From the IMG/VR virus record IMGVR_UViG_3300005965_000002, positions 62,001-126,000 of that record: a stretch of DNA of 64,000 nucleotides. One strand, 5' to 3'. Position 1 is the stretch's first letter; the number at the start of each line of letters is the position of its first letter. The notes under the pieces are model-generated. The model had not been told where the DNA came from, made no database searches, and worked only from the letters and a program-made list of their open reading frames with translations. This document shows positions 1 through 64,000 of the stretch, piece after piece. Made by a program: the position numbers and the translations under genes.

Positions 1-2987
1 GGTATCCTTCGACCGATACCGAAAGCTTTTTCGTGTATCTTTAAGGTTATAGGTGCCTGATTTCTTTTAAATTCGTTTCTTCTAACCATACGACCAATCT
101 GGTGGTAGTCGCTTGCACTCATTTGATTTTGTACCCGCAGTATCTCTGCCCAGTCTTCCCTATATGCTTCTCTTCCTTCAATAAATACCTTTAGTCTCGC
201 ATCTAGAAGAGGATAAGGGGGCAAATTATCAGTATCCTCCTGTCCGGGAGCTAGCTCAGCGGAAGGAGCCTTATTAATGATAGACTCCGGTATTAATTCT
301 TTATTATGAAATTCATTATAGTACCTGGCAAGCTCATAGACTTCCATCTTATAAAGATCACTTAAAGGGGCCAGGCCCCCATTCATGTCCCCGTATATTG
401 TGCAATTATGCGTTTTTACGCCATTTACTGTGTATTCATGGTCTTTTTCTACTGTGAAATCGAACATTTCAACTTCTGTTTCCACAGTTTCTAATTTTTT
501 AATAGCGGCGTAGTATGTCTTACTCTTAATTCTATCTTCCAAAGCAACCGTGATATCACTTTTATTTTTAATTGTATCAAGAAATTTTTTAAGAATACTT
601 CTTCCAATCCACTTACTATTTTTATTTAAGTGCCTTCGAATAGTCCCATTTACCTTCCAATGTGTGTTGTCCTTGATGTGTGATAATTCACAGTGTGTTA
701 TAGGAACAACATCATAGCTGGTTTTTATTTTTTTTGTGTTTTTTGTGTTATTATATAGTCTATTAGCTATACTTTTCTTCAGGATTTTAAAATTTAACAA
801 TTTTTCTGATTCTATTGCCGGTATATACACTTCGTGTAAGTTTTTCCTGGACCTAATATAGGAAACTACCCCCAAATTCAACAAAATTAGATGTAACTTT
901 TCTACTAATTTATAGCTAACACTATGGTATAGGATTTCTGACGTATTTTTGTTACCGTTGCTAGTACTATCTAAAAAAACACCTTCAATGAAAGGTTTTA
1001 CAAGATTTAGCGGGGCTCTCATAATGCACGCCGGTACATCTTTATTATGGGAACCATGTTCAATTCCTAAATGTCTTAAAAAACTGTTAAACTGAACACT
1101 ACATATTTCTATAAAAAAGCAACCTCTTTGGTCTTTTTTTGTAACTTTATACGAGCTTTCTTTTAGCCTTATGCTCTTAAAAAACATTACACAGAAATCA
1201 GAAACATACTTTTTAGAAGTACGTATTCTATAGATACTATCATTTATCCCGGAATAAGAGCCGTCAGCAACACAGATACCTATAAATTTAGATAGATTTT
1301 CATTCAAGTGAGATGGAAAATTAATATCTTGGGATATATAGTCAAATTCTTTTTTTTTGTAAGAAAACGTTATGTCGGTACTTCTGCCCCATATGTTTTC
1401 ACCAAAACTTACTATAGACATGTCTCCTACTTTTAGATTTTTAGCCTCTATAAATTCTTCTTTTCCATTTTTGTGTATCTTTATTTTGTGGTCTTCCGAT
1501 ATCTTTATTATATCCCCAAGTATGTTAGTAATTTTGATAAATCTATTTTTAACATTCCTAAATGAGTGCGTAACAGGCATGTCCTTGATAGAATAGGAAT
1601 TTTTTTCGTCAAAAACGCTACGAGCGCTAATTATGCCATTATCCGTAAATATGTAACTATCTCCATGGACACAATAACCCACGGACATCTCACTTTTGTT
1701 TCCTGTGGAAACTAGTAGATACCCAAATTGGTTAGAAAAAGCCATCAAAAGGAGCCCTCTTATACGGGCTTGCATGTTTTGCCTAGTCAAATCTGCGTCT
1801 GGAAGGTCGCCGACAGCGAAAAGAAAATCAGTGAAAACTTTTTCAAATATCCCTTTGATAGGTAGATTCTTTAGCTCTACTCCCAAGTTACTGCATAGCT
1901 TCTCAGAGTCCGTCACACTTCCTATACTAGAATACTCTGATGGCATTGTTACCGCAAAAACTTTGTCCGGACCAATAGCATCAGCGGCCATAGCTATTGC
2001 AACAGCGCTATCTATTCCTCCTGAGGATCCTATTACGATCCCTTTAAAGCACCCAAGTTTAGAAAAATAGTCATGGATACCATTTTTTATCTGTTCGTAA
2101 AAGAATTTTCCAGGGTTATCTTTGTTAATGGGACGCCTGTCATCCTTAGAAAGAAAATCATCTTGTACGGGGATCCCACCGACAAAAACAGATTCTACAC
2201 ATTGTTCGGAATAACTACCTGCGCGTAAGCAGATGTTTCCATTCTGATCTGTTACAAAGCTGTTGCCGTCGAACACTATGGAATCGTTAGCACCTACTTG
2301 GTTAACGTAAACTATGGGAATACCGTACTTCTTGGCGTTATCAGAAACTATTCTTTCTCTGACCCTACGCTTGTTGATCACTGAAGGAGAGGCGTTAATG
2401 CTGATAATAAGGTCGGCGTTTGCTTTGAAGAGATCTTCTACAGGTTTTTTTGAATAAGATTTATTCTCGAACCAAATATCTTCACAGATCAGTAACCCTA
2501 TACGATTACCATTAAAATTAAAGATTCCGGTTTCATTACCCGGTTCAAAATAGCGTGCCTCGTCAAACACATCATACGTAGGAAGCAGTTGCTTGCGATA
2601 TCTGTAAACAATCTTTCCACTTTCTATAACAAGCGCGGTATTAAAAAGGTTTTTGCCTTTACCTTTATTCTCCTCTATAGCTCCTATTATAATTATACCA
2701 GGAAATGTTTTTACCTCTGATAGTACTCTACTTAGTTCGATTTCATGGTCATGAAAAAAAGAAAAGAAGTCCAGAAGATCAAGGGGAGGATATCCTGCAA
2801 GAGCAAGTTCTGAAAAAACTATACAGTGGCTTTGATCGAAACTTTTATATTTGTGTATGTACTCTTCTATTTTTTGGACATAGCTAATGATCTTGTCCGC
2901 ATTACCTTTTAAATCTCCAACTATAAAATTGAGTTGGGCCATGTGGACGCTTAGCGACTTTTGACTACGATTAGTTGAGATATTCAT
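1..2987 (-). CDS. nadE: Glutamine-dependent NAD+ synthetase, intein-containing, 3' end beyond window
   Basis: Manual translation (not in ORF track): MNISTNRSQKSLSVHMAQLNFIVGD..ELALAGYPP..KQLLPTYDVFDEARYF (nitrilase-like glutaminase domain), then SGGIDSA, NMQARIR, TGNKSEMSVGY|intein|CTIYGDMNGGLAPL, KAPSAELAPGQED. ATG at 2987 overlaps the end of pncB; alternative ATG at 2942. Confidence 0.95.
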   Translation of the reverse strand, partial: MNISTNRSQKSLSVHMAQLNFIVGDLKGNADKIISYVQKIEEYIHKYKSFDQSHCIVFSELALAGYPPLDLLDFFSFFHDHEIELSRVLSEVKTFPGIIIIGAIEENKGKGKNLFNTALVIESGKIVYRYRKQLLPTYDVFDEARYFEPGNETGIFNFNGNRIGLLICEDIWFENKSYSKKPVEDLFKANADLIISINASPSVINKRRVRERIVSDNAKKYGIPIVYVNQVGANDSIVFDGNSFVTDQNGNICLRAGSYSEQCVESVFVGGIPVQDDFLSKDDRRPINKDNPGKFFYEQIKNGIHDYFSKLGCFKGIVIGSSGGIDSAVAIAMAADAIGPDKVFAVTMPSEYSSIGSVTDSEKLCSNLGVELKNLPIKGIFEKVFTDFLFAVGDLPDADLTRQNMQARIRGLLLMAFSNQFGYLLVSTGNKSEMSVGYCVHGDSYIFTDNGIISARSVFDEKNSYSIKDMPVTHSFRNVKNRFIKITNILGDIIKISEDHKIKIHKNGKEEFIEAKNLKVGDMSIVSFGENIWGRSTDITFSYKKKEFDYISQDINFPSHLNENLSKFIGICVADGSYSGINDSIYRIRTSKKYVSDFCVMFFKSIRLKESSYKVTKKDQRGCFFIEICSVQFNSFLRHLGIEHGSHNKDVPACIMRAPLNLVKPFIEGVFLDSTSNGNKNTSEILYHSVSYKLVEKLHLILLNLGVVSYIRSRKNLHEVYIPAIESEKLLNFKILKKSIANRLYNNTKNTKKIKTSYDVVPITHCELSHIKDNTHWKVNGTIRRHLNKNSKWIGRSILKKFLDTIKNKSDITVALEDRIKSKTYYAAIKKLETVETEVEMFDFTVEKDHEYTVNGVKTHNCTIYGDMNGGLAPLSDLYKMEVYELARYYNEFHNKELIPESIINKAPSAELAPGQEDTDNLPPYPLLDARLKVFIEGREAYREDWAEILRVQNQMSASDYHQIGRMVRRNEFKRNQAPITLKIHEKAFGIGRRI
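405..1673 (-). mobile_element. Intein (423 aa) with LAGLIDADG-type endonuclease in NadE
   Basis: Starts CVHGDSYIFT, ends GVKTHN, +1 residue Cys. Removal restores GY-CTIYGD. Internal KFIGICVADG and a degenerate FIEGVFLDS block. Confidence 0.9.
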
Positions 2988-4587
2988 TTTTACCAACGCA
3001 GTGAATGTTCAAGATATGATTAGGATTCTTTCTTTTTCTTTTTATATCTCTGGTAATTACTGTCATCAGATTTTGCTCATACTGAGTATCTTCACACATG
3101 CTTTTTGCCGGGTTATTAGATATCTTGGCGACTGGCTGCAGTTCCTCATAATTTCTGCCACACTCTACCATTTTAATTACAAGCTGTAAGGCTTTTGGTC
3201 CGATGTCGTTTGTAAGGTTAGTCCCAACACCGAAAGCTACGCGAATGCGCCCGCTGAAGTACTTAGCTAGACGAATAACGGTGGGTATATCTAACCCATC
3301 ACTGAAAACTAAGGTTTTCGTCCGGGGATCTATACCAAGATGCTTATAGTGGTCAATTAGCCTGTCTCCCCAAAGAAATGGATTCCCACTATCATGTCGA
3401 GCACCATCAAAAAGTTTGGCAAAATATCTGTCAAAATCAGCGAGGAATTTTTCATCTCCGTAAGTATCAGAAAGAACTATCCCGAGGTCCCCTCGGTACT
3501 CTTTAGCCCAGCTATCCATAACAAACTGCTGCGCGTCAGAAAGCCGGGGACCCAAAGCTTGACCTGCCTGGAAGAGCTCATGAGCCATTGTCCCGATGGG
3601 CTTAAGGTCGTAAAACATAGAAAGCATGACGTTACTGGTACCAGACAATACACCAGCTTCTGCCATTGTACTAACTACTTCTTCATGCCACTCACCACTA
3701 AAGCATCTTCGGGTGCCGAAATCTGATATGATTAATTTCTGTCCTGTTTCGGACTCATATTTTTTAACCATCTGTATCTTAGCTTGGAGTCGTTCCCGGC
3801 CTTCATCTAAGTCGGTATTTTTGTGCAGTGCCCGTGTGTAGCATTCATGTACGATTTTAAGTATTTTTACTTCAAAAGGTATCGTATGAAGCCAGGGCCC
3901 CCGAATGACAATATCGAGTTTTCCGTTTTTCTCTTTTACAGTCACGTACTTTCTGCGTAGATAAAACATACGCAAGAAATCTACGTAATCAGGGGAAAGA
4001 AATTTACATTTCTGTTCAATAAAATTAAGTTCTTCTTCTGTATAAGACAAGTTACATATATGGTCAATCTGCTTTTCTATTTCTTTTTTAAAAGGAAGTA
4101 GATCTACTCCATCGGTACGGCATTTAAAACGCGCCTTCATAACTGCTCTCGAACAGTTATGAAGTATATATTGTTGCATGGAGAGCTTATAGAGATCGTC
4201 ATCTGTCATATATTGGATTACATAGGGATCCCCGTTTTCATCCTTCTTGGCAGAATCATTATATATCTTAGACATAAAAGTGCCTTGGCTGTCACTTTCC
4301 GAGACACAAGTCATGGAAATAAATTCAGCCTCAGGATTGGCTTTTTTGATTTCAGGCATGATTTCAGTTTCCGGATCGGAAACTGGATTTTCGGTTTTAA
4401 CAACGAATGTGTCGATTACCATGCCTTCATGCTTATCAAGTACTTCTTGTATGTGCTCGCTTACGTTTTCAATATCTTCAGACACATTATCTCTAAGCAA
4501 GCTTTTCAGCGAATTGACCAATATATTATGGTCTCTCGTTGCAAAGCCCGAACGGGGCCTGATCCAACAGTCTACTAAGTACCTCAC
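2971..4587 (-). CDS. pncB: Nicotinate phosphoribosyltransferase with ~115-aa unknown N-terminal extension
   Basis: DLYK, DFGTRR, GTSN, GTMAHE (phospho-His), DTY, RHDSG, FSDGL and FGVGTNL motifs. Confidence 0.93.
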   Translation of the reverse strand: MRYLVDCWIRPRSGFATRDHNILVNSLKSLLRDNVSEDIENVSEHIQEVLDKHEGMVIDTFVVKTENPVSDPETEIMPEIKKANPEAEFISMTCVSESDSQGTFMSKIYNDSAKKDENGDPYVIQYMTDDDLYKLSMQQYILHNCSRAVMKARFKCRTDGVDLLPFKKEIEKQIDHICNLSYTEEELNFIEQKCKFLSPDYVDFLRMFYLRRKYVTVKEKNGKLDIVIRGPWLHTIPFEVKILKIVHECYTRALHKNTDLDEGRERLQAKIQMVKKYESETGQKLIISDFGTRRCFSGEWHEEVVSTMAEAGVLSGTSNVMLSMFYDLKPIGTMAHELFQAGQALGPRLSDAQQFVMDSWAKEYRGDLGIVLSDTYGDEKFLADFDRYFAKLFDGARHDSGNPFLWGDRLIDHYKHLGIDPRTKTLVFSDGLDIPTVIRLAKYFSGRIRVAFGVGTNLTNDIGPKALQLVIKMVECGRNYEELQPVAKISNNPAKSMCEDTQYEQNLMTVITRDIKRKRKNPNHILNIHCVGKNEYLN

Positions 4588-4662
4588 ATTAAGCCTCCAA
4601 AAATAAGTAAAGTTTCGAGCGCAAGAGATAATATACTTTTTTAAAATGCCCGGTTTAAAGCA

Positions 4663-5760
4663 TTAACTAAAAAAATTATCTACCGTGTTTACGCACAGAG
4701 TATCGATATCGTTGATATTAGGTGACTTAGGTAGAGTAGATTTCTTATACAATTCTGTGAGTTTTTGGTCACAATCATGGGCATACTGCTCTATTTTGTC
4801 ATATGACCAAGCTCCGTTTCTGATAGCCCGTAGCTCATCAGCATCAATATCCGTACGGTCTACGTTTACCTTTTCGGTTTCTAAGATCTCAAGACCCATC
4901 CTCAAGAGTCGGACCAAGTGTGCGGCGTTTTTAGCGTCAAATCCGTATTTTTCTTCAAGCTCAGCACGAGCCTTATTTCTGGATTTTTTCCATTCATAGT
5001 ATCTATCCCAGTCTCTTTTAGCTTCATAATAGGCAACCTCTTTTTTGGCTTCCTGTACGTATTCCTCTTTGAGGTAATTATCCCCGAGAGATATAAACGT
5101 ATTAGCCTGGGCTTTAATGCCACACTGCAGCCATTCCAGAGCAGTTTTTCTTTGCTCCGGGATCAAAAACTGGGTATACAGAGGAATTACATAATCCCCG
5201 TAAAGCCTGTCTAACTCATCCAAAAAATTCTGTTTCTCTTCTTCTATAATAAATTCCAGAGCGGCACTTACTACTGCTTTAAGCTGAGAAGTCGGAAATA
5301 TTGAGGGATTTCTTAGGCCAAACTCTTCTCTTTCGGGTGATTTTTTAGGAGGATCTAAAAGAAATTTTCTATGGGTTTTTATGCGGTTAAGTTGTGCAAT
5401 TGCATACCCGGAAAAAGTATACCTGCATCTCTTAGTCACGAAGATATCTCTGTTTTCAATAAAAGTATCCCAGTAAGGGCTTCGGGTAATAACACATCTG
5501 TCCGGCATCCATAAAAGATCCATCATATTAGGATTGTTATCGGAAATCAACCTTAGAGCTTTACGGATATCATAGCAAACGCGATCTTTTTCTTCGAACC
5601 CACGAAACTGTTCAAACTTTTGAAATCCGAAAAAATATTCTTTACCTGGAATCATGACGCCTGCTTTATCATAATCTGATTCGGCATGGTGTATACCGTA
5701 AGCTCTGCTGCCTACTACAGTCTCAAATATGATTCTGGGTAATACATAAGAAATTTCCAC
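4663..5760 (-). CDS. Pol-beta superfamily nucleotidyltransferase (Nuc-transf/YcgL/RlaP-like)
   Basis: GSRAYG..SDYD motif, NNPN, C-terminal GFDAKNAAHLVRL..IRNG. Confidence 0.8.
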   Translation of the reverse strand: MEISYVLPRIIFETVVGSRAYGIHHAESDYDKAGVMIPGKEYFFGFQKFEQFRGFEEKDRVCYDIRKALRLISDNNPNMMDLLWMPDRCVITRSPYWDTFIENRDIFVTKRCRYTFSGYAIAQLNRIKTHRKFLLDPPKKSPEREEFGLRNPSIFPTSQLKAVVSAALEFIIEEEKQNFLDELDRLYGDYVIPLYTQFLIPEQRKTALEWLQCGIKAQANTFISLGDNYLKEEYVQEAKKEVAYYEAKRDWDRYYEWKKSRNKARAELEEKYGFDAKNAAHLVRLLRMGLEILETEKVNVDRTDIDADELRAIRNGAWSYDKIEQYAHDCDQKLTELYKKSTLPKSPNINDIDTLCVNTVDNFFS

Positions 5761-5985
5761 TTTATCTTCTCCTTATTTTTGTTATCAATATACTTATCAA
5801 AGCGCTTTAATTAAAGAAAAAGAAAATTTTTATTATAGGATAAAAGTGCTCAATTCTACTTTAATTCTCCAAAAACCTCTGTTATATTAATATGATTTCC
5901 CTACCTTTTTAGGTCTAATAATTCTTTAATACGCCCTCTTGAGTTAAAATAGAGACGGTATAAAATGAAAGGATGTGTTTGAAAA

Positions 5986-8900
5986 ATGTTTAAGACTGCA
6001 CTAGCCTATGAGAATTGGAAAACCAAATATCGGTACGAGAACGAGACCCCCGAAGAAACTTTCCTCAGAGTCGCAAAGGCTCTAGCTTCAGTAGAAAAAG
6101 ACCCTGAATATTGGACTGATAAATTTTATAGAACTCTTGTTAAGCTTAACTCAGAAGGTGAAGCCATAGGCTTAAAATGCACTCCCGGGGGGCGTATTAC
6201 AGCTAATGCGGGAACGGATTTCAAGCATGCAACTCTCCTCAACTGCTACATTTCGGGGGCTGTTTCTAATGCTGAAATAAAATATCCTAGAAAGACCTTT
6301 GATAATAAGCTTGCTCACGATATCGTCTATAAGTCCGATAAAAATCCTGATGATCTTATTAATATATTTTTAACTATTCTGGAGCAAGCTAAAACCCTTG
6401 CTTCTGAAGGAGGGTATGGGATAAATTTTGATTTTATCCGCCCTAGAGGATCCTTAATTAAGGGTACCGGAATAAAGCACCCAGGCGTAGTTAGCTATAT
6501 GAAAATATGGGATTCCGTTTCGGAATGTATAGTAAAAGGTACAAATGATGGGTATATAGATAAACTAAAAAATTACTTAAATAAAGAAGATTTTAATGAT
6601 ACTAAGGAAATAGTAAAATCCATGACCCGTAAGGGAGCTATGATGGGTGTTCTTAGTTGTGTTTCTGGAGACACCTTAATTTCTACCATAGACGGTTTGA
6701 TTCCTATTAAACAATTAGTAGGAAAAAATCCTCTTTTATACTGTACAGGTAAGGATAGAAACATATACGTCAGAAGAGCTAATAAAGTATGGAAGACAGG
6801 AAAAAGAAAAACGCTAAAGATATTATTAGACAATGATACTCATTTGATATGCACTCCTGACCATAGAATTATGCTACATGATGGGTCTTATAAGGAGGCT
6901 AAAGACTTGGTATTAGGAGACTCATTGTCAGCATTCTATAAAAGTATTTATTGTAGAAAAGGTATTTACAAAACAAGTGCTTATAAACAAATAGGTATTA
7001 CTGGTCAAAAGAAAACCATACCTGAGCACAAAGCCGTGTGTGAATTTAAATACGGTATGTACCCCGAGATAGTTGTCGAAGAGGATGGAGTTTCCTATTC
7101 GGATAATAGCCAAGTCATACACCATATAGACGGGAATTCATTAAACAACTCCCCTGACAATATAGAACTTATATCTTTTTCAGAACACGCTGATCGCCAT
7201 AAAGAAGAAACAATAAGAATATTCGATAAAAATAGAAAAAGAATAGCAAAAGAAAGAAAAGGAAAAACTTGGGAAGAGTATTACGGACCAGAAAAAGCTG
7301 CTATTTTAAAGAAGAGAGCCAGTGAAAGAATTAAATTAAAAAGAAAAGGTAGCTGGAATAAAGGTTTAAATGGTGCTAAGTATAAGGAACATTATCAGAA
7401 CGGATTTAAAAATCAGTTTGAAGAGGCCAACACTTGGGAAGAAGCGTATGGTTTAGAGAAAGCTTTATCGGCAAAGAATAAAAAGAAAGAAACTCTTGCT
7501 AAAAATACCCTTAGTAACCATAAAGTAATAAGTGTCTCAGATTATGAAGAAATTGATGTTTTTGATATATCTGTGCCCGATTTTCATAATTTTGTGGCTA
7601 ATGGTATCTTTGTTCATAATTGTAGTCATCCTGATATTGAAGAGTTTATCAGAGCAAAACAATCCTCCGGAGTTTTAACCAAGTTTAACATATCAGTACT
7701 TATAGACGACAAATTCATGGAAGCCGTAAAAAAAGATAAACTCTATGATTTGAGCTTTAATGGCAAAATATACAAAAGGGTAAAAGCTAAAGACTTGTAT
7801 AATATTATCATGGAATCAACATATAATAGAGCGGAGCCTGGAGTTCTTTTTGTTGATAACATGCATCGAAATAATCCGCTATCCTATTTAGGTAAAGCTA
7901 CATGCTGCAATCCCTGTGGAGAGGTGCCGGGTTTGGGCTCTTTAACAACAACATGTTTATTGGGGTCTCTTAATCTTACTCAATATGTATTAGCTTACGA
8001 TAAAGAAACAGGTGCTAAATTAAAGAAACCTATTTTTGATTGGGAACAATACGAAGATGATATAAAAGTATTTACTCGAATGCTTGATAATGTAAATGAT
8101 ATTACTTATAACTCTCTTCCCTCTTATGATTGGGTTACTAAAAACATACGTCAGTTTGGTATGGGGATAAATGGTTTAGGATCTGCTTTATCAATGTTAA
8201 GAATTCCATATAACTCCAATAAATCCCACCAATTTGTTAAAAAAGCTGTATCCATTAAAGAGAATATAACCTGGCAAACTTCAGCTTTGTTAGCAAAAGA
8301 AAAAGGTACATTTCCAGCATATGATAAAGAACAATTTGAATCTACTGAATATTTTAACTCAGATCGCATAATAGACGAAACCCGTGAAATGCTCCGTAAA
8401 TACGGAGCCCGTAATGGAAAGACGACGACAAACCCGCCTCTTGGTAATACCTCAGTAATCTGCGACAATGTATCTAATGGCATAGAGCCTGTCTTCATGC
8501 TTGAGTATGAGCGTAAGGCTATCTGTAAAGATTGGCCTGAGGGTGTAAATGGGGAAAATATTAAAAAGCTCCTCAAGAAATATGATGAGAATGACTATAC
8601 ATATTGGCGGGGTGACATAAACGGAAAGACTTATTATTATGAGCCTCATAATAGAGGATTGTGTGGGGTAACAACAGTCCGCGACTATGGTTATCAATGG
8701 TTACTTGATAATTATCCCGAAGAAGATCATAGCGAGTACCTCGTAACCACAGATAAGCTCACTGTGGATGATCACGTAAACTTGCAGAGTATTGTTCAGT
8801 ACTACTGCAACCAGTCTGTTTCTAAAACTTCAAACCTTCCTTTTGGATATCCTTTTGATGAGTTTAAAGACCTTTATATGAAGGCTTGGAAGAAGGGTTT

Positions 8901-9519
8901 GAATGGTTTCACTACTTATCGTAGCGGATCTATGGAATCTGTTATTTCAGAAATAAGCAAAGCAGAAGAGAGCAAAGAGATTATAGCCCGGGACATAAAG
9001 CTTCCTACTGAATTCGTTAATGGCCCTACTCGGGTAATCAAAAGAGAGCAAATGAAGTTTTACATTCATTTCTCTTATTTACCTGAAGACTCCGAGATGG
9101 TATTCCCGGTTGCTATGTGGATATATACTAATGATAGAAACAAAGATAACTCTCGTATATGTAACAAAGCTTCACGCAATTTGGCTAAGCTGGCGCTAGA
9201 TTGCGGTGTTGATAGGGAAATTGTAGAGAAAGCCCTTGATAAAGCTAAAAAAGATTATCCACATAATAGACTTGGTAGGATGATCTCGCTATGTATGAGG
9301 CATAACGTTAGCCGAGATGATATACTGGTGTCTTTAATGGGTATTGATGGTGATCATATTTCTACACTATTAACTGCCGTACGAAAGTTTATAGGAGAGA
9401 CCATTAAGGATGGTACTAAACTAAAAGGTTACAGATGTGAAGAGTGCAATGGAGATAATGTAATCTTAGAAGGTGGTTGTAAAAAATGTCAGGACTGTGG
9501 CTTTAGTGGTTGTGGTTGA
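5986..9519 (+). CDS. nrdJ: Class II (B12-dependent) ribonucleotide reductase, intein-containing
   Basis: PGGRI, NC, GGYG..F..IRP, HPDIEEFI, EPG, NPCGE, CLLGSLNL, GIEP, QSVSKT, TTYR. C-terminal TSCPD-like domain and CxxC..CxxC ribbon. No beta subunit nearby. Confidence 0.92.
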   Translation: MFKTALAYENWKTKYRYENETPEETFLRVAKALASVEKDPEYWTDKFYRTLVKLNSEGEAIGLKCTPGGRITANAGTDFKHATLLNCYISGAVSNAEIKYPRKTFDNKLAHDIVYKSDKNPDDLINIFLTILEQAKTLASEGGYGINFDFIRPRGSLIKGTGIKHPGVVSYMKIWDSVSECIVKGTNDGYIDKLKNYLNKEDFNDTKEIVKSMTRKGAMMGVLSCVSGDTLISTIDGLIPIKQLVGKNPLLYCTGKDRNIYVRRANKVWKTGKRKTLKILLDNDTHLICTPDHRIMLHDGSYKEAKDLVLGDSLSAFYKSIYCRKGIYKTSAYKQIGITGQKKTIPEHKAVCEFKYGMYPEIVVEEDGVSYSDNSQVIHHIDGNSLNNSPDNIELISFSEHADRHKEETIRIFDKNRKRIAKERKGKTWEEYYGPEKAAILKKRASERIKLKRKGSWNKGLNGAKYKEHYQNGFKNQFEEANTWEEAYGLEKALSAKNKKKETLAKNTLSNHKVISVSDYEEIDVFDISVPDFHNFVANGIFVHNCSHPDIEEFIRAKQSSGVLTKFNISVLIDDKFMEAVKKDKLYDLSFNGKIYKRVKAKDLYNIIMESTYNRAEPGVLFVDNMHRNNPLSYLGKATCCNPCGEVPGLGSLTTTCLLGSLNLTQYVLAYDKETGAKLKKPIFDWEQYEDDIKVFTRMLDNVNDITYNSLPSYDWVTKNIRQFGMGINGLGSALSMLRIPYNSNKSHQFVKKAVSIKENITWQTSALLAKEKGTFPAYDKEQFESTEYFNSDRIIDETREMLRKYGARNGKTTTNPPLGNTSVICDNVSNGIEPVFMLEYERKAICKDWPEGVNGENIKKLLKKYDENDYTYWRGDINGKTYYYEPHNRGLCGVTTVRDYGYQWLLDNYPEEDHSEYLVTTDKLTVDDHVNLQSIVQYYCNQSVSKTSNLPFGYPFDEFKDLYMKAWKKGLNGFTTYRSGSMESVISEISKAEESKEIIARDIKLPTEFVNGPTRVIKREQMKFYIHFSYLPEDSEMVFPVAMWIYTNDRNKDNSRICNKASRNLAKLALDCGVDREIVEKALDKAKKDYPHNRLGRMISLCMRHNVSRDDILVSLMGIDGDHISTLLTAVRKFIGETIKDGTKLKGYRCEECNGDNVILEGGCKKCQDCGFSGCG
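6658..7620 (+). mobile_element. Intein (321 aa) with HNH endonuclease in RNR
   Basis: VLS|CVSGDTLIST ... CTPDH ... FVHN|CSHPDI. Internal HHIDGNSLNNSPDNIEL (HNH). Confidence 0.93.
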
Positions 9520-9555
9520 TAAATAACATATTCATATAATATCTAAGGAGTTTGT

Positions 9556-10185
9556 ATGTCCATGGAACACGTAAAATCATTTCTAAACGGCTTTGAAAAT
9601 GCAGAAAAAGCCAAGCTACTTGAAGAGTTAACTACTGCTCTCTCAGACCAGGGACAAGTCTTGTGTGTTACACCGGAAAAAGTTATTCCACCATTGCGTG
9701 TAAAGAAACTTTTTGACGATGCTATCATTCCTACAAAGAGCCATGAAACTGATAGCGGGTTTGATCTTTATGCTTATAAGGTAGAAAAACTATACGAAAA
9801 TAATGAGGCGGTGAGTTTGGAAAGCTATGCTTCTCCAAGCATTTCAAAAGAAATTTACTTACTTCCGGGTCAGAGGTGCCTTATTAATACTGGCATCTCT
9901 GCAACCGTAGGGCCTGGTTTTGAAATTCAGATACGTCCTAGGAGTGGTAACGCCTTAAAGAAGGGTATTACTGTTCTGAACACCCCCGGTACTATCGATG
10001 AGGGTTACAGAGGTATGATTGGTGTCATCCTACAAAATGCCTCGGATTCTCAGGTTACTATTAATATGGGTGACAGAATAGCTCAAATGGTAGTTTGCCC
10101 CGTGGTTTTATCTAAAATTCAAGTCGTTGAGGATTTAGACGTGACAGAAAGAAATGATGGTGGCTTTGGTCATACAGGTAATTAA
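9556..10185 (+). CDS. dut: Trimeric dUTPase
   Basis: SGFDL, RPRSG, NTPGTIDEGYRG, RIAQ and RNDGGFGHTG motifs. Confidence 0.96.
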   Translation: MSMEHVKSFLNGFENAEKAKLLEELTTALSDQGQVLCVTPEKVIPPLRVKKLFDDAIIPTKSHETDSGFDLYAYKVEKLYENNEAVSLESYASPSISKEIYLLPGQRCLINTGISATVGPGFEIQIRPRSGNALKKGITVLNTPGTIDEGYRGMIGVILQNASDSQVTINMGDRIAQMVVCPVVLSKIQVVEDLDVTERNDGGFGHTGN

Positions 10186-10211
10186 TAACCTTTTTTACAG
10201 GAGCATATTTT

Positions 10212-10406
10212 ATGCCATCCGCTTTTATTAAAAGAACTTGCTTAAACCCAAACTGTAACAAAAATTATGATCTGACAAAAATAGAAGCGAAATCAGACGA
10301 TGGGTACTGCTGCTTTGAATGCTGGGAAGAAATGAATTGTGAAGCTCCTCAGGAAGAAGTAGATATCTTTGAAACTAACGAAGTACTTGATTTAAAATTT
10401 GATTAA
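10212..10406 (+). CDS. Small Cys-rich (putative Zn-binding) protein
   Basis: CLNPNC..YCCFEC; GGAG RBS upstream. Confidence 0.6.
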   Translation: MPSAFIKRTCLNPNCNKNYDLTKIEAKSDDGYCCFECWEEMNCEAPQEEVDIFETNEVLDLKFD

Positions 10407-10418
10407 TACGGAGTATTT

Positions 10419-11147
10419 ATGCCTTTGAAAAGATTGTGGAAACCTAGCCCCTTCTTCTCAAAAAGGGGCGATTATCCTTTAGATATGATTGTAATCCATC
10501 ATGTGGGCAGTAAAAACGGTAAACTTTACAGCCCTGGAGGAACTATAAGGTGGTTTACGGATCTAGAAGTACATAGAAATAAAGAAACCGGTAAAATAGA
10601 GAATAAGGTTTCTGCCCACTATCTAATTACCAGGCAACCATACCAACACCATGATGTGGTTTCCTTTGTACACGACTGGGATGTAGCTTATCACGCAGGC
10701 CGTTCAGAATGGGAAGTAGATGGTACTAAGAGGAGAGGCATAAACAAATACTCTATAGGTATAGAATTAGAAGGCGACGGTAACTTTGTTGAGTATACTG
10801 ATTTTCAATATGACACCTTAATACAACTTATCAAGGAAATCAGAGAAAAATATGATATCCCTGATAAATTAATCGTAGGCCATGAAGAGGTATCCCCGGG
10901 AAGGAAAGTAGATCCTGGGAAATACTTTGACTGGGCTATATTAATGAAGGGTATAAGCCCGGAACCTGAACCTATAGTTATGCCTCCTATTGAGATTACC
11001 TCGGGAGAACAACAGGAAGACTCTACTACGAAAACTGAGGGTAGCGTGGTAGTAGATGACTTCTATATGGAGGATGGTAAAAAAGAGAACGGATCTTTTA
11101 TACAAGCCATTTTTGCTTTCCTGCAGAACCTGCTTTCTCGTAGCTAA
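10419..11147 (+). CDS. N-acetylmuramoyl-L-alanine amidase (Amidase_2/AmpD-like), possible endolysin
   Basis: IVIHH, VSAHYLI, AYHAG, SIGIELEG, VGHEEVSPGRKVDPG. Confidence 0.9.
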   Translation: MPLKRLWKPSPFFSKRGDYPLDMIVIHHVGSKNGKLYSPGGTIRWFTDLEVHRNKETGKIENKVSAHYLITRQPYQHHDVVSFVHDWDVAYHAGRSEWEVDGTKRRGINKYSIGIELEGDGNFVEYTDFQYDTLIQLIKEIREKYDIPDKLIVGHEEVSPGRKVDPGKYFDWAILMKGISPEPEPIVMPPIEITSGEQQEDSTTKTEGSVVVDDFYMEDGKKENGSFIQAIFAFLQNLLSRS

Positions 11148-11153
11148 AAAACG

Positions 11154-11187
11154 AACCCCTCATCTATTATAGTAGGTGAGGGGTTTT
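11154..11187. terminator. Bidirectional intrinsic terminator between convergent amidase and dnaJ
   Basis: AACCCCTCA...TGAGGGGTT stem flanked by A and T runs. Confidence 0.75.
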
Positions 11188-11212
11188 CTATAAATATCTT
11201 ACTTTATCTTCG

Positions 11213-12115
11213 TTAGTCCTTCTCTATACTGATGATTTTTTTATACAGTACAATTGTTTCTTCAGAAGGGGTTATATCTTTTTCTACAAAAATTATTCTT
11301 ATTCTTCTAGGGTAAGGAAGCTCAGGACGTTTATCTATAATTTCTGGATCAGAGTTATCAGGGGCGAACTTAACTCTAAATTTTTTATCGTATATAGTAA
11401 CTACTATTGGTTCTCTTATAATTTTTCTTAAGGGGTGTATTGATATATACTTTTTAAATCCCCACCCATCGAGGAGTATCCTGCTTTTTTCTTCTAAATT
11501 TATTTTAATGTGAACATCCCCAAAATTGCCATTAAGATCTTGGTTTCCTTTACCTCTCACTATAGCAGTTTTTTCATTACATTCTTTAAGATCTACTCTG
11601 AACTCTATAGGAATTACTTGAAAGGTAAACTTGGTACCGGAGCACTTCGGGCAAGCAGAGTCTTTCTTATAACCTATACCCTCGCAAGACGGGCAAGTAG
11701 GATCGTTATTTAATAGCGACATTACTTTGTTTTTTATCTTACCTTTGCCGGAGCAAATGTCGCAGATACCATCTTTTTTAAGATAGCTTCCTGTGCCTTC
11801 ACAATCGGCGCACAGCACCCGTCTGTTGATATGTATATACTTGGGCCTGCCAAAGTATATATCATCGATAGAGACGGTTACAGACGTGTATATGAAGCCT
11901 TTGGTGTGGGTAGGTTTGCTTGTTTGGATCTGATCTAAAATAGAAGGGTCTTCTCTAATGCTTTTTATCGCCCTAACTATTTCAGAAAATTTTTTAGCAG
12001 TCTGAGGATCTTTGGTTTTATCGGGGTGGTATAGTATAGCTAAACGTTTGAAGCTTTTTTCTGCTTCTTTGTAAGTACATCCGAGGGGTAATTCTAAAAC
12101 ATCTAATGGATTCAT
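11213..12115 (-). CDS. dnaJ: DnaJ-like co-chaperone
   Basis: J domain with HPD, four CxxCxGx Zn repeats, C-terminal GxG..GD; lacks the G/F-rich region. Confidence 0.88.
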   Translation of the reverse strand: MNPLDVLELPLGCTYKEAEKSFKRLAILYHPDKTKDPQTAKKFSEIVRAIKSIREDPSILDQIQTSKPTHTKGFIYTSVTVSIDDIYFGRPKYIHINRRVLCADCEGTGSYLKKDGICDICSGKGKIKNKVMSLLNNDPTCPSCEGIGYKKDSACPKCSGTKFTFQVIPIEFRVDLKECNEKTAIVRGKGNQDLNGNFGDVHIKINLEEKSRILLDGWGFKKYISIHPLRKIIREPIVVTIYDKKFRVKFAPDNSDPEIIDKRPELPYPRRIRIIFVEKDITPSEETIVLYKKIISIEKD

Positions 12116-12130
12116 ATATTATATAAAAAG

Positions 12131-12159
12131 AAAAGGAGGGATAAATTCCCTCCTTTTTT
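12131..12159 (-). terminator. Intrinsic terminator after the 12173-13970 cluster
   Basis: AAAAGGAGGGA-TAAAT-TCCCTCCTTTT hairpin. Confidence 0.75.
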
Positions 12160-12172
12160 ATTAACTGCTTAC

Positions 12173-12670
12173 TTAACGAGTATTTGCTCTGGGAGCCTGG
12201 TTCATCAATCGATAACCAGGAATTCCTTTGTAAGAAGATGGGAAAGTCGATTCATCTTCTTCAGATTCGTTAGTAACGGTCCTTAAGAAGATCACAGACT
12301 TAGTAGCAGCAGTAGTGCTTAAACCGCCCTGGCTAGCTATTAATCTAACCATAATAGACGTGTTATAGATACTGCCTCCTAAATCAGAGCGAGCTTCCCA
12401 TTCAAAGTTTAAAGAGGTTCCCTCTGAGCTAAAAGTAAGATCGTTAATGTCGGTATCCGATGACTCTGTCATTTCATCCCAAGTACTACCGCCATCTATT
12501 GAATACTCGAATGAGCTCAAAGAGACTCCCGAACGCTCCGGATCAGCAGTACCGGTGTACGGGATGTTGATACTCTGAAAATCGCTACTCAAAGTGGGAG
12601 TGCCGATTTTAACTTTAAATTGTACTACCGATAACTCCGTATCTAAATTTTTCACTTCTATAGTACTCAT
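12173..12670 (-). CDS. Beta-rich putative virion protein
   Basis: S/T-rich, EYSIDGGSTW motif typical of Ig/FN3-like structural domains. Confidence 0.5.
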   Translation of the reverse strand: MSTIEVKNLDTELSVVQFKVKIGTPTLSSDFQSINIPYTGTADPERSGVSLSSFEYSIDGGSTWDEMTESSDTDINDLTFSSEGTSLNFEWEARSDLGGSIYNTSIMVRLIASQGGLSTTAATKSVIFLRTVTNESEEDESTFPSSYKGIPGYRLMNQAPRANTR

Positions 12671-12683
12671 TTTATTCTCCTAG

Positions 12684-13061
12684 TTAAACTTCTATGTTAA
12701 GGCCTGTTTTTGCTAATTGCTTTTTCAACGTTTTTTCCAATTCTTTCAACGTCTTCTTGTTTGAAAGATCGTTATAGATATCTCCGTGTAGTATCTCAGC
12801 AGCATCTTCGCTGTTAGGGTTGTCAGAAGGTCCTACAGCTAAATTTTGTCTTTTATAGACTACAAAAGCTAATAGTTTTCGCTTATCTTCTTCTACTAGC
12901 CCCTCAAAAGGCTTCTTATTACTTTCAACGTTCTCTCTTACCTTTTGATATATCTTGGGAGCATCATGATTAAGCGTACGCATATCCAGATCATCTAGTC
13001 CTATAGACTTTTCGATGATATCAGCGTATCTTCTGATCTTTTTCCCTATTGATTCAAACAT
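12684..13061 (-). CDS. Hypothetical protein (possible head protein)
   Basis: Operon-coupled ORF; N-terminal KIRRYADII. Confidence 0.5.
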   Translation of the reverse strand: MFESIGKKIRRYADIIEKSIGLDDLDMRTLNHDAPKIYQKVRENVESNKKPFEGLVEEDKRKLLAFVVYKRQNLAVGPSDNPNSEDAAEILHGDIYNDLSNKKTLKELEKTLKKQLAKTGLNIEV

Positions 13062-13510
13062 TAGTCATTGTACTCAAAGACGAATCTATAGTTAACGTTT
13101 TCAGAAGCGGGGTCTTGCGTTCCTAATGAATTTCCTCCAGCCTGGACATCTAACCAAACGTAGTTCCAGTTACCAGCGGATCCACCAATGTCTAACCCAT
13201 CGCTAACGAGAGTAAAATCACTCACATCAGGTCTTACAGTAAAGTTATCTGATAGCCTGGTATCTCCAGCAGGTACTCCAGGAATCTGGGTAGCGCTTTG
13301 AAATTTACCAAATGCACAGTGAACAAAAGATCCGCGATCTTCCAAGAATAAAGCAATTCTTGAGGGAGTTATACCATCACCATAGGGCTGTAATACAATA
13401 GGAGATGCATTATGACTACCCTGGACTACAGTACCAAATGATAAACCTGTAGCATCATTAGTTATTTCCTCAAAGTCTGAAGGATTATAGGTTCTAACTT
13501 TTAAGCTCAT
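13061..13510 (-). CDS. Putative virion protein, paralog of 13527-13970
   Basis: Shares KVR.Y.P, TGL.FG, YxWLDVQ and NVNYRFVFEY with its neighbour. Confidence 0.6.
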   Translation of the reverse strand: MSLKVRTYNPSDFEEITNDATGLSFGTVVQGSHNASPIVLQPYGDGITPSRIALFLEDRGSFVHCAFGKFQSATQIPGVPAGDTRLSDNFTVRPDVSDFTLVSDGLDIGGSAGNWNYVWLDVQAGGNSLGTQDPASENVNYRFVFEYND

Positions 13511-13526
13511 TTTATCCTACCTTTTC

Positions 13527-13970
13527 TTAAGAATACTCGAAGACAAATCTATAATTAACGTTAGTAGTGCTCCCTGTTTCGAGGGCACCTACCTGCACGT
13601 CCAGCCAGATATAATCTCCATTTCCTTGTGTATCTAAGTTTATGTTAACACTTCCTGCCCCTGTAGCCTGGGTATTTACGGTAAAATGGTCTGATATGTA
13701 AGGGCCTGGGAGTGACGTGTCAGAGGTCCAAGACCTAACGTCAGCAGCGAATTCATCGCTTACGAGATATCCGAATTGAGACTGATTATAGCCTCCGTTA
13801 TTCTGTAGATAAAGCTTTAAATCAGTAAAACTATCTTCAGATGTTTTGAGCGGCCTAACAAGAACAGGCAGCGCACCGTGTTGACCCGCTCTAATATTTC
13901 CAAAATTTAGACCGGTTACATCGCTGGCTAATAAATTACCCGTCCTGGGGCTATATGCTCTAACCTTCAT
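13527..13970 (-). CDS. Putative virion protein, paralog of 13061-13510
   Basis: Same shared motifs; preceded by the TAATTATCTCTTAATA motif. Confidence 0.6.
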   Translation of the reverse strand: MKVRAYSPRTGNLLASDVTGLNFGNIRAGQHGALPVLVRPLKTSEDSFTDLKLYLQNNGGYNQSQFGYLVSDEFAADVRSWTSDTSLPGPYISDHFTVNTQATGAGSVNINLDTQGNGDYIWLDVQVGALETGSTTNVNYRFVFEYS

Positions 13971-14036
13971 ATACTTAATTCCGATAGCTAAGAATACTCT
14001 ATTCCTTAACTTAAGTATATTAAGAGATAATTATCC

Positions 14037-15083
14037 TTAATAAGCCTTTAGGACATTTAATATGTGTTGGAGTCTGTGGGTGTAGGTATGGTTTAATGCT
14101 ACTTTTTTATAAGCATTAAAGGCCATTGAATCTCGAAGTTTGTCATCTTTGATATACTTTTCTGCTTGGTAGGATAGTTCTTCAGGAGAGGAAAAAAACC
14201 CTACTTCATCTTCGGTGAATATCTCCCTTGCTTCTTCTCTTGTATCTTCCATAAGCATAAAGGACTGGCAAAGGGGAGCCTCATATGCGCGGGGATTTAA
14301 GCTTAGAGCTGGATAGCGGCTTTTGTTATTTGGATTACTTCCGGATTTAGTGCGGGGATTCCATTTAATATCTCTAAAAAAATTAAGTACAATTTTTGCC
14401 CCATTGTAGTATTTGACTGTGTCCTCATGGTTCACAGTGCCATTCACATCTACATAATCCCAAAGGGGCGTCTTTTTTGACATATAGTTCACATGACCGG
14501 AGATATTAAACTTTAGATTGTGCTTTTGCACAACGGGAATGAGGCCTTCCATCATTTTTTGCCTGTTTGGATAGACAGCTCCTATAAAAAGGATATCGGA
14601 ATGGTATCTCGAATTTATCCTCTCTCTGGGTATTTTACCACATTCTTCCTCGGAAGCCGCTGTGGGGCAATAGTATACATTTTTATACTTTTTACTAGTT
14701 CCTATAGATTTTTCATTTGAGAAGTAGTAATCTATCTTATCAAGCTTATATTTCATAGGATCGAAGCTATGAGGATCCTCAGTACCTACCACAACAGTTT
14801 TTACGTGATAATAGCTCTCCAGCATATAATCCGGGATGTTCAACCCACCAATAAAGAAAATGTGGGTGAATTCTTTTTCTTTAATTAAGGCCAGAGAGTG
14901 TGCTACATGGTAACAAATTTTAGGAGAGACTATCTCAACAAAATTATGGAATGGGAGGGTTTCAAATTGTACACCTAGCTTTTTAAGGGCGTACATGTAA
15001 CCGTGATAAACATCGGTGAGAGCAAAATTGGTAAAATCAGAAACTAAAAGAACTTTTATCTTATTTTTTAGCTTTAGCATCAC
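14037..15083 (-). CDS. GT-B glycosyltransferase, CgeB/Glyco_trans_1_2-like
   Basis: TEDP, DILFIG.YPNR, YNGAKIVLN, NPRAYE and HTYTHRL motifs. Confidence 0.82.
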   Translation of the reverse strand: MMLKLKNKIKVLLVSDFTNFALTDVYHGYMYALKKLGVQFETLPFHNFVEIVSPKICYHVAHSLALIKEKEFTHIFFIGGLNIPDYMLESYYHVKTVVVGTEDPHSFDPMKYKLDKIDYYFSNEKSIGTSKKYKNVYYCPTAASEEECGKIPRERINSRYHSDILFIGAVYPNRQKMMEGLIPVVQKHNLKFNISGHVNYMSKKTPLWDYVDVNGTVNHEDTVKYYNGAKIVLNFFRDIKWNPRTKSGSNPNNKSRYPALSLNPRAYEAPLCQSFMLMEDTREEAREIFTEDEVGFFSSPEELSYQAEKYIKDDKLRDSMAFNAYKKVALNHTYTHRLQHILNVLKAY

Positions 15084-15459
15084 GGGTTGATATCCTTAGA
15101 TTGCCGTTATCTTCGTCTACGGTAAAAATTTGTAAGATACCATCTTTTACGTATCCTATATTCCTTGCAATGACCTTTATTTCCCTATTACTCATATCTT
15201 GGTATCCTAGCTGACTAAAAAACCAATCATCAGCCTTTATAAACGGATACTCATCTTTTGCTATGGATATTTTAGATTCACCACGCCATAATAATTCAAG
15301 CGCCACTAACTTGTCCTTTTTTATCTCGAACCAGTTAGTGGCGTGATTTTTTCCGTTGCTATCAGTATAGTTTTCTTTTTCTCTTAATTTACGGCCATCA
15401 TCATAATAGGCGATAAACCCGGTGAAACTCTTTCTGCTATTTCCTTCTCTTGGGGACAT
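15061..15459 (-). CDS. Hypothetical protein
   Basis: Overlap-coupled ORF in operon. Confidence 0.55.
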   Translation of the reverse strand: MSPREGNSRKSFTGFIAYYDDGRKLREKENYTDSNGKNHATNWFEIKKDKLVALELLWRGESKISIAKDEYPFIKADDWFFSQLGYQDMSNREIKVIARNIGYVKDGILQIFTVDEDNGNLRISTRDAKAKK

Positions 15460-15778
15460 GGAATTTTGGCCTTTTGGGTCTTGATGGTTTAATTGCTTTA
15501 GGCTTTTTTGGTTTGTGAATTTTTGGCTTTTTCGGCTTTGGTGGCTTATGTTTTTTGTGCGTCATCCAATTAGGAGTGGTACGCTTGAATAGTTTTTTCG
15601 TTTTACCGAAAAGCTTTGTTCTCTTTAAATAACGCCTTCTTTGAAGCCTAATCTTTGCTTTATGCTTTCTGTAATAGAGCTTAGCCTTTAATCTTTGGGC
15701 TGGTGTTCGCCTTTTGAGCTTTTTCACCAGCCTTCTTTTGTATGCTCCAAGTATTACTCTTCTTACTGACACCGGCAT
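15437..15778 (-). CDS. Very basic Lys/Arg-rich protein (putative nucleic-acid condensing protein)
   Basis: Composition dominated by K/R with KPKKPK repeats and no acidic residues. Confidence 0.55.
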   Translation of the reverse strand: MPVSVRRVILGAYKRRLVKKLKRRTPAQRLKAKLYYRKHKAKIRLQRRRYLKRTKLFGKTKKLFKRTTPNWMTHKKHKPPKPKKPKIHKPKKPKAIKPSRPKRPKFHVPKRRK

Positions 15779-15828
15779 CTTACATTCCTTTTTAAGAGAT
15801 TTGTTAAGGTGCCAGTATAAAAAGATTA

Positions 15829-16380
15829 TTACTTAATAAGTCCGTGCTCTTTTTGGAATTTATATAGATTATACGCGGGGGAGTTTGATAACTCTCGTTC
15901 TATCCTCTTATATTCGTCTAAAAGAGGAGCCGCTCTCTCAGGGGTCATACCCTTTCTAAGGAGCTTCTTACGTATCTTATGCAATTCTTTAAGTGGTTTA
16001 ATAACCTCTTTATACCTTCTCGATGTCCCAGCCAAAGATGAGGAGTTCTTTAGACCGTGGCAGACTTTACAGAGATAAAGCTGCTCTTTTTTTGGGAATT
16101 TTGAAGGTAGATAGAGTTTTAAACAATGCCTGCCACATTTAGGGCACAGAATATACCAGCGAGCACCACCTAAATGGTTAGACTTATGGTGGTATGTGAA
16201 AGTCTGATTATTAATCGTGAAGTTTTTCAGACTAGCATACATTCGCCTGAAAAATTCCTCTTCGGTATCGTCTGGGTATTTCTTTTTGATTTCTTTTTTT
16301 ACTTTTTGAGCGATTACGGCAAAATCTAATCTGTCCGTGGACTCAATAGGTAGGTATTTGGATTTTTGCATGTCAGTCAC
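15829..16380 (-). CDS. Zn-finger protein of unknown function
   Basis: GGARWYILCPKC..LY..CKVCHGL. Confidence 0.6.
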   Translation of the reverse strand: MTDMQKSKYLPIESTDRLDFAVIAQKVKKEIKKKYPDDTEEEFFRRMYASLKNFTINNQTFTYHHKSNHLGGARWYILCPKCGRHCLKLYLPSKFPKKEQLYLCKVCHGLKNSSSLAGTSRRYKEVIKPLKELHKIRKKLLRKGMTPERAAPLLDEYKRIERELSNSPAYNLYKFQKEHGLIK

Positions 16381-16440
16381 CTTTGAATAAGCGACAATCT
16401 ATTCTTATCTATGGATAAACAAATTATTAAAAGATAATTA

Positions 16441-16947
16441 TTAACTGCCGCTTTCCATCAATTTAGTTTTACTTCCAGAAACAAATTCAAGAAGTTTTTC
16501 CAGTAGTTTTATAGTAAAAACAATAAAACTACCCAAAATACCAGGCTCTTTCTTAGCTTCTGTCAGAGACTTATCAAGCACCCATTCATACGCGGAGAGC
16601 TCAGGGTACTTTTCGTATTTTACTTCTGGATCCTTTAACTCTTGCTCTAGCTGTTTTTCAGCATCTTCTCTCGAAAGTTTGTAAGCAAACGCATTACATT
16701 CTTTCGGATTGGTACAGTGGTCAAGTAGGTCTAAATTAAGTCTGGCTTTTTTTGCATCGCTAAAGTCTAAACAATTGTATGCACATAGCTTAATCTGATA
16801 TGGTTCACCAGCGTTATTATTTATAGTTATTGTTTTGCCATATGCACAATTATCATGTACTTTCTTTCTATCTTCCTTTATCTTTTCGTATAAAGCTTTT
16901 CTATAAAGCTTTCTATACTGCCTGTATATTACCCCTGGACTTTTCAT
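16441..16947 (-). CDS. Hypothetical Cys-containing protein
   Basis: ORF in operon. Confidence 0.5.
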   Translation of the reverse strand: MKSPGVIYRQYRKLYRKALYEKIKEDRKKVHDNCAYGKTITINNNAGEPYQIKLCAYNCLDFSDAKKARLNLDLLDHCTNPKECNAFAYKLSREDAEKQLEQELKDPEVKYEKYPELSAYEWVLDKSLTEAKKEPGILGSFIVFTIKLLEKLLEFVSGSKTKLMESGS

Positions 16948-16994
16948 TTAGCTATTTCTCCATTTAGTTACTGGCCGGGGAATGACGGATACAT

Positions 16995-17519
16995 TCATTT
17001 TGAGCTATGATCGTTACTATGGTCATAAAAAAAGTCGTCGTTCAAGAAATGTATAGTATCCACGTAGTTGCAAAACCTCTTATTAAAGCTAGAACCCTTC
17101 ACGGACCACACATCTACAGTTTTTCCATGATCCTTTAAGTATTTACAGAGGTCGATAAAATCTCCATCCCCGGACATTAAAACCCATTTATCGAATTTAT
17201 TTATCATCCTCATACAATCAATACAGATTGCCATATCCTGGTCGGTGCCTGTATAGGTGACCCCACCTCCACCCTTATTATAGTAATCTACATGTTTATA
17301 TGCTTTTTTGATAATGAGCTTGTACTTTAGATTCTTTAAAAATTGTTCAAACTTATCACTTTGAGCGTCTGGGGTCCTGATTATATAGGCGTACATCCCT
17401 ATAATATCATCACCACTTTTGTCAAAGTATTCCTTAATTTTTAAGAAGTCGATCCTTTTTTGCTTATCCTTTGCGGAAAAAAACAGATTTTGTACATCCA
17501 GTTGTACGAAGGTTCTCAT
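16995..17519 (-). CDS. NYN domain (LabA/DUF88, PIN-like) nuclease
   Basis: DVQN, DQDMAICID, LMSGDGDF, GKTVDV. Confidence 0.88.
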   Translation of the reverse strand: MRTFVQLDVQNLFFSAKDKQKRIDFLKIKEYFDKSGDDIIGMYAYIIRTPDAQSDKFEQFLKNLKYKLIIKKAYKHVDYYNKGGGGVTYTGTDQDMAICIDCMRMINKFDKWVLMSGDGDFIDLCKYLKDHGKTVDVWSVKGSSFNKRFCNYVDTIHFLNDDFFYDHSNDHSSK

Positions 17520-18130
17520 ATTTTTTTCTCTACCTTTATATTGCTATCTACCAATTTTACTTCATACTCGTTTTTCGCGTGCTCTGCTAAGTTAGGATTG
17601 TGGGTTATTATCAAGATGTCCATTCCTAATTTAGTAGAGAGCTCAGATATTAACTTGCTAACATTTTCTATATAAAGACTGTCGACGGCTCCGAAGCTTT
17701 CATCTAGCATCATAAATCTTTGCTTCTTCAGTTTTATGATACTTAGGATTCTTAGTATCGTGCTCTCGACTACTTGCACGCTGCTTTTGGAGCTAGGGTT
17801 AACTAATTTACCATTATAATAAGTTTGTAAGTCAATAAATAGCTTTTTCCTTTTTTCCTGTACTTCAGATTGGAACTTCATATCCCGGTCAGTAAAAACT
17901 GTGTTGAGTCCGTACGTAACAAGCTTATCCATTTTGGATAAATCATTTTGTATAAGCTTATCTATAAGGTACTTTAGTACTTTCTCTGTTTGAGTAAGTT
18001 CTTCATCTTCCTTAGTAAGACTGCTTACTTCTTTTTCAATTTTTTCGAGCTGATCCTTTTTGGCTTTATAGATACCTTCGAGGTATCGCACTCGATCTAA
18101 AAAATCGTCTAGTTTTTCTGTATCTATCAT
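17516..18130 (-). CDS. SbcC/Rad50 C-terminal half
   Basis: Coiled coil, Walker B MMLDE, D-loop FGAVD, H-loop IITH; no Walker A. Confidence 0.82.
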   Translation of the reverse strand: MIDTEKLDDFLDRVRYLEGIYKAKKDQLEKIEKEVSSLTKEDEELTQTEKVLKYLIDKLIQNDLSKMDKLVTYGLNTVFTDRDMKFQSEVQEKRKKLFIDLQTYYNGKLVNPSSKSSVQVVESTILRILSIIKLKKQRFMMLDESFGAVDSLYIENVSKLISELSTKLGMDILIITHNPNLAEHAKNEYEVKLVDSNIKVEKKI

Positions 18131-19290
18131 GCTTTAATAACTCTTGAGTAGCTACCGATACCAACACTGATATACTTGTTATCATTGTCAGCACCAGTCT
18201 TATATAATTTGAAAAATGGCTTATCATTGTCCATATATAACTCTAGCAGCCCGTCCGAGCCAAAAGACGACAGAACTGTTTTAAATAGCTTGTAGGATAC
18301 CGTCCTCGTAACTTCATCGTTGTCATCATCAATTCTTACGCAACTGACTGTCTCAGTACATTCCAGGTTACCTATCATGGACATAGTTAGCTTAGCATCA
18401 GATCCAGTGCCTGAGAGATTTAGCTCTATCCCTGTTGCAGCTAAATCCTTAGAAGTTATTACAAGCCTGTCGAGGCACTTAATCAAAGTATTCTTATCCA
18501 CCTCTATATGGGGCCCCTCAGATTTGATCATGTCTTTCTTTATCTTAGGGGTCTCGATTGCTGACTTTAGAAATGAAAAATATAGGTTCCCTGCTAAATC
18601 GGTTACACCTATCTCTTTGTCGTTTTCGAATACTTTAACAATCTCCTCTCCGCTAGTGCTGAGAGTCCCTGAAAAAGAAGGGATAGCAGTCTTACGAATC
18701 TTGGTATTATCAAAAGGCTTAAAGGTTTTGCTTAGAAAAAATCCTATTTTATTGCTCCCGTTTGCACTGTAAGCTATGCTGTCATGAAGTATCAGAAAAT
18801 CATATTTTCTGACTTCATCCTTTAAGGGGGTCATATAATTTAGCGACCATTTTAGGATATTTGACAAGGTTTCAGAAGATATCTCACATATTACGTCGTC
18901 CTCATCTACCGTACCGCTGAATGTAAGCATTTTATCGGGAGGAAAAGACTGAAATGACGTAAAAGATTTACCGGCTTGAGTAGTATATATTTTTACTACT
19001 AAATCTTCGGGGTTGATCTCTATTCTAACTTGCTCTGTATCTATCTTGGAAATGAGCTTATCAATGATCTTAGGGTCAATTGTAAAAGACATCTCACTTT
19101 TATCTTGATCGATTACATCGATAGACACGCGGCACTTAAGATCATTATTGGTACCAACAATAGATAGCTTACTGTCTTTTACAGAACAAAGTAAATGCGC
19201 ACGTTCTTCTTGCAGAACTACTTTAGATAGTGAAAGCTTTGCCGTATCTACAGCTTTTTTAAATTCTGCTTTATCCACTATGATTAGCAT
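18127..19290 (-). CDS. dnaN: DNA polymerase III beta sliding clamp
   Basis: 387 aa with a three-domain beta-clamp pattern (GTNNDL, FP, SANG); clamp loader genes are in the same window. Confidence 0.75.
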   Translation of the reverse strand: MLIIVDKAEFKKAVDTAKLSLSKVVLQEERAHLLCSVKDSKLSIVGTNNDLKCRVSIDVIDQDKSEMSFTIDPKIIDKLISKIDTEQVRIEINPEDLVVKIYTTQAGKSFTSFQSFPPDKMLTFSGTVDEDDVICEISSETLSNILKWSLNYMTPLKDEVRKYDFLILHDSIAYSANGSNKIGFFLSKTFKPFDNTKIRKTAIPSFSGTLSTSGEEIVKVFENDKEIGVTDLAGNLYFSFLKSAIETPKIKKDMIKSEGPHIEVDKNTLIKCLDRLVITSKDLAATGIELNLSGTGSDAKLTMSMIGNLECTETVSCVRIDDDNDEVTRTVSYKLFKTVLSSFGSDGLLELYMDNDKPFFKLYKTGADNDNKYISVGIGSYSRVIKA

Positions 19291-19291
19291 A

Positions 19292-19552
19292 TTATCCCTC
19301 GATCTCTTCTAATTTCTTTGCAGCTGCATCTAAATTACTTTCAAGATCAGATACTAATTTAGAAAACTCGGATTCTTTTTCTTTTATTACATTTTTGAGT
19401 TCACTAGGTTTGTACCCGGCATCTGTGATTTCTTTGACGACTTCAGAAAGAGCCTTTTTCTTGGCTTTATATTGTTCTTCGAGCCTGATTTTTTGAGTTT
19501 CTAGCTCTTTAGCCTTCTGCTTTAATTCCTGAAATTTCTCTAAATCAGACAT
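19292..19552 (-). CDS. Small coiled-coil protein
   Basis: Heptad-rich 86-aa ORF. Confidence 0.6.
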   Translation of the reverse strand: MSDLEKFQELKQKAKELETQKIRLEEQYKAKKKALSEVVKEITDAGYKPSELKNVIKEKESEFSKLVSDLESNLDAAAKKLEEIEG

Positions 19553-19603
19553 GAATATACCTTTCTTCTATCATAATATAGTAGGCGGTCAATAAAAATT
19601 AAA

Positions 19604-20434
19604 CTAAAACCCAATATCTATAACTTCCCCGTTGCTATCTTCCTTTATTGAGCTTCTTTTTCTTCTATTTGCTTGTTTCTTTTGATTAAACTCATCACAC
19701 ATTGTTTGCCAGGCGCACCACTTACAGTGCTTTGAGAGCTTAACGTTGGGTTTGAATTCTTTGTCCTCTTTGATAGTCTTTTTTACGAGCGCCAGCTTGT
19801 TCTTAAATTTGATTATGTCATCCATCGTAAAATCTATGTAGTCTATTAATCTTAACTTGAAGTATAAGAATCCTATTTTATCCGGGAGTTTTCTGTGATG
19901 TAAAAGATATGCTAAAGCATAAAAGTATAACTGCTCCACATCGACGTTTTTTCCGACTTTATCAGTACCTTTACCGTCTAAAATTTCTATAGTACCGTCC
20001 GGGCAATGATGTATAAAATCTATCTTAGCTACTAATTCATCACCGCTTTTTTTCAAATTAATGACATACTTCTTCTCAGAAATGCAATTTGACCAAAAGT
20101 CGAACTTTTTAAGTACCTCCAAGGCATCTTGATAAACTAATTCAAATATGTCTACAGATGAATATTTTACCCAAGGATCGTCCCACACAACGTGGTTTCT
20201 ATCGAGCACTTTTTTCCACAAACGCCGGAGTAACCCTTTAATGACTTCAGGAGTAAAATCCGGTACCTCTCTTATGTAGTATTTTACATAGTATTCGAAA
20301 AACATCTGTATTAAAATACCATACAGAGCAAAATACTTACTAGGTGGGTATGGTGGCGGTACCCTGTTTATTTGGTAATAGAATTGCCTCGGGCAATCTT
20401 TATAGGTTTTATAATTTGAATATGACAGCCTCAT
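19604..20434 (-). CDS. PD-(D/E)XK RecB/Cas4-like exonuclease
   Basis: LSYS..CPR, E..KID..ILDGK, QLYFYA, CKWC..C. Confidence 0.85.
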   Translation of the reverse strand: MRLSYSNYKTYKDCPRQFYYQINRVPPPYPPSKYFALYGILIQMFFEYYVKYYIREVPDFTPEVIKGLLRRLWKKVLDRNHVVWDDPWVKYSSVDIFELVYQDALEVLKKFDFWSNCISEKKYVINLKKSGDELVAKIDFIHHCPDGTIEILDGKGTDKVGKNVDVEQLYFYALAYLLHHRKLPDKIGFLYFKLRLIDYIDFTMDDIIKFKNKLALVKKTIKEDKEFKPNVKLSKHCKWCAWQTMCDEFNQKKQANRRKRSSIKEDSNGEVIDIGF

Positions 20435-21426
20435 TTATTCACACCTTTCAGAATAAGGTCCGCTTCGTCCATATAATGCTTAACCCTATCTATTATATTT
20501 TGACCTATATTTATATCTTTAATCTGATCATCTATTTTATCTATATCTGTTTCTTTTTCTTCTAACTCTGTTTTTAACTTTTCAACGAACTCAACAGCCT
20601 TCTCAATTTTTTCCTTTTGCTTCTTTTTACGCTCTATGTAGAAAGCTTCTTCTGCTGGACGGACTTTTAGCTTTACTATTTGTATTTTCGGTTTTTTATT
20701 TTCATCTATAGTAACTAATGATATCTTAGGGATTCTTTTAATACTATCCTCAGATAATGAGCCTCTACTAATAGCTCCAACATTTATAAAATGTTGCTCT
20801 TTTGAGGATCGCCTGATTACCTCTACCCCCTGGTCGATATGGTAATGGCCCAGGACAAAAATATCATCACTTAGCTCTGCTATTTCATCATACGAAAACA
20901 ACTTTTTTCCATATAGGTCACCACCTTTTTTTGTACTATAAAGATGGAGGACGCAAACAGAAAATTCATCATTTTTACTCTTGGGTATATCTTCAAAATT
21001 TGGCTCTTCAACAAAGGGAAAACTTCTTAGATTAATGCTGAATTTATTTTCCCTATCCCAGACTTCTTCATTTCTTAGCTGGGTAAGAGCCCCGCTTTTA
21101 TACAGAACATTCAAAGGCTGCTTATCGAATTGTTCATAGCTGTCATTTCTTAAGTCATGGTTGCCCTCGGTCATGTATATAGGAGCCGGGAAGGACTTAA
21201 AAAGTTCTATAAGCAATGAAGTAAGCTCGTGAGAATTTCTCATCGGAGCCTTTAAATTAAACAGATCACCGGCACAGATAAAGAAATCCACATTGAGTTT
21301 CTTACCCACAGCTTTAATCTGCTTAAGCTTGTGGAGAATATCATCACGATAAGACCCTTTTCTATTCTCAGGGTTTATATCGCTGATATGGACATCGGTA
21401 AACGTTATGAATTTAATGTCACTCAT
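20431..21426 (-). CDS. SbcD/Mre11 metallophosphoesterase nuclease
   Basis: DVH, GDLF, GNHD, GHYH; start taken at MSDIKF (21426). Confidence 0.9.
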   Translation of the reverse strand: MSDIKFITFTDVHISDINPENRKGSYRDDILHKLKQIKAVGKKLNVDFFICAGDLFNLKAPMRNSHELTSLLIELFKSFPAPIYMTEGNHDLRNDSYEQFDKQPLNVLYKSGALTQLRNEEVWDRENKFSINLRSFPFVEEPNFEDIPKSKNDEFSVCVLHLYSTKKGGDLYGKKLFSYDEIAELSDDIFVLGHYHIDQGVEVIRRSSKEQHFINVGAISRGSLSEDSIKRIPKISLVTIDENKKPKIQIVKLKVRPAEEAFYIERKKKQKEKIEKAVEFVEKLKTELEEKETDIDKIDDQIKDINIGQNIIDRVKHYMDEADLILKGVNK

Positions 21427-22574
21427 TTTATATCTGCTCCACAAGCAGGGCACTTATCAAAGGCGCTTAGCTGATCTGTAATACCATTAATTTGTTTTTT
21501 AACTTCAGATAATTCTATTTCTATCTCTTTAGTCTCTCTCGCAGATTTAATCAGTTTTTCTTGTAAGCTTTTTAGATTTGTGATTTCATTTCCGAATTTA
21601 ATAGTAGGTATTTTTACTTTGCCAGATTTAGAGAGATTTTGTTCTTCAGTATAGAGCTTCTCATATCGTATCTGTAATGCCTTTAACTTTTCTATTTCCC
21701 TTTGCTCTATTTCGAGTTTTTCCCTATCAATTATACTAACTGACGAGATGCTTTCTAGTCTTTTAATCTCTTTAGCCAAACCCGTTAATTTAAGGTTAAG
21801 CTCTTTGAGGTTATTTATAGACTCCTGAAAATCGGTGATAGGGCTATAGTCATGAACCTCTACAGACTCAACTGCCTTTAATTTTTTGTATTCTTGGGCT
21901 AACTTTGAGTAAGAATCACGCAAGTCCTTAAATTTGATTATCTCGGACTCTGCTTGTTTGACCTGGTTCCTGAATCCTACTATCTGAGCTTTAGCTTTCA
22001 GGACCTCTTCAAATCCTTCAAACCTCGCAATTTCTCTTTGAGCGGATTCTAGGTCGGCTTGACGAGTTTTTAGGAGGGACCGGTTCTTTCTTATATCTTT
22101 GGCACACAGATCAGAAGATTTATATAATCTGTCTAACCCGTAGATAGATATAAGAAGATCGGCTGTTTTGGAGTCGCGCTTATCGACTAGAAACAACGGA
22201 AAGAACTGCTCGGAGTAATGAAGGTTTATTTTATCATTACCCGCAGCAATCAAACCAAGACCCGCTTCAGTAATAGCTGACGGAGGGGGCTCGTTGCCTA
22301 CTTTTTCTAGCCTTTTACCATTTACAACATAAAAATTGTTTCCATCTTCTTTATGCCAGGTAAGGTCTAGATTGTTAGCCCTAATTCTTACTTCAGCGTA
22401 CTTAGCTTCCCAATTAATGAAGCTAGTACCTTGCTCATTAGTAAGTGCAGCATTGATTGCCCTCAACACTGCACTTTTTCCCAGGTGGTTCCTACCTGTT
22501 ATTACCGTAAATCCATCAACTTTTATATGAGCGTGTTTAATTGATTCATAGTTCGTAATCTCTATCTCAATCAT
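21423..22574 (-). CDS. SbcC/Rad50 N-terminal half ending in a Zn hook
   Basis: ITNYES, Walker A GRNHLGKS, Q-loop SEQ, coiled coil, terminal CPAC. Confidence 0.85.
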   Translation of the reverse strand: MIEIEITNYESIKHAHIKVDGFTVITGRNHLGKSAVLRAINAALTNEQGTSFINWEAKYAEVRIRANNLDLTWHKEDGNNFYVVNGKRLEKVGNEPPPSAITEAGLGLIAAGNDKINLHYSEQFFPLFLVDKRDSKTADLLISIYGLDRLYKSSDLCAKDIRKNRSLLKTRQADLESAQREIARFEGFEEVLKAKAQIVGFRNQVKQAESEIIKFKDLRDSYSKLAQEYKKLKAVESVEVHDYSPITDFQESINNLKELNLKLTGLAKEIKRLESISSVSIIDREKLEIEQREIEKLKALQIRYEKLYTEEQNLSKSGKVKIPTIKFGNEITNLKSLQEKLIKSARETKEIEIELSEVKKQINGITDQLSAFDKCPACGADIK

Positions 22575-23853
22575 TTTTCTCGCCCATAAGACTTTCTAAC
22601 TCATCCAAATCTGCTTTCGCGTCTGGATCTATGTCTGAACCTTCGTTTAAGATATCATCAGAGAGCCCCAGGTTACTTCGGAGATCCTTCATAATATCTC
22701 TCTCATCATCGGTAAGGTTCTCAATGCCCTTTTCAAGAAGCTCATCATGCATAGTTTTCATTTCATCTATATTCTGAGTAGGCTTCAAGTAGGTCTGCAG
22801 AGCTTTGAGGATTTCAGGGTTATTTTCCAAATGTTCAAGTAGAGCTTCCTTACCCTGACAGTTAAAGCTGTACTCGCCGTTGGGATCTTCCCACGAAAAC
22901 CAAGCGCCTTTGAGTTTAATAACCTTTTTGTTTTTGCCGAGTTCAACAAGGGATAGGATATTGTTTATACCCTTTCCGAAGGTTATGTAGATAGGTCCGG
23001 TCTTAAAAGGAAGATCAAGTTTATTTTTAACAACAGTAGCCTTAACTACCTGGTTGACTATCTTCTCTTCCTTTGCCCCTGTAATGTTACTCGTTACAAG
23101 AGCTTTTTCTTTCTGCTTAGGCCTGAGCTCTATACGTACGTTCGAGAAGAATCGTACAGCGTTTCCACCAGAGGTAGTTTCATCCGGTCCTGAATCATAT
23201 TTACTCTTCTTGATCACCTTACGCTTCTGGTTAAGAAGCATCAAACAAGTATTAGAGTTTTCTAATCTTTTTGTGATCCAGTTAAGAAAATGACTCATCA
23301 ACCGGGCTTGTTTACCAATTGCTGATACTTCGTCGGCATCTCCCTCAGCACTGTCTCTAGGTATCATTGCTGTTACTGAGTCAATGATAATAAGCCAGGG
23401 TTTGATTTCCATGAGTGATTGACCAATCAACTTAGCACCTTGTTCAAATGACATCGGAGTCATATGAATAAAGGTTTCTTGGTCAATATTAATGCCGAGG
23501 TTTTCTATATACTTCTTTTGTGTACGTAGGGAGTGCTCAAAGTCGGCGAATAAAACAGTACCGCCAGCTTTTTGTACTTCTTTAGCTGCATGCAAGGCTA
23601 TAGTTGTTTTACCGCAAGCCTCATCACCAAAAATCTCAACAGTATACCCACGAGGAAATCCACCGGGTTGGTCTTGGAGAGTACCGTCTCCTATGAGACG
23701 GTTTAAAACCCATGAACCAGATGGGATAATATCGATAGCCTTATGTATATCACCTTCAATTTGTTCTTTTTTTAATCTTTCAAGAAAAGACTGAGCAGCG
23801 CTTTTTGTAGGCTTACTCGTTGTTTTTTTCGTGCTCTTTTTTGCCGGAGGCAT
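22567..23853 (-). CDS. recA: RecA recombinase
   Basis: GGFPRG..EIFGDEACGKTT, IIIDSV, QARLMS, NQ.R, TSGGNAVRF, VVKNK. Confidence 0.95.
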   Translation of the reverse strand: MPPAKKSTKKTTSKPTKSAAQSFLERLKKEQIEGDIHKAIDIIPSGSWVLNRLIGDGTLQDQPGGFPRGYTVEIFGDEACGKTTIALHAAKEVQKAGGTVLFADFEHSLRTQKKYIENLGINIDQETFIHMTPMSFEQGAKLIGQSLMEIKPWLIIIDSVTAMIPRDSAEGDADEVSAIGKQARLMSHFLNWITKRLENSNTCLMLLNQKRKVIKKSKYDSGPDETTSGGNAVRFFSNVRIELRPKQKEKALVTSNITGAKEEKIVNQVVKATVVKNKLDLPFKTGPIYITFGKGINNILSLVELGKNKKVIKLKGAWFSWEDPNGEYSFNCQGKEALLEHLENNPEILKALQTYLKPTQNIDEMKTMHDELLEKGIENLTDDERDIMKDLRSNLGLSDDILNEGSDIDPDAKADLDELESLMGEKND

Positions 23854-24550
23854 TTTCGGAACTCCTTTTTATTTTATCAAAATCGTAAAACGAATCGTTT
23901 TGACGATATATGATGCCGTGGTAATCTACCGTACCTTTTTTCTTCCCTCTGGTGAATGTGTGCTTACCGGCAAAAGTGTGTAATTCGTACTCGTTTAAAT
24001 CTTTATCAGTTATTGTTTTTCTAAAATACCAGTCATAGAATTTTCTGGCAAAAACACCTGCCCAATAAGCATCACATGTATCTTCGGGAAGCCTTCTACC
24101 GACCATACCCAACGCCTCTTTAGCGGATTGGATCATGTGCGATTTGAAAACTTTCCTGGCGCTCATATCCGGGAATACAAGTTTCTTTAGCGTAGAAGGA
24201 GGGAAATAGACAACAAAGACACCTAGGTCAAGGTACTCACGGTGCAGGAATTGATTCAAAGCATACAGCATTTCTGTGTTAAACCCCTCAAAGTAAGGAG
24301 CTTCAGAGCCTATATACTTGATATCATACTCAAGAATTTTATCTCGTACCTGGTTAGCCTGTTTTATTAACCTCTGAACGAAGATTCCATCAGATGGGTC
24401 AGTTTTTAATCTGCCCTTATCTACAACTTCATTCGTAGGCTTATCTAGATCCATGACCACATAGCCCGTTTTTTTAACGGACGGGTCTAATCCTAACATA
24501 TACGCCATAGACTTGTATTGGGCTGAGGAAGAAGGGTCTTCCTCAGCCAT
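23813..24550 (-). CDS. RuvC-like Holliday junction resolvase
   Basis: LGLDPS..TGY, E, PSTLKK, K..M, DTCDA. Confidence 0.8.
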   Translation of the reverse strand: MAEEDPSSSAQYKSMAYMLGLDPSVKKTGYVVMDLDKPTNEVVDKGRLKTDPSDGIFVQRLIKQANQVRDKILEYDIKYIGSEAPYFEGFNTEMLYALNQFLHREYLDLGVFVVYFPPSTLKKLVFPDMSARKVFKSHMIQSAKEALGMVGRRLPEDTCDAYWAGVFARKFYDWYFRKTITDKDLNEYELHTFAGKHTFTRGKKKGTVDYHGIIYRQNDSFYDFDKIKRSSENASGKKEHEKNNE

Positions 24551-24558
24551 TCCTTTCT

Positions 24559-25197
24559 TTAGACATCCAGGACGTCGTCAAGCTGTACGTCGGTAGCAGC
24601 ATCATCGGAACCTGCGGTATCGATACCCAGGAGTTCACGGATTTCTTCAAGGGAAAGATCAGAGGCAAGGTTGCTTCCGATTTTCTCAAAGAGAGGATCT
24701 GCTTCCTTCAGAATCTTTTCTTCAAGTTCTGGCTTTGAGCGCCAGAAGCAAGAATTACAGCTCTGGATGATGATATTCTGGAATTCCTCGTTATCACAGG
24801 TGACCAGAATATCGTGGCTCTTAAGGGGGAATTCCTTATTGGCTTCGTTCAGGCGCTGGTACTTTTTATCATTGAAGATCCAAGGAACCAACTCGTAACC
24901 GGTCAGCTTGTCCTTACCATCGACCTTTTTGATATCGTAAACTACCAACACGGCACCCAAACGCCAGCGGGGGTCATTACCTTTGTAAGCGTGAGTGCAG
25001 CAAATCGCTGGATTCTCTTTTGTGCTCTTACAAACGTAATAGCGCTGGTTGAAGTGAACTTTCGTGGCCTTAAAAGGTTTTCTTTCATCACGAAAAACCA
25101 CACCACAGCGAACAGTCTTCCCTGCCTTGAATTTATGACTCTTGAAAAACTGAGGCTTTACATCTTCTCTATCGAAACCAATTTCCATCGCAGACAT
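24559..25197 (-). CDS. Putative single-stranded DNA-binding protein
   Basis: Zn-ligand-like H/C/CC, OB-like core and acidic tail; lies next to recA. Confidence 0.55.
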   Translation of the reverse strand: MSAMEIGFDREDVKPQFFKSHKFKAGKTVRCGVVFRDERKPFKATKVHFNQRYYVCKSTKENPAICCTHAYKGNDPRWRLGAVLVVYDIKKVDGKDKLTGYELVPWIFNDKKYQRLNEANKEFPLKSHDILVTCDNEEFQNIIIQSCNSCFWRSKPELEEKILKEADPLFEKIGSNLASDLSLEEIRELLGIDTAGSDDAATDVQLDDVLDV

Positions 25198-25246
25198 AGT
25201 TATCTCCTTAATGTGAATAATCTCATCGAAGCTCGTAGGACGAGGG

Positions 25247-25558
25247 TCAAAGAAATTCTTTAATTAATTCGCCAGCTTGGTAAACTATCTTCTTACCACT
25301 AATGTTCTTATCTACCATTTTTCCGGTAGTTCTATCAAATACTTTTTTAGTTTTGGTGCCCTTATCTTTTAAAACGACGGTACCAAAGCCAGCATCTAAA
25401 GTTAATTTTCCGTTTTTTAGTAATTCGTAGAACATGTCTTGAGTGAGACGCTTCTTAAGCTTTTTTCTAATTGCCTTTGTGTCGGCTTGCCTCAGTATTT
25501 CGGGGTCTATTTTTTCTGATAATACGGAAAAAATTGCCTCAAGGATTGTGTCTTCCAC
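25247..25558 (-). CDS. HU/IHF-like DNA-binding protein
   Basis: GFGT..KKVFDRTTGKMV..IVYQAG arm motif. Confidence 0.7.
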   Translation of the reverse strand: MEDTILEAIFSVLSEKIDPEILRQADTKAIRKKLKKRLTQDMFYELLKNGKLTLDAGFGTVVLKDKGTKTKKVFDRTTGKMVDKNISGKKIVYQAGELIKEFL

Positions 25559-25579
25559 ATGCTTACTCTCTCATAAATA

Positions 25580-26752
25580 TTATAAGGAGTCTAACAGATC
25601 ATCGACATCAATCCCTTCGGTTGACACCGAAGCCTCATCCTCATTAACAGGTTCTTGGGCTTTCTCACTACTTGAGGGATCATCGTTACCCTCTTCCGCC
25701 GAGTTATCGAGATCGGACTCGTCCAAATCGATATCCAACATATCTTCTGAATCGGATTCGCTATCATTGGACATCCTGACTCGTTGCTGAGCCTCGTCCC
25801 TGTCCTGGCTTTCCCCTTCAGAATTACTATCAGTATCTTCATCGGAACCGAATTCATCAAGAATGTCATCCACTGAATCTTCTTCCACTTCATCCATTCC
25901 GTCTACTTGCTCCCCGTTTTGATCCGACGAGCTTTCATCTCCGGACGAACTATCCGAATCATCAATAGATAGATCCACATCAAGGTCCGCCTCGATTGAA
26001 TCCTCTTCGGTAGCGTTTCCTACTGAGCCATCTGGTTTGTTAGTCCCAGCTTTCTGTTCAGGCGCACTATCCGATAATAGATCATCCCCGATTTCGGCAT
26101 CTTCTGTGTCGATATTATCTATATCTATATCTAAATCTTCATCTTCAGTCTTATCTATTTCTTCTGCAGAGGACTCGACGGTTTCATCAAAATCCTCTAC
26201 ATCAATTTCATCAGTCACCTCTTTTATATCAGCGAGATCGTTTGCAAAATCTTTTATGTCAGCATGGTCTATGGGTAGATTATTGAGCTTTGTTATATTC
26301 AGCTCTGTCATCCGGGCCATAGTTTTTAGATCGGAATTTTTTGAGCGCAATAGCTGGATTTGGGCTCTAAGAGCAGAGAGTAGATTTTGATAATCATTAA
26401 TTTTTTCTTCTGCTTCCGCTATCGCTCGGTGCTTATCCTCATATAAATCATCTACAGCGGCTTCCCTCTCCTTAATTGAAGGAAGCTTTTTTATTTTTTC
26501 GCTACTTGTCAGAGCCTTCCTTTTTAGAATCTCAAGCTCTGACTTATCGATATTGAGGTTACGTCGAATTACAGTATAGCTACGATTAGACTTTATGAAA
26601 ATCTTTTGGACCTGTCCTAACTTTTGTCCGCACTCAGCAATTTTTCTGTTAATATATGAGGGAGGAGCAACATCATGTCCATCAATATGTACATCGAGAG
26701 TCAGTAAACGGTCGTACGTTGCAGAGAAATAATCTTTTTGTTCGGTGCTCAT
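25580..26752 (-). CDS. Coiled-coil protein with ~200-aa highly acidic tail
   Basis: Helical N-half; D/E/S-rich low-complexity C-half. Confidence 0.6.
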   Translation of the reverse strand: MSTEQKDYFSATYDRLLTLDVHIDGHDVAPPSYINRKIAECGQKLGQVQKIFIKSNRSYTVIRRNLNIDKSELEILKRKALTSSEKIKKLPSIKEREAAVDDLYEDKHRAIAEAEEKINDYQNLLSALRAQIQLLRSKNSDLKTMARMTELNITKLNNLPIDHADIKDFANDLADIKEVTDEIDVEDFDETVESSAEEIDKTEDEDLDIDIDNIDTEDAEIGDDLLSDSAPEQKAGTNKPDGSVGNATEEDSIEADLDVDLSIDDSDSSSGDESSSDQNGEQVDGMDEVEEDSVDDILDEFGSDEDTDSNSEGESQDRDEAQQRVRMSNDSESDSEDMLDIDLDESDLDNSAEEGNDDPSSSEKAQEPVNEDEASVSTEGIDVDDLLDSL

Positions 26753-26820
26753 GTTCTATCTCCGTAAAAGGTCTGTTGAGTTAATATATCTGTTTTAAAA
26801 TATTTTTTAAAGTAGTTTCG

Positions 26821-27219
26821 TTATTTTTTTAGATTGGTAATGTTCAGCCCGCTACCGCTGTATATTTTTGAGTGGTTATTTATGAAATCTACAGTTTCAG
26901 GGTCATCTAGATCTCCCCAGAAGCATAGATTGCGTAAAGGGCTCTGCACAATCATTTTTACCTCATCCATGTGGGGGAAATATGAGGAAAAGATAGTTAT
27001 TCCCCCCGGATCACCAAAAGTATACTCGGATCGGAAATACTCCTGTAGAGCTTCAAACATCGGAGACTCATCGTAACCGTGTATAATTTCATTACTTACG
27101 GTTAGGATGACGTGAGGCCGGTCTCCAGCGATAATAACTGCTTTAGATTCTCCTGATTCGCGTATTCTTCCGGATTCGTATACAAGTCTTGCAAAGTAAT
27201 TCCATCTCCGTTCATCCAT
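26821..27219 (-). CDS. Degenerate dCMP/cytidine deaminase-fold protein
   Basis: AVII..N..TIFSSYFPHMDEVKMIVQS matches the TLYxTxxPCxxCxKxIxQS pattern; HAE and PCxxC are absent. Confidence 0.55.
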   Translation of the reverse strand: MDERRWNYFARLVYESGRIRESGESKAVIIAGDRPHVILTVSNEIIHGYDESPMFEALQEYFRSEYTFGDPGGITIFSSYFPHMDEVKMIVQSPLRNLCFWGDLDDPETVDFINNHSKIYSGSGLNITNLKK

Positions 27220-30200
27220 CCTCTGATCCTTTCGTCGAACAGAGTGTTTCTTCTCTGTATCCGATCATTATTAATCGCTTGCTCTATAGCTGATCCTTGC
27301 CCTAAGACCACAACTTTTTTCTTGGCCCTTGTAATGGCGGTATACAAAAGATTTCTCTGAAGAATTCTCTGACCATGGGCGCGTACAATAGGCAGGATAA
27401 TCAAGGGATATTCTAAGCCCTGACTATTATGGGTTACATACCCATTCATCACATATGTATTATCGTGTTCTACCTCAATATCATACATATCTACTTCAGG
27501 TAATTTTTCTACTGATATTACTTTATCATAATTATAATCACTATTGTAATATGTGTTTTCAAACTTATAAAATAAGGAATTACCCTCATTGTGTCCTATT
27601 TGAGGATTTCTCAAAGCGCACAGGTAGTCGCCGTTTTTTATATTTCCCGCTTCTTTAAAGTAGATTCCAGAGGTATTGGCTACAAGGTGCCTATGCTCAA
27701 AACTAGAATCTACAAATGCTCCTGATTTAGTAGTAATTCTATAAACTTCCTTTTTCCCCACATGTACCTTGGATATTACCCTTTTTTTATTATTTTTACC
27801 TGTTAGCACTATATCACCTTTTTTTATGTCAGATAAAGGTATTATCCCTCGTTCAGTAAAGATTTTATTGTATCCAGGAGCGCATTTGTGTACACTTATT
27901 GCATAAGCTAATTTAAGCATATCATCCGCAAGCTTCATGGGGATTTCTACTCGTTTTGTTTTCCCATCAAACTCATCAATATCAATAACAATATTTCCTT
28001 CTACTATTAAAACGACCTTACCAATATCTCCATTAAATACATCTAGGTAGTAGTTGTTCTTTTTGATTAGTACCCGGTCGCCTTTTCGAATTATCATCCG
28101 GTTTAAAGAAACCTCTTTTTTGTTATCTGCTGGAGGGTTTAGCACACTCTGAAGCGCTACGTTAAGCGTTTCTACACTCAGAGGGCCATTATTCCTCGGG
28201 GTGATAATCTGGAAAAGCGTGGGTTCCTTTTTCTTTTTGTTTCCGTCCTTTATATGCTGAGCAAACCGTATGATTGTTTCTTCGATTGTTCCCATATTCT
28301 TTTCACGAAGGAACCATATATCAGCATGCTTATCTCTTTTAAATAGGGAAAGATCCGTATTGCCGTCTCTTATCCTTTTAGCGGCTTTGATGATGTCAGA
28401 CTGCTCTTCCTGCCGGAATATGGTTCTAAGCTGAATGACTTTAAAGCATGCGCAGCTAATTAAGTGCTTAAGTACGGTACCTGGGCCTACAGAAGGTAGC
28501 TGGTCATTATCCCCGACGAACACAATCTTTGTGTGGGAGAATAAGGCAGAAACCAGCCTGAAGAACACCTCCATATCAACCATGGAAGTCTCATCTACAA
28601 TGACTACCTTTGTATTGTACTTATTCAGAGCATGGTAGTCCCATTTATCTCCTTTATACCCTAGCTGTCTGTGTATCGTGCGTGCATCATAATTAGCCGT
28701 TTTAGCCAGCTTTTTAGCAGATATGCCGGTAGGTGTCAGTAGGTCAAAGCTTATATTCTTTCTCACCATGAGTTCTACAAGAGCTTTAACAATTGTTGTA
28801 TTGTGAGTTACTGTGAAATCTCCTAAAACAAATCGACCGTTTCCTGATATTTGAAACCCATAATATTTACCCTTTCCTATGCTTTTAATTTGTATCCCAG
28901 TAACTAGATTATCTTTAATTTGTTTTCTTTCCTCGGCTGTTTTTTTCTTAACCTTCGTTGGTATCTTACATAGACCATTACCAGAAATAGTAGCACGGTA
29001 ATAAGTGCCCTCTCCTGAATAGTATTTCCCTTTACTAAAGCATGAAAAGGATTTTTTGCATGGTTTAGGGTAAGCGCTGAATCCTAATGATCTAGCGATG
29101 AAAACTACATCGTTTAAAAGCTTTTCACTCTTAAATATTATGTCATAGCAGTTTCCTCTTTTATCATAAGATCCATCAGAATCGATTATACCAGCTAAAA
29201 GATTGAGTCTTATTTCTTCGCTGTTGGCCTTATATAAGTGGGGGACAGTTTTTGCTATTGTCAGCCCAGATTCTTGTAGATAATTCCAAAAAAAATTGGG
29301 CTTTCTTTTTCCCTTTAATTCTCCGTATGCTTTTGAATCCATATCACGGGATATGTGGTATTCAATATTATCTCCACTAACTTTTTTTATTGAAATTTCT
29401 GTCCCTCTTAGTATGGTATCGATAGCCTCAACTACTTCGGTAAACGGAGTACTTATTCTTGAGGCGTCTATAGCGCCGTTTCCTAACCACATACCGAGTA
29501 GGTATGGATGTATAGGTATATCTTTTGTTGGAAATTTAACAGGCACTCTGTACCCTTTTAGCCTTTCACGAAAGCTCTTGGCTAAAGAAAAATAAGTGTC
29601 TATGGATATATCGTGTATTTTTCCTTTACCTGACCCAGCATAGGTTGATTGCTTTAGAGAGAGAATATGAGACCTATTTACGACGTACTTATCTCCCTTT
29701 TTAGGAATAACTTCAAAAAGTTCTTCTTCCCCAGTCGCCGTGGAAAGAACTACCCTGGGGGTAGAGTCATCCCCCATCAGAACATCGTTTGTCTTTATAT
29801 CTTGAACTTCTTTAATTGTACCATCATACATTAGAACGGGTGTCCCGTAGCCTAAGCATTTACCTGTACCCGGGGAGCCTGTAATCACCATTACTTTTTC
29901 TTTTGTGAAAGATCTAATAGATTCTTTTTGATCCTCACTAAGATCCATGTGGTGGGCTTTTTCGTACTCGGATATAAATTCTTCTACGTTGAAATCCCCA
30001 AAATCGCACTCATCGTGCTTATCATAGATTTTCTTAAGTAGCCTGGCACTTTCATTTTCATAGAAAAACATGTTTATGTCGTAGTACCGGTTTTCGTCCT
30101 GGTAAATAAAGCCATCCTTTACCAGTCCTTCTATATGAGGCTCTATCTCAGAAAAAAGAACAACACCATTTTTGAATGGGTACTCAGAACTTTTATTGTA

Positions 30201-30920
30201 ATCATTGAATAGCTTGCTGATTTCAGCAGGCTGCAGGAACAGGTGTCCGGACTGCATACAGCTACGAAGCATAAAAAGGATAAAGTATCGGTATCTTAGC
30301 GGGTCCTGCGGAGATTTGCCTAGTTTGTGCGCCAGGTAATCGCAAGTGGTGAATCCGAATCCTTCAAAGCTTAAAAGATAGGGATTCTGCTTGATGACTA
30401 ATTCGGCATTGTAGCTATATTTCGATATGATTTTTTCTATTTTGAACTTAGAAAGCCCGAGGCTATGGAGGAATACTTTTACGGATTTTAACTCTTTATT
30501 TTCCTTCCACGCCTCAACAATATTTTCTACTATTTTTTCGCCTATACCCTCGATCTCAGTTAATCTTTCCGGGGTATTTTCAATGATATCTTCTATATCT
30601 TCTTTCTTAAAGTGCTCCGCTATGTCTCGGGCTCTTTCGGGTCCAATCCATTTTGCGATGGACTGTAAGTAGAGATAAATTCCCTGTAGTGAGTTATCGT
30701 GTGCGAAGGTATGGCTGAGAGCTTTGAATGTCATCCCGTATTTAGGGTGATTGAAGAAATCACCATGCACATCTACCATAGCGTTAGGTAGAAGATTTGG
30801 GAAAGAACCGGAAACCGAAATCCTAGCTCCGTCTTTCTGCGCAAGTATAAAAATTTTGAAGTCACCGTCTTGCGATTCAAATTTTATTTTGTTTACTTTT
30901 CCGGTGATAGTTTCCATCAT
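27102..30920 (-). CDS. recD2: RecD2-like SF1B helicase with two inteins
   Basis: HhH repeats, GSPGTGK|T, PTG.SA, TIHR, DETSM, VGD.DQLPSV, RQ, NGDIG, HK|SQG.EY, LLYTAITRAK. Confidence 0.93.
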   Translation of the reverse strand: MMETITGKVNKIKFESQDGDFKIFILAQKDGARISVSGSFPNLLPNAMVDVHGDFFNHPKYGMTFKALSHTFAHDNSLQGIYLYLQSIAKWIGPERARDIAEHFKKEDIEDIIENTPERLTEIEGIGEKIVENIVEAWKENKELKSVKVFLHSLGLSKFKIEKIISKYSYNAELVIKQNPYLLSFEGFGFTTCDYLAHKLGKSPQDPLRYRYFILFMLRSCMQSGHLFLQPAEISKLFNDYNKSSEYPFKNGVVLFSEIEPHIEGLVKDGFIYQDENRYYDINMFFYENESARLLKKIYDKHDECDFGDFNVEEFISEYEKAHHMDLSEDQKESIRSFTKEKVMVITGSPGTGKCLGYGTPVLMYDGTIKEVQDIKTNDVLMGDDSTPRVVLSTATGEEELFEVIPKKGDKYVVNRSHILSLKQSTYAGSGKGKIHDISIDTYFSLAKSFRERLKGYRVPVKFPTKDIPIHPYLLGMWLGNGAIDASRISTPFTEVVEAIDTILRGTEISIKKVSGDNIEYHISRDMDSKAYGELKGKRKPNFFWNYLQESGLTIAKTVPHLYKANSEEIRLNLLAGIIDSDGSYDKRGNCYDIIFKSEKLLNDVVFIARSLGFSAYPKPCKKSFSCFSKGKYYSGEGTYYRATISGNGLCKIPTKVKKKTAEERKQIKDNLVTGIQIKSIGKGKYYGFQISGNGRFVLGDFTVTHNTTIVKALVELMVRKNISFDLLTPTGISAKKLAKTANYDARTIHRQLGYKGDKWDYHALNKYNTKVVIVDETSMVDMEVFFRLVSALFSHTKIVFVGDNDQLPSVGPGTVLKHLISCACFKVIQLRTIFRQEEQSDIIKAAKRIRDGNTDLSLFKRDKHADIWFLREKNMGTIEETIIRFAQHIKDGNKKKKEPTLFQIITPRNNGPLSVETLNVALQSVLNPPADNKKEVSLNRMIIRKGDRVLIKKNNYYLDVFNGDIGKVVLIVEGNIVIDIDEFDGKTKRVEIPMKLADDMLKLAYAISVHKCAPGYNKIFTERGIIPLSDIKKGDIVLTGKNNKKRVISKVHVGKKEVYRITTKSGAFVDSSFEHRHLVANTSGIYFKEAGNIKNGDYLCALRNPQIGHNEGNSLFYKFENTYYNSDYNYDKVISVEKLPEVDMYDIEVEHDNTYVMNGYVTHNSQGLEYPLIILPIVRAHGQRILQRNLLYTAITRAKKKVVVLGQGSAIEQAINNDRIQRRNTLFDERIRGWMNGDGITLQDLYTNPEEYANQENLKQLLSLETGLTSS
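27426..27884 (-). mobile_element. Mini-intein (153 aa) in RecD2 motif V
   Basis: SVHK|CAPGYNKIFT...YVTHN|SQGLEY; no endonuclease. Confidence 0.92.
28800..29858 (-). mobile_element. LAGLIDADG intein (353 aa) in RecD2 Walker A
   Basis: GTGK|CLGYGTPVLM...VTHN|TTIV; LLGMWLGNG and LLAGIIDSDG. Confidence 0.95.
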
Positions 30921-30935
30921 CGCCCTTAATAAGTA

Positions 30936-31244
30936 CTAGTTCAGAGAATCGTTATCTATCCTGGATTTTGGTATCTTTATCTTAATCCCTAAGATCAGCT
31001 TAAAACCCGCTAACGTTATAGATACAAGTGTCAGAAGAGCTGATAAGCAAGCTATAGCAACTACTAAAATAGCAGCTGTATCAGCTACAATCCAAGAAAT
31101 ATCTCTTATTCGTGATCCTTCAGATAGCCCAAAAAGGAAAAATGCTGAAAGGGCTATAGCTGGGATTACTAATAGAAGACCTTTGAAGAAAGAATTCATA
31201 AAAATACCTAAAAGGGGAGTGCTAACCCTCATGGTATGTAGCAC
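30936..31244 (-). CDS. Small membrane protein (two hydrophobic segments)
   Basis: Two long hydrophobic stretches; start may be the downstream MNSFF. Confidence 0.55.
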   Translation of the reverse strand: MLHTMRVSTPLLGIFMNSFFKGLLLVIPAIALSAFFLFGLSEGSRIRDISWIVADTAAILVVAIACLSALLTLVSITLAGFKLILGIKIKIPKSRIDNDSLN

Positions 31245-31265
31245 TCCCCGCCTCAGTTAGTGGTT

Positions 31266-31916
31266 TTAGTTCTGAATGTATTTACGATCAACGCGCACGA
31301 TGATATATTCACCAGGCTTGTACGTGGAGAATTTCATACCCTCACTGAATGCTTTTGCTGCATTAATTTCGAGGATTTCTACCCTGTCGCCCTCCCGTGT
31401 GGCAAACTTCGACGCAAAGTCGTTAGCCATCTCTGGAGTGTCATACAATTTGATGTACTTTTTTGTATGACTGCGTAGGCCTGTCTCCCGCATCCGACCT
31501 GCCAGGTTTTCCAGAGTACCAAAGTAAAGTGTATCAGGGGGTTGGACATACCGAACGATTTTGTACTTGATCTGGTTCTCCCCGTTGATGAGGATCTTCT
31601 GGTCTCTATCCTTGAAAAAGAACTCCACTACATGATTGTCATTGATGTAGTCAAGGTAAGGATGGAGGAAGACAACCACTTCTCTCATAGCCGGGATTGG
31701 TACGAATGCTTCTTGGTTATAAGGAAGCGAGTAGGATCTTCCTTCATTATCAAAAATCTCCAAGGAACCCGCGCAATTTTCACCATCACATTTGTCAGCT
31801 ACGCTCTTCAAAATATCAATAGAGCATAAAAGAGCTGTTTTGAGATCAGCGCTGCTTTTGAAAAGAGTTGGGGGTGACTTCTTAAACGGCGGTTTTTTGT
31901 TGTGATGCGGTATCAT
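31266..31916 (-). CDS. Degenerate RNA 2'-phosphotransferase (Tpt1/KptA)-like protein
   Basis: PPDTLYFGT..GL..KKYIKLY..ILEINA..GMKF..GEYI..V..KYI follows the KptA C-lobe pattern; start MIPHH has a GGAGG RBS. Confidence 0.7.
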   Translation of the reverse strand: MIPHHNKKPPFKKSPPTLFKSSADLKTALLCSIDILKSVADKCDGENCAGSLEIFDNEGRSYSLPYNQEAFVPIPAMREVVVFLHPYLDYINDNHVVEFFFKDRDQKILINGENQIKYKIVRYVQPPDTLYFGTLENLAGRMRETGLRSHTKKYIKLYDTPEMANDFASKFATREGDRVEILEINAAKAFSEGMKFSTYKPGEYIIVRVDRKYIQN

Positions 31917-31941
31917 TAACTTATCCTCCTGTGGTAGTTTA

Positions 31942-32373
31942 TTAGGATTCCGCTTTATTATTAGTATCACTACTAATGTTGGTTTCTTCTTCTTCTATTT
32001 CTTCTTCTTTTAGGGCTTCAGAGATATCAGATTCGGATAAAAGGACTTCTCTTTTAAGCAAACCAAATATCGTGGTATTTAGAAAACTGTTAACTACTCG
32101 GGTCTCTGTAAGAAGGTGCTGAATCATCTGGTTGATAGGAGATTCCTGATCCTTTAAAATATTCCTTACATTAGCCTTATCCCCATTAGCTAAACCAGAT
32201 AAAACTGTAGAGATATGCTCCATTGCTCGTACATTGAAGGAAATTTTCTTCTGAATAAAACCTTTCAGGTCTCGATTAATACCTTCCATGGAAAATGTAT
32301 AAGCTACTTCTTCTAACCGGCTATTATTCATTTCTTGATACTCTTGGAATTTCTTTTTGAGATCATCATTCAT
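31942..32373 (-). CDS. Hypothetical protein
   Basis: First ORF of the leftward block. Confidence 0.55.
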   Translation of the reverse strand: MNDDLKKKFQEYQEMNNSRLEEVAYTFSMEGINRDLKGFIQKKISFNVRAMEHISTVLSGLANGDKANVRNILKDQESPINQMIQHLLTETRVVNSFLNTTIFGLLKREVLLSESDISEALKEEEIEEEETNISSDTNNKAES

Positions 32374-32797
32374 ATTTTTAATCCTTAGGTGCAGTGATCA
32401 ACACTATGAATATACTGGTTTGCTCATTCTTTTTAAAGCGAATAAATGACATTTTTTGAGAAAATAAGAATATTTACTATTTTATAAACTGTATACTCGT
32501 TATTAATTATGACTTTTACCTTACCTAATAATTTACCAGAACCCAATATACTTTTTTAAATCATTACCTTACATATACTTTTTTAAAATTCAAAAAATAA
32601 AACCTATATATTAGTAATTATATTAATAATTACTCTTCTATTGTGTTTCCTCGAAGAGGAAATACAGTAGTAGCTATAAGAAATAAAGCTTAAACAGATG
32701 GCGACAAAAAATTAGAAAAAAGTTAGTAATGAGTAGATCTTACTTTAATTATGAAAATTTGATAAGTATATTGGAATAGATGTAAAGAAATCCAGGA
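32374..32797. promoter_or_regulatory. AT-rich divergent intergenic region at the strand switch (promoters, possible origin)
   Basis: Genes diverge here. Two ATATACTTTTTTAAA repeats, inverted repeat 32613-32634, hairpin 32638-32670, TTTGATAAGTATATTG at 32758. Confidence 0.6.
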
Positions 32798-33483
32798 GTG
32801 AATATGGGTCCTATTATAGTTATATCTGCTGATAAACTATCTCAATCAATGTTTTGTTCTTATTTATCCCAGATTTCCCTTATAGGGAAGGAAGTGGTAG
32901 TTAGAGATATAAATCTACTCTACTCCCCTGATGTTCAAGAGCAGATGATTGATGAATTTCTTACTCAGTTAGATAAAAGCCAACTATTGGTTGTTAAGTA
33001 TAAGATCAAAATAAATACTGATATGGATAAATTTAAGCTGCCGCCTAAAATACAGGATGCAGCATCTTATATTGTATTATTCGACATGTACTCCACCCAC
33101 CCTGAAGTATTAAAGGATACTCAGCAGTTTCCTAAGATACTTGATCGCTGGGAGGATTATATAAAAGGGCTCTCTTAGAGAGCTAACCCTCGTTTGAGAG
33201 AAGGTGAGCAAGGAGATAAGCAGCGGGATCGAGGCAGATTGACCGTGGTGGCTCCTGAAAATGCAAACCGGGCGGCTTATGAGGATTTTTAAAGGTCTTT
33301 TTAGGAAAAGGCCCCCTGCCGAAAGGCTGAGGAATTCTGCCAATAACTTACAGCCCGTAAATGCACGCGAAGCTGAGTGAGGCCCTGCCAGAAAGAAGCT
33401 TATAAATATCAAGCACTTAGGCAGGAAATAATACCAACTAAAGCCAAAACAGTAGTAGCCATCAGAAACAAAGCTTAAACAGA
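32664..33483 (+). repeat. 35-bp imperfect direct repeat (32664-32698 and 33449-33483)
   Basis: ACAGTAGTAGCTATAAGAAATAAAGCTTAAACAGA vs ACAGTAGTAGCCATCAGAAACAAAGCTTAAACAGA; 3 mismatches. Confidence 0.9.
32798..33178 (+). CDS. Hypothetical protein
   Basis: AGGAG RBS and promoter-like motif upstream. Confidence 0.6.
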   Translation: MNMGPIIVISADKLSQSMFCSYLSQISLIGKEVVVRDINLLYSPDVQEQMIDEFLTQLDKSQLLVVKYKIKINTDMDKFKLPPKIQDAASYIVLFDMYSTHPEVLKDTQQFPKILDRWEDYIKGLS

Positions 33484-33520
33484 AGAAACTCTGTTTCGGC
33501 GGGGTGCGTTAATCCCCTCG
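33169..33520 (+). ncRNA. Candidate structured non-coding RNA
   Basis: GC-elevated intergenic segment with many stems, including GCC-GAAA-GGC; family not recognised. Confidence 0.35.
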
Positions 33521-33549
33521 ACAAAAATTTTAGGTGAGGAATGTAACTC

Positions 33550-34563
33550 ATGTATTTCAAAGCCATTAAAGGCCATGGGGAAAATATTGCCCTGTTTAAA
33601 AAATGGGTGGTAGAAAACTCATTTGAAGGTGTTTATCTTTTTACAGGACCTAAAGGGGTAGGGAAATTTACAACGGCTCGCCAGCTCTGTAAATACATCC
33701 TGTGTACCGGAGTAAAAGATGATACCTGTCGCTGTGGAAGCTGTAAAATTTTTCCAGGCACCCCTGATTATCTGGAGATTAGTAAGGGTGGAGGAGAAAC
33801 TATTAAAGTTGCTGACGCAGAAAGCATAGACAATTTTACTAGTCTTCTTCCTTATAAAAGTAGAAAAAGGGTTGTGTTGATTGATGATGCAGAGAATCTA
33901 AACGTAAAAGCGGCTAATCGTCTACTAAAGGTGTTAGAAGATATAAAGAGCCATATGATTGTCATTTTGGTTTCTAGTAACCCGCATCTAATTCTCCCAA
34001 CTATTAAATCACGCACAACAGAAATTCCTTTCAGTCGCTTATCTGTGGAGGAATCTTTAGAGGTATTGAAGGATAGGGGCATGTCCGTTGGAAAAATTAA
34101 AGATATGTCCAAGGCTATACCATATTTGAGGGAAAGCATGCCTCGGGCAGGTCTTAAGTACTATGAGTATTATAAGTATGTACCCTCCTTCCTGGAGCTA
34201 ATGGTTTCTTCCAGTGAAGACGAAGTCTTGAGTGCTATTAAGAGTATAGAAGAAAATGAAAACATTTCTTATTTTGCCGAAATGTTAGTTGAGTACCTAT
34301 CTGACATGCTAAGGATAATGTACGATGCCGAGAACAACATACATTTTGATGCAAAGTTTAAGGAAATAGAGAAATTGACATTTTCTTGGAACGACGATCT
34401 ATGTATAGCATTTGCTAACCGCCTGCGAAACGCAATATCTGATTATGATCGAGGAATAAATTTGAAGTTGTATAATAGAGTACGCACAGCAGTATCCTGG
34501 GTTTACATTCTTCTCCAGAATCATTTGGGTAGGAAACAAAGTAAAGCCAAGGTTGCTCCATAG
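33550..34563 (+). CDS. holB: Clamp loader delta-prime subunit
   Basis: GPKGVGK, C-rich Zn module, IDDAENLN..AANRLLK.LE, LPTIKSR. Confidence 0.88.
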   Translation: MYFKAIKGHGENIALFKKWVVENSFEGVYLFTGPKGVGKFTTARQLCKYILCTGVKDDTCRCGSCKIFPGTPDYLEISKGGGETIKVADAESIDNFTSLLPYKSRKRVVLIDDAENLNVKAANRLLKVLEDIKSHMIVILVSSNPHLILPTIKSRTTEIPFSRLSVEESLEVLKDRGMSVGKIKDMSKAIPYLRESMPRAGLKYYEYYKYVPSFLELMVSSSEDEVLSAIKSIEENENISYFAEMLVEYLSDMLRIMYDAENNIHFDAKFKEIEKLTFSWNDDLCIAFANRLRNAISDYDRGINLKLYNRVRTAVSWVYILLQNHLGRKQSKAKVAP

Positions 34564-34571
34564 AGGAAATA

Positions 34572-35480
34572 ATGCCTAATAAGTATTTGATTACTGCTAA
34601 AGATTCATATTTTGCTCGTGAAAAAATTTTTCAGATAGCTGAAAAACACGATATACCGGATCCAAAAATTTTTGTAGAGCACAAGGACTTCATAGAGGAA
34701 GCCTACCAGGGTGACCTTTTTAATGATAGTCAAAAAGCCCTGGCTTTAATACCTCTTACAACAGAATCCCTGCCCCACATACTTAGTCTTTGTAACCAGA
34801 CTACTTCTGATGTTCTAATTCTAGTAGATTACGGTGGTCTATCCAAGAATCGAAACTACACAAAGATCAAAGCTCTTTGTGAGATTGTCCCGGTTAAAAA
34901 GTTTAGTGATAAAGAATCGGTTTCCTGGACAGCGGCTACCCTTAAAAACCACGCCTTTTCTTATGAGCCGGGCGTACCCGAGTTAGTAGCTGCTTATAAA
35001 GGACCTGATGCTCAAGGTATAATGAATGAGATAAAAAAGTTGGATTTGTATTTAGACGATAAAAAAGTTACAAAAAAAGTTTGTAAAACAATCATTTCCC
35101 GTGTAGGAGAGGGTAAAATGTTTGATTTTACAGAGCACTTCTTTAGAAAGCACAAAAAGGAAGTTATTGAGGAGTTTAATTCATTTTCAGAATCTTCATA
35201 TATAGGTTTGGTGCATCTACTGATTTCTCAGTGTGACCGGATATATAAGGTAGCTGTTTATAGAGAGCAAAAGATGTCAGCGGAAGAAATAGCAGAACTG
35301 ATAGGTATACCCCCTTTTATCATAAAGACTAAGATTTTTACAGCGCTGAATGTTTTTAATAAGGTAAAATTATTAAAGTTAATGGATATGTTTAATGAGC
35401 TAGATAAGCTCTTAAGATCATCTCCATATAATAAGAGATTGATGTTCGAGTCCTTTTTGCTGAAATCCTTTAACTTGTAA
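34572..35480 (+). CDS. holA: Clamp loader delta subunit
   Basis: NEIKKLDLY, FDF, GIPPFIIK, L.ELDKLLRS pattern of HolA. Confidence 0.78.
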   Translation: MPNKYLITAKDSYFAREKIFQIAEKHDIPDPKIFVEHKDFIEEAYQGDLFNDSQKALALIPLTTESLPHILSLCNQTTSDVLILVDYGGLSKNRNYTKIKALCEIVPVKKFSDKESVSWTAATLKNHAFSYEPGVPELVAAYKGPDAQGIMNEIKKLDLYLDDKKVTKKVCKTIISRVGEGKMFDFTEHFFRKHKKEVIEEFNSFSESSYIGLVHLLISQCDRIYKVAVYREQKMSAEEIAELIGIPPFIIKTKIFTALNVFNKVKLLKLMDMFNELDKLLRSSPYNKRLMFESFLLKSFNL

Positions 35481-35551
35481 TAATCTTTTTATTATTAAGG
35501 TAAAGCGGAGACTACAGTGACTGTAAGAAGCATAAAAAAAGGGTATGCCGG

Positions 35552-35872
35552 ATGAAAACGGGTGATCGTGGGGTTATAATAGAGATGGATCTGGACCAAC
35601 AAAGGTTAAAAGAATTGGTTAGTGAAGCTCTTAGGATAATTTACGAATTTATAGAAGGTGAGTATGTATACACAAAAGAAGATATAATGGGACAACTTGA
35701 AAGAATTTTGTCCACGAACCGTGTATCAGTTCCTTTTGTTTTAAATATAGGAAGTAAAAAAATTCCTGACTTGGAGCTTAAAGTAGAGCCTAGGCGAAAA
35801 AGATTGCTCTGCCACACTAAGTTTAGAAAAAAGATAGCTGTAGTTAATCAGATTTTAAGGACAATGAAATGA
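35552..35872 (+). CDS. Hypothetical protein
   Basis: ORF downstream of a copy of the late-type motif. Confidence 0.5.
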   Translation: MKTGDRGVIIEMDLDQQRLKELVSEALRIIYEFIEGEYVYTKEDIMGQLERILSTNRVSVPFVLNIGSKKIPDLELKVEPRRKRLLCHTKFRKKIAVVNQILRTMK

Positions 35873-36351
35873 TAGCCGAACCTTTATTTATTAGGTTTGT
35901 GAATGGTAAGATATCATCTCCAGGTATTATCGAATCCTTTAGGAATAATGCTGTAAATGATAAGACAAGAGATATAATAGAAGCAGCTACTGCTTCCCCT
36001 CCTAATTTAAGCGTTTTTAGAAAAGATTTTAGGAATTTATTAACAGATGTTATTGATAAAGGTATTACCCAGGATTTCATTAACTACGTAAATAGCTATA
36101 TGAAGCCCTCCATTGAGGAATATGTGCAGGGTTCGAGTGGTGGAAGGGCTGGTGAAAATAGGACGATAGGCATAAAGGATGAGGACACACCTTGGGTAGA
36201 GGCGGTAGTCTGTTATAATTTGTGCCTCTACATAAAAGTTGAGGGGATTGAGAAGATTAAACAGTGTGCTGTATGTAAAAAATTTTTCTGCCATAAAACT
36301 AAGTATGCCAAGTATTGTAATGATTCATGTAAGAGTAGAGGTAGAGAATGA
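35869..36351 (+). CDS. Protein with C-terminal CGNR-like Zn finger
   Basis: IKQCAVCKKFF..AKYCNDSC. Confidence 0.6.
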   Translation: MIAEPLFIRFVNGKISSPGIIESFRNNAVNDKTRDIIEAATASPPNLSVFRKDFRNLLTDVIDKGITQDFINYVNSYMKPSIEEYVQGSSGGRAGENRTIGIKDEDTPWVEAVVCYNLCLYIKVEGIEKIKQCAVCKKFFCHKTKYAKYCNDSCKSRGRE

Positions 36352-36872
36352 GGAAGAACCTCGTATTAGCTTTTGGCTTGCAGAATACTTACATGCATCA
36401 GGATGGCGCTATATCTTTAGGAGATAAAGCAGAAGTTTATAGATTCAGGATTAAAGATTATATACAGTCTTTAAATCAGGAAGTGAATAAGTTATACTTA
36501 TTAAGAGAAGTACACGCTCCTAATGATACTTTTTTCTGCCGCGACCGTACTCATTCTTTAGTCGGGAGTAAAGATGTAGAGGTCCCTGAAGTATTTAAAT
36601 CATATTTTAAATTTATCATCAATACGACACGATATAACGCTTTATATAAGACACCATTAGAATCAGAGATATTTAAAATTGACCCGGAAAAAATAGTATT
36701 GATAGGATTTGAAACCCATACTAATATCCTTTTTACTGCTGAGGAGTTAAGAAATAGAGGATATAATGTAACGGTAATTGAGCCTCTAGCAGCATCCAGA
36801 GATTTGACCTTGCATGCCTCAGCGATATCTCTATTAAGTGACACACTGTCTGTTTCTATTAGTCAGGAGTAA
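36348..36872 (+). CDS. Isochorismatase/nicotinamidase-fold protein lacking the catalytic triad
   Basis: LQNTY..DGAI, E.H, H..VGS, RYNALYKT.LE, GFET..IL.TA..RGY.V.V. Asp, Lys and Cys are replaced by Gly, Thr and Asn. Confidence 0.8.
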   Translation: MRKNLVLAFGLQNTYMHQDGAISLGDKAEVYRFRIKDYIQSLNQEVNKLYLLREVHAPNDTFFCRDRTHSLVGSKDVEVPEVFKSYFKFIINTTRYNALYKTPLESEIFKIDPEKIVLIGFETHTNILFTAEELRNRGYNVTVIEPLAASRDLTLHASAISLLSDTLSVSISQE

Positions 36873-36875
36873 GTT

Positions 36876-37193
36876 ATGGTAGCAATATTTCAGTACAAAA
36901 TACAGTGTCCCTATTGCGATACAGAAATATCTTTAGTTGCGGAAGAATCGAATCCAATAATTTTTCCCTGCAAAGGATGTAGCAATCATATTGTAATAGA
37001 GGGTAATATCGTGTACAATGTTCCATCTAATGTAGCACAGAGAGTAATGAAAAGGGTTAAAGTCAAACAGTGTGGCCAGGTAGTGAAGTCAAAACTTAAC
37101 CCTAAACATGTCATAACTCAGAAAGAGATAGATGACTTGCACGAAATGCTTGAAAATAATAGTACTATAGAGGATTTTTTAAAACAACTTTAA
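36876..37193 (+). CDS. Zn-ribbon protein
   Basis: CPYC..CKGC. Confidence 0.6.
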   Translation: MVAIFQYKIQCPYCDTEISLVAEESNPIIFPCKGCSNHIVIEGNIVYNVPSNVAQRVMKRVKVKQCGQVVKSKLNPKHVITQKEIDDLHEMLENNSTIEDFLKQL

Positions 37194-37206
37194 AAAATAG
37201 TACATA

Positions 37207-37659
37207 ATGTATATATTAAGGTATATGGAAGATAAAGAACTTGACGGAAAACTGGTATACCTTACAATCCATTTTGAAAATTGGTTAAAACAGGTAAATC
37301 CTGCATTTAACGTCCCTATGGCTAATAGGTTAGCTAAGGTGATTAAAGTCTTCGATTGGGATACAGAAGAGGGTCAGATACTGCTAGCCGAGAGGGAAAA
37401 GACTGGTAAGTGGAAAAATCTAGATCCCAAAGACTTTAAATTTGTCCTTAAGGTATACTACCCCGAATTAGTCTTAAAAGGCAAAGTCAGAGGCTTCTCC
37501 GCCCAGGAGCTTGCTTGTAGGTATTACCCGGGCAAGGATATAACTATGTTTGAGCCGCTGCCAGATTCCCTAGTAAAAGAATTAGTGCGACAAGAAAAAA
37601 ACATACTGAAGGTAGAAAAAAGAAATGTATCTGGATCCGTTCGTAAGAAGAGCAAATGA
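37207..37659 (+). CDS. Hypothetical protein
   Basis: ORF in operon; start may be the downstream MEDKE. Confidence 0.55.
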   Translation: MYILRYMEDKELDGKLVYLTIHFENWLKQVNPAFNVPMANRLAKVIKVFDWDTEEGQILLAEREKTGKWKNLDPKDFKFVLKVYYPELVLKGKVRGFSAQELACRYYPGKDITMFEPLPDSLVKELVRQEKNILKVEKRNVSGSVRKKSK

Positions 37660-38317
37660 AGCTATTTTTCGATACGAGGAACCTTTAGAATATCTAAACG
37701 ACAGAGGAATAACAAAAGACGAAATAAGAAAATATTCTTTAGGTTACTTGAATATTGCCAATATAAAAGATGATGAAACCGAAGAATACAAAAGATTTAA
37801 AGAACAGACCTACAATTTTAGGGCCCTCGAAAAAAAGTTACTGATTCCCTTAAAAAATATTCTCGGTAAAGTGAATGGTGTCATTACCAGGGACTTGAAA
37901 GAAAAACGATACAAACAGTTTTTCTTGAAAGAAGCAAAGGATATAGGCACCTTTTTTGGATTGTATGAGGCTCTGCCGGAAATATGTAAGCAGAGGAAAG
38001 TCTTCGTTCACGAGGGAGCGATAGACGCGATTTCTTTTGCGAAAGTTTTTCCAAATAGTATTTCTGTACTAACTTCTCGAATTAACGAATGCCAATACGA
38101 GACATTGCGTTTTTTCGCTGATACGATTATCTTAGTTTTCGATGAGGATAGCCCGGGTAAGCACGGCGTAGATACAATGTATAAACTGTTTGGTAAGAAA
38201 CATCTTTATACAGTTTCGATTGGGTTTAACGATTCAAATGCATGCTTACAAAGAATGGGGCTCGAATCTTTTAAAAGATATATGAGGAACAAAGTCCCTC
38301 TTTTATTAAGAAATTAA
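37625..38317 (+). CDS. DnaG-type primase catalytic core (TOPRIM)
   Basis: YLNDRGIT, IPLKN..G, VHEGAIDAIS, FDEDSPG; no Zn-binding domain. Confidence 0.82.
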   Translation: MYLDPFVRRANEAIFRYEEPLEYLNDRGITKDEIRKYSLGYLNIANIKDDETEEYKRFKEQTYNFRALEKKLLIPLKNILGKVNGVITRDLKEKRYKQFFLKEAKDIGTFFGLYEALPEICKQRKVFVHEGAIDAISFAKVFPNSISVLTSRINECQYETLRFFADTIILVFDEDSPGKHGVDTMYKLFGKKHLYTVSIGFNDSNACLQRMGLESFKRYMRNKVPLLLRN

Positions 38318-38343
38318 TATTAATAGATAATAAGGAAACTTAC

Positions 38344-39699
38344 ATGTCGGGTACAAAGTATCGTCCATTAGATTTTAATAGCGTATTGGGATTGGATTCT
38401 ATCAAGCTTATTCTCCAAAGAATAATTGATAGAAAGGAATTCGATCCCGCTTACTTATTCAGCGGTGACTTTTCTACTGGAAAAACTACCCTGGGAAGAA
38501 TATTCGTTCGGAGTGTCTTCTGCACCAACCGTAAAAAGGATATGTCCCCATGTAATGAGTGCTCGTCTTGTAAAGACTTTTTATCAGAGCGCCACCCCGG
38601 TTATATTGAGATTGATGCAGCTAATAATGGATCAAAGGAAAAAATAAAAGAGATCAGAGAAAAGCTTTCGTACGAGTCTGTAACAAGCAGGATATTTATT
38701 TTATTTGATGAATGTCATAATATTAGTAAAGAAGGAAACGACGCATTACTTAAGGAGTTAGAGAAAGACAGGGATAACGTACATTTTATTTTTTGCACCA
38801 CAGAATTAGATAAGATGCCCCCGCCTTTAAGATCGAGATGCATACAATTTGAAATACACCAGCCTACTGAAGAAAATATACGTAAAAAGTTAGAGTTTAT
38901 TTGTAAGAAGGAAAATATTAATTATGAGCTTGAGGCTTTAAGATTAATAGTTCAGTCCACCGGCAGGCATTACCGTGACTCTGAGAATAAGCTTAGACAA
39001 GTATCTTTCTTAGGGGATATATCTCTTGAGAATACTAAAAAAGTAACGTGTGTGTACGAAGAAGAAATAGCAAGGATGTTAATTTATCTTTCAGATGATG
39101 TAAACATTGCTATGGAAATTTGTGATTACTTAGTAGAAAGAATGAATGTAAAAAATATCTATCAGACAATACTTAGACTCATAGTAGATGGTATTAAGCT
39201 GCTGCAGGGTGACATGGAAGTTGATAACTCAGCTATGTCGTATATGAATGATTTAGTACGGCAATACGGAGATTCGTTATATGAAATGCTAGATTTCATA
39301 TTATCAAAAGGAAGATTTACAGATTTAACATTTCTCCAATCCGACCTCTTATTAATGCACTATAAATTCCTCAGATGTCAATTCGATTCAAAGGCACTCG
39401 CGCCACAAGCCGCATCAGTATCAGCACCAAATAAAGATCAAGATCAAAAAATAGTATCAAGAAATAAGATGGAAAAATTAAAACAAGCAGGATCCTCTTG
39501 GGAACGTGCTGAGATGATGCGGAAATTACGTAATGAAAAAAATAAGACAAAGAAAGATGATAGAGTAGAAGAAGCCGTATCAAAGGCATGGGGTCCTGAA
39601 GTGGATTCTTTTGGGACAGAGTCGGTGTTTAAAAGGGAGATATCTCCTACTGACTTTATGAAAAAAATTGGAGGAGCTCTGGATGATAACAAGATCTAG
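38344..39699 (+). CDS. dnaX: Clamp loader gamma/tau subunit
   Basis: KYRP..F, G..STGKTT, PCNECSSC, EIDAA, DECH, LLKELE, SRC, G.YRD. Confidence 0.92.
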   Translation: MSGTKYRPLDFNSVLGLDSIKLILQRIIDRKEFDPAYLFSGDFSTGKTTLGRIFVRSVFCTNRKKDMSPCNECSSCKDFLSERHPGYIEIDAANNGSKEKIKEIREKLSYESVTSRIFILFDECHNISKEGNDALLKELEKDRDNVHFIFCTTELDKMPPPLRSRCIQFEIHQPTEENIRKKLEFICKKENINYELEALRLIVQSTGRHYRDSENKLRQVSFLGDISLENTKKVTCVYEEEIARMLIYLSDDVNIAMEICDYLVERMNVKNIYQTILRLIVDGIKLLQGDMEVDNSAMSYMNDLVRQYGDSLYEMLDFILSKGRFTDLTFLQSDLLLMHYKFLRCQFDSKALAPQAASVSAPNKDQDQKIVSRNKMEKLKQAGSSWERAEMMRKLRNEKNKTKKDDRVEEAVSKAWGPEVDSFGTESVFKREISPTDFMKKIGGALDDNKI

Positions 39700-40243
39700 T
39701 AGAGCCCCTAAGAATAAGGGTATGGATCTTTCACATAAGTACAAAGGACCCGGAAATTGGTTAATAATACGAATTAAAGAAGGTTGTGAATTATCTGAGA
39801 ATTTTGATTTAATAGAGAGAGAATTAAATCTAATCTTAGAAAGCGATACTGAATATTTTATCCCAGCGTATGTGGAAAAGGTTGAAGATCAGTATATACC
39901 TATAGTTCTTTTCGAGGGGTATGTTTTTGTGAGGTGTGCTCATTGCTCATGTGATTCATCAAGTATATCATGCCTCGATGGGCCATTAGTAGTTAATAAG
40001 AGTATACAGTACGCTAGAAATAGGGACATTAATAATTTTAAGGACAAGCTTAATAAGCAGATACAGGATATGATCCCTAAGAAAGGGCAACTAATAGTTC
40101 CTAAAGTCGGTACCTTTAAAAACTTGGAGGGTACCGTAATTTCTGTGAATCGTAAAAAAAGAACCGCTAAGGCGATATTTAAGCAGGCATCAAGAGTCGT
40201 ATCAGCCTATATAAACGTAATAAATCTTGAAATTATAGATTAG
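39668..40243 (+). CDS. NusG/RfaH-like transcription factor (NGN+KOW)
   Basis: YFIP..LFEGYVFV (NGN), KGQ.I....GTFKNLEGTVISVN (KOW); true start is likely 39683 or 39722. Confidence 0.78.
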   Translation: MEELWMITRSSRAPKNKGMDLSHKYKGPGNWLIIRIKEGCELSENFDLIERELNLILESDTEYFIPAYVEKVEDQYIPIVLFEGYVFVRCAHCSCDSSSISCLDGPLVVNKSIQYARNRDINNFKDKLNKQIQDMIPKKGQLIVPKVGTFKNLEGTVISVNRKKRTAKAIFKQASRVVSAYINVINLEIID

Positions 40244-40250
40244 GAAAGAC

Positions 40251-41198
40251 ATGAAAGCTTACTTTATTATTGATGGAAATAACTTGGCTCACCGGGCACA
40301 CAACAGCCATTTTGACTTGAAGAAGGCAAATGGGGATCCTTCCGGTATGGTTTACGGATTTATGAGAATATTGATCTCTTTAAAAAAGAAGTACAGAGCT
40401 TTCAAATTTATTGTTGTGTGGGATAATAGGCCGGATAAAAAGTATGAGCTAAAACCCGATTATAAAGCTGGTAGATCTAGACTACCCACAAAGGTATTTG
40501 ACCAAGTAGGTGAAATAAAGTTGATATTAAGTAGGTGCGGGGTGGATCAGTACGAAAAGAGAGGGGAAGAGGCAGATGATGTAATAGCAACTTTGGTGCG
40601 CAGGTTTAAAGACGAAGGTTCTAAGGTATACGTATATAGTAACGATAAGGATCTCCTACAGCTAGTTGAGGATGGAAAAGTTACAGTATACAGGCCTAAG
40701 GTAGGAAATACCCCGGAAAAGTTTTTTGATGAAGAAGCTGTGAAGGAGAAATTTAACGTATCTCCAAAAAAATTAGCTCTATATCGTAGCTTCGACGGGG
40801 ATTCAAGTGATAATATATCAGGAGTTCCAAGGGTACGTAGGAAACTAATAGCAAGTATTGTGTCTAAGCAATCATCTCTCGCGGATATATTTAATAGTAT
40901 TCACGATGATGCGGACATAAAGAAAATGTTAAGCGAAAAAGAATACGAAGCTATAAATAAGCATCTGGAAACCGCTGCAATAAATCTTAAGATAATTGAG
41001 CTGAATCAGTTTTTAGAAGATATAGATAAGACAGAGGCTCAGTATTCGGTGGAAGAGGTATCAAAGATACTTAGTGACTACGAAATTAAATCTATAGACG
41101 CAGAAAATGTCATAGATTTATTTAAGACATCTGTGAATATTAAATTCACTGAGCCTAAGCAAGCTATCAAGCTTGAAACCTATTCCCTCTTTGATTAA
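40251..41198 (+). CDS. 5'-3' exonuclease / flap endonuclease (PolA N-terminal-like)
   Basis: IDGNN..R, YKAGR, EADDVIATL, SNDKDLLQL, GDSSDNISGV. Confidence 0.93.
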   Translation: MKAYFIIDGNNLAHRAHNSHFDLKKANGDPSGMVYGFMRILISLKKKYRAFKFIVVWDNRPDKKYELKPDYKAGRSRLPTKVFDQVGEIKLILSRCGVDQYEKRGEEADDVIATLVRRFKDEGSKVYVYSNDKDLLQLVEDGKVTVYRPKVGNTPEKFFDEEAVKEKFNVSPKKLALYRSFDGDSSDNISGVPRVRRKLIASIVSKQSSLADIFNSIHDDADIKKMLSEKEYEAINKHLETAAINLKIIELNQFLEDIDKTEAQYSVEEVSKILSDYEIKSIDAENVIDLFKTSVNIKFTEPKQAIKLETYSLFD

Positions 41199-41211
41199 CA
41201 GGGGAGGACAT

Positions 41212-41838
41212 ATGAAGCATAGCGTATGTCGTAGTATGGATCCTTTTGAGATACAGAGCAGATATTCATCTGAAGATTATTCTTTCTTTAGCTTTAAAGA
41301 AAGCTCATTTTGTTTAGATGATTTTGAACCGTTTATTGATAAGCTGCCTCGTAGAGAAAAAGATCTAATTGAAATGTACTACAAAAGGCAAAAAAAGCAG
41401 AAAGAAATAGCGGAGTTTTTTAATGTGACCCAGGGCGCTGTTTCTCATAGGCTCTCTAGAGCAAGAAAAAGATTAAAATTTTTGAGGGATATGCCCAAAG
41501 CTACAGGTAATCTCGAAGAAGATTTATCCACACATTTTACTGATTTTGAGATTGATATCATAAAATATATGATAGAGACTACGTGTCAGTCTAAAACTGC
41601 TGATATACTCAACAAGAAGCACGGGCTAAAAGGTAAAGAGAAGATGACGCAAGTTAAAGTAAGACACAAGTTTGATAGAGCAATATCAAAGATAAATAAC
41701 CTTAAGAAGAAAAACCCGGAACTCAATGTATACTTTGAACTTACGAAGTATGTACAGAAAAATCCGTATATGCTGCACGAGGTAATTTTGCCGCATTTCG
41801 ATAGAGGCTATAAGGTAAACTATAAAGGTGTTTTCTAA
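41212..41838 (+). CDS. Sigma-70 region-4-like HTH protein (tandem HTH)
   Basis: LPRREKDLIEMYY..QKEIAEFFNVTQGAVSHRLSRA; a second similar HTH follows; GGAGG RBS before ATG 41212. Confidence 0.75.
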   Translation: MKHSVCRSMDPFEIQSRYSSEDYSFFSFKESSFCLDDFEPFIDKLPRREKDLIEMYYKRQKKQKEIAEFFNVTQGAVSHRLSRARKRLKFLRDMPKATGNLEEDLSTHFTDFEIDIIKYMIETTCQSKTADILNKKHGLKGKEKMTQVKVRHKFDRAISKINNLKKKNPELNVYFELTKYVQKNPYMLHEVILPHFDRGYKVNYKGVF

Positions 41839-42189
41839 TGAGTAGGGAAAGTGGGGGCGGTTCTTCAGTCACAGAGGTAACTGGTACGGCCCAGAGGACT
41901 CCTATGAAGAAGTTGTTAATAAATTTTATTCAAAAAACCATAGGCTACCAGACAGTGTTACCTATCCCGTTTACGCAAAAGTTAGAGTGAGTGATGATAA
42001 GAAGTTACTGAGTTGTGAGAGGAATTTTAAGATAGAAAATCAGATGAAAAAAACTCTACCTTTAGTGGTACAAAAGATCAGAAATAAATAAAGTTTAGAT
42101 ATAATTATCTATTAATACATATCCTCCATTAGAATTTGGGAGCTTTGCAGTAAAATTCTGAAAAAGCTAGTTCTAATGGAGGTTTTCTT

Positions 42190-42594
42190 TTGTATAAGAG
42201 TTTAGCTAGTGTAATTAGAAGAATCGCAGCTACTATCGATAACCCCGATTCTGCCTACCAAAACATACCCTACTACCAACCGAGTACAGATATATCTGAT
42301 ATAGGGACTAAAGAGGAGATACAGGACGGACCTCCTTCTCTTTATACAAAACACTTTGATAAGAAAAAGTTTTTGGATACAGTTTACCAGGGACCTAACC
42401 CCCCGGTAACTGATGTTCTTATAAAGGATAGAGAAAGGGCTAACATTAACCCTGGTGATCCTATACAGAATTTGAATGGAGACCCTACTAGGAATCCTAA
42501 TCAAAGTCCTAATGAGAAGTATTTTGAAGACGACTTTGATAGAGATACTATCGGTTTTAATCCGGGAGAAAAAAAAGACTATTATATACCTTAA
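42190..42594 (+). CDS. Hypothetical protein, first of head module
   Basis: GGAGG RBS, TTG start, late-type motif at 42102. Confidence 0.6.
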   Translation: MYKSLASVIRRIAATIDNPDSAYQNIPYYQPSTDISDIGTKEEIQDGPPSLYTKHFDKKKFLDTVYQGPNPPVTDVLIKDRERANINPGDPIQNLNGDPTRNPNQSPNEKYFEDDFDRDTIGFNPGEKKDYYIP

Positions 42595-42604
42595 GGTGGC
42601 GAAT

Positions 42605-42946
42605 ATGGAAAGCAAATTTGAAGAAGCTGTAAAAAGAATGAACAGTAAACTCGCTGGTGAGGAAGACTACAATAAGTCTGTAGTTAATAACCTATATCAG
42701 TGCCTGAGTGAAGGGTTGTCTCCAAAGAAGATGGCTTCGAAGGTAGCTGGTAAGGGAGCTATTAATAACAAAAGCGCTTCCATAAAAATTTCCAGTTTAG
42801 CGGATATGTATAACTTCGATAGGGTCGCTAATGACGTTCTGGTTCATAAGTCTAATAAAGATTTATGGGCTATTGAAGCCGATGATCAAGGTGAGGTGCG
42901 TATAACAAGACTTTTTGATAACAATGGAGAACCCCTTAGGGTTTAA
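42605..42946 (+). CDS. Hypothetical head-module protein
   Basis: Start at MESKF; LVHKSNKDLW; KxAS motifs. Confidence 0.6.
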   Translation: MESKFEEAVKRMNSKLAGEEDYNKSVVNNLYQCLSEGLSPKKMASKVAGKGAINNKSASIKISSLADMYNFDRVANDVLVHKSNKDLWAIEADDQGEVRITRLFDNNGEPLRV

Positions 42947-42961
42947 GCAGTGGAGGACTAA

Positions 42962-43603
42962 ATGTCTAAAAGAATTAGAATGACTGAGAAAGTAGCTGCT
43001 GGACCTAAGGCTAAGAAAGATATACAGGATAATGGTAGGCAGACTGATGGTTTTAGTTATGATAAGTCACATGCTAAAACTTTACAGAAAGTCCTCCATA
43101 ATTTAAATGTAGCCTTAGGTACTCAGATAGCAGCTATGAAGGATTTGGCTATGCTCAGGGGTTCTGATGTTACTCCTGATGGCAAACTGGGGGGACGTGG
43201 GTTTGTTATGGAGTTTAGAGAAATGAAGTCTCTTATTAACGAATCCATTAATAATCTTTCTGATATTACTGACTCAATAGGTGACGAGCTAACAAACCCT
43301 AAATGGGGGTTGAGTAAAAATCAGGTAAATAAGATAGAAAAAGAGAAAGATAAGGTCCAGGATGAGGTTGAGGAAGTACAGGAAGAGATTAAAGAAAAAT
43401 CAGAAGACGATGAGGATTTAAGCCTCGATGATCTTAGAACTAACCAACCTAAAGAATCTGAAGAAATAAGCCCAAAGGACGTGAAAGATTCTAGTTATGT
43501 AGAGTCCGTGAGAAAATATAAAGAGATGTTAGAAGATCCAAATAAGAAAGATAAAGTGGCTGCAGCATTAAGAAGATCAATCCAGGCAAACCTTCTACGA
43601 TAG
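42962..43603 (+). CDS. Hypothetical head-module protein
   Basis: PDGKLGGRGFV core and acidic tail. Confidence 0.6.
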   Translation: MSKRIRMTEKVAAGPKAKKDIQDNGRQTDGFSYDKSHAKTLQKVLHNLNVALGTQIAAMKDLAMLRGSDVTPDGKLGGRGFVMEFREMKSLINESINNLSDITDSIGDELTNPKWGLSKNQVNKIEKEKDKVQDEVEEVQEEIKEKSEDDEDLSLDDLRTNQPKESEEISPKDVKDSSYVESVRKYKEMLEDPNKKDKVAAALRRSIQANLLR

Positions 43604-43614
43604 GAGAATATAAA

Positions 43615-45537
43615 ATGTCTTCACTTGGCGATATTTCCGGTTTCATGAAAGACTCCGGGGCCAAAGTCCCTGATTTGGACTGGCTCCAATTAGATGTTAA
43701 TAATAAGGACAATATTCCTGTCCCTATGAATGTTGAAATTGTTCCTCAGCTTGAAGAAGCGTGGGGACACGATAAAGTTGCTGGTACTACTCATCTGATA
43801 GAAAATCAGTCAGCTACCTACAACCCTTCTTTAGAGAAGAAGGCATCCGATGAAGATGTTAAAAAGGTAGTTGATGCAGCTAAGATAGAAATCATGAGGG
43901 GATCACTTGGTAAGGAACTAACCGAGAAACTAGGTAGCCAGTTCCCTCAAGAAGTAATAGTAGCTGCTAAGGATGAGCTGAAAAAGGTAGCTTCAGAGCA
44001 GGGACTTTTAGGAAGTGTCTACATAGACATCAGTCCTTTTAATTCATGTGCTGAGGCATCTAGAGTTTTGGGTCATAATAAGATTCGAATGGCTAGATAT
44101 GTTGTGGGAGAGCCCAAGAGGCATGTTTGCTCTTCTCATGCTACCGGAGTCTGTAAGGAACTCAAGAAAAAAGTTATTAGCAGCATGGAATATGATGAGG
44201 CTGTTTTAAATGAGTATACTACTCATTTAAAAATAGCGGGACTATTGAGCGCCGATGAAAAAGTTGTTAGTAGGGAAGGCCTGCGTAACGCTATCATAGC
44301 GTCAAAAATGCCTGCTAATAAAAAACAGGAACCTCAGAAAAAACAAGATAGTTCTGAGACTCAAATTGATGCTAGCAAACTTGATGAAAGTTTTGCCAAG
44401 CATCTTGAAAAAGAAGCAGCTGATATCCGTAAGTCTTATGAGTCAGATCGTTTTGAAGAAGCAAGACCTATAGTCGCTTTTATACAGAATGAAATGCTTA
44501 AGGGTAAGATCGGGAATTCTTTAAAAGAGTCAATTCAGAAGAATTTCCCACCGGATACCATTGAGAAGTTTTCTGCTGAGATTAAAAAGATCGCGTCCTT
44601 GCAGGGATTGATGGGTAATGTTTACGTGGATCTTGCTTATTATCCAAATGCTGAAGAAGCCGTAAAGTGTATTAAAACAGCGTCTACTAACCCAGCTTAT
44701 CTGATTAACACCAGACCTACTAATGAATTCGATAATAAGCTGGAAGTAGTAGCTAAGGCTACAGGGTGTCAGATTCTACCTAGAAATGGTGGTATAGATA
44801 AGAAGGTAGCTCATAGCTATATTGATGATCTTGCCTTTTCTGATAAGATTTCATTTGAGCTTTCAAAGGATCTTAAAAATAAGGTTGAGGCCGGAGAAAA
44901 TGTGTTGGCTATAATTAGAAATGCTTTTTTGGCCACACAGCAGCACACCAAGGCTGTTAAGGAAGGTGGAGTGCAAGGGTACTTTGCCTCAATGAATACA
45001 AGTAAATATAAGGATACAGAAAAAATTAAGACAGCCGCATATAAATCTATGGAAGCCGGTATTGAGTATGATAAGGTTTCTGCAAAGATGGCTGAGCTTA
45101 TGCCTACTACAGAAGCACTAAGTGCTGCTCGTACAGTTCTCGGTAGCATGAAAGAGGTTAAAGCTGATATCCTTAATAAGTGCAGCACTGATAAGTACCC
45201 CCTGGCTAAAGATGCTTCCATAGTGCAGGGTAGTAAATGTGCAAGTTGCATCCTCTCTACTGGTAATTCTTGCCTAAAACAGGAAAGAAAATTTGCCGGT
45301 AAAGAGAACATGGATAAACCCGTTGTGAACATCGACCCAAAAACATCGAAAGTCATTTACGATGAAAACCCTGACGTAAAAAGGGCGGACATAAATTCTG
45401 AATTTGAGATGTACGGAGATTTCGGTTCCGGAATGAATATCACCCTGAATGAAATGCGTGATCAGAAAAAAGAAGCAGGACTTGATATTGAAAACGGGTA
45501 CAACATGAATGGCCTGGATGCTGCCTTGTCCGACTAA
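43615..45537 (+). CDS. Putative head protein with internal duplication
   Basis: KKVASEQGLLGSVYID and KKIASLQGLMGNVYVD repeats; Cys clusters. Confidence 0.6.
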   Translation: MSSLGDISGFMKDSGAKVPDLDWLQLDVNNKDNIPVPMNVEIVPQLEEAWGHDKVAGTTHLIENQSATYNPSLEKKASDEDVKKVVDAAKIEIMRGSLGKELTEKLGSQFPQEVIVAAKDELKKVASEQGLLGSVYIDISPFNSCAEASRVLGHNKIRMARYVVGEPKRHVCSSHATGVCKELKKKVISSMEYDEAVLNEYTTHLKIAGLLSADEKVVSREGLRNAIIASKMPANKKQEPQKKQDSSETQIDASKLDESFAKHLEKEAADIRKSYESDRFEEARPIVAFIQNEMLKGKIGNSLKESIQKNFPPDTIEKFSAEIKKIASLQGLMGNVYVDLAYYPNAEEAVKCIKTASTNPAYLINTRPTNEFDNKLEVVAKATGCQILPRNGGIDKKVAHSYIDDLAFSDKISFELSKDLKNKVEAGENVLAIIRNAFLATQQHTKAVKEGGVQGYFASMNTSKYKDTEKIKTAAYKSMEAGIEYDKVSAKMAELMPTTEALSAARTVLGSMKEVKADILNKCSTDKYPLAKDASIVQGSKCASCILSTGNSCLKQERKFAGKENMDKPVVNIDPKTSKVIYDENPDVKRADINSEFEMYGDFGSGMNITLNEMRDQKKEAGLDIENGYNMNGLDAALSD

Positions 45538-45573
45538 GCAGCATTCAGCGTTTATATAACATAGGAGACATAT

Positions 45574-46260
45574 ATGCCAGATGATTCAATGGATCTCAAC
45601 TTAGACGAGATTCTTGAAACTGCTGAATTTGAGGATGAAAAAAATCCTATTGATATAGTAGAGAGAGAAAAGGGCGAAACAGAAGATATTAAGGATCTTG
45701 AATCCGAGATAGGTAAGGTACAAGAAAGCCATGATAAGGGTGAAGAGAGAGAATTAATAAACGAGCCCCAGGATCTTTTAGCTATTAATGTAAAAGGGCA
45801 CAGCCAGCTACAGCAGCTTATAGAAGACCCTTTAGAGAATGATGATCTATATCAGGCAATAGATAATGACGACCCCGCTCCGGCATTACTAAGGAGCGCC
45901 ATGAAGGAGTATGCAGAAGAGATAGCATACTTAAAGGCATGGAGGAAACATAATTATAAGTTAGACGCCGATATGACATCCGAGATATCTGATAAAAGGA
46001 TGAAAGCATTATTTAATCTTGTAAAGGCCGTACTTGAAAGAGAAAAGATAGCCAGTAAGCAAAGTAAAGGTAAGATAGATTTTCACGGAGAAAATTTTGC
46101 AAAGGTTTTTCAGTTTTTTCTCCAAGAGGTTCAGGAGACTTTTAAGACTGTAAATATACCAGAGCAGTATCAAAAGATCTTCTTTCCGCAGTTAGCAAAA
46201 CGACTGGACGGTTTTGAGAAAAAGGCGGAGAGGATATACTACGGGAAATCTCCTAGATGA
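45574..46260 (+). CDS. Putative terminase small subunit
   Basis: Helical protein overlapping the start of terL; positional inference only. Confidence 0.4.
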   Translation: MPDDSMDLNLDEILETAEFEDEKNPIDIVEREKGETEDIKDLESEIGKVQESHDKGEERELINEPQDLLAINVKGHSQLQQLIEDPLENDDLYQAIDNDDPAPALLRSAMKEYAEEIAYLKAWRKHNYKLDADMTSEISDKRMKALFNLVKAVLEREKIASKQSKGKIDFHGENFAKVFQFFLQEVQETFKTVNIPEQYQKIFFPQLAKRLDGFEKKAERIYYGKSPR

Positions 46261-48134
46261 GCATAGCTGAAATATGCGCTAACATGTCATCCGAAGAGGG
46301 TGTCGATACCAGTAAAATTCTGCATAAAGATGCTATGGAGTTTATTACTGCTCCGTGGGGTCTTGGGATGGGAACTGTACCAGGTGTTCCTTCGTTATAT
46401 CCCGCACAGAGATTTATCATTAAAATGTACTACGGGTTGGAATTAGATAATGGTTCTAATCGTGATATTATAATAAAAGATCAGTTCAACGAAGAAGAAA
46501 TTTACAGATTTAATGAGAAAGAGTATCAGGATTATCTTTTCTCCGAAGGTCGTATAAATAAGGATACTGAAAATAACTGGTTTACTGATCTTACCTTGGT
46601 TATGGGCAGGAGGGCCGGAAAAACTATGCTCACTTCTTGTATAATTTCTTATGAATTATACAAGCTTCTTTCGTATTATTGCCCTCAGGAATTTTACGGT
46701 ATAGTTCCTGAGTCTGAGATACGAGTGACGTGTGTAGCTACAAGCAAAGAAACAGCGGGTGAGCTCTTTAATGCGATTACTGGAAATATTGAGAGATCAG
46801 AGTTTTTTAGAAAGTTTAGAGGAAAACCTACTAAGCAGAGCATGTCTCTAAGAACACAGAGAGACTTGGATAAATATGGTGAGACCGGTAGAGCTACTCT
46901 TTCTATTCATGTGGCTCCATGCAGCGCTAAGGGTCTTCGCGGACATAATAACATTATTGTGGCTCTCGACGAGGTCGCATTCTTTTTTGAGGATGAGAAA
47001 AAAGAAGGAAAAAATTCAGCAAGCGACAGAAACGACCGAGCTATTTATAAAGCTGTTACCCCTTCTGTAGCTAAGTTCCAGGGAAAAGACGGTAAGCCCC
47101 ATGGTAAAATTATTTGTATATCGTCTCCTAATACAAAATCCGGTAAGTTCTTTGAATTGTATGAAAACTCATTTGGTGAGAATACAAAAAATCAGCTTAT
47201 GATACAAGCCCCTACGTGGGAGCTTGATAGTAACTTATCCTCAGAGTTTTTACATAATGAGTATAACTCAAATAGATCTAATTTTTATGTTGAGTACGGA
47301 GCACAGTTTAGTGATAGAGTAAAGGCATGGATAGAAGATCCAATAATAGTACGCCAAAATATAGTACCGGGTCTTATATACATAAAAAGAAGTAGTAACA
47401 GAATACCTCATTTTATGGGAATAGATATAGGACTAAAAGAGGACGGAACCGCTATTTGTATATGCCATCATGAAGAAGAGCTGGTAAACGGGGTACGTGA
47501 GAATTTAATCCAAGTAGACGACTGCCAGGTAAGGTTCGCACATGATGAGGGTAAAAAACATTTCACCCCGCAGGAGTTAGCTGACTGGCTCCATAGTTTT
47601 ACTAATAATTTCTTCATAGTCAAAGCTTTAATGGACCAATATTATGGGATGGGGATTATACCTCTTTTAGAAGATAAAGGCTTAAGACAGTTTGAGTATA
47701 GAATTTTTACTGAGACGCTGAATTCTCAGATTTATCAAAACCTACTCACTCAAATGATATCTTCAAATCTTAGGATTCCTGAAGAAGAAAGAGTGGTTGA
47801 CGGTAAAATTGAAAAAGATTCAGCTCTTGTGCAGGAGCTTCTTTCATTACAAGCTTATCAGAAGAGCAAGTATATAGTAAAGGTAGAAGCCCCGGATAGA
47901 AAAAACGCACACGATGACCGTTCAGATGCTTTCGCTCGTGCGGTCCTTCTAGCAACTGAATACAAAATTAGAGGTAAGGGAGGAAAGGTGGCTGCAGCTA
48001 GCTCAGGAAGAGCTCACAGCCATACTTTACTAAGATCGCTGGAAAGACGAAAAATTGATCTAAACAGACCCACAAGAGGTAGAATGCCATCCAGGACGGG
48101 AATGGGAGCAGGCTCTTTGGGGTTAAGACGATAG
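46257..48134 (+). CDS. terL: Terminase large subunit
   Basis: GRRAGKT, LRG, VALDE, ISSP, EYGAQF, GIDIG..D and HDD motifs. Confidence 0.92.
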   Translation: MSIAEICANMSSEEGVDTSKILHKDAMEFITAPWGLGMGTVPGVPSLYPAQRFIIKMYYGLELDNGSNRDIIIKDQFNEEEIYRFNEKEYQDYLFSEGRINKDTENNWFTDLTLVMGRRAGKTMLTSCIISYELYKLLSYYCPQEFYGIVPESEIRVTCVATSKETAGELFNAITGNIERSEFFRKFRGKPTKQSMSLRTQRDLDKYGETGRATLSIHVAPCSAKGLRGHNNIIVALDEVAFFFEDEKKEGKNSASDRNDRAIYKAVTPSVAKFQGKDGKPHGKIICISSPNTKSGKFFELYENSFGENTKNQLMIQAPTWELDSNLSSEFLHNEYNSNRSNFYVEYGAQFSDRVKAWIEDPIIVRQNIVPGLIYIKRSSNRIPHFMGIDIGLKEDGTAICICHHEEELVNGVRENLIQVDDCQVRFAHDEGKKHFTPQELADWLHSFTNNFFIVKALMDQYYGMGIIPLLEDKGLRQFEYRIFTETLNSQIYQNLLTQMISSNLRIPEEERVVDGKIEKDSALVQELLSLQAYQKSKYIVKVEAPDRKNAHDDRSDAFARAVLLATEYKIRGKGGKVAAASSGRAHSHTLLRSLERRKIDLNRPTRGRMPSRTGMGAGSLGLRR

Positions 48135-48144
48135 GATAGAAAAA

Positions 48145-51100
48145 ATGTCACAAAAATTTCAGGATCAGTTTTATTCTAACATAATAGTATACGATGAAAG
48201 AAAAAGGTACTATTACTTGTGGGCTCGTAAGAATAAGCCTTTGTTAGATGATGAGATTAGAAATTCTCAGTTAGCTATAGTAGATCAGGTTCGTCGCTCT
48301 ATCCAAAATGTGAGCGGTGATGTTTGCGTCCCTATCTCTCCGTATTCAACTAATAATCAGACAAACCCTTTTTCTATTACAGTTCCCGATGTGTATTCAG
48401 ACAATTTTATAGTAAAGGGAGGAAATGGGTTAGAGGCTCCCGCTGTAATGTTTGTAAAAGGATTTTACGTATTCTTGCCTGGAGATATTACATATAGAAA
48501 TCAGAATGATGCTGGTGGTAAATCAATAACGGATGAAGAGTACACAAAGACACCAATACCTGATATTTCAGAACCAAATGAGGATCGTATTGATATTATT
48601 TATGTCGATCTTCATTTTGGAGAGGTGTCTGCTACAGACTTAACTGAATATAAAGATACTAATTTAAGAAATCCTATAGTTGGAACGGAAACAGCAAATA
48701 GGCTAAGAGCTGTTTTTGATATTAGAATTTTAGAGGGGTTTACGTCATCTATAGATGAGAATATATTTAATAGACCCGAATTTTTAGGATCTATATCAAG
48801 TGATGACCCGGAAGCTAATCCTATATATAAAGAGCATTTTAAGGTTCCTATAGCAGTAGTATACAGGGAAGCCAACAAACCGTTAGATTCAAGTACTAAG
48901 ATAGTAGATCTACTTTCACTATATAACAAAAGAATACTTTCTTTAAATGAGATTACTTACAGAACCCTGCACGGAGGTTATGGAGAGACCGCTGTATATG
49001 AGCTAGGGATAAACCAGAACAATCCTAGATTCCCTCACGCTAAGTTAGATGAGGGGGCTTATGCTACAGGACTCAATCAGGGATTCGATACACAGGCATT
49101 TAATACTGATTCCGTAACTCCTCGCGTCCTCGATTCCGATGGTAAATTTGCTGTGGGAGGCCTCCTCGTCGGAAGAGAAGACTCTGAAAAAACGTATCCC
49201 ATTACCTCTGAGACTGGCCCGGTAGGATTATCTGATGGCGAAGCAATGGCGAATCAGATATCTTCAAAATCCGTATATATAGGATATGATAGAGGAGTCA
49301 CAGGATTAAGAGAATACCATGATCGTCTTAATATCCATATGCAAGGCATTACTGGGTTTGCTGGTCTAAGGATTATAAACGAAACCGGGGAAACAGGATC
49401 CATATCTGCCCATATAAAAGGAAAATCCGGTTCAGACGAAAATAATGTGTTTATCGATTATTTGGGTAGGTTAGGGATAAACACTCAGTATCCAGGGTGG
49501 ACCGCTGTAAATACTTTATGGAACACATCAGATGATAATATCGTTTTAGATGTTAATGATTCTGTAAGAATATGGCGGAACCAGTTTATTAAAGGTGACC
49601 AGTATATAGAAGGTAGTGCCTTTGGACAGGGGTGGCAAATACCGCAAAACCCTGAGGCACGTACCCCGGCTGCGTTTGGGTTTACCGGTATCACAAATCA
49701 GACAAGTGGAGTGATTCCAACAGATGATCTAGGTATTACGGGCAGAGCCGCTGTATACTTCAAACCGGGTGTGGCTGTTGTAGGTCACAAGGATGTTCCT
49801 GGGTATACAGGAAATTTTGGTTTTTATGAGGCTTTTGATTCTGATGGCGGCAGAGTTTTCACTATCGGTAGTTTAGGTGAAGATTTTGATAGGACTGTAA
49901 GAACTCTCTTTGGAGTAGGTTTTAGAACTCTATTTTTGACAGATTACAGTTTGTTATACCTACCACAGGGATATGGTCAAATCACGGGAGCAGATTCTCC
50001 ATGGGATCCTGATAAATTAGAAGTTACAGGTTTTGATTATAACGGTAATTTGGTCAATTTTACATATGAGATGCAGTCAACTGTAGGGTTAACCGGTATT
50101 TTTGAATTTGGGCAAGCGCTTGAAAACAATTTCCCCCAAACTAAAGCCCAGATAATACTGGACCCATTTGATGAATCTAGGGATCCGGGCGATAGAGCCG
50201 AGACACACGGGCAGTTAATTATAAAGGATTTGCAGGATAGGTCCTCTTTTAACATAAAATCAGTAAAACTTTATAGGGATAATTGGTTCACACCCCCCGG
50301 AGGCGGTGACTACTTAGAAATCCCTATGGTTGAGTCAAAATTTTTTGGATCCGGTAACCTAGGCGGTAATGTACTTGATCTTAAGTTCGCCAAACTTGAT
50401 CTTGGTGAAGCTGCTAACGCTTGGTTATTTAACGGAGACGTTTTCTTTAATGGTATCGGTGAACTCAATAGAGTCACATTTAGCCCCAACGTTCTTTTCC
50501 GGAACGATGTCTTCGTATATGGAAACTTTGTAGCAGATAGCTTGCTTTTTAATTACGCTAAAGTTAATAGTATGCAAGTTAATAATCAGCTAAAAGTAGA
50601 TGATGATCTAGCTGTTGGAGAGCATGCTGTTTTTGGTTATGATCTGGATGTGGCTTTTTCAAGGCTGAATTTGCAAATAAATATTAACGAAAATCTTACT
50701 TTACTAAATAACGGAGATATGCTGTCTGCTAAATACATAGCTCAGACGACAGGAGACTATGATGATGTTGACATAGATGTCTACGGAAGTTTTATAACAC
50801 AAACTAGAAGATATGGTTATGATCTCAGTCTGAAAATAGGTGGAAAATTCGGGAGTGATACAGACCCCTTAGGAATACATCTGATAGATAATAGATCAGG
50901 CATAACTTTAAATTCCGGGGATAGTCCTGATACTATAGTGTTTGACTACGGAAACGGTAGGGGTGATTACGGGACTCTTAATATAAATGTGAGGGGTAAT
51001 CTAACAGCTTCACAAGGAGTTTTGGCTGCAAACGTATCAGCGGGATCCGATCTCACGGAAGCTAACACTGATTATGCCCTCTATGTAAGCGGTGACAGCC

Positions 51101-52173
51101 GCATAGTAGGAACATTAACTGTTAACCAAATTAAGTACACAGGGAGTGAGGCTTCTGAAGACGGAGACCAAATAACTACTCCTCCTAATGTCAATGTTAT
51201 TGAAAGAAGTCAAGAATTTGTCATTGAGCCTCAAGGTGATATCTTAAGAACCAAAAAGTTTTCTTTATCCACAAAGGTTCTTCTTAACAATTCCGGTGGG
51301 TTGGGCGGTTCCCTGTACGAGTCATATGAATCGAATCCACCAACAGTCACCGAAGCGGATGTTTCTAGTACTACAGCTCTATTCGCGCATGATAACTTAA
51401 CGTATACGCAAGATGCTTTTAATGGAGATTATAGTCAAGATGAAGCTACTATCGAGCTTCGAGCAAGCGACTTTACTGACTCCTCTGTGCCAGAAGTGTT
51501 CCGGAGAAATTTCGACAGAATAACTATAGTTACATTAGGCACTCTTAGATCTACATTTGTCGGGTATGTGAGGGGTACGGATTACGGTATATCTAATGCC
51601 GATAAAGATAGCAGGGATCCAGCAAAAATAGTGCAGTCCTATGAATTTGAAAGCAGGTATTTTAGGAATAAGAACGGTGGTAGCATCATTAATTGGTTGC
51701 CTTCCTCATCAGGATCTAGCTCCAGATTTGGAGACGAGAACCTCATAGCTAAAGTAGAAGCCGATCTTATAGGTACTCATCCAAATAGACCAGAGATATA
51801 CCATATAGACAAACCCATAGCGGTTTTTCTACCACTCGATGTGTGGGAAAGGTATTGTATTAGATATCCGGATGCTTCAGATGCTTACACATACTCACTT
51901 TATTACCCTAAAGAAAATTTGATAGATAATTTAAACAGGGCAAAGTTTGAACAGTTAACAAGCTTCTCTAACACTGACGGCACTCCCGAAGATGAGTGGT
52001 TTTTAACTTTATACCCACAGCTTAACAATGTCACATCTGTAGCCTTTGCAGGTAGTAACAGTGATAGGTTGTATCGGGCAGAGTGGGATTTAAACATTAT
52101 AGTATACTCCAAAATATACGGTAAATGCTCTAATTTGATAGGTAATATAAACGTTTCTTATATGCAGGGATAA
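48145..52173 (+). CDS. Large virion structural protein (tail fibre/baseplate-like)
   Basis: N-terminal KPLLDDE and R.DIIYVDL..EV..D.L..ETANRL pattern; GRLGINT and beta-helix-like G/N/D-rich body. Confidence 0.6.
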   Translation: MSQKFQDQFYSNIIVYDERKRYYYLWARKNKPLLDDEIRNSQLAIVDQVRRSIQNVSGDVCVPISPYSTNNQTNPFSITVPDVYSDNFIVKGGNGLEAPAVMFVKGFYVFLPGDITYRNQNDAGGKSITDEEYTKTPIPDISEPNEDRIDIIYVDLHFGEVSATDLTEYKDTNLRNPIVGTETANRLRAVFDIRILEGFTSSIDENIFNRPEFLGSISSDDPEANPIYKEHFKVPIAVVYREANKPLDSSTKIVDLLSLYNKRILSLNEITYRTLHGGYGETAVYELGINQNNPRFPHAKLDEGAYATGLNQGFDTQAFNTDSVTPRVLDSDGKFAVGGLLVGREDSEKTYPITSETGPVGLSDGEAMANQISSKSVYIGYDRGVTGLREYHDRLNIHMQGITGFAGLRIINETGETGSISAHIKGKSGSDENNVFIDYLGRLGINTQYPGWTAVNTLWNTSDDNIVLDVNDSVRIWRNQFIKGDQYIEGSAFGQGWQIPQNPEARTPAAFGFTGITNQTSGVIPTDDLGITGRAAVYFKPGVAVVGHKDVPGYTGNFGFYEAFDSDGGRVFTIGSLGEDFDRTVRTLFGVGFRTLFLTDYSLLYLPQGYGQITGADSPWDPDKLEVTGFDYNGNLVNFTYEMQSTVGLTGIFEFGQALENNFPQTKAQIILDPFDESRDPGDRAETHGQLIIKDLQDRSSFNIKSVKLYRDNWFTPPGGGDYLEIPMVESKFFGSGNLGGNVLDLKFAKLDLGEAANAWLFNGDVFFNGIGELNRVTFSPNVLFRNDVFVYGNFVADSLLFNYAKVNSMQVNNQLKVDDDLAVGEHAVFGYDLDVAFSRLNLQININENLTLLNNGDMLSAKYIAQTTGDYDDVDIDVYGSFITQTRRYGYDLSLKIGGKFGSDTDPLGIHLIDNRSGITLNSGDSPDTIVFDYGNGRGDYGTLNINVRGNLTASQGVLAANVSAGSDLTEANTDYALYVSGDSRIVGTLTVNQIKYTGSEASEDGDQITTPPNVNVIERSQEFVIEPQGDILRTKKFSLSTKVLLNNSGGLGGSLYESYESNPPTVTEADVSSTTALFAHDNLTYTQDAFNGDYSQDEATIELRASDFTDSSVPEVFRRNFDRITIVTLGTLRSTFVGYVRGTDYGISNADKDSRDPAKIVQSYEFESRYFRNKNGGSIINWLPSSSGSSSRFGDENLIAKVEADLIGTHPNRPEIYHIDKPIAVFLPLDVWERYCIRYPDASDAYTYSLYYPKENLIDNLNRAKFEQLTSFSNTDGTPEDEWFLTLYPQLNNVTSVAFAGSNSDRLYRAEWDLNIIVYSKIYGKCSNLIGNINVSYMQG

Positions 52174-52175
52174 AT

Positions 52176-52364
52176 ATGCCTGGAGATTTAAAAGATCAAG
52201 AATGGTCAGCCTGGCCTGGATATTATGATCAAAGGTACCAGGATAATCCCGGATTTACTTACATGCCGGAGCCTAAAAGTGAGCAGGTACAGGTAAAAAG
52301 AATAATGAAAAGAATTCGAAAAAAATTCTTAAATGGGGAAGATCCAGATGGCAAATCCAAATAA
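52176..52364 (+). CDS. Small hypothetical protein
   Basis: Tightly coupled ORF. Confidence 0.5.
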   Translation: MPGDLKDQEWSAWPGYYDQRYQDNPGFTYMPEPKSEQVQVKRIMKRIRKKFLNGEDPDGKSK

Positions 52365-52686
52365 AATGATATCTGATTCAACACGCATGTCAAAGAAGCT
52401 TAAGGGAGAGATTGGTAAGTTAATGGCCCTATATGATGAGCTCTTTAAAGACATTGACCGAAAGTTCAGGACAGAGTATGTGAACCAAAATGGATCCATT
52501 GACGGGTTAGAAGATTTTTACACATTACTTATGGATTTGAAAATTAATAAATCTAAACTTAAGAATATTTTTTCTTTAATGTCTAGAATGAAGGATTTAA
52601 CTAAATACGATATTAATGAGGCTGAGAAGAAGATAGAAGACGAAAAAGAAAAAATAGAAGAAATAATAGATGGATCATTTAGATAG
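52333..52686 (+). CDS. Hypothetical helical protein
   Basis: ORF upstream of portal. Confidence 0.55.
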   Translation: MGKIQMANPNKMISDSTRMSKKLKGEIGKLMALYDELFKDIDRKFRTEYVNQNGSIDGLEDFYTLLMDLKINKSKLKNIFSLMSRMKDLTKYDINEAEKKIEDEKEKIEEIIDGSFR

Positions 52687-52695
52687 GAGATATAA

Positions 52696-55600
52696 ATGGC
52701 TGGGAGAAAAACAGGGAACAAAGGAACAACACCAAAGACTACGGTCACTAAGACTGCCTCTGAGGATTTAACTGTCCAGGAAGTACGTGGGGTAAAACCT
52801 ACTATGAAATTAACTGATAAAGAAAAACAAGTACGTGCGTTGAAGAAGTATGCTACTACCTCCTTTGGTTTTGGTAGTAGGGTAAGTTCAATGTACGGAA
52901 ATACGATGTTAAGTAATGAGGGTAATTTTTATTCTCCCCAGCTAAGTACAGACTTTCTTGAAAAACCACAAAATTTAAGAGAGAGACGGGCTTGGTATAG
53001 GCACTTCTATAATAGTAATGAGTTTGTAGGATCAGCAATAGACTTGCATTCCACCCTGCCTTTATCCAAAGTAAAACTGGAAAAGCCTAAGTGTAAAAAC
53101 CCAAAAATGGCACAATATGTTTATACGTTTTTTGAGGACATGTGCCAAGATATGAGACTGTTCAAGGTTCTTACAGAAATAAGCCACGAGTACTGGCTGA
53201 TGGGAAATTGTCTGGGAAAGAACTCAAAGCTTAGGTGTGTGGACTCTTATAAGAAAGCTGTTGATGTATCAGTAGGGGATTATGTACTTACTCATGAGGG
53301 TAGATTTAGAAGAGTAAAGAATAAATTTTCTCGGTACTCAGAAAAAATAACAAATATAGAAATGTGGAAAACTTATAAGAAGTTGGATCTTACAGAAGAA
53401 CATCCGGTTGAAGTTTATAGAAATGGTAAATTTGAATTTATAGAAGTCAAAGATCTAACGGAAGATGATTACATACGTGTAACATGGGTAAAAGATATAG
53501 ATGATGTAAAAACCATAAATTACTTAGAGAGTTTTAAAAATTTGGATATTACAGAATCTGGATATACGAAAGAAACAAATATAAAGAGAAAAAGAGCTAA
53601 GAAATCTCATGAATGCAGATTAAAGATGCTATTTTGGTTATCCAATTTAACGGAGCCTGTGATCAAGTCTAGAGATGACATAGCCTTTGATTTGAATGTT
53701 GAAAGAAAGACACTAGATAATGTTTTAACACAGTTAAATAAAGAATTTGGTAAAAGCAGATATAGTAGAAGAATAGGAGCGTCCAACTATCAAAAAGGAT
53801 CAAGGGTAGAGTGGCTACCTTTTAAATATTCTGATGTTGATAGCTGTTATGAGATAAAAAGGATAGAAAATTTTACCACTCCCCACACGGTTGATATTGA
53901 TGAAGATTTCTGCTATTTACTCGGGTACTGGATTGGGGATGGAACAATTTCAAGAGATAATAGTAGAAAGAATATTTGGGGAAGAGCTATATGGAATATT
54001 GTTTTTGGTGATAGCTCTGATAAACAAAAAGAAAAAATATATAGAATATTGCAGGAAAAGATAGGTATACAATGTATTAAGGAATGGGATTCCTACAGAG
54101 ACTGTGGAGATGGTAAAGTTAGTAAGCTTAGTACTGTTAAGATTAAGAGTAATCCTGCGTTTGTAGAGTGGTGGGCTAATAATTTTGGAGAGACTACAAA
54201 AGGTGATAATAGGAAAAAGATACCTTTATGGGTTTCTAAATTGCCCTTAAATAAGCTATATGCTCTTATAGCTGGTTTAGTTGATTCTGACGGATGTATA
54301 TCAAATGGTGTTTGTGATATTAGTTTATCTTCAGAATCATTGATTAGTTCTATACAGGAAATTTTGCTGAAATGTAATATTGTGCCTAATATTAATAAAA
54401 AGGAAGGAACTAAAGGAACAGGTGTTTTAAACAATAATGGAAAAATCTATAGCGATGTATATAAAGTTGTATTTAAAGCTAGAGATTTTTCTTCTTTTGT
54501 AGGAAACTATTCTATAAAGGGCGCAAAGTATTCGGATATAAAGCAAGAAAAGCCATACCTAAGCAAATACATAATTACAGATAATGGTGATATAGCATTT
54601 AAAGTAAAAAAGATAACAGAATCTGAATATAATGATATGGTTTTTAACTTTGAAGTGGAAGAAGACCATACTTTTCAAGTAGAGGGTTTTTCCACACACA
54701 ACTGTTTTCCTTTTGCCGAAGACCACGATCCTTACGATGGTGATGAGCAGACTGTAGCCCATCTTAAAGAAGAGGGTAGACAGAGAGCTGAGTACCTGTG
54801 GGAAAATTTTAAAGTAAGAGACAAAGACCCTAATTACAAAGGTTGGAGAAAAATTATCATTTTACCCCCGGATCAGGTTCGGGTAAGAAATGTCCTGTTG
54901 TCCGACCAAGAATCAATTATAGAATTCATGCCTGACCCGGAGACAAAAAAGTTAATAATGGGAGAGGGGTTAGGTAGGGTGTATGGCTATAGTGAAAGTA
55001 TGCAAATAAGCGAGATGGAAAAGAACATAAGCGTACCTGAAAAAATGAGGGATCAGATTAGAGAGGGGGGATCCATACCTCTAGATACTGATCCATATAC
55101 AGGTTCTCACGTTTACCACTTAGCCAGGAAAAAGAGCCAGTATGAGACACTGGGTGTATCAATATTAGAGAGATGTATCAATACCCTCCTTTTTGCCGAT
55201 AAAATCCGTCAGGCTCAGACTTCTATAGCCTCTCGACATATGACCCCTATTAGAATTGTATGGGCAGAGGAGCTCAATGAGGCGGATGTTGAAGCTCTGA
55301 GAGAACAGGTAGACCTTGCTCTAGTGGATCCAGATTATTCCATTATAACCAATTACCAAGTAAATTGGGAAGAGATGGGAAGTAATGGAAGATTGTTGGA
55401 GTTATCTACAGAGTACGAGCATATAGAGAATTCTTTGTTTGCTGGTTTAAATGTCACTAGGGAAATTCTGACCGGTGAAGGTTCATACTCTGGTAGCCGA
55501 ATTACCCTGGAGGTAATGAATCGAATCTATCTGCTCTTCCGAGATAGCATCCAAGAGTACATAGAAAATTATCTCTTTAAGCCCGTGGCCCATAAAAAGG

Positions 55601-56139
55601 GATTTGTTGAGAAAGATGAGTTTGGAAGAGAGCGGTTGATTTATCCTAAGCTGTCCTTCACGAGACTCGCTATTAAGGATAATGATGTTTATTTTGACCA
55701 GGTAAATCAGCTATATCAGAAGGGTTCGGTATCAGTAGATGTTATCTTGGATATGCTTGGTATTGATCCTGACGCTACAAAAGAAAAAATTGAAGCGGAT
55801 CTATTCACTGTTAATGACGCCTCCTTTAACGCTTTTATGCAGTCCCTATACACCGCTGTCGGATCTGACTTCTTCCAAAAGTATGATGTTGAAGGGGCTC
55901 TGGCTAAGTATCTCAGGATACCGGAGCTTGTGCAGCCTGCCGGAGAAGAAGAAGGAGGTTTAGGCGGAGCAGGTCTGGGAGGCGGACTAGGCGGAGGAGA
56001 AGCTCGGTTTGCTTCAGAAGATACTTCTGATATGACAGAGAGAAGGAAGGCGGCATTGCAGAAATTGATGAAGATAGCTATCAAAAACCCAGATAAACTG
56101 GATAAGCTAGCTCAAATTTTCGACCGTAAGAGAATATAA
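52696..56139 (+). CDS. Portal protein, intein-containing
   Basis: FVGSAIDLHS..P, EYWLMGN, HLARK..Y..G.SIL pattern; ~650 aa after splicing; lies between terL and the protease. Confidence 0.8.
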   Translation: MAGRKTGNKGTTPKTTVTKTASEDLTVQEVRGVKPTMKLTDKEKQVRALKKYATTSFGFGSRVSSMYGNTMLSNEGNFYSPQLSTDFLEKPQNLRERRAWYRHFYNSNEFVGSAIDLHSTLPLSKVKLEKPKCKNPKMAQYVYTFFEDMCQDMRLFKVLTEISHEYWLMGNCLGKNSKLRCVDSYKKAVDVSVGDYVLTHEGRFRRVKNKFSRYSEKITNIEMWKTYKKLDLTEEHPVEVYRNGKFEFIEVKDLTEDDYIRVTWVKDIDDVKTINYLESFKNLDITESGYTKETNIKRKRAKKSHECRLKMLFWLSNLTEPVIKSRDDIAFDLNVERKTLDNVLTQLNKEFGKSRYSRRIGASNYQKGSRVEWLPFKYSDVDSCYEIKRIENFTTPHTVDIDEDFCYLLGYWIGDGTISRDNSRKNIWGRAIWNIVFGDSSDKQKEKIYRILQEKIGIQCIKEWDSYRDCGDGKVSKLSTVKIKSNPAFVEWWANNFGETTKGDNRKKIPLWVSKLPLNKLYALIAGLVDSDGCISNGVCDISLSSESLISSIQEILLKCNIVPNINKKEGTKGTGVLNNNGKIYSDVYKVVFKARDFSSFVGNYSIKGAKYSDIKQEKPYLSKYIITDNGDIAFKVKKITESEYNDMVFNFEVEEDHTFQVEGFSTHNCFPFAEDHDPYDGDEQTVAHLKEEGRQRAEYLWENFKVRDKDPNYKGWRKIIILPPDQVRVRNVLLSDQESIIEFMPDPETKKLIMGEGLGRVYGYSESMQISEMEKNISVPEKMRDQIREGGSIPLDTDPYTGSHVYHLARKKSQYETLGVSILERCINTLLFADKIRQAQTSIASRHMTPIRIVWAEELNEADVEALREQVDLALVDPDYSIITNYQVNWEEMGSNGRLLELSTEYEHIENSLFAGLNVTREILTGEGSYSGSRITLEVMNRIYLLFRDSIQEYIENYLFKPVAHKKGFVEKDEFGRERLIYPKLSFTRLAIKDNDVYFDQVNQLYQKGSVSVDVILDMLGIDPDATKEKIEADLFTVNDASFNAFMQSLYTAVGSDFFQKYDVEGALAKYLRIPELVQPAGEEEGGLGGAGLGGGLGGGEARFASEDTSDMTERRKAALQKLMKIAIKNPDKLDKLAQIFDRKRI
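53209..54702 (+). mobile_element. LAGLIDADG intein (498 aa) in portal
   Basis: LMGN|CLGKNSKL..LTEEHP..STHN|CFPF; LLGYWIGDG and LIAGLVDSDG. Confidence 0.93.
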
Positions 56140-56519
56140 TGAAGTATAAGTTAATCTCCGATTTTATAAAAAAGCTTTCTTATGAATTAGAAATCGACCC
56201 GCCAAAAAGGGAAGAAGGGGGCTCTGGGTTTATTAAAAATCCAGTAGTTAAGAATATTAAGCCTAGACCTGCAGAAGAAATCTACCAAGAAGATGTTGAA
56301 CAAGAAGAAACACAAAGTCCTCGTTCATTTAAAAGACCGTCAGATGAGTTAGTAGAGCATGAGTATGAAAAAACCGATAAGCCCCATGTTAAGCCTGAAA
56401 GAGGCAAGCCCGCTCCTCAGAAATGGGATTATAAAGATACTATGACAGATTATATGAGAGAATATAGGCGTCAAAATAAGGACTTAGATACAGGTAATAG
56501 ATATATAAAAAGGAAATAA
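56139..56519 (+). CDS. Hypothetical head-module protein
   Basis: Coupled to the portal stop; YMREYR motif. Confidence 0.55.
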   Translation: MKYKLISDFIKKLSYELEIDPPKREEGGSGFIKNPVVKNIKPRPAEEIYQEDVEQEETQSPRSFKRPSDELVEHEYEKTDKPHVKPERGKPAPQKWDYKDTMTDYMREYRRQNKDLDTGNRYIKRK

Positions 56520-56546
56520 CCTCAGGATTTTTATATCAAGGAGTTT

Positions 56547-56843
56547 ATGATGGCGAAAGTTCCAAGACCCATGGTTAAACAGATTGAAAATATCGAAGAG
56601 ATTATTAAAAGTCTCTGCGATCTTGTGAACGATAGTAAAATAAAGCTTGAGTATTATGGCAAGGATTTTTTGGAAGAGTTGTCAGAAATCAGGCAGTCAG
56701 GTTTGGAGTTAAGAGATCGTTTGGAAATTTTTAAGAATAAGATGGAGTATGCTGCTAACGAGCAATTTAATAGCAGCAGCCGGTTCGCATCTACAGATTC
56801 CGTGAAAAGAGTGGTAGATGGATATTTATCTAGAAACTCCTAA
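56547..56843 (+). CDS. Hypothetical head-module protein
   Basis: AGGAG RBS; RFAS motif. Confidence 0.55.
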   Translation: MMAKVPRPMVKQIENIEEIIKSLCDLVNDSKIKLEYYGKDFLEELSEIRQSGLELRDRLEIFKNKMEYAANEQFNSSSRFASTDSVKRVVDGYLSRNS

Positions 56844-56869
56844 CATAATCTATTAATATCACTCAATAA

Positions 56870-58087
56870 GTGACTGTAGTGTATCAGAAAGGATCTGTAA
56901 TGGCCAAAAATATATATAGTGAAAGTCAGGCAAGTCAGAACGATTTACGCTATTTACTAGGTCCCTGTGAAAATAAGGGTATAAAGATAGATCTTTCTGA
57001 TGCCAAAGCTAAAGCAAAAAATCTTTTGCTGAAGCATCCAGAGATTCTTCATGATGGTAGACATCTTTTTCGAAATGAAAATGGCACTACTATTGTACAG
57101 GAAATAGTACCCCGAGGAGACCAAGGCCTGCCCCGTGTTTTAAATCAAGGTGACTTAAATGATATGGATCTTAAAGGTTTGGCTGATTATGCAGCTAAAT
57201 TAGTTGATCCCTGTCTTCTCCGGTACGACAGGAGAGTTGCCCTGGAAGATGCTTTAAAGAAGGCAATTTGGGAAAAAGATTCTGGAATGTATCAAGGTAA
57301 AGTAAATACCAATACATTTTGTTTACTCATAGATTTAATGGGTAATAACACAAAGAATGCTAGCGGTGATACTGAAGAGGGTAATAAAGAGAAACCGGAT
57401 AAAGAACCTGAGGAAAAGAAGGTAGTACAGGTAACTGAGGTCACAAGGAAAATAATGACACCTGAGCAAGAAGCTGAGTTAAAGGGTGAAGGTACTGGTG
57501 ATACTAAAGGTGTACCAGAAAGTGACAAGATAAAGCATCGTAAGTTCCTGGAGAGAAAGGAAGAGGAAAAGAGTCAAGAAGAATCTGATAAACCTCGTCG
57601 TAAAAAAGATAAAACCAATCCTGAAAAGGAGAATAAGAAGATGGATAAAGCAGCAGCCTTAAAAAAGATCGAAGCCATGCAAAAAGCAATCGAGGAGATG
57701 AGGGGTGTACTTGCTTCTGATGATACAGAAGAAAGAACAGCATCCGAAGAAGTGAATGGTGTAGCTCCTATCATAGACTCTCTTGATAAGATCGCTGGTG
57801 AATTAGAAGAAACCGGTGACATTGAGCTCATGAAGGTAGCTTACGGTATTGACGTCGTTTCTGATGTCCTGGAAGGTAAGAAAGAAGCCAAAGTGCTTGA
57901 GCATGATCTTGATGAAAAGTTCATGAGAGAGTATTTCAAGGGTGGTGTGCGCGAAGGTGAAGCTGATGAAAAGAAATATATGAAGCAGTTTGATAATGAC
58001 GATTCCGCTGCTGTAGAAAACGTCAAAGATAAGAAGAGTAGAACTGCTTCCGAGAAGACTAAAAGACCGTACACCAGAATCGACTAA
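56870..58087 (+). CDS. Charged putative internal head protein
   Basis: Late-type motif upstream; KNAS and RTAS motifs; start may be MAKNI. Confidence 0.55.
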   Translation: MTVVYQKGSVMAKNIYSESQASQNDLRYLLGPCENKGIKIDLSDAKAKAKNLLLKHPEILHDGRHLFRNENGTTIVQEIVPRGDQGLPRVLNQGDLNDMDLKGLADYAAKLVDPCLLRYDRRVALEDALKKAIWEKDSGMYQGKVNTNTFCLLIDLMGNNTKNASGDTEEGNKEKPDKEPEEKKVVQVTEVTRKIMTPEQEAELKGEGTGDTKGVPESDKIKHRKFLERKEEEKSQEESDKPRRKKDKTNPEKENKKMDKAAALKKIEAMQKAIEEMRGVLASDDTEERTASEEVNGVAPIIDSLDKIAGELEETGDIELMKVAYGIDVVSDVLEGKKEAKVLEHDLDEKFMREYFKGGVREGEADEKKYMKQFDNDDSAAVENVKDKKSRTASEKTKRPYTRID

Positions 58088-58108
58088 GATTTAAGAAGGG
58101 AAGGTACC

Positions 58109-58681
58109 ATGCCTGGATTATTTCCAAATCCTTCCGCTGCTCCGGAGGTTTTTAACATCGGCGATCCTGTACGCTGGTACATAGATGAGAAGTCTGTATC
58201 ACCGTACGTAGGTAGAGTAGTCGCTGTTGAACCTGCTATCTATAAAGTTTGGGTAGAATGGCCCGTCGGTGGAAAAAGACAACATTCACCGGAAGAGCTT
58301 ATTTTGGTCCCTCCTCAGGACGGAAGACCTACGGTTGAAGGGGAATCAGGATACACAAACTATGGTATCCAGGAATCTTACGAAGATTTTGGTAAGCTGG
58401 AGAGTGAGAAGGCTAAGAAGTTAGCTAAGGATATCGTGTCTAAGGTGAAGAAGGATACGAACAAGAATACTAAGATACAGAAGATGGCTTCTAAAATAGC
58501 TGGTAAGTTTGCCTCCGATGTCGTAGATAAGATTTCTACTGATATCGTAGAGTGCAAAGATAAGGGTTTTAATGAAGTCTATACCTATCAGAATATATAC
58601 AAAAAATACTCCAATACTTGTTCTGATCATTTCATTAGGTACGCTATCGAGAAGATTTATAATGAATTAAATCAGGAGTAA
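58109..58681 (+). CDS. SH3-like hypothetical head protein
   Basis: FNIGDPVRW..GRVVAV..VWVEWP..PEEL. Confidence 0.55.
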   Translation: MPGLFPNPSAAPEVFNIGDPVRWYIDEKSVSPYVGRVVAVEPAIYKVWVEWPVGGKRQHSPEELILVPPQDGRPTVEGESGYTNYGIQESYEDFGKLESEKAKKLAKDIVSKVKKDTNKNTKIQKMASKIAGKFASDVVDKISTDIVECKDKGFNEVYTYQNIYKKYSNTCSDHFIRYAIEKIYNELNQE

Positions 58682-58684
58682 CCT

Positions 58685-60253
58685 ATGGCAATGCCTAAGT
58701 ATGGACACGCTGTTGTCGTAGGACACAGTATTGATCCTGGAAGATGGATAGATAAGAAGGTTGCTCCCGGAAGGGTAAAAGTAGCAAAAAGAGTCATAGC
58801 TGATTATGACCCGTCTAGGTGGTTGCTTAGCCATGCTACTATTATTGCGTCTGTTGACGTTGATCAGAAGGATCCAAGTGATCCGAAAAGTAATTATCTG
58901 ATTAAGCCCGAATACTCCGTATTTGTTAATAATAACGGAGACTCCTGGGAAAGAGGCCTTCTTAAAAATTGTTACCACACCTTTATAGGTGCCGATAACT
59001 ACGTCGAGCACGTTCAGATTCCCGAGCTCTCTAAGGGAAAAATTATCGATGCCGCTATACGTGAGGTGCCTTTCGCTAAAGATTCCGAGGGTAATGATTT
59101 AACAACTCTCTACGTTGATATTCTTGTAGCTACCAGTTTAAAGCATAAAGACCTTGTGCAGAAGATTAAGACTGGGGACTATAATGCAATGTCAATGGGC
59201 TGCCTTATAGAATATTCTCAGTGTAGTAAGTGTGGTAATATAGCCAAGGATGAGACACAAGCATGTAAGCATATCCTCTATTTTAAGAAAAATTTCTTCT
59301 ACGATGAGGGAGGAAATAAGAGGATCATAGCTGAGCTTTGTGGTAGATCTGAAGATCCTGATAGTTGTAAGTTCATAGAAGGTAGCTGGGTTAAGAAACC
59401 CGCCTTCGAAGGAGCTCTTCTTAGGAATATTGTTAATCCTTCAGAAGGTATGGGTGAAAAGTTACAAAATGCTATAGCGGTCCCTTCTGCCGTTCCCACT
59501 ATGACTGACTTTTCAAAAGCCGCATCGTTAACTGCTGGTAATTTAGTACGCCAGATACAGGCCCAGGAAGAGGGTGAAGCACCTGCAGAAGCGCCAAAGG
59601 ATGATGCTGGTTTTCCTGAAGCTCCCGAAGGAGAGGGTGCTCCGTTAGAGCTGGATAAGCCCGGAGAAGAAGCCACCCCGGATGCGGGAGGAGCTGGAGG
59701 TGGTTTAGGTGGTGTACCTGCAGAAGGTCCCGGTGCTGAGCCTGTCGCTCCAGTCCCTGAAGGAGATGCTACTGTTAAGGAAGTTAAGGATCTCCTAAAG
59801 AAACATGTTTTACAAGAAATACGTGATGAATTAATACAGAAGAACTATAATGTAGAACCAAGAAATTTAGATGTTAATCCGGGCCTGGAAAATGATATGA
59901 ATGAGTCTCTAGTTAAAGAGGCAACATTCAAGAGGGTAATGGCTTCTGCAAAGAAATTAGGTAATGATAGATTAACAAACGGATTATTTATACTTACAAA
60001 TTTGAGGGATTGGAAAAGCCTAAAAAGATATGGTTATAGTCGAGAAGATGTAATAGGAATGATGCACTATATAGATAAAGTTGCTTCTAAAGAACCGCTT
60101 GATACTGATGTTGTAAAGGCTCTGGTTTCTATAAAGGAATCATCGGATTTAACAGATTTTTTTACTGAAATTATTGTAGAAACAGGTAAAGAATTAACCG
60201 CTAGCCAGGCAAAAAAGTTAGCTGGTTGGCGAAAAATATTGAAAAAAATATAA
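58685..60253 (+). CDS. Prohead (maturation) protease with Zn finger and acidic linker
   Basis: NNNGD, VEH..GKIIDA, AMSMG, CSKC..CKH, E.SWV..PA; lies between portal and scaffold. Confidence 0.72.
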   Translation: MAMPKYGHAVVVGHSIDPGRWIDKKVAPGRVKVAKRVIADYDPSRWLLSHATIIASVDVDQKDPSDPKSNYLIKPEYSVFVNNNGDSWERGLLKNCYHTFIGADNYVEHVQIPELSKGKIIDAAIREVPFAKDSEGNDLTTLYVDILVATSLKHKDLVQKIKTGDYNAMSMGCLIEYSQCSKCGNIAKDETQACKHILYFKKNFFYDEGGNKRIIAELCGRSEDPDSCKFIEGSWVKKPAFEGALLRNIVNPSEGMGEKLQNAIAVPSAVPTMTDFSKAASLTAGNLVRQIQAQEEGEAPAEAPKDDAGFPEAPEGEGAPLELDKPGEEATPDAGGAGGGLGGVPAEGPGAEPVAPVPEGDATVKEVKDLLKKHVLQEIRDELIQKNYNVEPRNLDVNPGLENDMNESLVKEATFKRVMASAKKLGNDRLTNGLFILTNLRDWKSLKRYGYSREDVIGMMHYIDKVASKEPLDTDVVKALVSIKESSDLTDFFTEIIVETGKELTASQAKKLAGWRKILKKI

Positions 60254-60357
60254 AAATATTTAGATAATCCTAATTATCTATTAATATTATCAAATTTAAC
60301 GAATTGGAATATACGAAATTTTTTCTGATTTCTCAGCAATAAGTCAGGAGGATATGA

Positions 60358-61431
60358 ATGACTAGGAAAAGATTGACAGACAAAACCGCCGAGTGGCTGC
60401 AGTCTAAGCCGGGCCAGGTGGTAGAGGGCAAGGGATCCGGAATCGATAACGATCCGTATAATATGAATGACACGGGTCATGAGAAGAACGATCCTAAGAT
60501 GGATCAGTATGCAAGTGGAGATCCTTCTGCTTGGGGTGAAGATGTAAACAAGGACAAATGGTGGGATGGTGAGGAGTCTCGTAATGAGATGAATGTTGCT
60601 GAGATGGGTAAAGGTACTCCTAAGAATGCTGCACAGGCTATTAAGGCTGCTCGTCAGATGGAAGAGCGTGCTTACAAGTGCATCGTTGCTTCGCAGCGTA
60701 TCCTTCCTGGTGCTCCTGATAATATTATTGAAGCCCAGGCTATGGAACTCCTTAATCTCCCTGTAGCTGCTATCGATAACATGCTTGGTCGCCAGGAAAA
60801 GCTTGCTAAGATGATCGCTGAAGCTGCTGAGAAAGCTGCTGAGGATAGCGAAGAAGAAGAAGAGACTGCGGATCCTGCTGAGGAAACTGCGGATCCTGCT
60901 GAGGAAGAAGAAAAAGATAAGAAGAAGGATAAGAAGGATAAGAAGGATAAGAAGGACTGGCTTTCTGCTAAAAAAGCTGCCATCGCAGAATTGAAAGCAA
61001 AGCTTGCTGAAGAAGAAGCAAAGATCGATGATGCTGAAGAAGAAGCAAAGATCGATGATGATGAAGGCGAAGGAAACAATAAAAAGAGAGCCAAGGATAC
61101 TGAGACAGAACCTGGCCGTCAGCCTCAGGAAGAGGGTGACATAGAAGAAAAGCATAGCGAAGGAAAGAAATCTAAAGAAGAAAAGAAGCCTGCTGAAGAC
61201 ATGGGAGAAGTAGAAGCTAAAGGTAAAAGCTGCAAGTCTGCTTCTGATGAAATTGAGCTGACTGCTTCTTCTGACAACCTTCTCGATGATATCTTCTCAA
61301 GCGTTACTGCTTCTGATGAGAAGAAGGGTGCAAAGACTCTTTCTGGTATCGTGAAGAAAGAAGCTTCTGAGGGTTCAGATAATTTGTCAAATCTTTGGCG
61401 TACAGATCCGGACGTAAGTTCGAATTTCTAA
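60358..61431 (+). CDS. Putative scaffold protein
   Basis: Highly charged, low-complexity protein upstream of decoration and MCP genes. Confidence 0.6.
   Translation: MTRKRLTDKTAEWLQSKPGQVVEGKGSGIDNDPYNMNDTGHEKNDPKMDQYASGDPSAWGEDVNKDKWWDGEESRNEMNVAEMGKGTPKNAAQAIKAARQMEERAYKCIVASQRILPGAPDNIIEAQAMELLNLPVAAIDNMLGRQEKLAKMIAEAAEKAAEDSEEEEETADPAEETADPAEEEEKDKKKDKKDKKDKKDWLSAKKAAIAELKAKLAEEEAKIDDAEEEAKIDDDEGEGNNKKRAKDTETEPGRQPQEEGDIEEKHSEGKKSKEEKKPAEDMGEVEAKGKSCKSASDEIELTASSDNLLDDIFSSVTASDEKKGAKTLSGIVKKEASEGSDNLSNLWRTDPDVSSNF
60862..61062 (+). repeat. In-frame tandem repeats in scaffold
   Basis: 21-bp x2 (ETADPAE), 9-bp AAGAAGGAT x4 (KKD), 27-bp x2 (AEEEAKIDD). Confidence 0.85.
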
Positions 61432-61491
61432 ATCCGCTTCCAAGAAGTTGGAAGATTGGGTCCTTTTAATAAACACTTATGGAGGTAAACT

Positions 61492-62043
61492 ATGGCTATT
61501 GGAGAAGCCAGCGCAATCGTCCCTGATAAGGGTGTGAACATTCTTTATAGAGTTGTTCTTAACACTCTTGGTAATCTGACTGCTACCGGCCTGACTCAGG
61601 ATAACACAACCGGTAACGATCAGAAGACAGAAAATTCTCGTCTTGGAACTGATACTCCTAAGGGTATTCTCGGTGGTTCAGTTGTAGCCGTTAGCAGCAC
61701 TGCTGGTAGCGGATACATTGTGGCTGCTGACGGAAGCACTAACACGCCCGTCGGTATTGCTGAGAACAACGCCGTTGGTTATCCTTATGAGTCTTCAAGT
61801 GGTGTCGCATCCGGTAAGCTTCCTTACCTGTGCGGATCTGGTTCAGTCTTTTCGACTGATATCTATGAAACTCGTAACGCAGCTGACAGCGCTGACCTTA
61901 CATATGAGGCCGGTGATGAGCTGTATCCGTCTCAGAACGGTCTTCTGACCAACGAAGATGCTGGTGGTGGCGTCGTTGTTGGTGTGGTTCTGACCGCTCC
62001 GAGCACAAGCGATCCTTTCATGGTTGTCCAGCTTCGTATCTGA
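61492..62043 (+). CDS. Putative capsid decoration/cement protein
   Basis: G/S/T-rich; YEAGDELY..NGLLT..VGVV motif; directly before the MCP. Confidence 0.65.
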   Translation: MAIGEASAIVPDKGVNILYRVVLNTLGNLTATGLTQDNTTGNDQKTENSRLGTDTPKGILGGSVVAVSSTAGSGYIVAADGSTNTPVGIAENNAVGYPYESSSGVASGKLPYLCGSGSVFSTDIYETRNAADSADLTYEAGDELYPSQNGLLTNEDAGGGVVVGVVLTAPSTSDPFMVVQLRI

Positions 62044-62093
62044 TGAGGGCCATCGGAGTCGCGTTTTAACTAACACATAAATGGAGGTTTTTA

Positions 62094-62975
62094 ATGGAAC
62101 AACCTATTACCAATGAACTTAAACAAGAGATCATTGGGCAGTATCTGAAGACTGCTGCCGGTCGTCAGAAGCTGGCTGCCAGCATGATTCAGCCCCTGCG
62201 TCTGCGTCGTGACTACACCTCCGTGGCTCGTAAGGCCTTCTTGGTCGAACAGCTTCCGGATGGTGCTCTCCCGATCTATGACAAAGATCCCAATGTGACT
62301 GCTTTTGTGGTCGGAGAAGAAGGCGAGAACATTCTCGCTATTACACGTCCTCGCCGTGTAATTTTCCCTCTCTTCGAGATTGCATCTAACCCTGAGATCC
62401 CGTTGACACAGGTTAAAGAACGCCGTTTCGATCTTATCGAACGTAGCCAGGATCTTGCTAAAGCACAGATTCAGGCCGCTGAAGATGGTCGTGCATTTGA
62501 CGTTCTCGATGCCGTTGCTAGCAATGGTTTTGATAACCTCGGTAGCGCTTATACAAACGCTCCGGTCAACGCTACAGCTCCTCTGACACCTAGTGACATG
62601 ATTGATGCCTTCGCACGTATCGAAACTCATGACCTTCGTGTTGCTAGAGTTTTCTGTAACGCTCTGGACTTCGCTGACATCCGTAAGTGGGGTCGTGATG
62701 TTCTGGATATCGAAAGCCAGGCTACTCTTCTGCGTACCGGTCTGATGGCCTCTGTTTGGGGTGCTCAGATCATCGTTACCAGAAAGGTCGCCCCGGGTTA
62801 CATCTACGTTTGTGCAGAACCTGAGTTCCTAGGCCGTATACCGGTCAGAACAGAACTAACGGTTCTCTCAGCCGATGATCCGAAGGCTCGCCGTATAGGA
62901 TTCTCTGTCTTCGAGAACCTTGGGATAGGAGCACATAATCCGCTTGCAGTCACGCGGATTCGTATAGCTCGCTAA
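62094..62975 (+). CDS. Major capsid protein (compact HK97-type fold)
   Basis: Strong RBS and highly biased codons. E-loop LPDGALPIYD, spine helix AQIQAAED, WGAQIIVT..V.PG; strong terminator follows. Confidence 0.82.
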   Translation: MEQPITNELKQEIIGQYLKTAAGRQKLAASMIQPLRLRRDYTSVARKAFLVEQLPDGALPIYDKDPNVTAFVVGEEGENILAITRPRRVIFPLFEIASNPEIPLTQVKERRFDLIERSQDLAKAQIQAAEDGRAFDVLDAVASNGFDNLGSAYTNAPVNATAPLTPSDMIDAFARIETHDLRVARVFCNALDFADIRKWGRDVLDIESQATLLRTGLMASVWGAQIIVTRKVAPGYIYVCAEPEFLGRIPVRTELTVLSADDPKARRIGFSVFENLGIGAHNPLAVTRIRIAR

Positions 62976-62993
62976 GTAAATTCTTAGTAAAGT

Positions 62994-63030
62994 AAAAAAT
63001 CCCGGTATTTTTATATACCGGGATTTTTTT
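62994..63030 (+). terminator. Intrinsic terminator after MCP
   Basis: AAAAAATCCCGGTAT...ATACCGGGATTTTTTT. Confidence 0.9.
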
Positions 63031-63103
63031 ATGCCCACATACGACCCAAAAAAAGGTATTATTGGATATTGATAAATTTTTTGGCGATATATATATTGTT
63101 AAT

Positions 63104-64000
63104 ATGAATAAACTAGATGAAATCAGAGAGAAAATTAAGAATGGCTCTTCCTATGAGGAACTATCCAAGGAGTATCCTTTAACGATAAATGGATACAAGA
63201 AACTGGGAGGAGTAATAAAAAAGAAGAGAAAAGTAAATAGCCATTCGGTAGCTGCTGTATACGGGAAAAAGTTAAAGGACGGATTAAATACTATAGATAT
63301 AATAGTTCAAGATGAACAAAAAGGTAGAGAAAAGAAATTAAACAGATCTCATATTATAGGAACATTACTAGGAGACGCATCTATAATAGTCACCACAAAT
63401 AAATGCTACCGTAGAACTTTTTACTACACAGTGGCACATACATGGAGACAGATAGAATACACTAAACTTAACTATGAAAAATTAAAGCCATACGTATCCA
63501 GGGTTAATATATCGGAGCCTAGAGATTGTGACGGTTTTAAAGATCACTGTATTTATATAAATACGGAAAGTACATCTGATTTTTTAGAATATTACGATAT
63601 GTTTTATACCCATGGAAAAAGAGATTGTAATCCTAAGAAACATGTTTTTCGCAGCAATATAGCTACAGAAATAGATGTAGAAGTACTATCGTTTTGGTTA
63701 ATGGATGACGGTAATCAGAGGGGAAAAGCAAAAGGTGTATTTGAGTTGACCATAGGAATGCAGGATTTTTATACAGAGAGAGAAGTAAAATGCTTTGTTG
63801 ATATTCTAACAGATAAAATAGGTATACCTTTCTATTACAACTTTGGTTCTACTTCTATCGAGATATATAATAAAATAGAATCATCAGAAAAGGCTATTCA
63901 GTTATTATCTCCGTATATTATCCCTGACTTAAGTTACAAATTGGGTTTAGAACCTGACATGTGCGGTTCTGTTTATAGAGGTGAGATTTGGTATAAAAAC
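63104..64000 (+). mobile_element. Free-standing LAGLIDADG homing endonuclease, runs off the right edge
   Basis: Manual translation: MNKLDEIREK..IIGTLLGDASI..LSFWLMDDG; not in ORF track. Confidence 0.85.

What the first reader, a model, noticed from the sequence alone, without database searches (positions are those of the whole stretch)
26821..36872. Three catalytically dead nucleotide/NAD-enzyme folds kept as intact genes: a candidate decoy or sponge set
Seen: three full-length uninterrupted ORFs keep fold-defining residues but lack the catalytic ones: deaminase-like (26821-27219), Tpt1/KptA-like (31266-31916) and nicotinamidase-like (36348-36872). Targeted loss without frameshifts suggests repurposing rather than decay. 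Established: the parent folds bind dCMP, NAD+/ADP-ribose and nicotinamide, which are molecules at the centre of nucleotide-depletion and NAD-signal defences, and phages encode non-catalytic sponge proteins. Inference: together with pncB-nadE, these may form an undescribed counter-defence or metabolite-sensing layer, or be co-opted replisome/transcription subunits.
Basis: partly seen in the sequence, partly recalled or inferred. Interest (0 to 1): 0.85.

Follow-up and report, generated by a model that had tools for sequence, protein, structure and literature searches.

The report
Three conserved dead-enzyme genes in phage replisome
A huge environmental phage keeps three intact genes whose proteins have the shapes of a dCMP deaminase, an RNA 2'-phosphotransferase and a nicotinamidase but lack their catalytic residues. 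All three sit at fixed places inside the phage's DNA replication and recombination operons, so they look like repurposed binding or accessory proteins rather than a defence-decoy cassette.

Summary
All three ORFs are intact. Their folds are confirmed at high confidence: dCMP-deaminase, two-lobed Tpt1/KptA, and PncA-type isochorismatase. The catalytic residues of each parent enzyme are replaced in the window and across each family (17, 31 and 25 aligned homologues). None is decaying: dN/dS is 0.01-0.05 for the Tpt1-like and PncA-like genes and about 0.19 for the deaminase-like gene. The genes do not form a cassette, and they lie 22-32 kb from pncB-nadE. They occupy fixed slots in two divergent core operons that are conserved in at least 12 independent huge-phage contigs. 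The PncA-like gene always lies between clamp-loader delta'/delta and primase/tau, flanked by two small zinc-finger genes. The Tpt1-like gene lies just upstream of a RecD2 helicase. The deaminase-like gene starts 112-136 nt (289 in one lineage) inside the RecD2 3' end in every locus that has it. No similarity to defence-system proteins was found. Most residues that contact NAD+ in Tpt1 are replaced. Best reading: three independent pseudoenzyme families co-opted as non-catalytic accessory or ligand-binding modules of the phage replication-recombination machinery. The sponge/decoy reading is not excluded, but genomic context does not favour it. No prior description was found.

The parts
26821..27219 (-). 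Deaminase-fold pseudoenzyme (132 aa), derived from the dCMP-deaminase subfamily. It has no Zn ligands and no catalytic Glu.
   Evidence: AF2 pLDDT 90.5. Foldseek finds dCMP deaminases in the PDB and BFVD. Profile alignment to 4p9c, 2w4l, 7fh4 and 2hvv. Column counts. dN/dS about 0.19 outside the overlap.
27102..27219 (-). Out-of-frame overlap of 118 nt between the RecD2 3' end and the deaminase-like start. An AAGGA Shine-Dalgarno-like site lies 7 nt upstream of the ATG.
   Evidence: The overlap is 112-136 nt (289 in one lineage) in every locus carrying both genes. Sequence. dS is depressed in the overlap, as expected for dual coding.
27102..30920 (-). RecD2-type SF1 helicase (1272 aa) interrupted by two inteins. 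Its conserved C-terminal tail ends in ...QLLSLE...
   Evidence: Pfam AAA_30, HHH_RecD2, SH3_13, UvrD_C_2, Intein_splicing and Hom_end. Relatives lack roughly residues 356-704 and 1013-1160. Tail conservation.
31266..31916 (-). Tpt1/KptA-fold pseudoenzyme (216 aa, pI 8.3). The R-H-R-R tetrad and the HGT histidine are replaced. K152, K156, Y118 and F132 are invariant and E203 is in 30/31.
   Evidence: AF2 pLDDT 91.6. Foldseek top 21 hits are all Tpt1/KptA. Profile alignment, counts. dN/dS 0.045.
36348..36872 (+). PncA-type isochorismatase-fold pseudoenzyme (174 aa). The Asp-Lys-Cys triad reads G10/T93/N126. Pocket-lining residues Q12, E54, D60, F62, R95, E122, T123 and H124 are conserved.
   Evidence: Pfam PF00857 48.3 bits. 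Profile against nicotinamidases. ESM Atlas TM 0.92. Counts. dN/dS 0.013-0.037.
33550..35480 (+). Clamp-loader delta' (33550-34563) and delta (34572-35480), at the start of the operon that contains the PncA-like gene.
   Evidence: Pfam DNA_pol3_delta2 and DNA_pol3_delta_C. Synteny.
35552..36351 (+). orf106 and orf160, upstream partners of the PncA-like gene. orf160 has a C-terminal Cys-rich zinc finger and resembles ABATE/zf-CGNR. Its stop overlaps the PncA-like start by 4 nt.
   Evidence: Conserved next to the PncA-like gene in all loci.
36876..38317 (+). orf105 (CxxC...CxxC zinc ribbon), orf150 and a DnaG-type primase core (Toprim plus DNAG_N, with no zinc-binding domain).
   Evidence: Synteny.
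38344..39699 (+). Clamp-loader tau/gamma-like ATPase, the downstream boundary of the conserved block.
   Evidence: Pfam DNA_pol3_delta2, AAA and DNAX lid.

Best explanation
These are three unrelated pseudoenzyme families, derived from dCMP deaminase, from Tpt1/KptA and from PncA nicotinamidase. Each was fixed as a non-catalytic accessory module of the replication-recombination machinery in one clade of huge phages.

Shown:
- The parent chemistries are abolished in every family member.
- The proteins fold confidently.
- They are under purifying selection.
- They occupy invariant slots in core operons.

Inferred mechanism:
- The deaminase-like protein is made by coupled translation from within the RecD2 3' end and acts with that helicase. 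It may serve as a nucleotide- or ssDNA-binding or regulatory partner.
- The basic Tpt1-like protein keeps a phosphate-binding cleft (Y118, K152, K156 and an Arg in half of the family). It may use its nucleic-acid lobe, which is duplicated in some relatives, to bind DNA or RNA ends for the adjacent RecD2/RecA/RuvC/SbcCD module.
- The PncA-like protein is translationally chained between two small zinc-finger proteins and a primase core that lacks a zinc-binding domain. It probably works as a subunit or small-molecule-binding regulator of the primase/clamp-loader assembly.
For: - Folds are confirmed.
- Family-wide loss of catalytic residues. Residue roles are taken from PMC10622864 and PMC3581539.
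- Selection: the Tpt1-like gene has omega 0.045 and the PncA-like gene 0.013-0.037. Primase, delta' and RecD2 have 0.04-0.08. The deaminase-like gene has about 0.19 outside the overlap.
- Synteny: the order tau-primase-orf150-orf105-ISO-orf160-orf106-delta-delta' <> orf143-TPT-RecD2-DEAM-orf390-orf212-RuvC-RecA is kept in at least 12 distinct contigs whose neighbours share only 25-60% identity.
- The PncA-like gene is in the same slot in contigs of 173-469 kb. The same holds for its most divergent members, P0068 and P0070.
- The RecD2/deaminase-like overlap is conserved in all loci that carry both genes, and a Shine-Dalgarno-like site lies upstream of the start.
- Genes are tightly packed, with 4-nt start/stop overlaps.
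- Zinc-finger neighbours and a split primase.
- No PADLOC similarity.
Against: - No physical interaction or binding was tested. Synteny and translational coupling may reflect only co-expression.
- The deaminase-like gene is absent from three lineages (L004, L019, L021) although the RecD2 tail is kept. It evolves faster than its neighbours, so it behaves more like an accessory gene.
- A more distant relative, LR745208.1, has the tau-sigma-TerL block but none of the three genes in the 41.6-kb stretch around tau that was examined. This type of replisome therefore probably does not need them.
- In the PncA-like family, the residues homologous to the nicotinamide pocket are the most conserved ones. 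That points to ligand binding or new chemistry rather than a purely structural role.
Confidence: 0.42

Rival explanations
1. Neo-functionalised enzymes. One or more of the three proteins catalyses a different reaction with a new set of residues. In the Tpt1-like family the candidates are invariant Y118, K152 and K156 with E203 (30/31). E203 occupies the strand-start slot where H-Y-E ADP-ribosyltransferases carry their catalytic Glu. In the PncA-like family the candidates are Q12, E54, D60, R95, E122 and H124.
For: Conserved polar residues cluster at positions homologous to the old active sites. Purifying selection is as strong as on true enzymes. The P0067-P0070 subgroup of the PncA-like family keeps the Lys and has Ser at the Cys slot.
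Against: The slots of the PncA nucleophile and acid are variable, not replaced by a new conserved residue (G/C/S/N/K and N/S/I/T/L/H/M). The deaminase-like family has almost no invariant polar residues. The FGT motif removes the His that the ART superfamily uses to hold NAD+. The E203 assignment rests on a sequence-profile alignment only.
Confidence: 0.2
2. Metabolite sensors. The proteins keep part of the parent ligand pocket and couple replication or recombination to the state of the NAD/nicotinamide or pyrimidine-nucleotide pool. For example, they might sense NAD+ breakdown or dNTP depletion.
For: PncA-like pocket residues are conserved: Q12, Y15, E54, D60, F62, Y96, G120 and T130, at positions equivalent to OiNIC T12, F15, D54, Y107, G131 and T141. 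The window protein keeps E54/H56/H69 at the metal-site positions. The phage makes a bona fide PncB and an NadE, so NAD supply matters to it. The genes are placed inside replication operons.
Against: The metal ligands are not conserved across the family (H56 in 21/25, H69 in 17/25). The NAD-contact residues of Tpt1 are replaced. No ligand binding was tested. The pncB-nadE linkage could not be checked in relatives, because one search found only the window's own contig.
Confidence: 0.17
3. Counter-defence sponges or decoys. The proteins would sequester immune signals or NAD-derived molecules, or poison host defence enzymes of the same fold by forming mixed oligomers.
For: The parent folds bind dCMP/dCTP, NAD+/ADPR and nicotinamide (established knowledge). 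Non-catalytic phage sponges exist (own knowledge). The deaminase-like gene is patchily distributed and evolves faster, as many anti-defence genes do.
Against: The genes hold fixed core-operon positions across very divergent phages rather than sitting in variable accessory islands. There is no similarity to defence proteins in PADLOC. The NAD-contact residues of Tpt1 and the Zn site of the deaminase are gone. The three genes are not linked to each other or to pncB-nadE as a unit. Where the PncA-like gene occurs without the other two within 10 kb, it keeps its slot.
Confidence: 0.13
4. Decaying relics of once-active phage enzymes, drifting neutrally.
For: Catalytic residues are lost. The deaminase-like gene is lost altogether in some lineages.
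Against: dN/dS is 0.01-0.2. The genes are intact in all loci. The AF2 models are confident. Family-specific invariant motifs exist.
Confidence: 0.02

Closest known systems
Tpt1/KptA RNA 2'-phosphotransferase (Pfam PF01885; structures 6e3a/6ede, 8tfi, 9ld4)
   Same: It has the same two-lobed architecture: an N-terminal winged-helix nucleic-acid lobe and a C-terminal ART-type NAD lobe. It keeps the PP-x-LY-x-GT motif and the Tyr that contacts the phosphate. All top Foldseek and profile hits are Tpt1.
   Different: [quoted passage not shown] HGT has become FGT, and the His of VHLS has become Lys. The residues that contact NAD+ are replaced. The protein scores below the Pfam gathering score and far below the NCBIfam equivalog cut-offs (43.5 against 239 bits). 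Some members have a duplicated N-lobe.
PncA nicotinamidase / isochorismatase-like cysteine hydrolases (PF00857; 6kua, 3s2s, 5zn8, 3o94)
   Same: It has the same fold (TM about 0.9) and scores above the Pfam gathering score. Its closest sequences are the Firmicute-type nicotinamidases. The Gly before the cis-peptide and several pocket residues are conserved.
   Different: The Asp-Lys-Cys triad is absent (Asp 0/25, Lys 4/25, Cys 0/25). The metal ligands are only partly kept. A family-specific, highly conserved ETH(T/S)-x-ILFTAEELRNRGY helix is present. The gene is always embedded in a clamp-loader/primase operon rather than with NAD-salvage genes.
dCMP deaminase (phage T4 Cd, cyanophage S-TIM5, human DCTD; CDA fold)
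   Same: It has the same alpha/beta fold and the same order of secondary-structure elements. It keeps the Pro of PCxxC and the A-L of the HAExNAL helix. Only dCMP deaminases are recovered by the family profile.
   Different: There is no Zn-binding His/Cys/Cys and no catalytic Glu (S-P-[VIM] and P-[SH]-x-x-E instead). The GYNG motif is missing. There is no Pfam hit. The gene start is buried in the 3' end of a helicase gene.
Non-catalytic accessory subunits of bacterial replisomes (for example clamp-loader chi/psi). This is an analogy from own knowledge only.
   Same: These are small alpha/beta proteins without catalytic function that are associated with clamp-loader genes.
   Different: There is no sequence or tested structural relationship, and association with the complex is not shown here.
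Phage sponge proteins (Tad1, Tad2, Acb2). Comparison from own knowledge.
   Same: They are small non-catalytic phage proteins whose proposed role is to bind nucleotide-derived small molecules.
   Different: The folds are unrelated. Known sponges were not retrieved by any search here. The genomic context is core replication operons rather than accessory or early anti-defence regions.

Membership tests
Tpt1/KptA RNA 2'-phosphotransferase | Two-lobed Tpt1 fold | tested here: met
   AF2 pLDDT 91.6. The 21 Foldseek PDB hits with E<1e-3 are all Tpt1/KptA.
Tpt1/KptA RNA 2'-phosphotransferase | [quoted passage not shown] | tested here: not met
   I35-L36 (by spacing), Q106 (family R16/Q9/H6) and K152 (31/31).
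Tpt1/KptA RNA 2'-phosphotransferase | HGT motif and the His/Thr/Arg residues that contact NAD+ | tested here: not met
   F132-G-T. The His119 equivalent is K156 and the Thr130 equivalent is F167. The Arg133 slot is variable.
Tpt1/KptA RNA 2'-phosphotransferase | Curated HMM cut-offs (Pfam GA 26; NCBIfam equivalog 231-279 bits) | tested here: not met
   21 bits; 43.5 bits.
Nicotinamidase / isochorismatase-like hydrolase | Isochorismatase fold and Pfam PF00857 gathering score | tested here: met
   48.3 bits against 27. ESM Atlas TM 0.92 to PncA clusters. Profile E 1e-15 to nicotinamidases.
Nicotinamidase / isochorismatase-like hydrolase | Asp-Lys-Cys catalytic triad (OiNIC D10/K104/C137; PMC3581539) | tested here: not met
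   G10/T93/N126 in the window. Across the family, Asp 0/25, Lys 4/25, Cys 0/25.
Nicotinamidase / isochorismatase-like hydrolase | Asp-His-His metal site | tested here: inconclusive
   The window has E54/H56/H69. In the family, E54 is in 25/25, H56 in 21/25 and H69 in 17/25. Metal binding was not tested.
dCMP/cytidine deaminase (CDA) superfamily | Deaminase alpha/beta fold | tested here: met
   AF2 pTM 0.86. TM 0.62-0.71 to dCMP deaminases. BFVD and the ESM Atlas agree.
dCMP/cytidine deaminase (CDA) superfamily | [HC]-A-E and P-C-x-x-C zinc and catalytic motifs | tested here: not met
   S52-P53-M54 and P82-H83-x-x-E86. No family member has the His/Cys/Cys ligands or the Glu.
Phage anti-defence sponge/decoy | High-affinity binding of an immune signal or metabolite, or inhibition of a defence protein | not testable with these tools
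   This needs binding and plating assays.
Phage anti-defence sponge/decoy | Resemblance to a defence-system component (for a decoy) and location in variable accessory regions | tested here: not met
   PADLOC gave no meaningful hits. The genes hold fixed slots in core operons.
Replisome/recombination accessory subunit | Conserved operon linkage with replisome or helicase genes | tested here: met
Replisome/recombination accessory subunit | Physical association with RecD2, primase or clamp loader | not testable with these tools
   No complex prediction or pull-down was available.

The most novel reading that the evidence does not exclude
The PncA-derived pseudoenzyme is a nicotinamide/NAD-metabolite receptor built into a split primase/clamp-loader assembly. 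The other two pseudoenzymes are nucleotide or DNA-end receptors on the RecD2 recombination machine. Together they would form a metabolite-sensing layer that lets a huge phage gate or re-route replication when host NADase or nucleotide-depletion defences fire. This would be a new functional class of phage pseudoenzymes.
Probability: 0.1. Interest if true: 0.85.

Novelty: new variant of a known kind. Interest (0 to 1): 0.55.

Why it matters
Pseudoenzymes are well known in eukaryotic signalling but have hardly been catalogued in phages. This window holds three clean cases. Each has a confident fold, family-wide loss of catalytic residues, strong purifying selection and invariant placement in core replication and recombination operons of an uncultured huge-phage clade.

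The cases give concrete, testable entry points into three questions:
- How huge phages build their own Pol III-type replisome and split primase.
- What a RecD2 helicase does with a translationally coupled deaminase-fold partner.
- Whether nucleotide/NAD-binding folds are recycled as sensors.

They also correct database annotation. The proteins are labelled 'RNA:NAD 2'-phosphotransferase' and 'nicotinamidase-related amidase', and the deaminase-like gene is truncated to 79 aa. These labels would wrongly suggest that the phage carries a complete Preiss-Handler NAD-salvage route.

Tried and rejected
- Megablast of the region against INPHARED phages gave no match. tblastn with the three proteins found nothing useful there.
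- Single-sequence Pfam and PDB searches for the deaminase-like ORF found nothing. The fold only emerged from the ESM Atlas, an exhaustive HMMER search, and AF2 with Foldseek.
- PHROGs gave only an 'RNA 2'-phosphotransferase' label and an unknown-function family.
- PADLOC gave no defence-system similarity.
- The search for related loci with the deaminase-like alignment failed because no conserved stretch was available.
- The search for related loci with PncB returned only the window's own contig, so co-occurrence of pncB-nadE with the three genes could not be assessed.
- The look-up of encoding contigs for P0075 and P0085 gave only very short contigs.
- dN/dS between the window and its nearest fetched relatives is saturated (dS undefined). 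Closer pairs among the relatives were used instead.
- Literature searches for phage pseudo-nicotinamidases, pseudo-deaminases or Tpt1-like pseudoenzymes found no prior description. The phage G 'PncA-like' gene mentioned in PMC12484599 was not among the phage records matched at E<=1e-3.
- I considered a programmed frameshift fusing RecD2 to the deaminase-like domain. I found no support for it. The deaminase frame is open for only 15 codons upstream of its ATG. The conserved 'MD-R-R' start and the Shine-Dalgarno-like site favour independent initiation.
- None of the three genes contains an in-frame stop, so no read-through was needed.

Full report
**What the window is**

The 64-kb window is part of IMG/VR contig IMGVR_UViG_3300005965_000002 (258,580 bp). 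This is an uncultured huge phage. It encodes the following:
- a large terminase;
- a ribonucleotide reductase with an intein;
- RecA, RuvC and SbcCD-like proteins;
- a beta-clamp-like protein (weak Pfam match, below the gathering score);
- clamp-loader delta', delta and tau;
- a DnaG-type primase core, a flap endonuclease and a sigma factor;
- a bona fide PncB and an intein-containing glutamine-dependent NadE.

It has no close relative among deposited phage genomes. The nearest terminases belong to a 485-kb uncultured phage (LR745208.1, 35% identity) and to Tunturiibacter phage Tunturi_5.

**Checking the observation**

All three ORFs are intact at the stated coordinates.

*Deaminase-like ORF, 26821-27219(-).*
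- The single sequence has no Pfam or PDB sequence match.
- An exhaustive HMMER search found 29 relatives. I aligned 16 relatives with the window protein (alignment A3).
- An AlphaFold2 model built on that alignment is confident (pLDDT 90.5, pTM 0.86).
- Its best structural matches in the PDB are dCMP deaminases: human, PBCV-1, S. mutans, cyanophage S-TIM5 and T4 (TM 0.62-0.71). The BFVD viral library and the ESM Atlas give the same answer.
- The family profile retrieves only dCMP deaminases from the PDB. It places S52-P53-M54 on the H-A-E motif and P82-H83-x-x-E86 on P-C-x-x-C. These positions sit at the N-termini of the two helices in the model, where CDA-fold zinc ligands are found.
- Across 17 sequences, no member has the His/Cys/Cys ligands. 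The catalytic Glu slot is always hydrophobic.
- The public gene call of 79 aa (P0072) is truncated. Homologues and the fold begin at the upstream Met.

*Tpt1-like ORF, 31266-31916(-).*
- It scores below Pfam's gathering score.
- It belongs to a family for which the homologue search returned 35 proteins (alignment A1).
- The AF2 model has pLDDT 91.6. The 21 significant PDB matches are all Tpt1/KptA.
- I used the profile alignment to C. thermocellum and P. horikoshii Tpt1 together with the residue roles described in PMC10622864. The third tetrad Arg is Q106 in the window (R16/Q9/H6 in the family). The fourth Arg is K152 (31/31). The HGT histidine that packs on nicotinamide is F132 (31/31). The His of VHLS is K156 (31/31). 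The Thr130 equivalent is F167.
- By conserved spacing to the D-x-x-G-[FW] element, the N-terminal Arg-His pair corresponds to I35-L36. This step is inference.
- Y118 is retained. It is equivalent to the Tyr that hydrogen-bonds the phosphate.
- E203 (30/31) occupies the strand-start slot where Tpt1 has Val.

*PncA-like ORF, 36348-36872(+).*
- It passes the Pfam isochorismatase threshold.
- The homologue search returned 35 proteins for its family (alignment A2).
- Its profile is closest to Firmicute-type nicotinamidases (E 1e-15 to 1e-12). The ESM Atlas model (pTM 0.92) superposes on PncA clusters at TM 0.92.
- Against the nicotinamidase features listed in PMC3581539, the Asp-Lys-Cys triad reads G10/T93/N126. 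In the family, Asp is kept in 0/25, Lys in 4/25 and Cys in 0/25.
- Several pocket-lining positions are invariant or nearly so: Q12, E54, D60, F62, R95, G120, E122, T123, H124 and T130.
- The metal-site positions are E54 (25/25), H56 (21/25) and H69 (17/25).

**Decay or function?**

I computed Nei-Gojobori dN/dS on the closest available pairs of relatives.
- L029/L030 (dS about 0.2): 0.045 for the Tpt1-like gene and 0.013 for the PncA-like gene. Primase gives 0.062 and delta' 0.078.
- L002/L014: 0.037 for the PncA-like gene, the same as RecD2.
- Deaminase-like gene outside its overlap with RecD2: about 0.19.

Amino-acid identity of the Tpt1-like and PncA-like proteins to relatives tracks that of RecA, tau and primase. 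These are selected genes, not relics.

**Genomic context**

The three genes do not form a cassette. They lie on either side of a divergent intergenic region at about 32.4-33.5 kb, which coincides with the cumulative GC-skew minimum.

The conserved gene order is tau-primase-orf150-orf105-PncA-like-orf160-orf106-delta-delta'-orf126 <> orf143-Tpt1-like-RecD2-deaminase-like-orf390-orf212-RuvC-RecA.

- This order is preserved in at least 12 distinct viral and metagenomic contigs whose shared proteins are only 25-60% identical.
- The PncA-like gene occupies the same slot in four further contigs of 24-470 kb where the other two genes are not within 10 kb.
- It also keeps the slot in the most divergent members, P0068 and P0070.
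- It is chained to orf160 by a 4-nt start/stop overlap.
- Its neighbours are a C-terminal zinc-finger protein (orf160, ABATE/zf-CGNR-like) and a CxxC...CxxC zinc-ribbon protein (orf105).
- Downstream lies a primase core that lacks a zinc-binding domain. The arrangement looks like a split primase.

In every locus that has the deaminase-like gene, its ATG lies 112-136 nt (289 in one lineage) inside the RecD2 3' end, out of frame. A Shine-Dalgarno-like AAGGA lies 7 nt upstream in the window. Synonymous divergence is depressed in the overlap, as expected for dual coding.

The RecD2 tail is conserved even in the three lineages that lack the deaminase-like gene. A more distant relative, LR745208.1, has the tau-sigma-TerL block but none of the three genes in the 41.6-kb stretch around tau that was examined. 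The families are therefore innovations of one subclade.

**Interpretation**

The evidence favours co-option of three nucleotide/NAD-enzyme folds as non-catalytic modules tied to the replication-recombination machinery. The supporting features are fixed core-operon positions, translational coupling, replisome-like selection, and the basic, Lys-rich, partly phosphate-competent cleft of the Tpt1-like protein. The nucleic-acid lobe of that protein is duplicated in several relatives (L003).

The 'decoy/sponge set with pncB-nadE' reading is weaker, for these reasons:
- There is no cassette, and pncB-nadE is 22-32 kb away.
- There is no similarity to defence components.
- The genes are core rather than accessory in placement.
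- The NAD-contact residues of Tpt1 are replaced.
- The zinc site of the deaminase is gone.

The reading is not excluded. It is most plausible for the PncA-like protein, whose conserved residues map onto the former nicotinamide pocket, and for the faster-evolving, patchily distributed deaminase-like protein. A third possibility is new chemistry using the family-specific conserved polar residues.

My confidences are: accessory/binding modules of the replication-recombination machinery 0.42; neo-enzymes 0.20; metabolite sensors 0.17; sponges/decoys 0.13; relics 0.02.

**Comparison with known families**

Each protein has the fold of its parent family but fails that family's defining catalytic features, so none should be filed as a member (see the membership table). 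Public annotations ('RNA:NAD 2'-phosphotransferase', 'nicotinamidase-related amidase') are therefore misleading. In particular, the phage cannot be assumed to have a PncA step feeding its PncB-NadE pathway.

Literature searches found no description of these families or of an equivalent arrangement.

**Verdict**

This is a real and well-supported set of three new pseudoenzyme families, a new variant of a known kind. Their placement in a huge-phage replisome is interesting and conserved, and the helicase/pseudo-deaminase gene overlap is unusual and conserved. The mechanism remains inferred. The counter-defence headline is not supported by the data at hand. Interest 0.55.

Noticed in passing
window 27102-27219 (and L002, L003, L014, L018, L023, L030, L033, L035, L040): The deaminase-like gene starts 112-136 nt (289 in L003) inside the 3' end of the RecD2 gene, out of frame, in every locus that has both genes. 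dS in the overlap is about 0.14-0.38, against about 0.9 outside it.
   Followed up: yes
window 27102-27300 (RecD2 C-terminal tail): RecD2 carries a conserved C-terminal extension of about 60 aa that ends in ...NLKQLLSLE... (relatives have ERLLSLEE or NRLLSLEG). It is kept even where the deaminase-like gene is absent. It could be a peptide that binds a partner such as the clamp or SSB.
   Followed up: partly
window 3-2960(-), 5986-9519(+), 27102-30920(-), 52696-56139(+): The window is rich in inteins. NadE has one intein with a LAGLIDADG domain. The RNR large subunit has one with an HNH domain. RecD2 has two (about aa 356-704 with a homing endonuclease, and about aa 1013-1160). The 1147-aa protein at 52696-56139 also contains a LAGLIDADG intein.
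   Followed up: partly
window 2971-5760(-): PncB is bona fide (NCBIfam 489 bits against a cut-off of 379) but has an N-terminal extension of about 120 aa. It is followed by an RlaP-type Pol-beta nucleotidyltransferase (4663-5760). No NadD or active PncA was seen among the window ORFs scanned. Whether the NTase substitutes for NadD is unknown.
   Followed up: no
window 32661-32698 and 33446-33483 (+): A 38-nt direct repeat (89% identical; the 35-nt core is found only twice in the window, against 0 expected) lies upstream of orf126 and upstream of delta'. It sits in the divergent intergenic region at the cumulative GC-skew minimum. It is a candidate promoter, operator or origin element.
   Followed up: partly
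window 35869-38317 (+): The primase appears to be split. The 230-aa primase has Toprim and DNAG_N domains but no zinc-binding domain. Upstream are orf105 (CxxC...CxxC zinc ribbon) and orf160 (C-terminal Cys-rich finger, ABATE/zf-CGNR-like by ESM Atlas structure).
   Followed up: partly
P0016, P0018, P0019, P0021, P0024, P0026, P0031; L003 10001-10837: A subgroup of Tpt1-like homologues (270-321 aa) carries a tandem duplication of the N-terminal nucleic-acid-binding lobe.
   Followed up: no
P0067-P0070 (PncA-like family); L047 8001-8510: The most divergent PncA-like members keep the catalytic-slot Lys and have Ser at the Cys slot and Cys or Asn at the Asp slot. This may be an intermediate or alternative state. 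They sit in the same primase/clamp-loader operon.
   Followed up: partly
P0072 (public gene call for window 26821-27060): Automatic gene calling truncated the deaminase-like protein to 79 aa, presumably to avoid the overlap with RecD2. The 132-aa form is supported by homologues and by the fold.
   Followed up: yes
P0013 (NCBI: MAG Candidatus Altiarchaeales archaeon): A Tpt1-like homologue with 55% identity is deposited under an archaeal MAG name on a 41.8-kb contig. This is probably a mis-binned phage contig.
   Followed up: no
window 30936-31244(-): orf102 is a hydrophobic 102-aa ORF between the Tpt1-like gene and RecD2. tblastn found it only in the window's own contig, so it may be a lineage-specific insertion or may not be a gene.
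   Followed up: no

Follow-up and report, generated by a model that had tools for sequence, protein, structure and literature searches.

What does a Tpt1/KptA-type protein do once the residues that give the enzyme its chemistry have been replaced? The question is raised by a huge-phage gene, here called T, in a stretch of 64,000 nucleotides (the window; positions 62,001 to 126,000 of IMG/VR record IMGVR_UViG_3300005965_000002). Tpt1/KptA enzymes are known from RNA repair and from the ADP-ribosylation of nucleic-acid ends. A full-text literature search yielded no description of a conserved, catalytically remodelled branch of the family; the KptA passages of two comparative surveys of NAD+/ADPr systems in jumbo phages (PMC7824862 and PMC9503650) concern only active KptA in RNA repair.

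Gene T and the fold of its product

The gene, its ribosome-binding site and the main divisions of its product are as follows (positions are those of the window).

31266–31916, minus strand: T, coding sequence of the Tpt1/KptA-like protein (open reading frame and translation; 216 aa plus stop)
31925–31930, minus strand: Shine-Dalgarno sequence AGGAGG of T, 8 nt 5' of the ATG at 31916 (direct sequence reading)
31857–31916, minus strand: basic N-terminal tail, residues 1–20 (net charge about +5 by charge calculation; low model confidence)
31554–31856, minus strand: N-lobe, residues 21–121, winged-helix, counterpart of the Tpt1 RNA lobe (VIA comparison of residues 22–216 with whole Tpt1 chains)
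31269–31553, minus strand: C-lobe, residues 122–216, ADP-ribosyltransferase (ART)-like, counterpart of the Tpt1 NAD+ lobe

The start codon is the ATG at 31916 on the minus strand, a strand that the original prediction had left unstated. A longer GTG start at 31970 was rejected, as it overlaps the upstream gene and the N-termini of homologues give it no support.

T is a genuine Tpt1/KptA derivative with both lobes, and its likeness to Tpt1 goes well past what chance would give. The AF2 model has a pLDDT of 90.9, falling below 50 at residues 1–8, and when it was compared with the PDB using Foldseek, the first 22 matches were all Tpt1/KptA structures (best 3.8e-11). In the VIA structure comparison T superposes on Tpt1 with Z 16.4 over residues ~22–216 (~167 of ~178 residues aligned); the Tpt1 likeness seen in the original prediction holds. 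The T family profile likewise covers both lobes of CthTpt1 (PDB 6ede/6e3a; 4.7e-11), with the profile alignment running from the D-x-x-G-F motif onward. T agrees with Tpt1/KptA/TRPT1 (PF01885; PDB 6e3a, 8tfz and 9ld4) in its two lobes and in the order of the secondary-structure elements, and shares the motifs D-x-x-G-[FW], P-P-x-x-L-Y-x-G-T and G-[IL]-x-[SP]. It differs in having a longer helix 1, a basic N-terminal tail and a new helix-3 signature, Y-I-N-R-N-H-I-V-E.

The two lobes were also compared individually with other structures by VIA. Winged-helix-only matches to the N-lobe (La, Rpa2 WH and C34) have Z 6–7, and this lobe contains a variable beta-hairpin insert at residues ~43–70. The C-lobe (residues 124–216) matches pertussis toxin S1, DarT, Arr and cholera toxin with Z 6.4–7.8 and rmsd 2.3–2.7 Å, and the superposition places the ART beta-sandwich core in it. 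Despite having both Tpt1/KptA lobes, T falls under the curated cut-off in every family scanned. Its score against Pfam PF01885 is 21 bits (gathering score 26), and its best score against the NCBIfam models (PRK00819 equivalogs) is 43.2 bits (cut-off 239). The corresponding E-values are 3.6e-11 for NCBIfam NF002014 and 6e-10 for PHROG 5470, a weak match.

A remodelled active site

In Tpt1, an Arg-His-Arg-Arg tetrad (R23/H24/R71/R138 in Sce; R14/H15/R62/R115 in Pho) is essential in the yeast, E. coli and Runella enzymes (PMC6097658). In the capping reaction it is again these residues that hold the 5'-PO4 (PMC12170183), and the R16A change slows step 1 by 380-fold (PMC6333775). The NAD+ triad, H-H-V (H-H-h), has been defined in PMC10415124, and NAD+ binding is lost in the ScTRPT1 mutants H117A-T119A and R138A (PMC10415124). 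In contacting the 2'-OH, the His and the Thr of the HGT motif are reported to be functionally redundant (PMC6333775). We mapped the residues of T onto Tpt1 through HMMER alignments (8tfi and 6e3a); in the wing hairpin, the registers given by the Cth and Pho templates are offset by one residue. The segments of T that matter are these.

31608–31649, minus strand: helix-3 signature Y-I-N-[RD]-N-H-[IV]-V-E-x-[YF]-F-K-D, residues 90–103 (alignments)
31560–31598, minus strand: wing hairpin K-I-L-I-N-G-x-x-x-I-K-Y-K, residues 107–119 (HMMER alignments to 8tfi and 6e3a)
31515–31526, minus strand: Y-F-G-T, residues 131–134, replacing Y-H-G-T; F132, G133 and T134 invariant
31443–31466, minus strand: T-K-K-Y-I-K-L-Y, residues 151–158, replacing x-R-x-Y-V-H-L-S; K152 at the tetrad Arg position, K156 at the triad His position
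31407–31409, minus strand: K170, aligned to PhoTpt1 Arg133, a phosphate contact (PMC12170183); nearly invariant
31305–31313, minus strand: G-E-Y, residues 202–204 (alignment to RslTpt1 N-G-V-W-L; family columns)

The tetrad is gone from T. Its first Arg and its His are without counterpart, as helix 1 carries no Arg-His dyad (the LRH whose absence had been predicted) and reads I-D-I-L-K-S at residues 33–38, which are variable in the family. The other two Arg correspond to K107, at tetrad Arg62/68, and K152; in the other register the third tetrad member would instead be the variable position 106. The triad reads F132-K156-E203, and E203, which takes the place of the triad Val of Tpt1, aligns through that Val with the catalytic Glu of H-Y-E ARTs (PMC10415124). 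Nearly all core members have Glu here, and part of the extended clade lacks it. The core family shows no variation at Phe132, which the extended clade also conserves apart from three sequences with Y or A, so that the His or Arg found at the first NAD+-binding motif position of ARTs is not present in T.

The original prediction had read these changes from the sequence, and the alignment confirms FGT in place of HGT, with F132 invariant, and KKYIKLY in place of RxHVHLS. Its equation of KxRF with DQKI is right in the P. horikoshii register, where K107 stands for the tetrad Arg, and one residue off in the C. thermocellum alignment. Its pairing of IRAxQGHS with IKYKIV is out of register by 1–2 residues: HMMER pairs IRAxY with (N)QIKY, making Y118 the equivalent of Tyr74/Tyr80, and GHS is deleted in T. 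The conclusion drawn from this pairing is unaffected.

The view that the active site had been erased is not borne out, and on the alignment evidence the site is remodelled. The residues that replace the catalytic ones are themselves invariant or nearly so. Three phosphate-contacting Arg have become the near-invariant lysines K107, K152 and K170; K152, Y154 and T134 are strictly invariant, and K152 is never Arg in the family. Retained from Tpt1 are the Tyr of IRAxY (Y118, invariant; residue roles in PMC12170183 and PMC6333775), the Thr of HGT and the adenine-sandwich Ile/Met, and the adenosine-pocket residues Thr103, Ile111 and Gly115 of Tpt1 correspond to T134, M142 and G146 of T (PMC6333775, PMC10415124). 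Y90, H95 and E98 of the helix-3 signature are kept in the core family, in a distant clade with the FGT motif, and in both copies of a duplicated N-lobe.

The missing tetrad makes canonical Tpt1 activity very unlikely. In particular, the Arg-His dyad positions and protonates the 2'-phosphate, and with its loss T would no longer be an NAD+-dependent 2'-phosphotransferase or a 5'-phosphate capping enzyme. Because the HGT His is redundant with the Thr, FGT alone is no proof of lost nucleotide binding.

Relatives and conservation

T has about 45 relatives, all from metagenomic huge-phage contigs, which form about 17 clusters at 50% identity among 1.84 billion representatives; a tblastn search with T of 50,697 GenBank phage records gave zero matches. 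Thirty-five homologues have 39–75% identity. An alignment of 30 sequences has 23 invariant and 25 near-invariant columns, concentrated at cleft positions, against a mean column identity of 40%. The residues replacing the catalytic site are invariant or nearly invariant across the approximately 45 relatives, a pattern in which strong purifying selection on these residues is apparent. T thus combines the three marks of a pseudoenzyme, namely loss of the catalytic residues, retention of the fold and purifying selection.

These data also bear on the idea that T is a decaying relic with no function, which we regard as close to untenable. The loss of catalytic residues is what one would expect of a relic, but the reading frame is intact and preceded by a strong ribosome site, the AF2 model folds confidently, 48 columns are invariant or near-invariant among relatives down to ~40% identity, and the place of the gene is conserved in phages of 190–410 kb. 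Judged by the conservation pattern, this idea is already contradicted.

Core-family members are basic (median pI 8.9), and the charges of their lobes resemble those found in canonical Tpt1; in T itself the N-lobe is net acidic by charge calculation. The distant FGT clade, which occupies the same slot, is acidic (median pI 5.7), lacks K156 and often lacks E203, and so a simple DNA-binding role cannot cover the whole superfamily. In members of ~300 aa the winged-helix lobe is duplicated in tandem, with the helix-3 signature in both copies. Proteins of 168–171 aa upstream of RecD2 in more distant huge phages (L012 and L013) were considered as cryptic homologues of T and rejected on hmmsearch E-values of 0.44 or higher.

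Genomic context

T lies at the head of a recombination operon (RuvC, RecA, SbcCD) that is divergent from a clamp-loader operon. Its immediate neighbours are the following.

31942–32373, minus strand: U, upstream partner of T and the operon's first gene, coding for a 143-aa helical hairpin that has an acidic tail; conserved in 8 loci
30936–31232, minus strand: M, downstream operon partner, a small protein with two predicted transmembrane segments; start uncertain (31244, 31232 or 31199)
27102–30920, minus strand: RecD2/YrrC-type helicase, 1272 aa (intein-free orthologues have ~760 aa); conserved neighbour on the downstream side of T
32374–32797, no strand assigned: AT-rich spacer from which the T/RecD2 and clamp-loader operons diverge, coinciding with a change of sign in GC skew

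At each of the 11 loci examined T is upstream of the RecD2/YrrC helicase, with either nothing or just the small two-transmembrane gene in between, and this order holds even for relatives at 28% identity. M accompanies T in the core-family loci, where the stop and start codons of neighbouring genes often overlap, and is missing from the distant FGT clade. An AF2 model of U, based on an alignment of 8 sequences, is a long helical hairpin of two long helices (pLDDT 79.5). U has no match in Pfam, NCBIfam or PADLOC, and M and the other small neighbours have none in Pfam or NCBIfam.

These phages share one gene order throughout the replication module, and the T-RecD2 adjacency may therefore reflect shared ancestry instead of functional coupling. 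A predicted complex of T with RecD2 (the L002 pair, 203 + 762 aa) gave an ipSAE of 0.00 in both runs, with a mark of 0.32, a score that speaks neither for nor against binding. The suggestion that RecD2 is the replicative helicase, with T as its loader or origin binder, is weakened by a DnaB-type helicase elsewhere in the genome and by the divergent spacer, which contains short two-copy repeats only and no clear iterons.

The context of T is DNA replication and recombination, not RNA repair. RtcB, a PF09414 (Rnl-type) RNA ligase and Macro domains were not found in the 258-kb record (CheckV about 55% complete), nor was a second PF01885 gene. By comparison, Tpt1 is found in RNA-repair contexts with RNA ligase, 2H or Macro. 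Phage KptA of tRNA repair (PHROG 5470) shares with T a viral origin and the superfamily, and the relevant passages of PMC7824862 and PMC9503650 describe jumbo-phage KptA as an active enzyme linked to RNA ligases and to 2H, Macro and Nudix domains. T has neither those partners nor the catalytic residues.

Possible functions of T

Pseudo-ARTs such as PARP13/ZAP have a degenerate H-Y-E triad and keep the ART fold, under selection, for a non-catalytic role in nucleic-acid biology. PDB 4x52, from this group, is among the structural matches of T (Z 5.9). T resembles PARP13/ZAP in that the ART fold is kept and the NAD+ triad changed. PARP13/ZAP differs from T in belonging to an unrelated lineage, the eukaryotic PARP clade, and having no Tpt1 winged-helix lobe, and in T the substituted residues are themselves invariant and polar. 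The ART core of DarT, an ssDNA thymidine ADP-ribosyltransferase with a catalytic Glu (PDB 7omw and 8baq), superposes on the C-lobe with Z 6.5–6.8 and rmsd ~2.5 Å over 87–88 residues. DarT differs in being a toxin paired with DarG, a partner for which T has no equivalent, and in having no winged-helix lobe, and no sequence relationship between the two was detected.

With the fold kept, the catalytic residues lost and the gene always just upstream of RecD2, T most likely now serves DNA metabolism as a binding subunit. The specific form that we favor, tentatively and with a probability of about 40%, is a protein of the helicase module that binds phosphate-bearing nucleotides, or the ends of nucleic acids, without catalysis. 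T would then be a neofunctionalised Tpt1/KptA paralogue that has become a core gene of one huge-phage clade, its winged-helix and ART-like lobes retained with a basic cleft between them. This cleft would be lined by lysines and tyrosines (K107, K117, Y118, K119, K152, Y154, K156, Y158 and K170), and an adenosine-type pocket may remain at T134, L138, M142 and G146. T might thereby read a phosphate-bearing nucleotide or a nucleic-acid end, for example a 5'-phosphorylated ssDNA tail, and, co-expressed with the adjoining 5'->3' RecD2-type helicase and the RuvC/RecA/SbcCD set, would serve them. A binding role, which the original prediction had proposed for RNA ends or ADP-ribose derivatives, is the most economical reading; binding instead of catalysis, the identity of the ligand and a physical link to the helicase are all points that we infer. 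Against it, strict invariance of K152, Y154 and T134, together with the near-invariant E203, is less suggestive of a generic surface for nucleic acid than of an enzyme or a site for one specific small ligand.

An active enzyme with new chemistry, a Tpt1-derived ADP-ribosyltransferase or otherwise NAD+-utilising protein, is in our view a minor but real possibility. Here E203, as a re-acquired Glu, would act as in H-Y-E ARTs, with Thr134 and Lys152 holding NAD+, and the acceptor could be a base of DNA or RNA, the end of a nucleic acid, or a replication or recombination protein. The near-constant Glu that aligns with the catalytic-Glu position of PARP-type ARTs speaks for this. Strand beta-2 presents K152, Y154, K156 and Y158, all of them invariant or almost so, on a single face, the adenosine pocket keeps T134, L138, M142 and G146, and the HGT His is described as redundant with the Thr (PMC6333775). 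The phage also devotes several genes to NAD+ supply (NadE, PncB, an isochorismatase-family protein and LigA). On the other hand, no active ART known to us carries Phe in the first position of the motif. The distant FGT clade holds the same slot without K156 and often without E203, a search of the record for Macro domains gave no reversing enzyme, and the loss of NAD+ binding in the ScTRPT1 mutants H117A-T119A and R138A (PMC10415124) points the same way.

The phage's NAD+ salvage genes, a typical counter-measure to NAD+ depletion (PMC7824862), would suit a non-catalytic sponge or sensor for an NAD+-derived molecule (ADPR, ADPR-phosphate, Appr>p or gcADPR) directed against NAD+- or ADPR-based host defence, the second option of the original prediction. 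The ART-like lobe, with its adenosine and phosphate pocket partly preserved, and the invariant pocket residues would fit a specific small ligand. We nevertheless think such a role rather improbable. A sponge of the Tad1/Tad2 type would be expected in a variable accessory or anti-defence region, whereas T has a fixed, syntenic core-module place in 11 loci, its translation is coupled to that of a membrane protein and a helicase, and the winged-helix lobe and its tandem duplication would be without an obvious role. A PADLOC scan of T, U, M, the isochorismatase and an RlaP-like protein gave no match, which is weak evidence, as PADLOC covers defence and not anti-defence systems. That T is instead an ordinary, merely divergent RNA 2'-phosphotransferase is highly improbable. 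Some metagenome pipelines do label its relatives 'RNA:NAD 2'-phosphotransferase', and there are the weak PF01885 and PHROG 5470 matches, but the scores (21 versus 26 bits in Pfam; 43 versus 239 bits in NCBIfam) fall short, all four residues of the essential tetrad (PMC6097658) are changed at family level, and the record has no RNA ligase, RtcB or macro partner.

The boldest proposal, a long shot in our estimation, is that T is an NAD+-linked DNA-end factor, whose Lys/Lys/Glu cleft would ADP-ribosylate, or specifically read, phosphorylated or ADP-ribosylated ends and pass them to the RecD2-type helicase in recombination-dependent replication. If so, phage NAD+ salvage would be tied directly to its DNA metabolism.

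Implications

The automatic label 'RNA:NAD 2'-phosphotransferase' carried by relatives of T is, to judge from the residues described above, probably wrong as to function. T is small (about 200 aa) and confidently folded and offers clear targets for point mutation (F132, K152, K156, E203 and H95/E98), and the question of its role is therefore directly testable. If the T family does read phosphorylated DNA or RNA ends, or NAD+-derived nucleotides, at RecD2, a new accessory factor would be added to the replication and recombination machinery of huge phages, and the family would be a clean example of an ART-fold enzyme put to another use.

Relationship of T to Tpt1/KptA

The similarity of the 216-aa protein T to Tpt1/KptA exceeds chance. 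In single-sequence scans T matches PHROG 5470 (6e-10), PF01885 (3.7e-4, 21 bits, under the gathering score of 26) and NCBIfam NF002014 (3.6e-11, 43 bits; cut-off 239), and the match between a profile of 30 family sequences and C. thermocellum Tpt1 (6ede/6e3a; 4.7e-11) begins with the D-x-x-G-[FW] motif of the N-lobe and extends to the C-terminus. The AlphaFold2 model of T, based on the family alignment, has a mean pLDDT of 90.9, and Tpt1/KptA accounts for all 22 of its best Foldseek matches in the PDB (top 3.8e-11), and also for the nearest BFVD viral structures and ESM-Atlas clusters. VIA-align places 166-170 of ~178 residues (model residues 22-216; Z 16.4), with a high global RMSD (10-12 Å) because the relative orientation of the two lobes differs; taken by itself, the ADP-ribosyltransferase (ART)-like C-lobe fits yeast Tpt1 with an RMSD of 2.2 Å. 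The Foldseek and VIA-align scores bear out the original prediction of a Tpt1 fold and rule out an unrelated one. The predicted coordinates were also exact, with the gene on the minus strand: the ATG at 31916, 25 nt past the stop of the upstream gene, has an AGGAGG 8 nt before it. A longer GTG-initiated frame, to 31970, finds no support in the N-termini of homologs.

31266..31916, minus strand: T (P0001), 216 aa, from ORF and translation

Active site

The phosphates in PhoTpt1 are held by Arg14, His15, Lys60, Arg62, Tyr74, Arg115 and Arg133 (PMC12170183), and an R-H-R-R tetrad is essential in the yeast, E. coli and Runella enzymes (PMC6097658). NAD+ is contacted by the H-H-V motif (Sce His117, His142, Val187), the HGT Thr, an Ile/Gln adenine sandwich and a Gly main chain (PMC10415124, PMC6333775). 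Equivalent residues of T were assigned from HMMER sequence alignments and family columns, which leave the register of the wing hairpin uncertain by one residue.

Tpt1 residues, their roles and the counterparts in T (Pho numbering unless marked)
Arg14-His15; tetrad members 1 and 2; no counterpart (residues 33-38 hydrophobic/variable across the family)
Lys60; phosphate contact; D105
Arg62; tetrad member 3; K107, near-invariant (Pho register), or position 106, Q/R/H (Cth register)
Tyr74; phosphate contact; Y118, invariant
HGT His; triad member 1; F132, invariant
HGT Thr; adenosine 2'-OH contact; T134, invariant
Adenine-sandwich Ile; adenine pocket; M142, invariant
Gly115 (Cth); main-chain contact; G146, invariant
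Arg115; tetrad member 4; K152, invariant
Triad His; triad member 2; K156 (K, rarely R)
Arg133; phosphate contact; K170, near-invariant
Triad Val; triad member 3; E203 (E in nearly all core members)

The original prediction described this site as erased. Its motif readings are correct by alignment, except that the register of the IRA motif is off by one to two residues, but in these alignments the site is remodeled instead: the phosphate-contacting arginines that survive are all now lysines, the adenosine pocket is largely retained, and a Glu is gained at the position that aligns with the catalytic Glu of H-Y-E ARTs. The Arg-His dyad is lost, and the GHS of IRAxYGHS is deleted. In Tpt1 the dyad orients the 2'-PO4 and 3'-PO4 and is a proposed general acid, and R16A slows step 1 380-fold and step 2 710-fold (PMC6333775, PMC12170183); the 5'-PO4 is engaged by the same residues (PMC12170183). 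Because the dyad is lost and these same residues engage the 5'-PO4, both known Tpt1 reactions are very unlikely in T. According to PMC6333775, Thr makes the HGT His redundant; FGT alone is therefore no proof of lost nucleotide binding.

The T family

Thirty-five relatives (39-75% identity) came from a word-index search, and the contigs that carry them reach 258 kb. When 1.84 billion representatives were searched exhaustively with a profile, 526 matched, only 17 of them, the core family, below 1e-30; canonical Tpt1 (P-P-Y-H-G-T, R-x-Y-V-H-L-S, G-V-W) enters the list from ~1e-12 downward. Another 20 or so representatives make up an extended "FGT" clade. It retains Y90/H95/E98 and P-P-x-x-L-Y-F-G-T, but its second motif is not K-rich and E203 is often missing. 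Core-family proteins are basic (median pI 8.9), and the charges of their lobes resemble those of canonical Tpt1; the extended clade is acidic (median pI 5.7). With 23 invariant and 25 near-invariant core-family columns (mean column identity 40%), a decaying relic is ruled out. No relatives were found by tblastn in 50,697 GenBank phage records.

In a sub-branch of 270-320 aa, the winged-helix N-lobe is tandemly duplicated and followed by a single ART-like lobe (P0016, P0018, P0019, P0021, P0024, P0026, P0031, P0036 and P0038; L006:10001-10882; L008:3956-4849). The helix-3 signature of these ~300-aa proteins, Y-I-N-R-N-H-I-V-E-x-F-F-K-D, is present in both copies, each with Y-I-N-R-N-H-I-V-E.

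Genomic context

The operon runs U, T, M and RecD2/YrrC helicase, all on the minus strand:

upstream of T, minus strand: U, 143 aa, helical hairpin with acidic tail
between T and helicase, minus strand: M, small 2-TM protein
27102..30920, minus strand: RecD2/YrrC helicase, 1272 aa, with two insertions

This order is repeated in L002/L003, L004/L005, L006, L007, L008 and L011 (phages of 190-410 kb), with frequent stop/start overlaps at the T/M and M/helicase junctions, and in related loci the operon continues into RuvC, RecA, SbcC-like, SbcD-like and PD-(D/E)XK genes. In three extended-clade loci (L009, the P0053 contig and L015) the helicase lies 7-63 nt downstream of the T homolog, with no M. 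No T homolog was found upstream of RecD2 in two distant huge phages, L012 (512 kb) and L013 (442 kb), which have an NAD+-dependent DNA ligase and an SLT-domain (lytic-transglycosylase) protein there; the slot (L012:1311-5026, L013:1444-4715) also holds two unknown small proteins. Since the whole module is collinear, adjacency of T and helicase is suggestive of functional coupling, not proof of it.

The divergent operon carries holB, holA, an isochorismatase-family gene, a Toprim/primase fragment, dnaX and a 5'-3' exonuclease. In one related contig a Cas12f1-like/TnpB-type (PF07282) gene of 361 aa (L004:4179-5264) is inserted into this otherwise collinear clamp-loader operon. The AT-rich spacer between the operons (32374..32797, 424 bp), where GC skew changes sign, could be a site of promoters or an origin. 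Two repeats lie in it, a perfect direct one of 15 nt (ATATACTTTTTTAAA, copies 27 nt apart) and one of 12 nt (TTACCTTACCTA / TTACCTTACATA); no clear iteron array was found in it.

The window covers bases 62001-126000 of a 258,580-bp IMG/VR virus record (~55% complete by CheckV), which elsewhere encodes LigA and a DnaB-type helicase. T is the only PF01885 gene found in the record, and RtcB, PF09414 RNA ligase and Macro domain were all looked for there without a match; the RNA-repair absences are provisional because the record is incomplete.

NAD+ salvage, inteins and other genes

The phage has a Preiss-Handler-type NAD+ salvage set, listed here together with the adjoining RlaP-family gene:

3..2996, minus strand: glutamine-dependent NAD synthetase (NadE) with intein, extending past the window edge
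2971..4587, minus strand: nicotinate phosphoribosyltransferase (PncB), exceeding NCBIfam equivalog cut-offs
4663..5760, minus strand: RlaP-family Pol-beta nucleotidyltransferase, adjoining PncB and NadE
36348..36872, plus strand: isochorismatase-family protein, in the clamp-loader operon of all related loci
~254156 of the 258-kb record (G000:C1), elsewhere in the genome: NAD+-dependent DNA ligase

The isochorismatase-family protein is possibly a nicotinamidase. A search of the record for PF01467 NMNAT/NadD found none, and the RlaP-family protein might fill this missing adenylyltransferase step.

Intein density is unusual (27102..30920, minus; 5986..9519, plus; 3..2996, minus; 52696..56139, plus). 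The helicase has 1272 aa versus ~760 aa in intein-free orthologs, and intein domains also occur in NadE, in the large subunit of ribonucleotide reductase and in a further protein of 1147 aa (Intein_splicing and LAGLIDADG_3). Three large consecutive ORFs at 43615..52173, plus strand (640, 625 and 1342 aa), matched nothing in Pfam at E <= 1e-5 and may encode structural or virion proteins.

Function of T

Our preferred reading, at a probability of about 0.4, is that T is a non-catalytic derivative acting inside the RecD2 recombination module, where its interlobe cleft, lined with Lys and Tyr, and its adenosine-type pocket would hold a phosphate-bearing nucleotide or nucleic-acid end. RecD2 helicases load on 5'-phosphorylated single-stranded tails, so an attractive specific version would have T recognize these tails.

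The main rival, an enzyme with a new activity at the F/K/E site, is favored by the near-invariance of E203 and by K152, Y154 and T134 being strictly invariant; Phe at the first motif position and the lack of these residues in the extended clade, which occupies the same genomic slot, make it less likely. A sponge or sensor for a soluble ADPR derivative, which would fit the phage's investment in NAD+ salvage, is more doubtful still, given the core, operon-embedded position of T and the duplicated winged-helix lobe. Canonical Tpt1 activity is rejected as highly improbable.

In surveys of jumbo-phage NAD+/ADPr systems (PMC7824862, PMC9503650), KptA is treated as active in RNA repair, with RNA ligases and 2H, Macro or Nudix domains as its linked partners, and in the literature searched we found no catalytically remodeled KptA branch tied to a RecD2 operon. 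T shares the Tpt1 fold but departs from Tpt1 in three defining respects: it falls below the curated score and lacks the tetrad and the H-H-V motif. We therefore class it as a Tpt1-derived pseudoenzyme or neo-enzyme family rather than a Tpt1 ortholog. Propagating the pipeline label "RNA:NAD 2'-phosphotransferase", present on some T relatives, is inadvisable.

Follow-up and report, generated by a model that had tools for sequence, protein, structure and literature searches.

What do two almost identical stretches of some 35 nucleotides, less than 1 kb apart in a huge phage genome, encode or specify, when the few differences between them are all silent in one reading frame? The original prediction described such a pair in the DNA analysed here (64,000 nucleotides of the IMG/VR record IMGVR_UViG_3300005965_000002, hereafter the window), noted that the three differences are synonymous for a frame that ends in TAA and terminates two short GTG-started ORFs, and proposed either a conserved micropeptide or tag-like frame, or a protein-binding site in which the synonymous pattern is due to chance. 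We first re-examined the sequence itself and found that the observation holds. A repeat search recovered a 38-nt direct repeat (32661-32698 and 33446-33483, 34/38 identical, spacing 785), and the 30-mer pattern with the three degenerate sites matched exactly twice in the window (0 expected in 100 shuffles) and exactly twice in the whole record of 258,580 bases. The three differences are third positions and synonymous in the frame ending in TAA; a fourth difference, one codon upstream (32663 versus 33448), is also a third position but is non-synonymous (N/K). Both GTG-started ORFs exist (32643-32693 and 33377-33478), neither is preceded by a Shine-Dalgarno-like sequence, and both copies follow a hairpin, the first directly (32646-32662), the second at a distance of 20 nt (33384-33425). 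The locus consists of the following elements:

32546-32587, plus strand: two copies of a 15-nt AT-rich motif with a -10-like hexamer (32546-32560 and 32573-32587), a possible promoter of the rightward transcript.
32614-32633, no strand assigned: 20-bp perfect palindrome just upstream of the hairpin.
32646-32662, plus strand: hairpin with a 7-bp stem and a 3-nt GAA loop closed by C-G, immediately 5' of copy 1.
32661-32698, plus strand: repeat copy 1 (copy A, tract X), purine-periodic and A-rich, in the 5' leader/origin region.
32804-33178, plus strand: ORF124, a small conserved protein of unknown function.
33179-33445, plus strand: body of a structured non-coding RNA, including a 5' domain (33212-33316), a tetraloop hairpin (33294-33313) and a long terminal hairpin (33384-33425).
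33446-33483, plus strand: repeat copy 2 (copy B, tract X'), the 3' tail of the structured RNA.
33477-33517, plus strand: two hairpins after copy 2 (33477-33496, overlapping the TAA and the end of the repeat, and 33501-33517), terminator-like in relatives.
33550-35480, plus strand: downstream genes for a clamp-loader delta'-like (33550-34563) and a delta-like (34572-35480) protein (Pfam DNA_pol3_delta2 at 2e-34 and DNA_pol3_delta_C at 2e-14), given as context only.

We then asked whether this arrangement is found in other phages. Peptide and DNA pattern scans of viral contigs, a blastn search of a phage collection and a scan of genome contigs for ORF124 recovered nothing, and a pattern scan of metagenomes returned only the window's own record; the communities that contain this phage are hypersaline-lake or mat communities. 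Nevertheless, the same layout was found in nine lineages of related huge phages (a clade of ~0.47-Mb phages; individual lineages are denoted by L numbers), with ORF124 identity down to ~30-35% and a genome GC content ranging from 35% to 62%: copy A follows a perfect hairpin with a 3-nt loop in the divergent intergenic region, and is followed by an ORF of ~125 aa, a structured RNA of 260-360 nt, copy B and terminator-like hairpins. The sequence of the repeat differs between lineages but matches within each genome (92-100% identity), and exactly two copies per record were found in the window's record (G000) and in the records of two relatives (G001 and G002). A six-frame search of the genome for other peptide-like copies returned only the two known ones.

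The individual elements are supported to a different extent. Of the AT-rich motif, the second copy is conserved in L003, the 14-mer core occurs only four times in 258 kb and a sigma-70-like hit lies at 32583-32612, but its function is inferred. The palindrome is conserved in L003 with one change. For the hairpin preceding copy 1, an alignment of six lineages showed 100% of cells paired, compensatory changes in 6 of 7 pairs and an invariant C-G.A-G loop and closing pair, and L012 and L095 also have a perfect hairpin with a 3-nt loop. ORF124, which always lies between the two repeat copies, gave no Pfam, PHROG or NCBIfam hit and, as a profile against PDB sequences, only a chance-level hit, although 106 cluster representatives of 120-130 aa were recovered. 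Its predicted structure (AF2, pLDDT 93) is a compact alpha/beta fold with a RecA/AAA-like core lacking a Walker A motif; VIA structure comparison gave best Z-scores of 7-8 to RecA-superfamily and P-loop cores, whereas a Foldseek search of the PDB found nothing at E<1e-3. A complex prediction for ORF124 with the 33-aa product of the copy-2 ORF gave no answer (score 0.00) and is no evidence either way. With respect to the hairpins after copy 2, the stems are conserved and the loops vary in L003 and L005, strain SNPs at 33507, 33509 and 33510 fall in the loop, and relatives have UUCG-loop hairpins or a hairpin plus a U-run at this place.

The RNA body stands out by its GC content (52% in a 39% GC genome) and is 83-88% identical to that of L003, against 70% for ORF124. 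A covariance model of its 5' domain contained 25 pairs, with 96% of cells paired against 41-53% when slid, 7 pairs with double changes and several invariant G-U pairs that fit only the plus strand; the hairpin at 33294-33313 has 6 of 8 covarying pairs in 7 lineages. This model reaches L008 only weakly (E 0.01) and does not reach L095, L097, L098 or L012, and an automatic MAFFT/RNAalifold alignment of all ten RNA bodies was too poor to use, so that the homology of those RNA bodies rests on synteny and on shared blocks seen by eye. No Rfam 15 family matched: there were no hits at the gathering threshold in the 64-kb window, and only sub-threshold, chance-level hits (E<=10) in the locus and in six relatives. 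ARAGORN found no tRNA or tmRNA in the window and no tmRNA in the genome, and Rfam gave no tmRNA hit even at E<=10 in the locus or in six relatives.

The repeat tracts share a pronounced periodicity. They are 56-80% purine, with a purine at every third base in 126 of 142 cases (89%; 0/5000 shuffles), and 11 of the 14 differences between copies, taken over five lineages, fall in the same phase, the third position of the putative codons. The phase pattern thus exceeds chance once relatives are included and it recurs in independent lineages (4/4 differences in L095 and 2/2 in L008 in the homologous phase). The tracts are predicted to be less paired than the RNA body in 9 of 9 lineages. Between orthologs they hardly change at all: in the comparison with L003, copy 1 is identical over its core (35/35) and copy 2 over its full length (38/38), while the 4-fold sites of the flanking genes are only 24-48% identical, the spacer is 53% identical and ~50% of third positions should have differed. 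Copy 2 shows one third-phase change in L005, and no SNPs were found in either copy among strain variants.

The interpretation offered in the original prediction is therefore only partly supported: the pattern is not a matter of chance, but conventional translation is contradicted. The GTG of copy 1 is replaced by GGA in L003, the copy-A frames of L095, L008, L011, L094 and L098 contain no ATG, GTG or TTG, and no Shine-Dalgarno sequence is present before any copy. A TAG directly precedes the frame of copy A in L003 and a TGA that of copy B in L097. The repeat continues 5-55 nt beyond the in-frame stop in five lineages, and the encoded peptides range from acidic to T/V-rich to basic. Synonymy adds nothing beyond phase (8/10 synonymous changes between copies, against about 7/10 expected for random third-position changes). 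Of the changes named beforehand as arguing against a reading frame, non-synonymous differences (N/K twice, I/L once) and a 1-nt indel between the L007 copies were indeed encountered, although the indel lies after the in-frame stop.

The position of the locus in the genome suggests another role. The global minimum of the cumulative GC skew of the record lies at window position 32652, inside the hairpin next to copy 1; in the 62%-GC relative G002 it lies at 131801, 12 nt from copy A, and in G001 it is 1.2 kb away. Genes for replication and recombination flank the site on both sides (RecD2, RecA at 22567-23853, RuvC, SbcCD-like, beta clamp, clamp loader, DnaG-like primase at 37625-38317 and a 5'-3' exonuclease). 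The coincidence is weaker than it looks, since the minimum must fall somewhere in the divergent intergenic region anyway, the purine-rich tract helps to place it there, and the divergent gene orientation means that transcription could produce the same signal. No DnaA box with at most one mismatch lies adjacent to copy A in any of 10 loci.

The explanation that we tentatively prefer, at less than even confidence, is that the repeat represents a pair of co-evolving, mostly single-stranded nucleic-acid tracts within a conserved module at the predicted bidirectional replication origin of these phages. In this view, rightward transcription from the AT-rich divergent region would produce RNA carrying the purine-rich tracts, and each tract, next to a structure that stops re-annealing (the hairpin for X, the folded RNA body for X'), would form or nucleate an RNA-DNA hybrid or a nucleoprotein filament that opens or primes the origin, as in ColE1 RNA II or the T4 R-loop origins. 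The hairpin plus tail may also act as a single-strand initiation signal of the G4/RSF1010 ssiA type. The tract would be read in a 3-nt register by a lineage-specific partner, for which the phage RecA and ORF124 are candidates encoded nearby, and this would explain why the two copies must match and change together between lineages. The analysis itself establishes the architecture, the co-variation, the periodicity, the constraint at the nucleotide level, the structure of the RNA on the plus strand and the position at the skew minimum among replication genes; transcription (no RNA run was found to contain the locus), the formation and processing of a hybrid or filament, priming, origin function and the identity of the reader are inferred, the link to ORF124 or RecA purely so. 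Several points argue against this view: no RNase HI was found in the 258 kb, a trans-acting primer would need its 3' hairpins removed, and R-loop or ssi models by themselves explain neither the periodicity nor why differences between copies sit in one phase while those same positions are frozen between orthologs.

Comparison with described systems shows partial similarities in each case. With the R-loop or primer-RNA origins (ColE1 RNA II; phage T4 ori(uvsY) and ori(34)) the locus would share a promoter-driven transcript whose folded upstream part is followed by a tract that could hybridise to the template, as well as AT-rich surroundings, a position at the start of leading-strand asymmetry and a nearby gene for a 5'-3' exonuclease of the T4 RNase H/FEN family; it differs in having two co-varying tracts 0.8 kb apart, a strict 3-nt purine periodicity and a protein gene in between. 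The C-GNA-G mini-hairpin form is reported in a review for the priming origins of phages G4, St-1 and alpha3, for RSF1010 ssiA and for N4 early promoters (PMC13037366), and the locus has such a stable hairpin followed by a predicted single-stranded tail at a putative replication start region. RSF1010 also has two related signals, but ssiA and ssiB lie on opposite strands whereas these copies are direct repeats, copy 2 has no such hairpin in front, and those signals have no periodic tract. The DnaA-trios of bacterial oriC (basal unwinding system) likewise form a repeating trinucleotide element on one strand beside an origin, bound as single-stranded DNA by an ATPase filament that takes 3 nt per protomer (PMC8287927), and the window tract starts with two TAG trios; however, adjacent DnaA boxes are lacking, the conserved base is a purine in one phase rather than a central adenine, the tracts are much longer and a second copy lies inside an RNA. 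Iteron-type origins or copy-control repeats, with three or more ~20-bp direct repeats in tandem bound by a Rep protein, do not fit, as there are only two copies, 785-1118 nt apart, with no Rep-like gene between them. Retroviral polypurine tracts (3' and central PPT) are two identical purine-rich RNA tracts in the same orientation that are used as primers, but this is a DNA phage and no reverse transcriptase (RVT_1) was found in the 258 kb, which, together with differences that are not adenine-specific, also speaks against diversity-generating or retro-element repeats.

Among the alternatives, a role of both tracts as RNA-level regulatory sites on one early transcript is possible but less likely. 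X in the 5' leader and X' just before the terminator-like hairpins would then bind the same lineage-specific factor, either a nut-like processive antitermination or readthrough system that lets RNA polymerase pass the hairpins into the clamp-loader genes, or a repressor of ORF124 that is titrated by the abundant RNA tail as a decoy. The two sites co-vary within a genome and differ between lineages, as lambda nutL and nutR co-vary with N, each tract is paired with a hairpin and predicted to be accessible, X lies 50-390 nt before ORF124, X' always lies directly upstream of terminator-like hairpins and 60-230 nt before the next gene, and the small ORF124 is always in between. As in the lambdoid phages there would be exactly two RNA sites per genome, one before a small early gene and one before a terminator upstream of replication genes. 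On the other hand, both sites are on the same strand and probably in the same transcript, so that one nut-like site would suffice, copy B lacks the hairpin that is attached to copy A, ORF124 does not resemble N (it is a predicted compact alpha/beta domain and not an arginine-rich peptide), tracts of 38-66 nt conserved to the base are long for a protein site, and neither the periodicity nor the position at the skew switch is explained. Decoding of both tracts by ribosomes without a normal start (tag-like, tmRNA-like or IRES-like entry, or leader-peptide sensing) appears unlikely. In its favour, second-phase bases vary across sites yet match between copies while third-phase bases are compositionally biased yet differ, as expected of codons; an in-frame TAA ends the tract in the window, L097, L011 and L007, and a TGA in L094; several copy-B frames start with ATG (L007, L011, L094, L008 and L098); and in the window the stop sits in the 5' arm of a hairpin, preceded by a folded RNA and an A-rich linker, as in the tmRNA message domain. 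A start-less frame ending in a stop inside a hairpin is present in the window, L003 and L097 but absent in L012, where the frame stays open for more than 40 codons. Yet no tRNA-like domain, acceptor end or pseudoknot set was detected (ARAGORN and Rfam were negative on the window, the genome and the relatives), there is a second copy without any RNA body, and the peptide ends are not degron-like. Moreover, the ATG is replaced by ATC or ATA in L095 and L010 and lies inside a conserved palindromic hairpin, the purine periodicity (89%) far exceeds that of the real genes of this phage (66%; only 4% of 13-codon windows reach 12/13), and the minus-strand frame is equally coding-like and equally lacks starts.

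An old duplication without a function of its own, kept similar by occasional gene conversion in recombination-proficient phages (this phage encodes RecA, RuvC and SbcCD-like proteins), is very unlikely: both copies are frozen between the window and L003 while the flanking non-coding DNA is 53-64% identical, each copy keeps its own variant bases (so there has been no recent conversion), the periodicity and the attached hairpins are conserved in all lineages, and no deletion joints between the copies appeared in contigs of four metagenomes, although contigs are insensitive for this. Other readings were likewise not supported. Stop-codon recoding, considered because of a CUA-anticodon tRNA, found no support in ORF statistics (no other genetic code was used in any of the readings). 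Readthrough or an intron joining ORF124 to copy 2 is at odds with three different stop codons that intervene in the window, indels in L003 that break the frame and the absence of a group I intron signal in Rfam, and ribosomal bypass from the hairpin-enclosed ORF124 stop lacks a matching landing codon before copy 2. A small hydrophobic ORF on the minus strand (type I toxin-like) has no conserved start, and no complementary partner of the tract was found in the locus beyond shuffled controls in 7 lineages, with k-mer matches in the 258 kb at the shuffled level; ~45% of the genome is missing from these 258 kb. A more speculative and unlikely possibility is that the structured RNA is a trans-acting guide: its tail X' is sense-identical to X and could pair with the bottom strand at the origin, loaded in 3-nt register by the phage RecA or the predicted RecA/AAA-like ORF124, and the RNA would then mark, open or prime the origin. 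This would be RNA-guided origin recognition in a virus of bacteria and would account for guide and target having to co-vary, but mismatch tolerance at one position of each triplet would be an added assumption.

For annotation the case is a warning, as differences that look synonymous can occur in non-genes. Replication origins of huge phages are known only from skew plots, and here a concrete and conserved set of parts sits at the skew switch in phages of very different base composition: a stable hairpin, a periodic tract, a small protein of unknown function and a ~300-nt RNA family absent from Rfam that ends in a second copy of the tract. The rule that the two tracts of a genome match and change together points to a specific recognition event, and the 3-nt periodicity, unusual for a sequence that is evidently not an ordinary gene, implies a reader with a triplet step, either a ribosome or a RecA/DnaA-like filament.

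The window covers bases 62001-126000 of a 258,580-base IMG/VR virus record (G000; 38.6% GC) with a CheckV completeness of 55%. Two related records of 183 kb and 86 kb are rated 39% and 18% complete, and the phages are therefore about 0.47 Mb in size. The sequencing runs that hold the locus are DNA runs from hypersaline-lake and microbial-mat metagenomes in five studies; none is an RNA run. Outside the window, positions 2056-59314 of the record carry an array of 37 tRNA genes, all on the minus strand (e.g. c[30968,31041]) and including one with a CUA anticodon (amber-suppressor type), and the 5-kb composition table shows local GC peaks at 145001-150000 and 120001-125000 (49% and 44%, against 39% overall).

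The repeat described in the original prediction is real. Its two copies are 34/38 identical and lie 785 nt apart, and the 30-mer pattern given in the prediction matches twice in the window, with no match expected by chance, and twice in the whole record. The three differences that had been named are indeed synonymous third positions, whereas a fourth difference, one codon upstream, is also a third position but changes N to K. The two GTG-started frames exist as described and lack a ribosome-binding site. The elements found at and around the repeat were:

32546-32587, a 15-mer that occurs twice, upstream of the hairpin that abuts copy 1
32614-32633, a 20-bp perfect palindrome, also upstream of that hairpin
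32646-32662, a 7-bp hairpin with a 3-nt loop that abuts copy 1
32661-32698, repeat copy 1 (copy A; tract X)
32804-33178, plus strand, ORF124
33166-33183, a hairpin with the stop codon of ORF124 in or next to its loop
33294-33313, a tetraloop hairpin
33384-33425, a long hairpin that is followed by copy 2
33446-33483, repeat copy 2 (copy B; tract X')
33477-33496 and 33501-33517, two downstream hairpins, the first of which is overlapped by copy 2

The 14-nt core of the 15-mer occurs only four times in 258 kb, and both the 15-mer and the palindrome are conserved in the related locus L003; they may be an operator and a promoter of the rightward early transcript. The stem of the hairpin at the stop codon of ORF124 is kept by compensatory changes in L003 (2776-2797) and in the related locus L007 (2884-2903) but is absent in the loci L008 and L011, and it could represent the 5' end of the RNA described below or a processing site.

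Copy 1 lies in a divergent intergenic region of 21-25% GC. To the left, on the minus strand, we found a 143-aa ORF, a Tpt1-like RNA 2'-phosphotransferase, an intein-containing RecD2 helicase, RecA, RuvC, an SbcCD-like pair, a Cas4-like nuclease and a beta clamp. To the right, on the plus strand, we found ORF124, a 370-nt gene-free stretch of up to 52% GC, clamp-loader delta' and delta genes, a DnaG-like primase, a tau/gamma-like clamp-loader subunit, a 5'-3' exonuclease and a sigma-70 region-4 protein. The RecD2-like helicase (27102-30920, minus strand) is 1272 aa long, against 767-838 aa in relatives, and carries two intein-type insertions: a Hint plus LAGLIDADG homing endonuclease at about aa 355-621 and an intein splicing domain at about aa 1044-1165. 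The Tpt1/KptA-like RNA 2'-phosphotransferase (31266-31970, minus strand) is conserved next to the locus in several relatives (L003, L095, L096) and lies only one gene, the 143-aa ORF, from a new structured RNA. The cumulative GC skew of the whole record has its global minimum at window position 32652, inside the hairpin beside copy 1.

Searches with the clamp loader and with ORF124 recovered syntenic loci (numbered L003 to L100) from nine lineages, in which ORF124 identity to the window ranges from 64-67% down to about 30% and genome GC from 35% to 62%. Every lineage has a direct repeat at the same two places, as listed in the following.

Direct repeats bracketing the ORF124 homologue (lineage: repeat length; mismatches; spacing).
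Window / L003: 38 nt; 4; 785
L011: 66 nt; 2; 805
L012: 38 nt; 2; 837
L091 / L095 / L096: 53 nt; 4; 839
L094: 63 nt; 0; 867
L097: 62 nt (first 54 identical); no count; 794
L098-L100: 41 nt; 0; 855
L007: 27 + 51 nt, separated by a 1-nt indel; no count; ~800
L008 / L009: 45 nt; 2; 1118

Copy A always lies in the divergent intergenic region upstream of the ORF124 homologue, and copy B always at the end of a 260-360-nt gene-free stretch after that ORF, just before terminator-like hairpins, some of which have UUCG loops or U-runs. The repeat sequence differs from lineage to lineage, and the related records G001 and G002 again hold exactly two copies; the copies of one genome therefore co-vary. The lineage of L008 (3340-4000) and L009 has in addition a 660-nt intergenic region with a hexamer tandem array (3454-3509), a 41-nt repeat spaced 87 nt apart (3810 and 3897) and a weak minus-strand hit of the RNA model described below (3799-3898, E 0.03).

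The window and L003 are saturated at synonymous sites: their 4-fold sites are 48% identical in ORF124 and 24% identical in the clamp loader, and the spacer after copy 1 is 53% identical. Even so, copy 2 is 38/38 identical and the core of copy 1 is 35/35 identical, and each copy keeps its own variant bases. Strain variants in other metagenomes carry SNPs in hairpin loops and spacers but none in either repeat or in the RNA core, and no deletion joint between the copies was seen in contigs from four metagenomes. Selection therefore acts on the nucleotides themselves. In all nine lineages the tract has a purine at every third base (126/142 = 89%, against 51% and 64% in the other phases), which is not reached by any of 5000 shuffles, and G is almost confined to that phase. 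By comparison, real genes of this phage have 66% purine at codon position 1, and only 4% of 13-codon windows reach 12/13. Of the 14 differences between the two copies of a genome, 11 lie two bases after the purine, i.e. at the "third codon position", but being synonymous adds nothing beyond being in that phase (8 of 10 observed against about 7 expected).

We then considered whether the tracts are translated. The phase bias, the codon-like contrast between a second phase that is variable but matched and a third phase that is biased but differing, the in-frame stops at the end of several tracts and the ATG before copy B in five lineages all speak for translation. On the other hand, there is no start codon or ribosome-binding site for copy A in most lineages; in L003 the GTG is lost and TAG directly precedes the tract, which is nevertheless 100% conserved; TGA directly precedes copy B in L097; and the ATG of the L007 group lies in a conserved palindromic hairpin and is ATC or ATA in L095 and L010. 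Moreover, the repeat continues 5-55 nt beyond the stop in five lineages, the peptides are chemically unrelated (basic/hydrophobic, acidic, T/V-rich), there is zero synonymous change between orthologues, and the minus-strand frame is equally codon-like and equally start-less. No tRNA-like domain was found, no other copy of the peptide was recovered in six frames, and, despite the tRNA with a CUA anticodon, ORF statistics show no sign that TAG is read as sense in the 258 kb. A complex prediction of ORF124 with the product of the copy-2 ORF gave no answer. We consider decoding by ribosomes unlikely, and the interpretation given in the original prediction, either a conserved micropeptide or tag-like frame or a protein-binding site with a chance pattern, is supported only in part.

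The stretch between ORF124 and copy B is conserved better than the protein genes (83-88% identity with L003). A covariance model of its 5' domain, built from four relatives, finds the window and L003 at E about 1e-7 and nothing else in the window. On the six-sequence alignment 96% of cells pair, against 41-53% for slid partners, seven pairs show double changes, and several invariant G-U pairs fit only the plus strand. The tetraloop hairpin (33294-33313) covaries at 6 of 8 pairs across seven lineages. No Rfam family matches, and copy B is predicted to be less paired than the RNA body in 9 of 9 lineages. A conserved helix strand of the 5' domain (33222-33250) resembles the start of the repeat tract (8 of 12 bases), with differences that again fall at every third base, although this may be chance.

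The hairpin before copy A is perfect in all eight lineages for which there was enough upstream sequence. It covaries at 6 of 7 pairs and keeps an invariant C-G closing pair with a G-N-A loop in six lineages, whereas the loop is TAC in L095 and CGC in L012. This is the "mini-hairpin" form that a recent review reports at the priming origins of phages G4, St-1 and alpha3, in RSF1010 ssiA and in N4 early promoters (PMC13037366). ORF124 belongs to a family of at least 106 clusters, all of 120-130 aa, with no Pfam, PHROG or NCBIfam match. Its AlphaFold2 model is confident (pLDDT 93), and whereas Foldseek finds nothing significant, VIA-align gives middling matches (Z 6-8) to RecA-superfamily and AAA+/P-loop cores, but the protein has no Walker A motif. 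With respect to a putative origin, the global skew minimum of the 62%-GC record G002 (131801) lies 12 nt from copy A (131757-131789), on its hairpin side, and in G001 it is 1.2 kb away. As gene orientation also flips here and the tract is itself purine-rich, the coincidence is suggestive and not proof.

The data establish a conserved module, composed of a hairpin plus tract X, then ORF124, then a structured RNA ending in tract X', then hairpins, that sits at the strand-asymmetry switch amid replication genes, and they also establish a requirement that X and X' match. What this module does is inferred, including transcription, hybrid or filament formation, priming and the nature of the reader. 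We tentatively favour an origin-associated role, in which transcripts carrying the purine-rich tracts, each next to a structure that prevents re-annealing, would form RNA-DNA hybrids or seed a filament that opens or primes the origin; the hairpin plus tail could double as a priming signal, and the reader would work with a 3-nt step. The main rival, which we consider somewhat less likely still, is a purely RNA-level pair of sites for one factor, acting in nut-like readthrough or as a decoy. Neither model explains by itself why third-phase bases are frozen in time and yet are the ones that differ between the copies. A more speculative and improbable possibility is that the RNA tail guides initiation machinery to the identical origin tract by pairing with its bottom strand. 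Searches for a complementary partner in the locus and in the 258 kb were negative, as were searches for DnaA boxes next to copy A and for reverse transcriptase and RNase HI in the 258 kb.

In function the module most resembles R-loop origins (ColE1 RNA II, T4 oriF/oriG), hairpin-type single-strand initiation signals and lambda nut pairs, while DnaA-trios are a precedent for a trinucleotide-periodic origin element that is read as single strand (PMC8287927). It is not assigned to any of these, since the defining features were in part not found and in part are of a kind that sequence alone does not show. We regard it as a new form of origin- or leader-associated cis element with a new RNA family attached, and if the guide model holds it would be categorically new.
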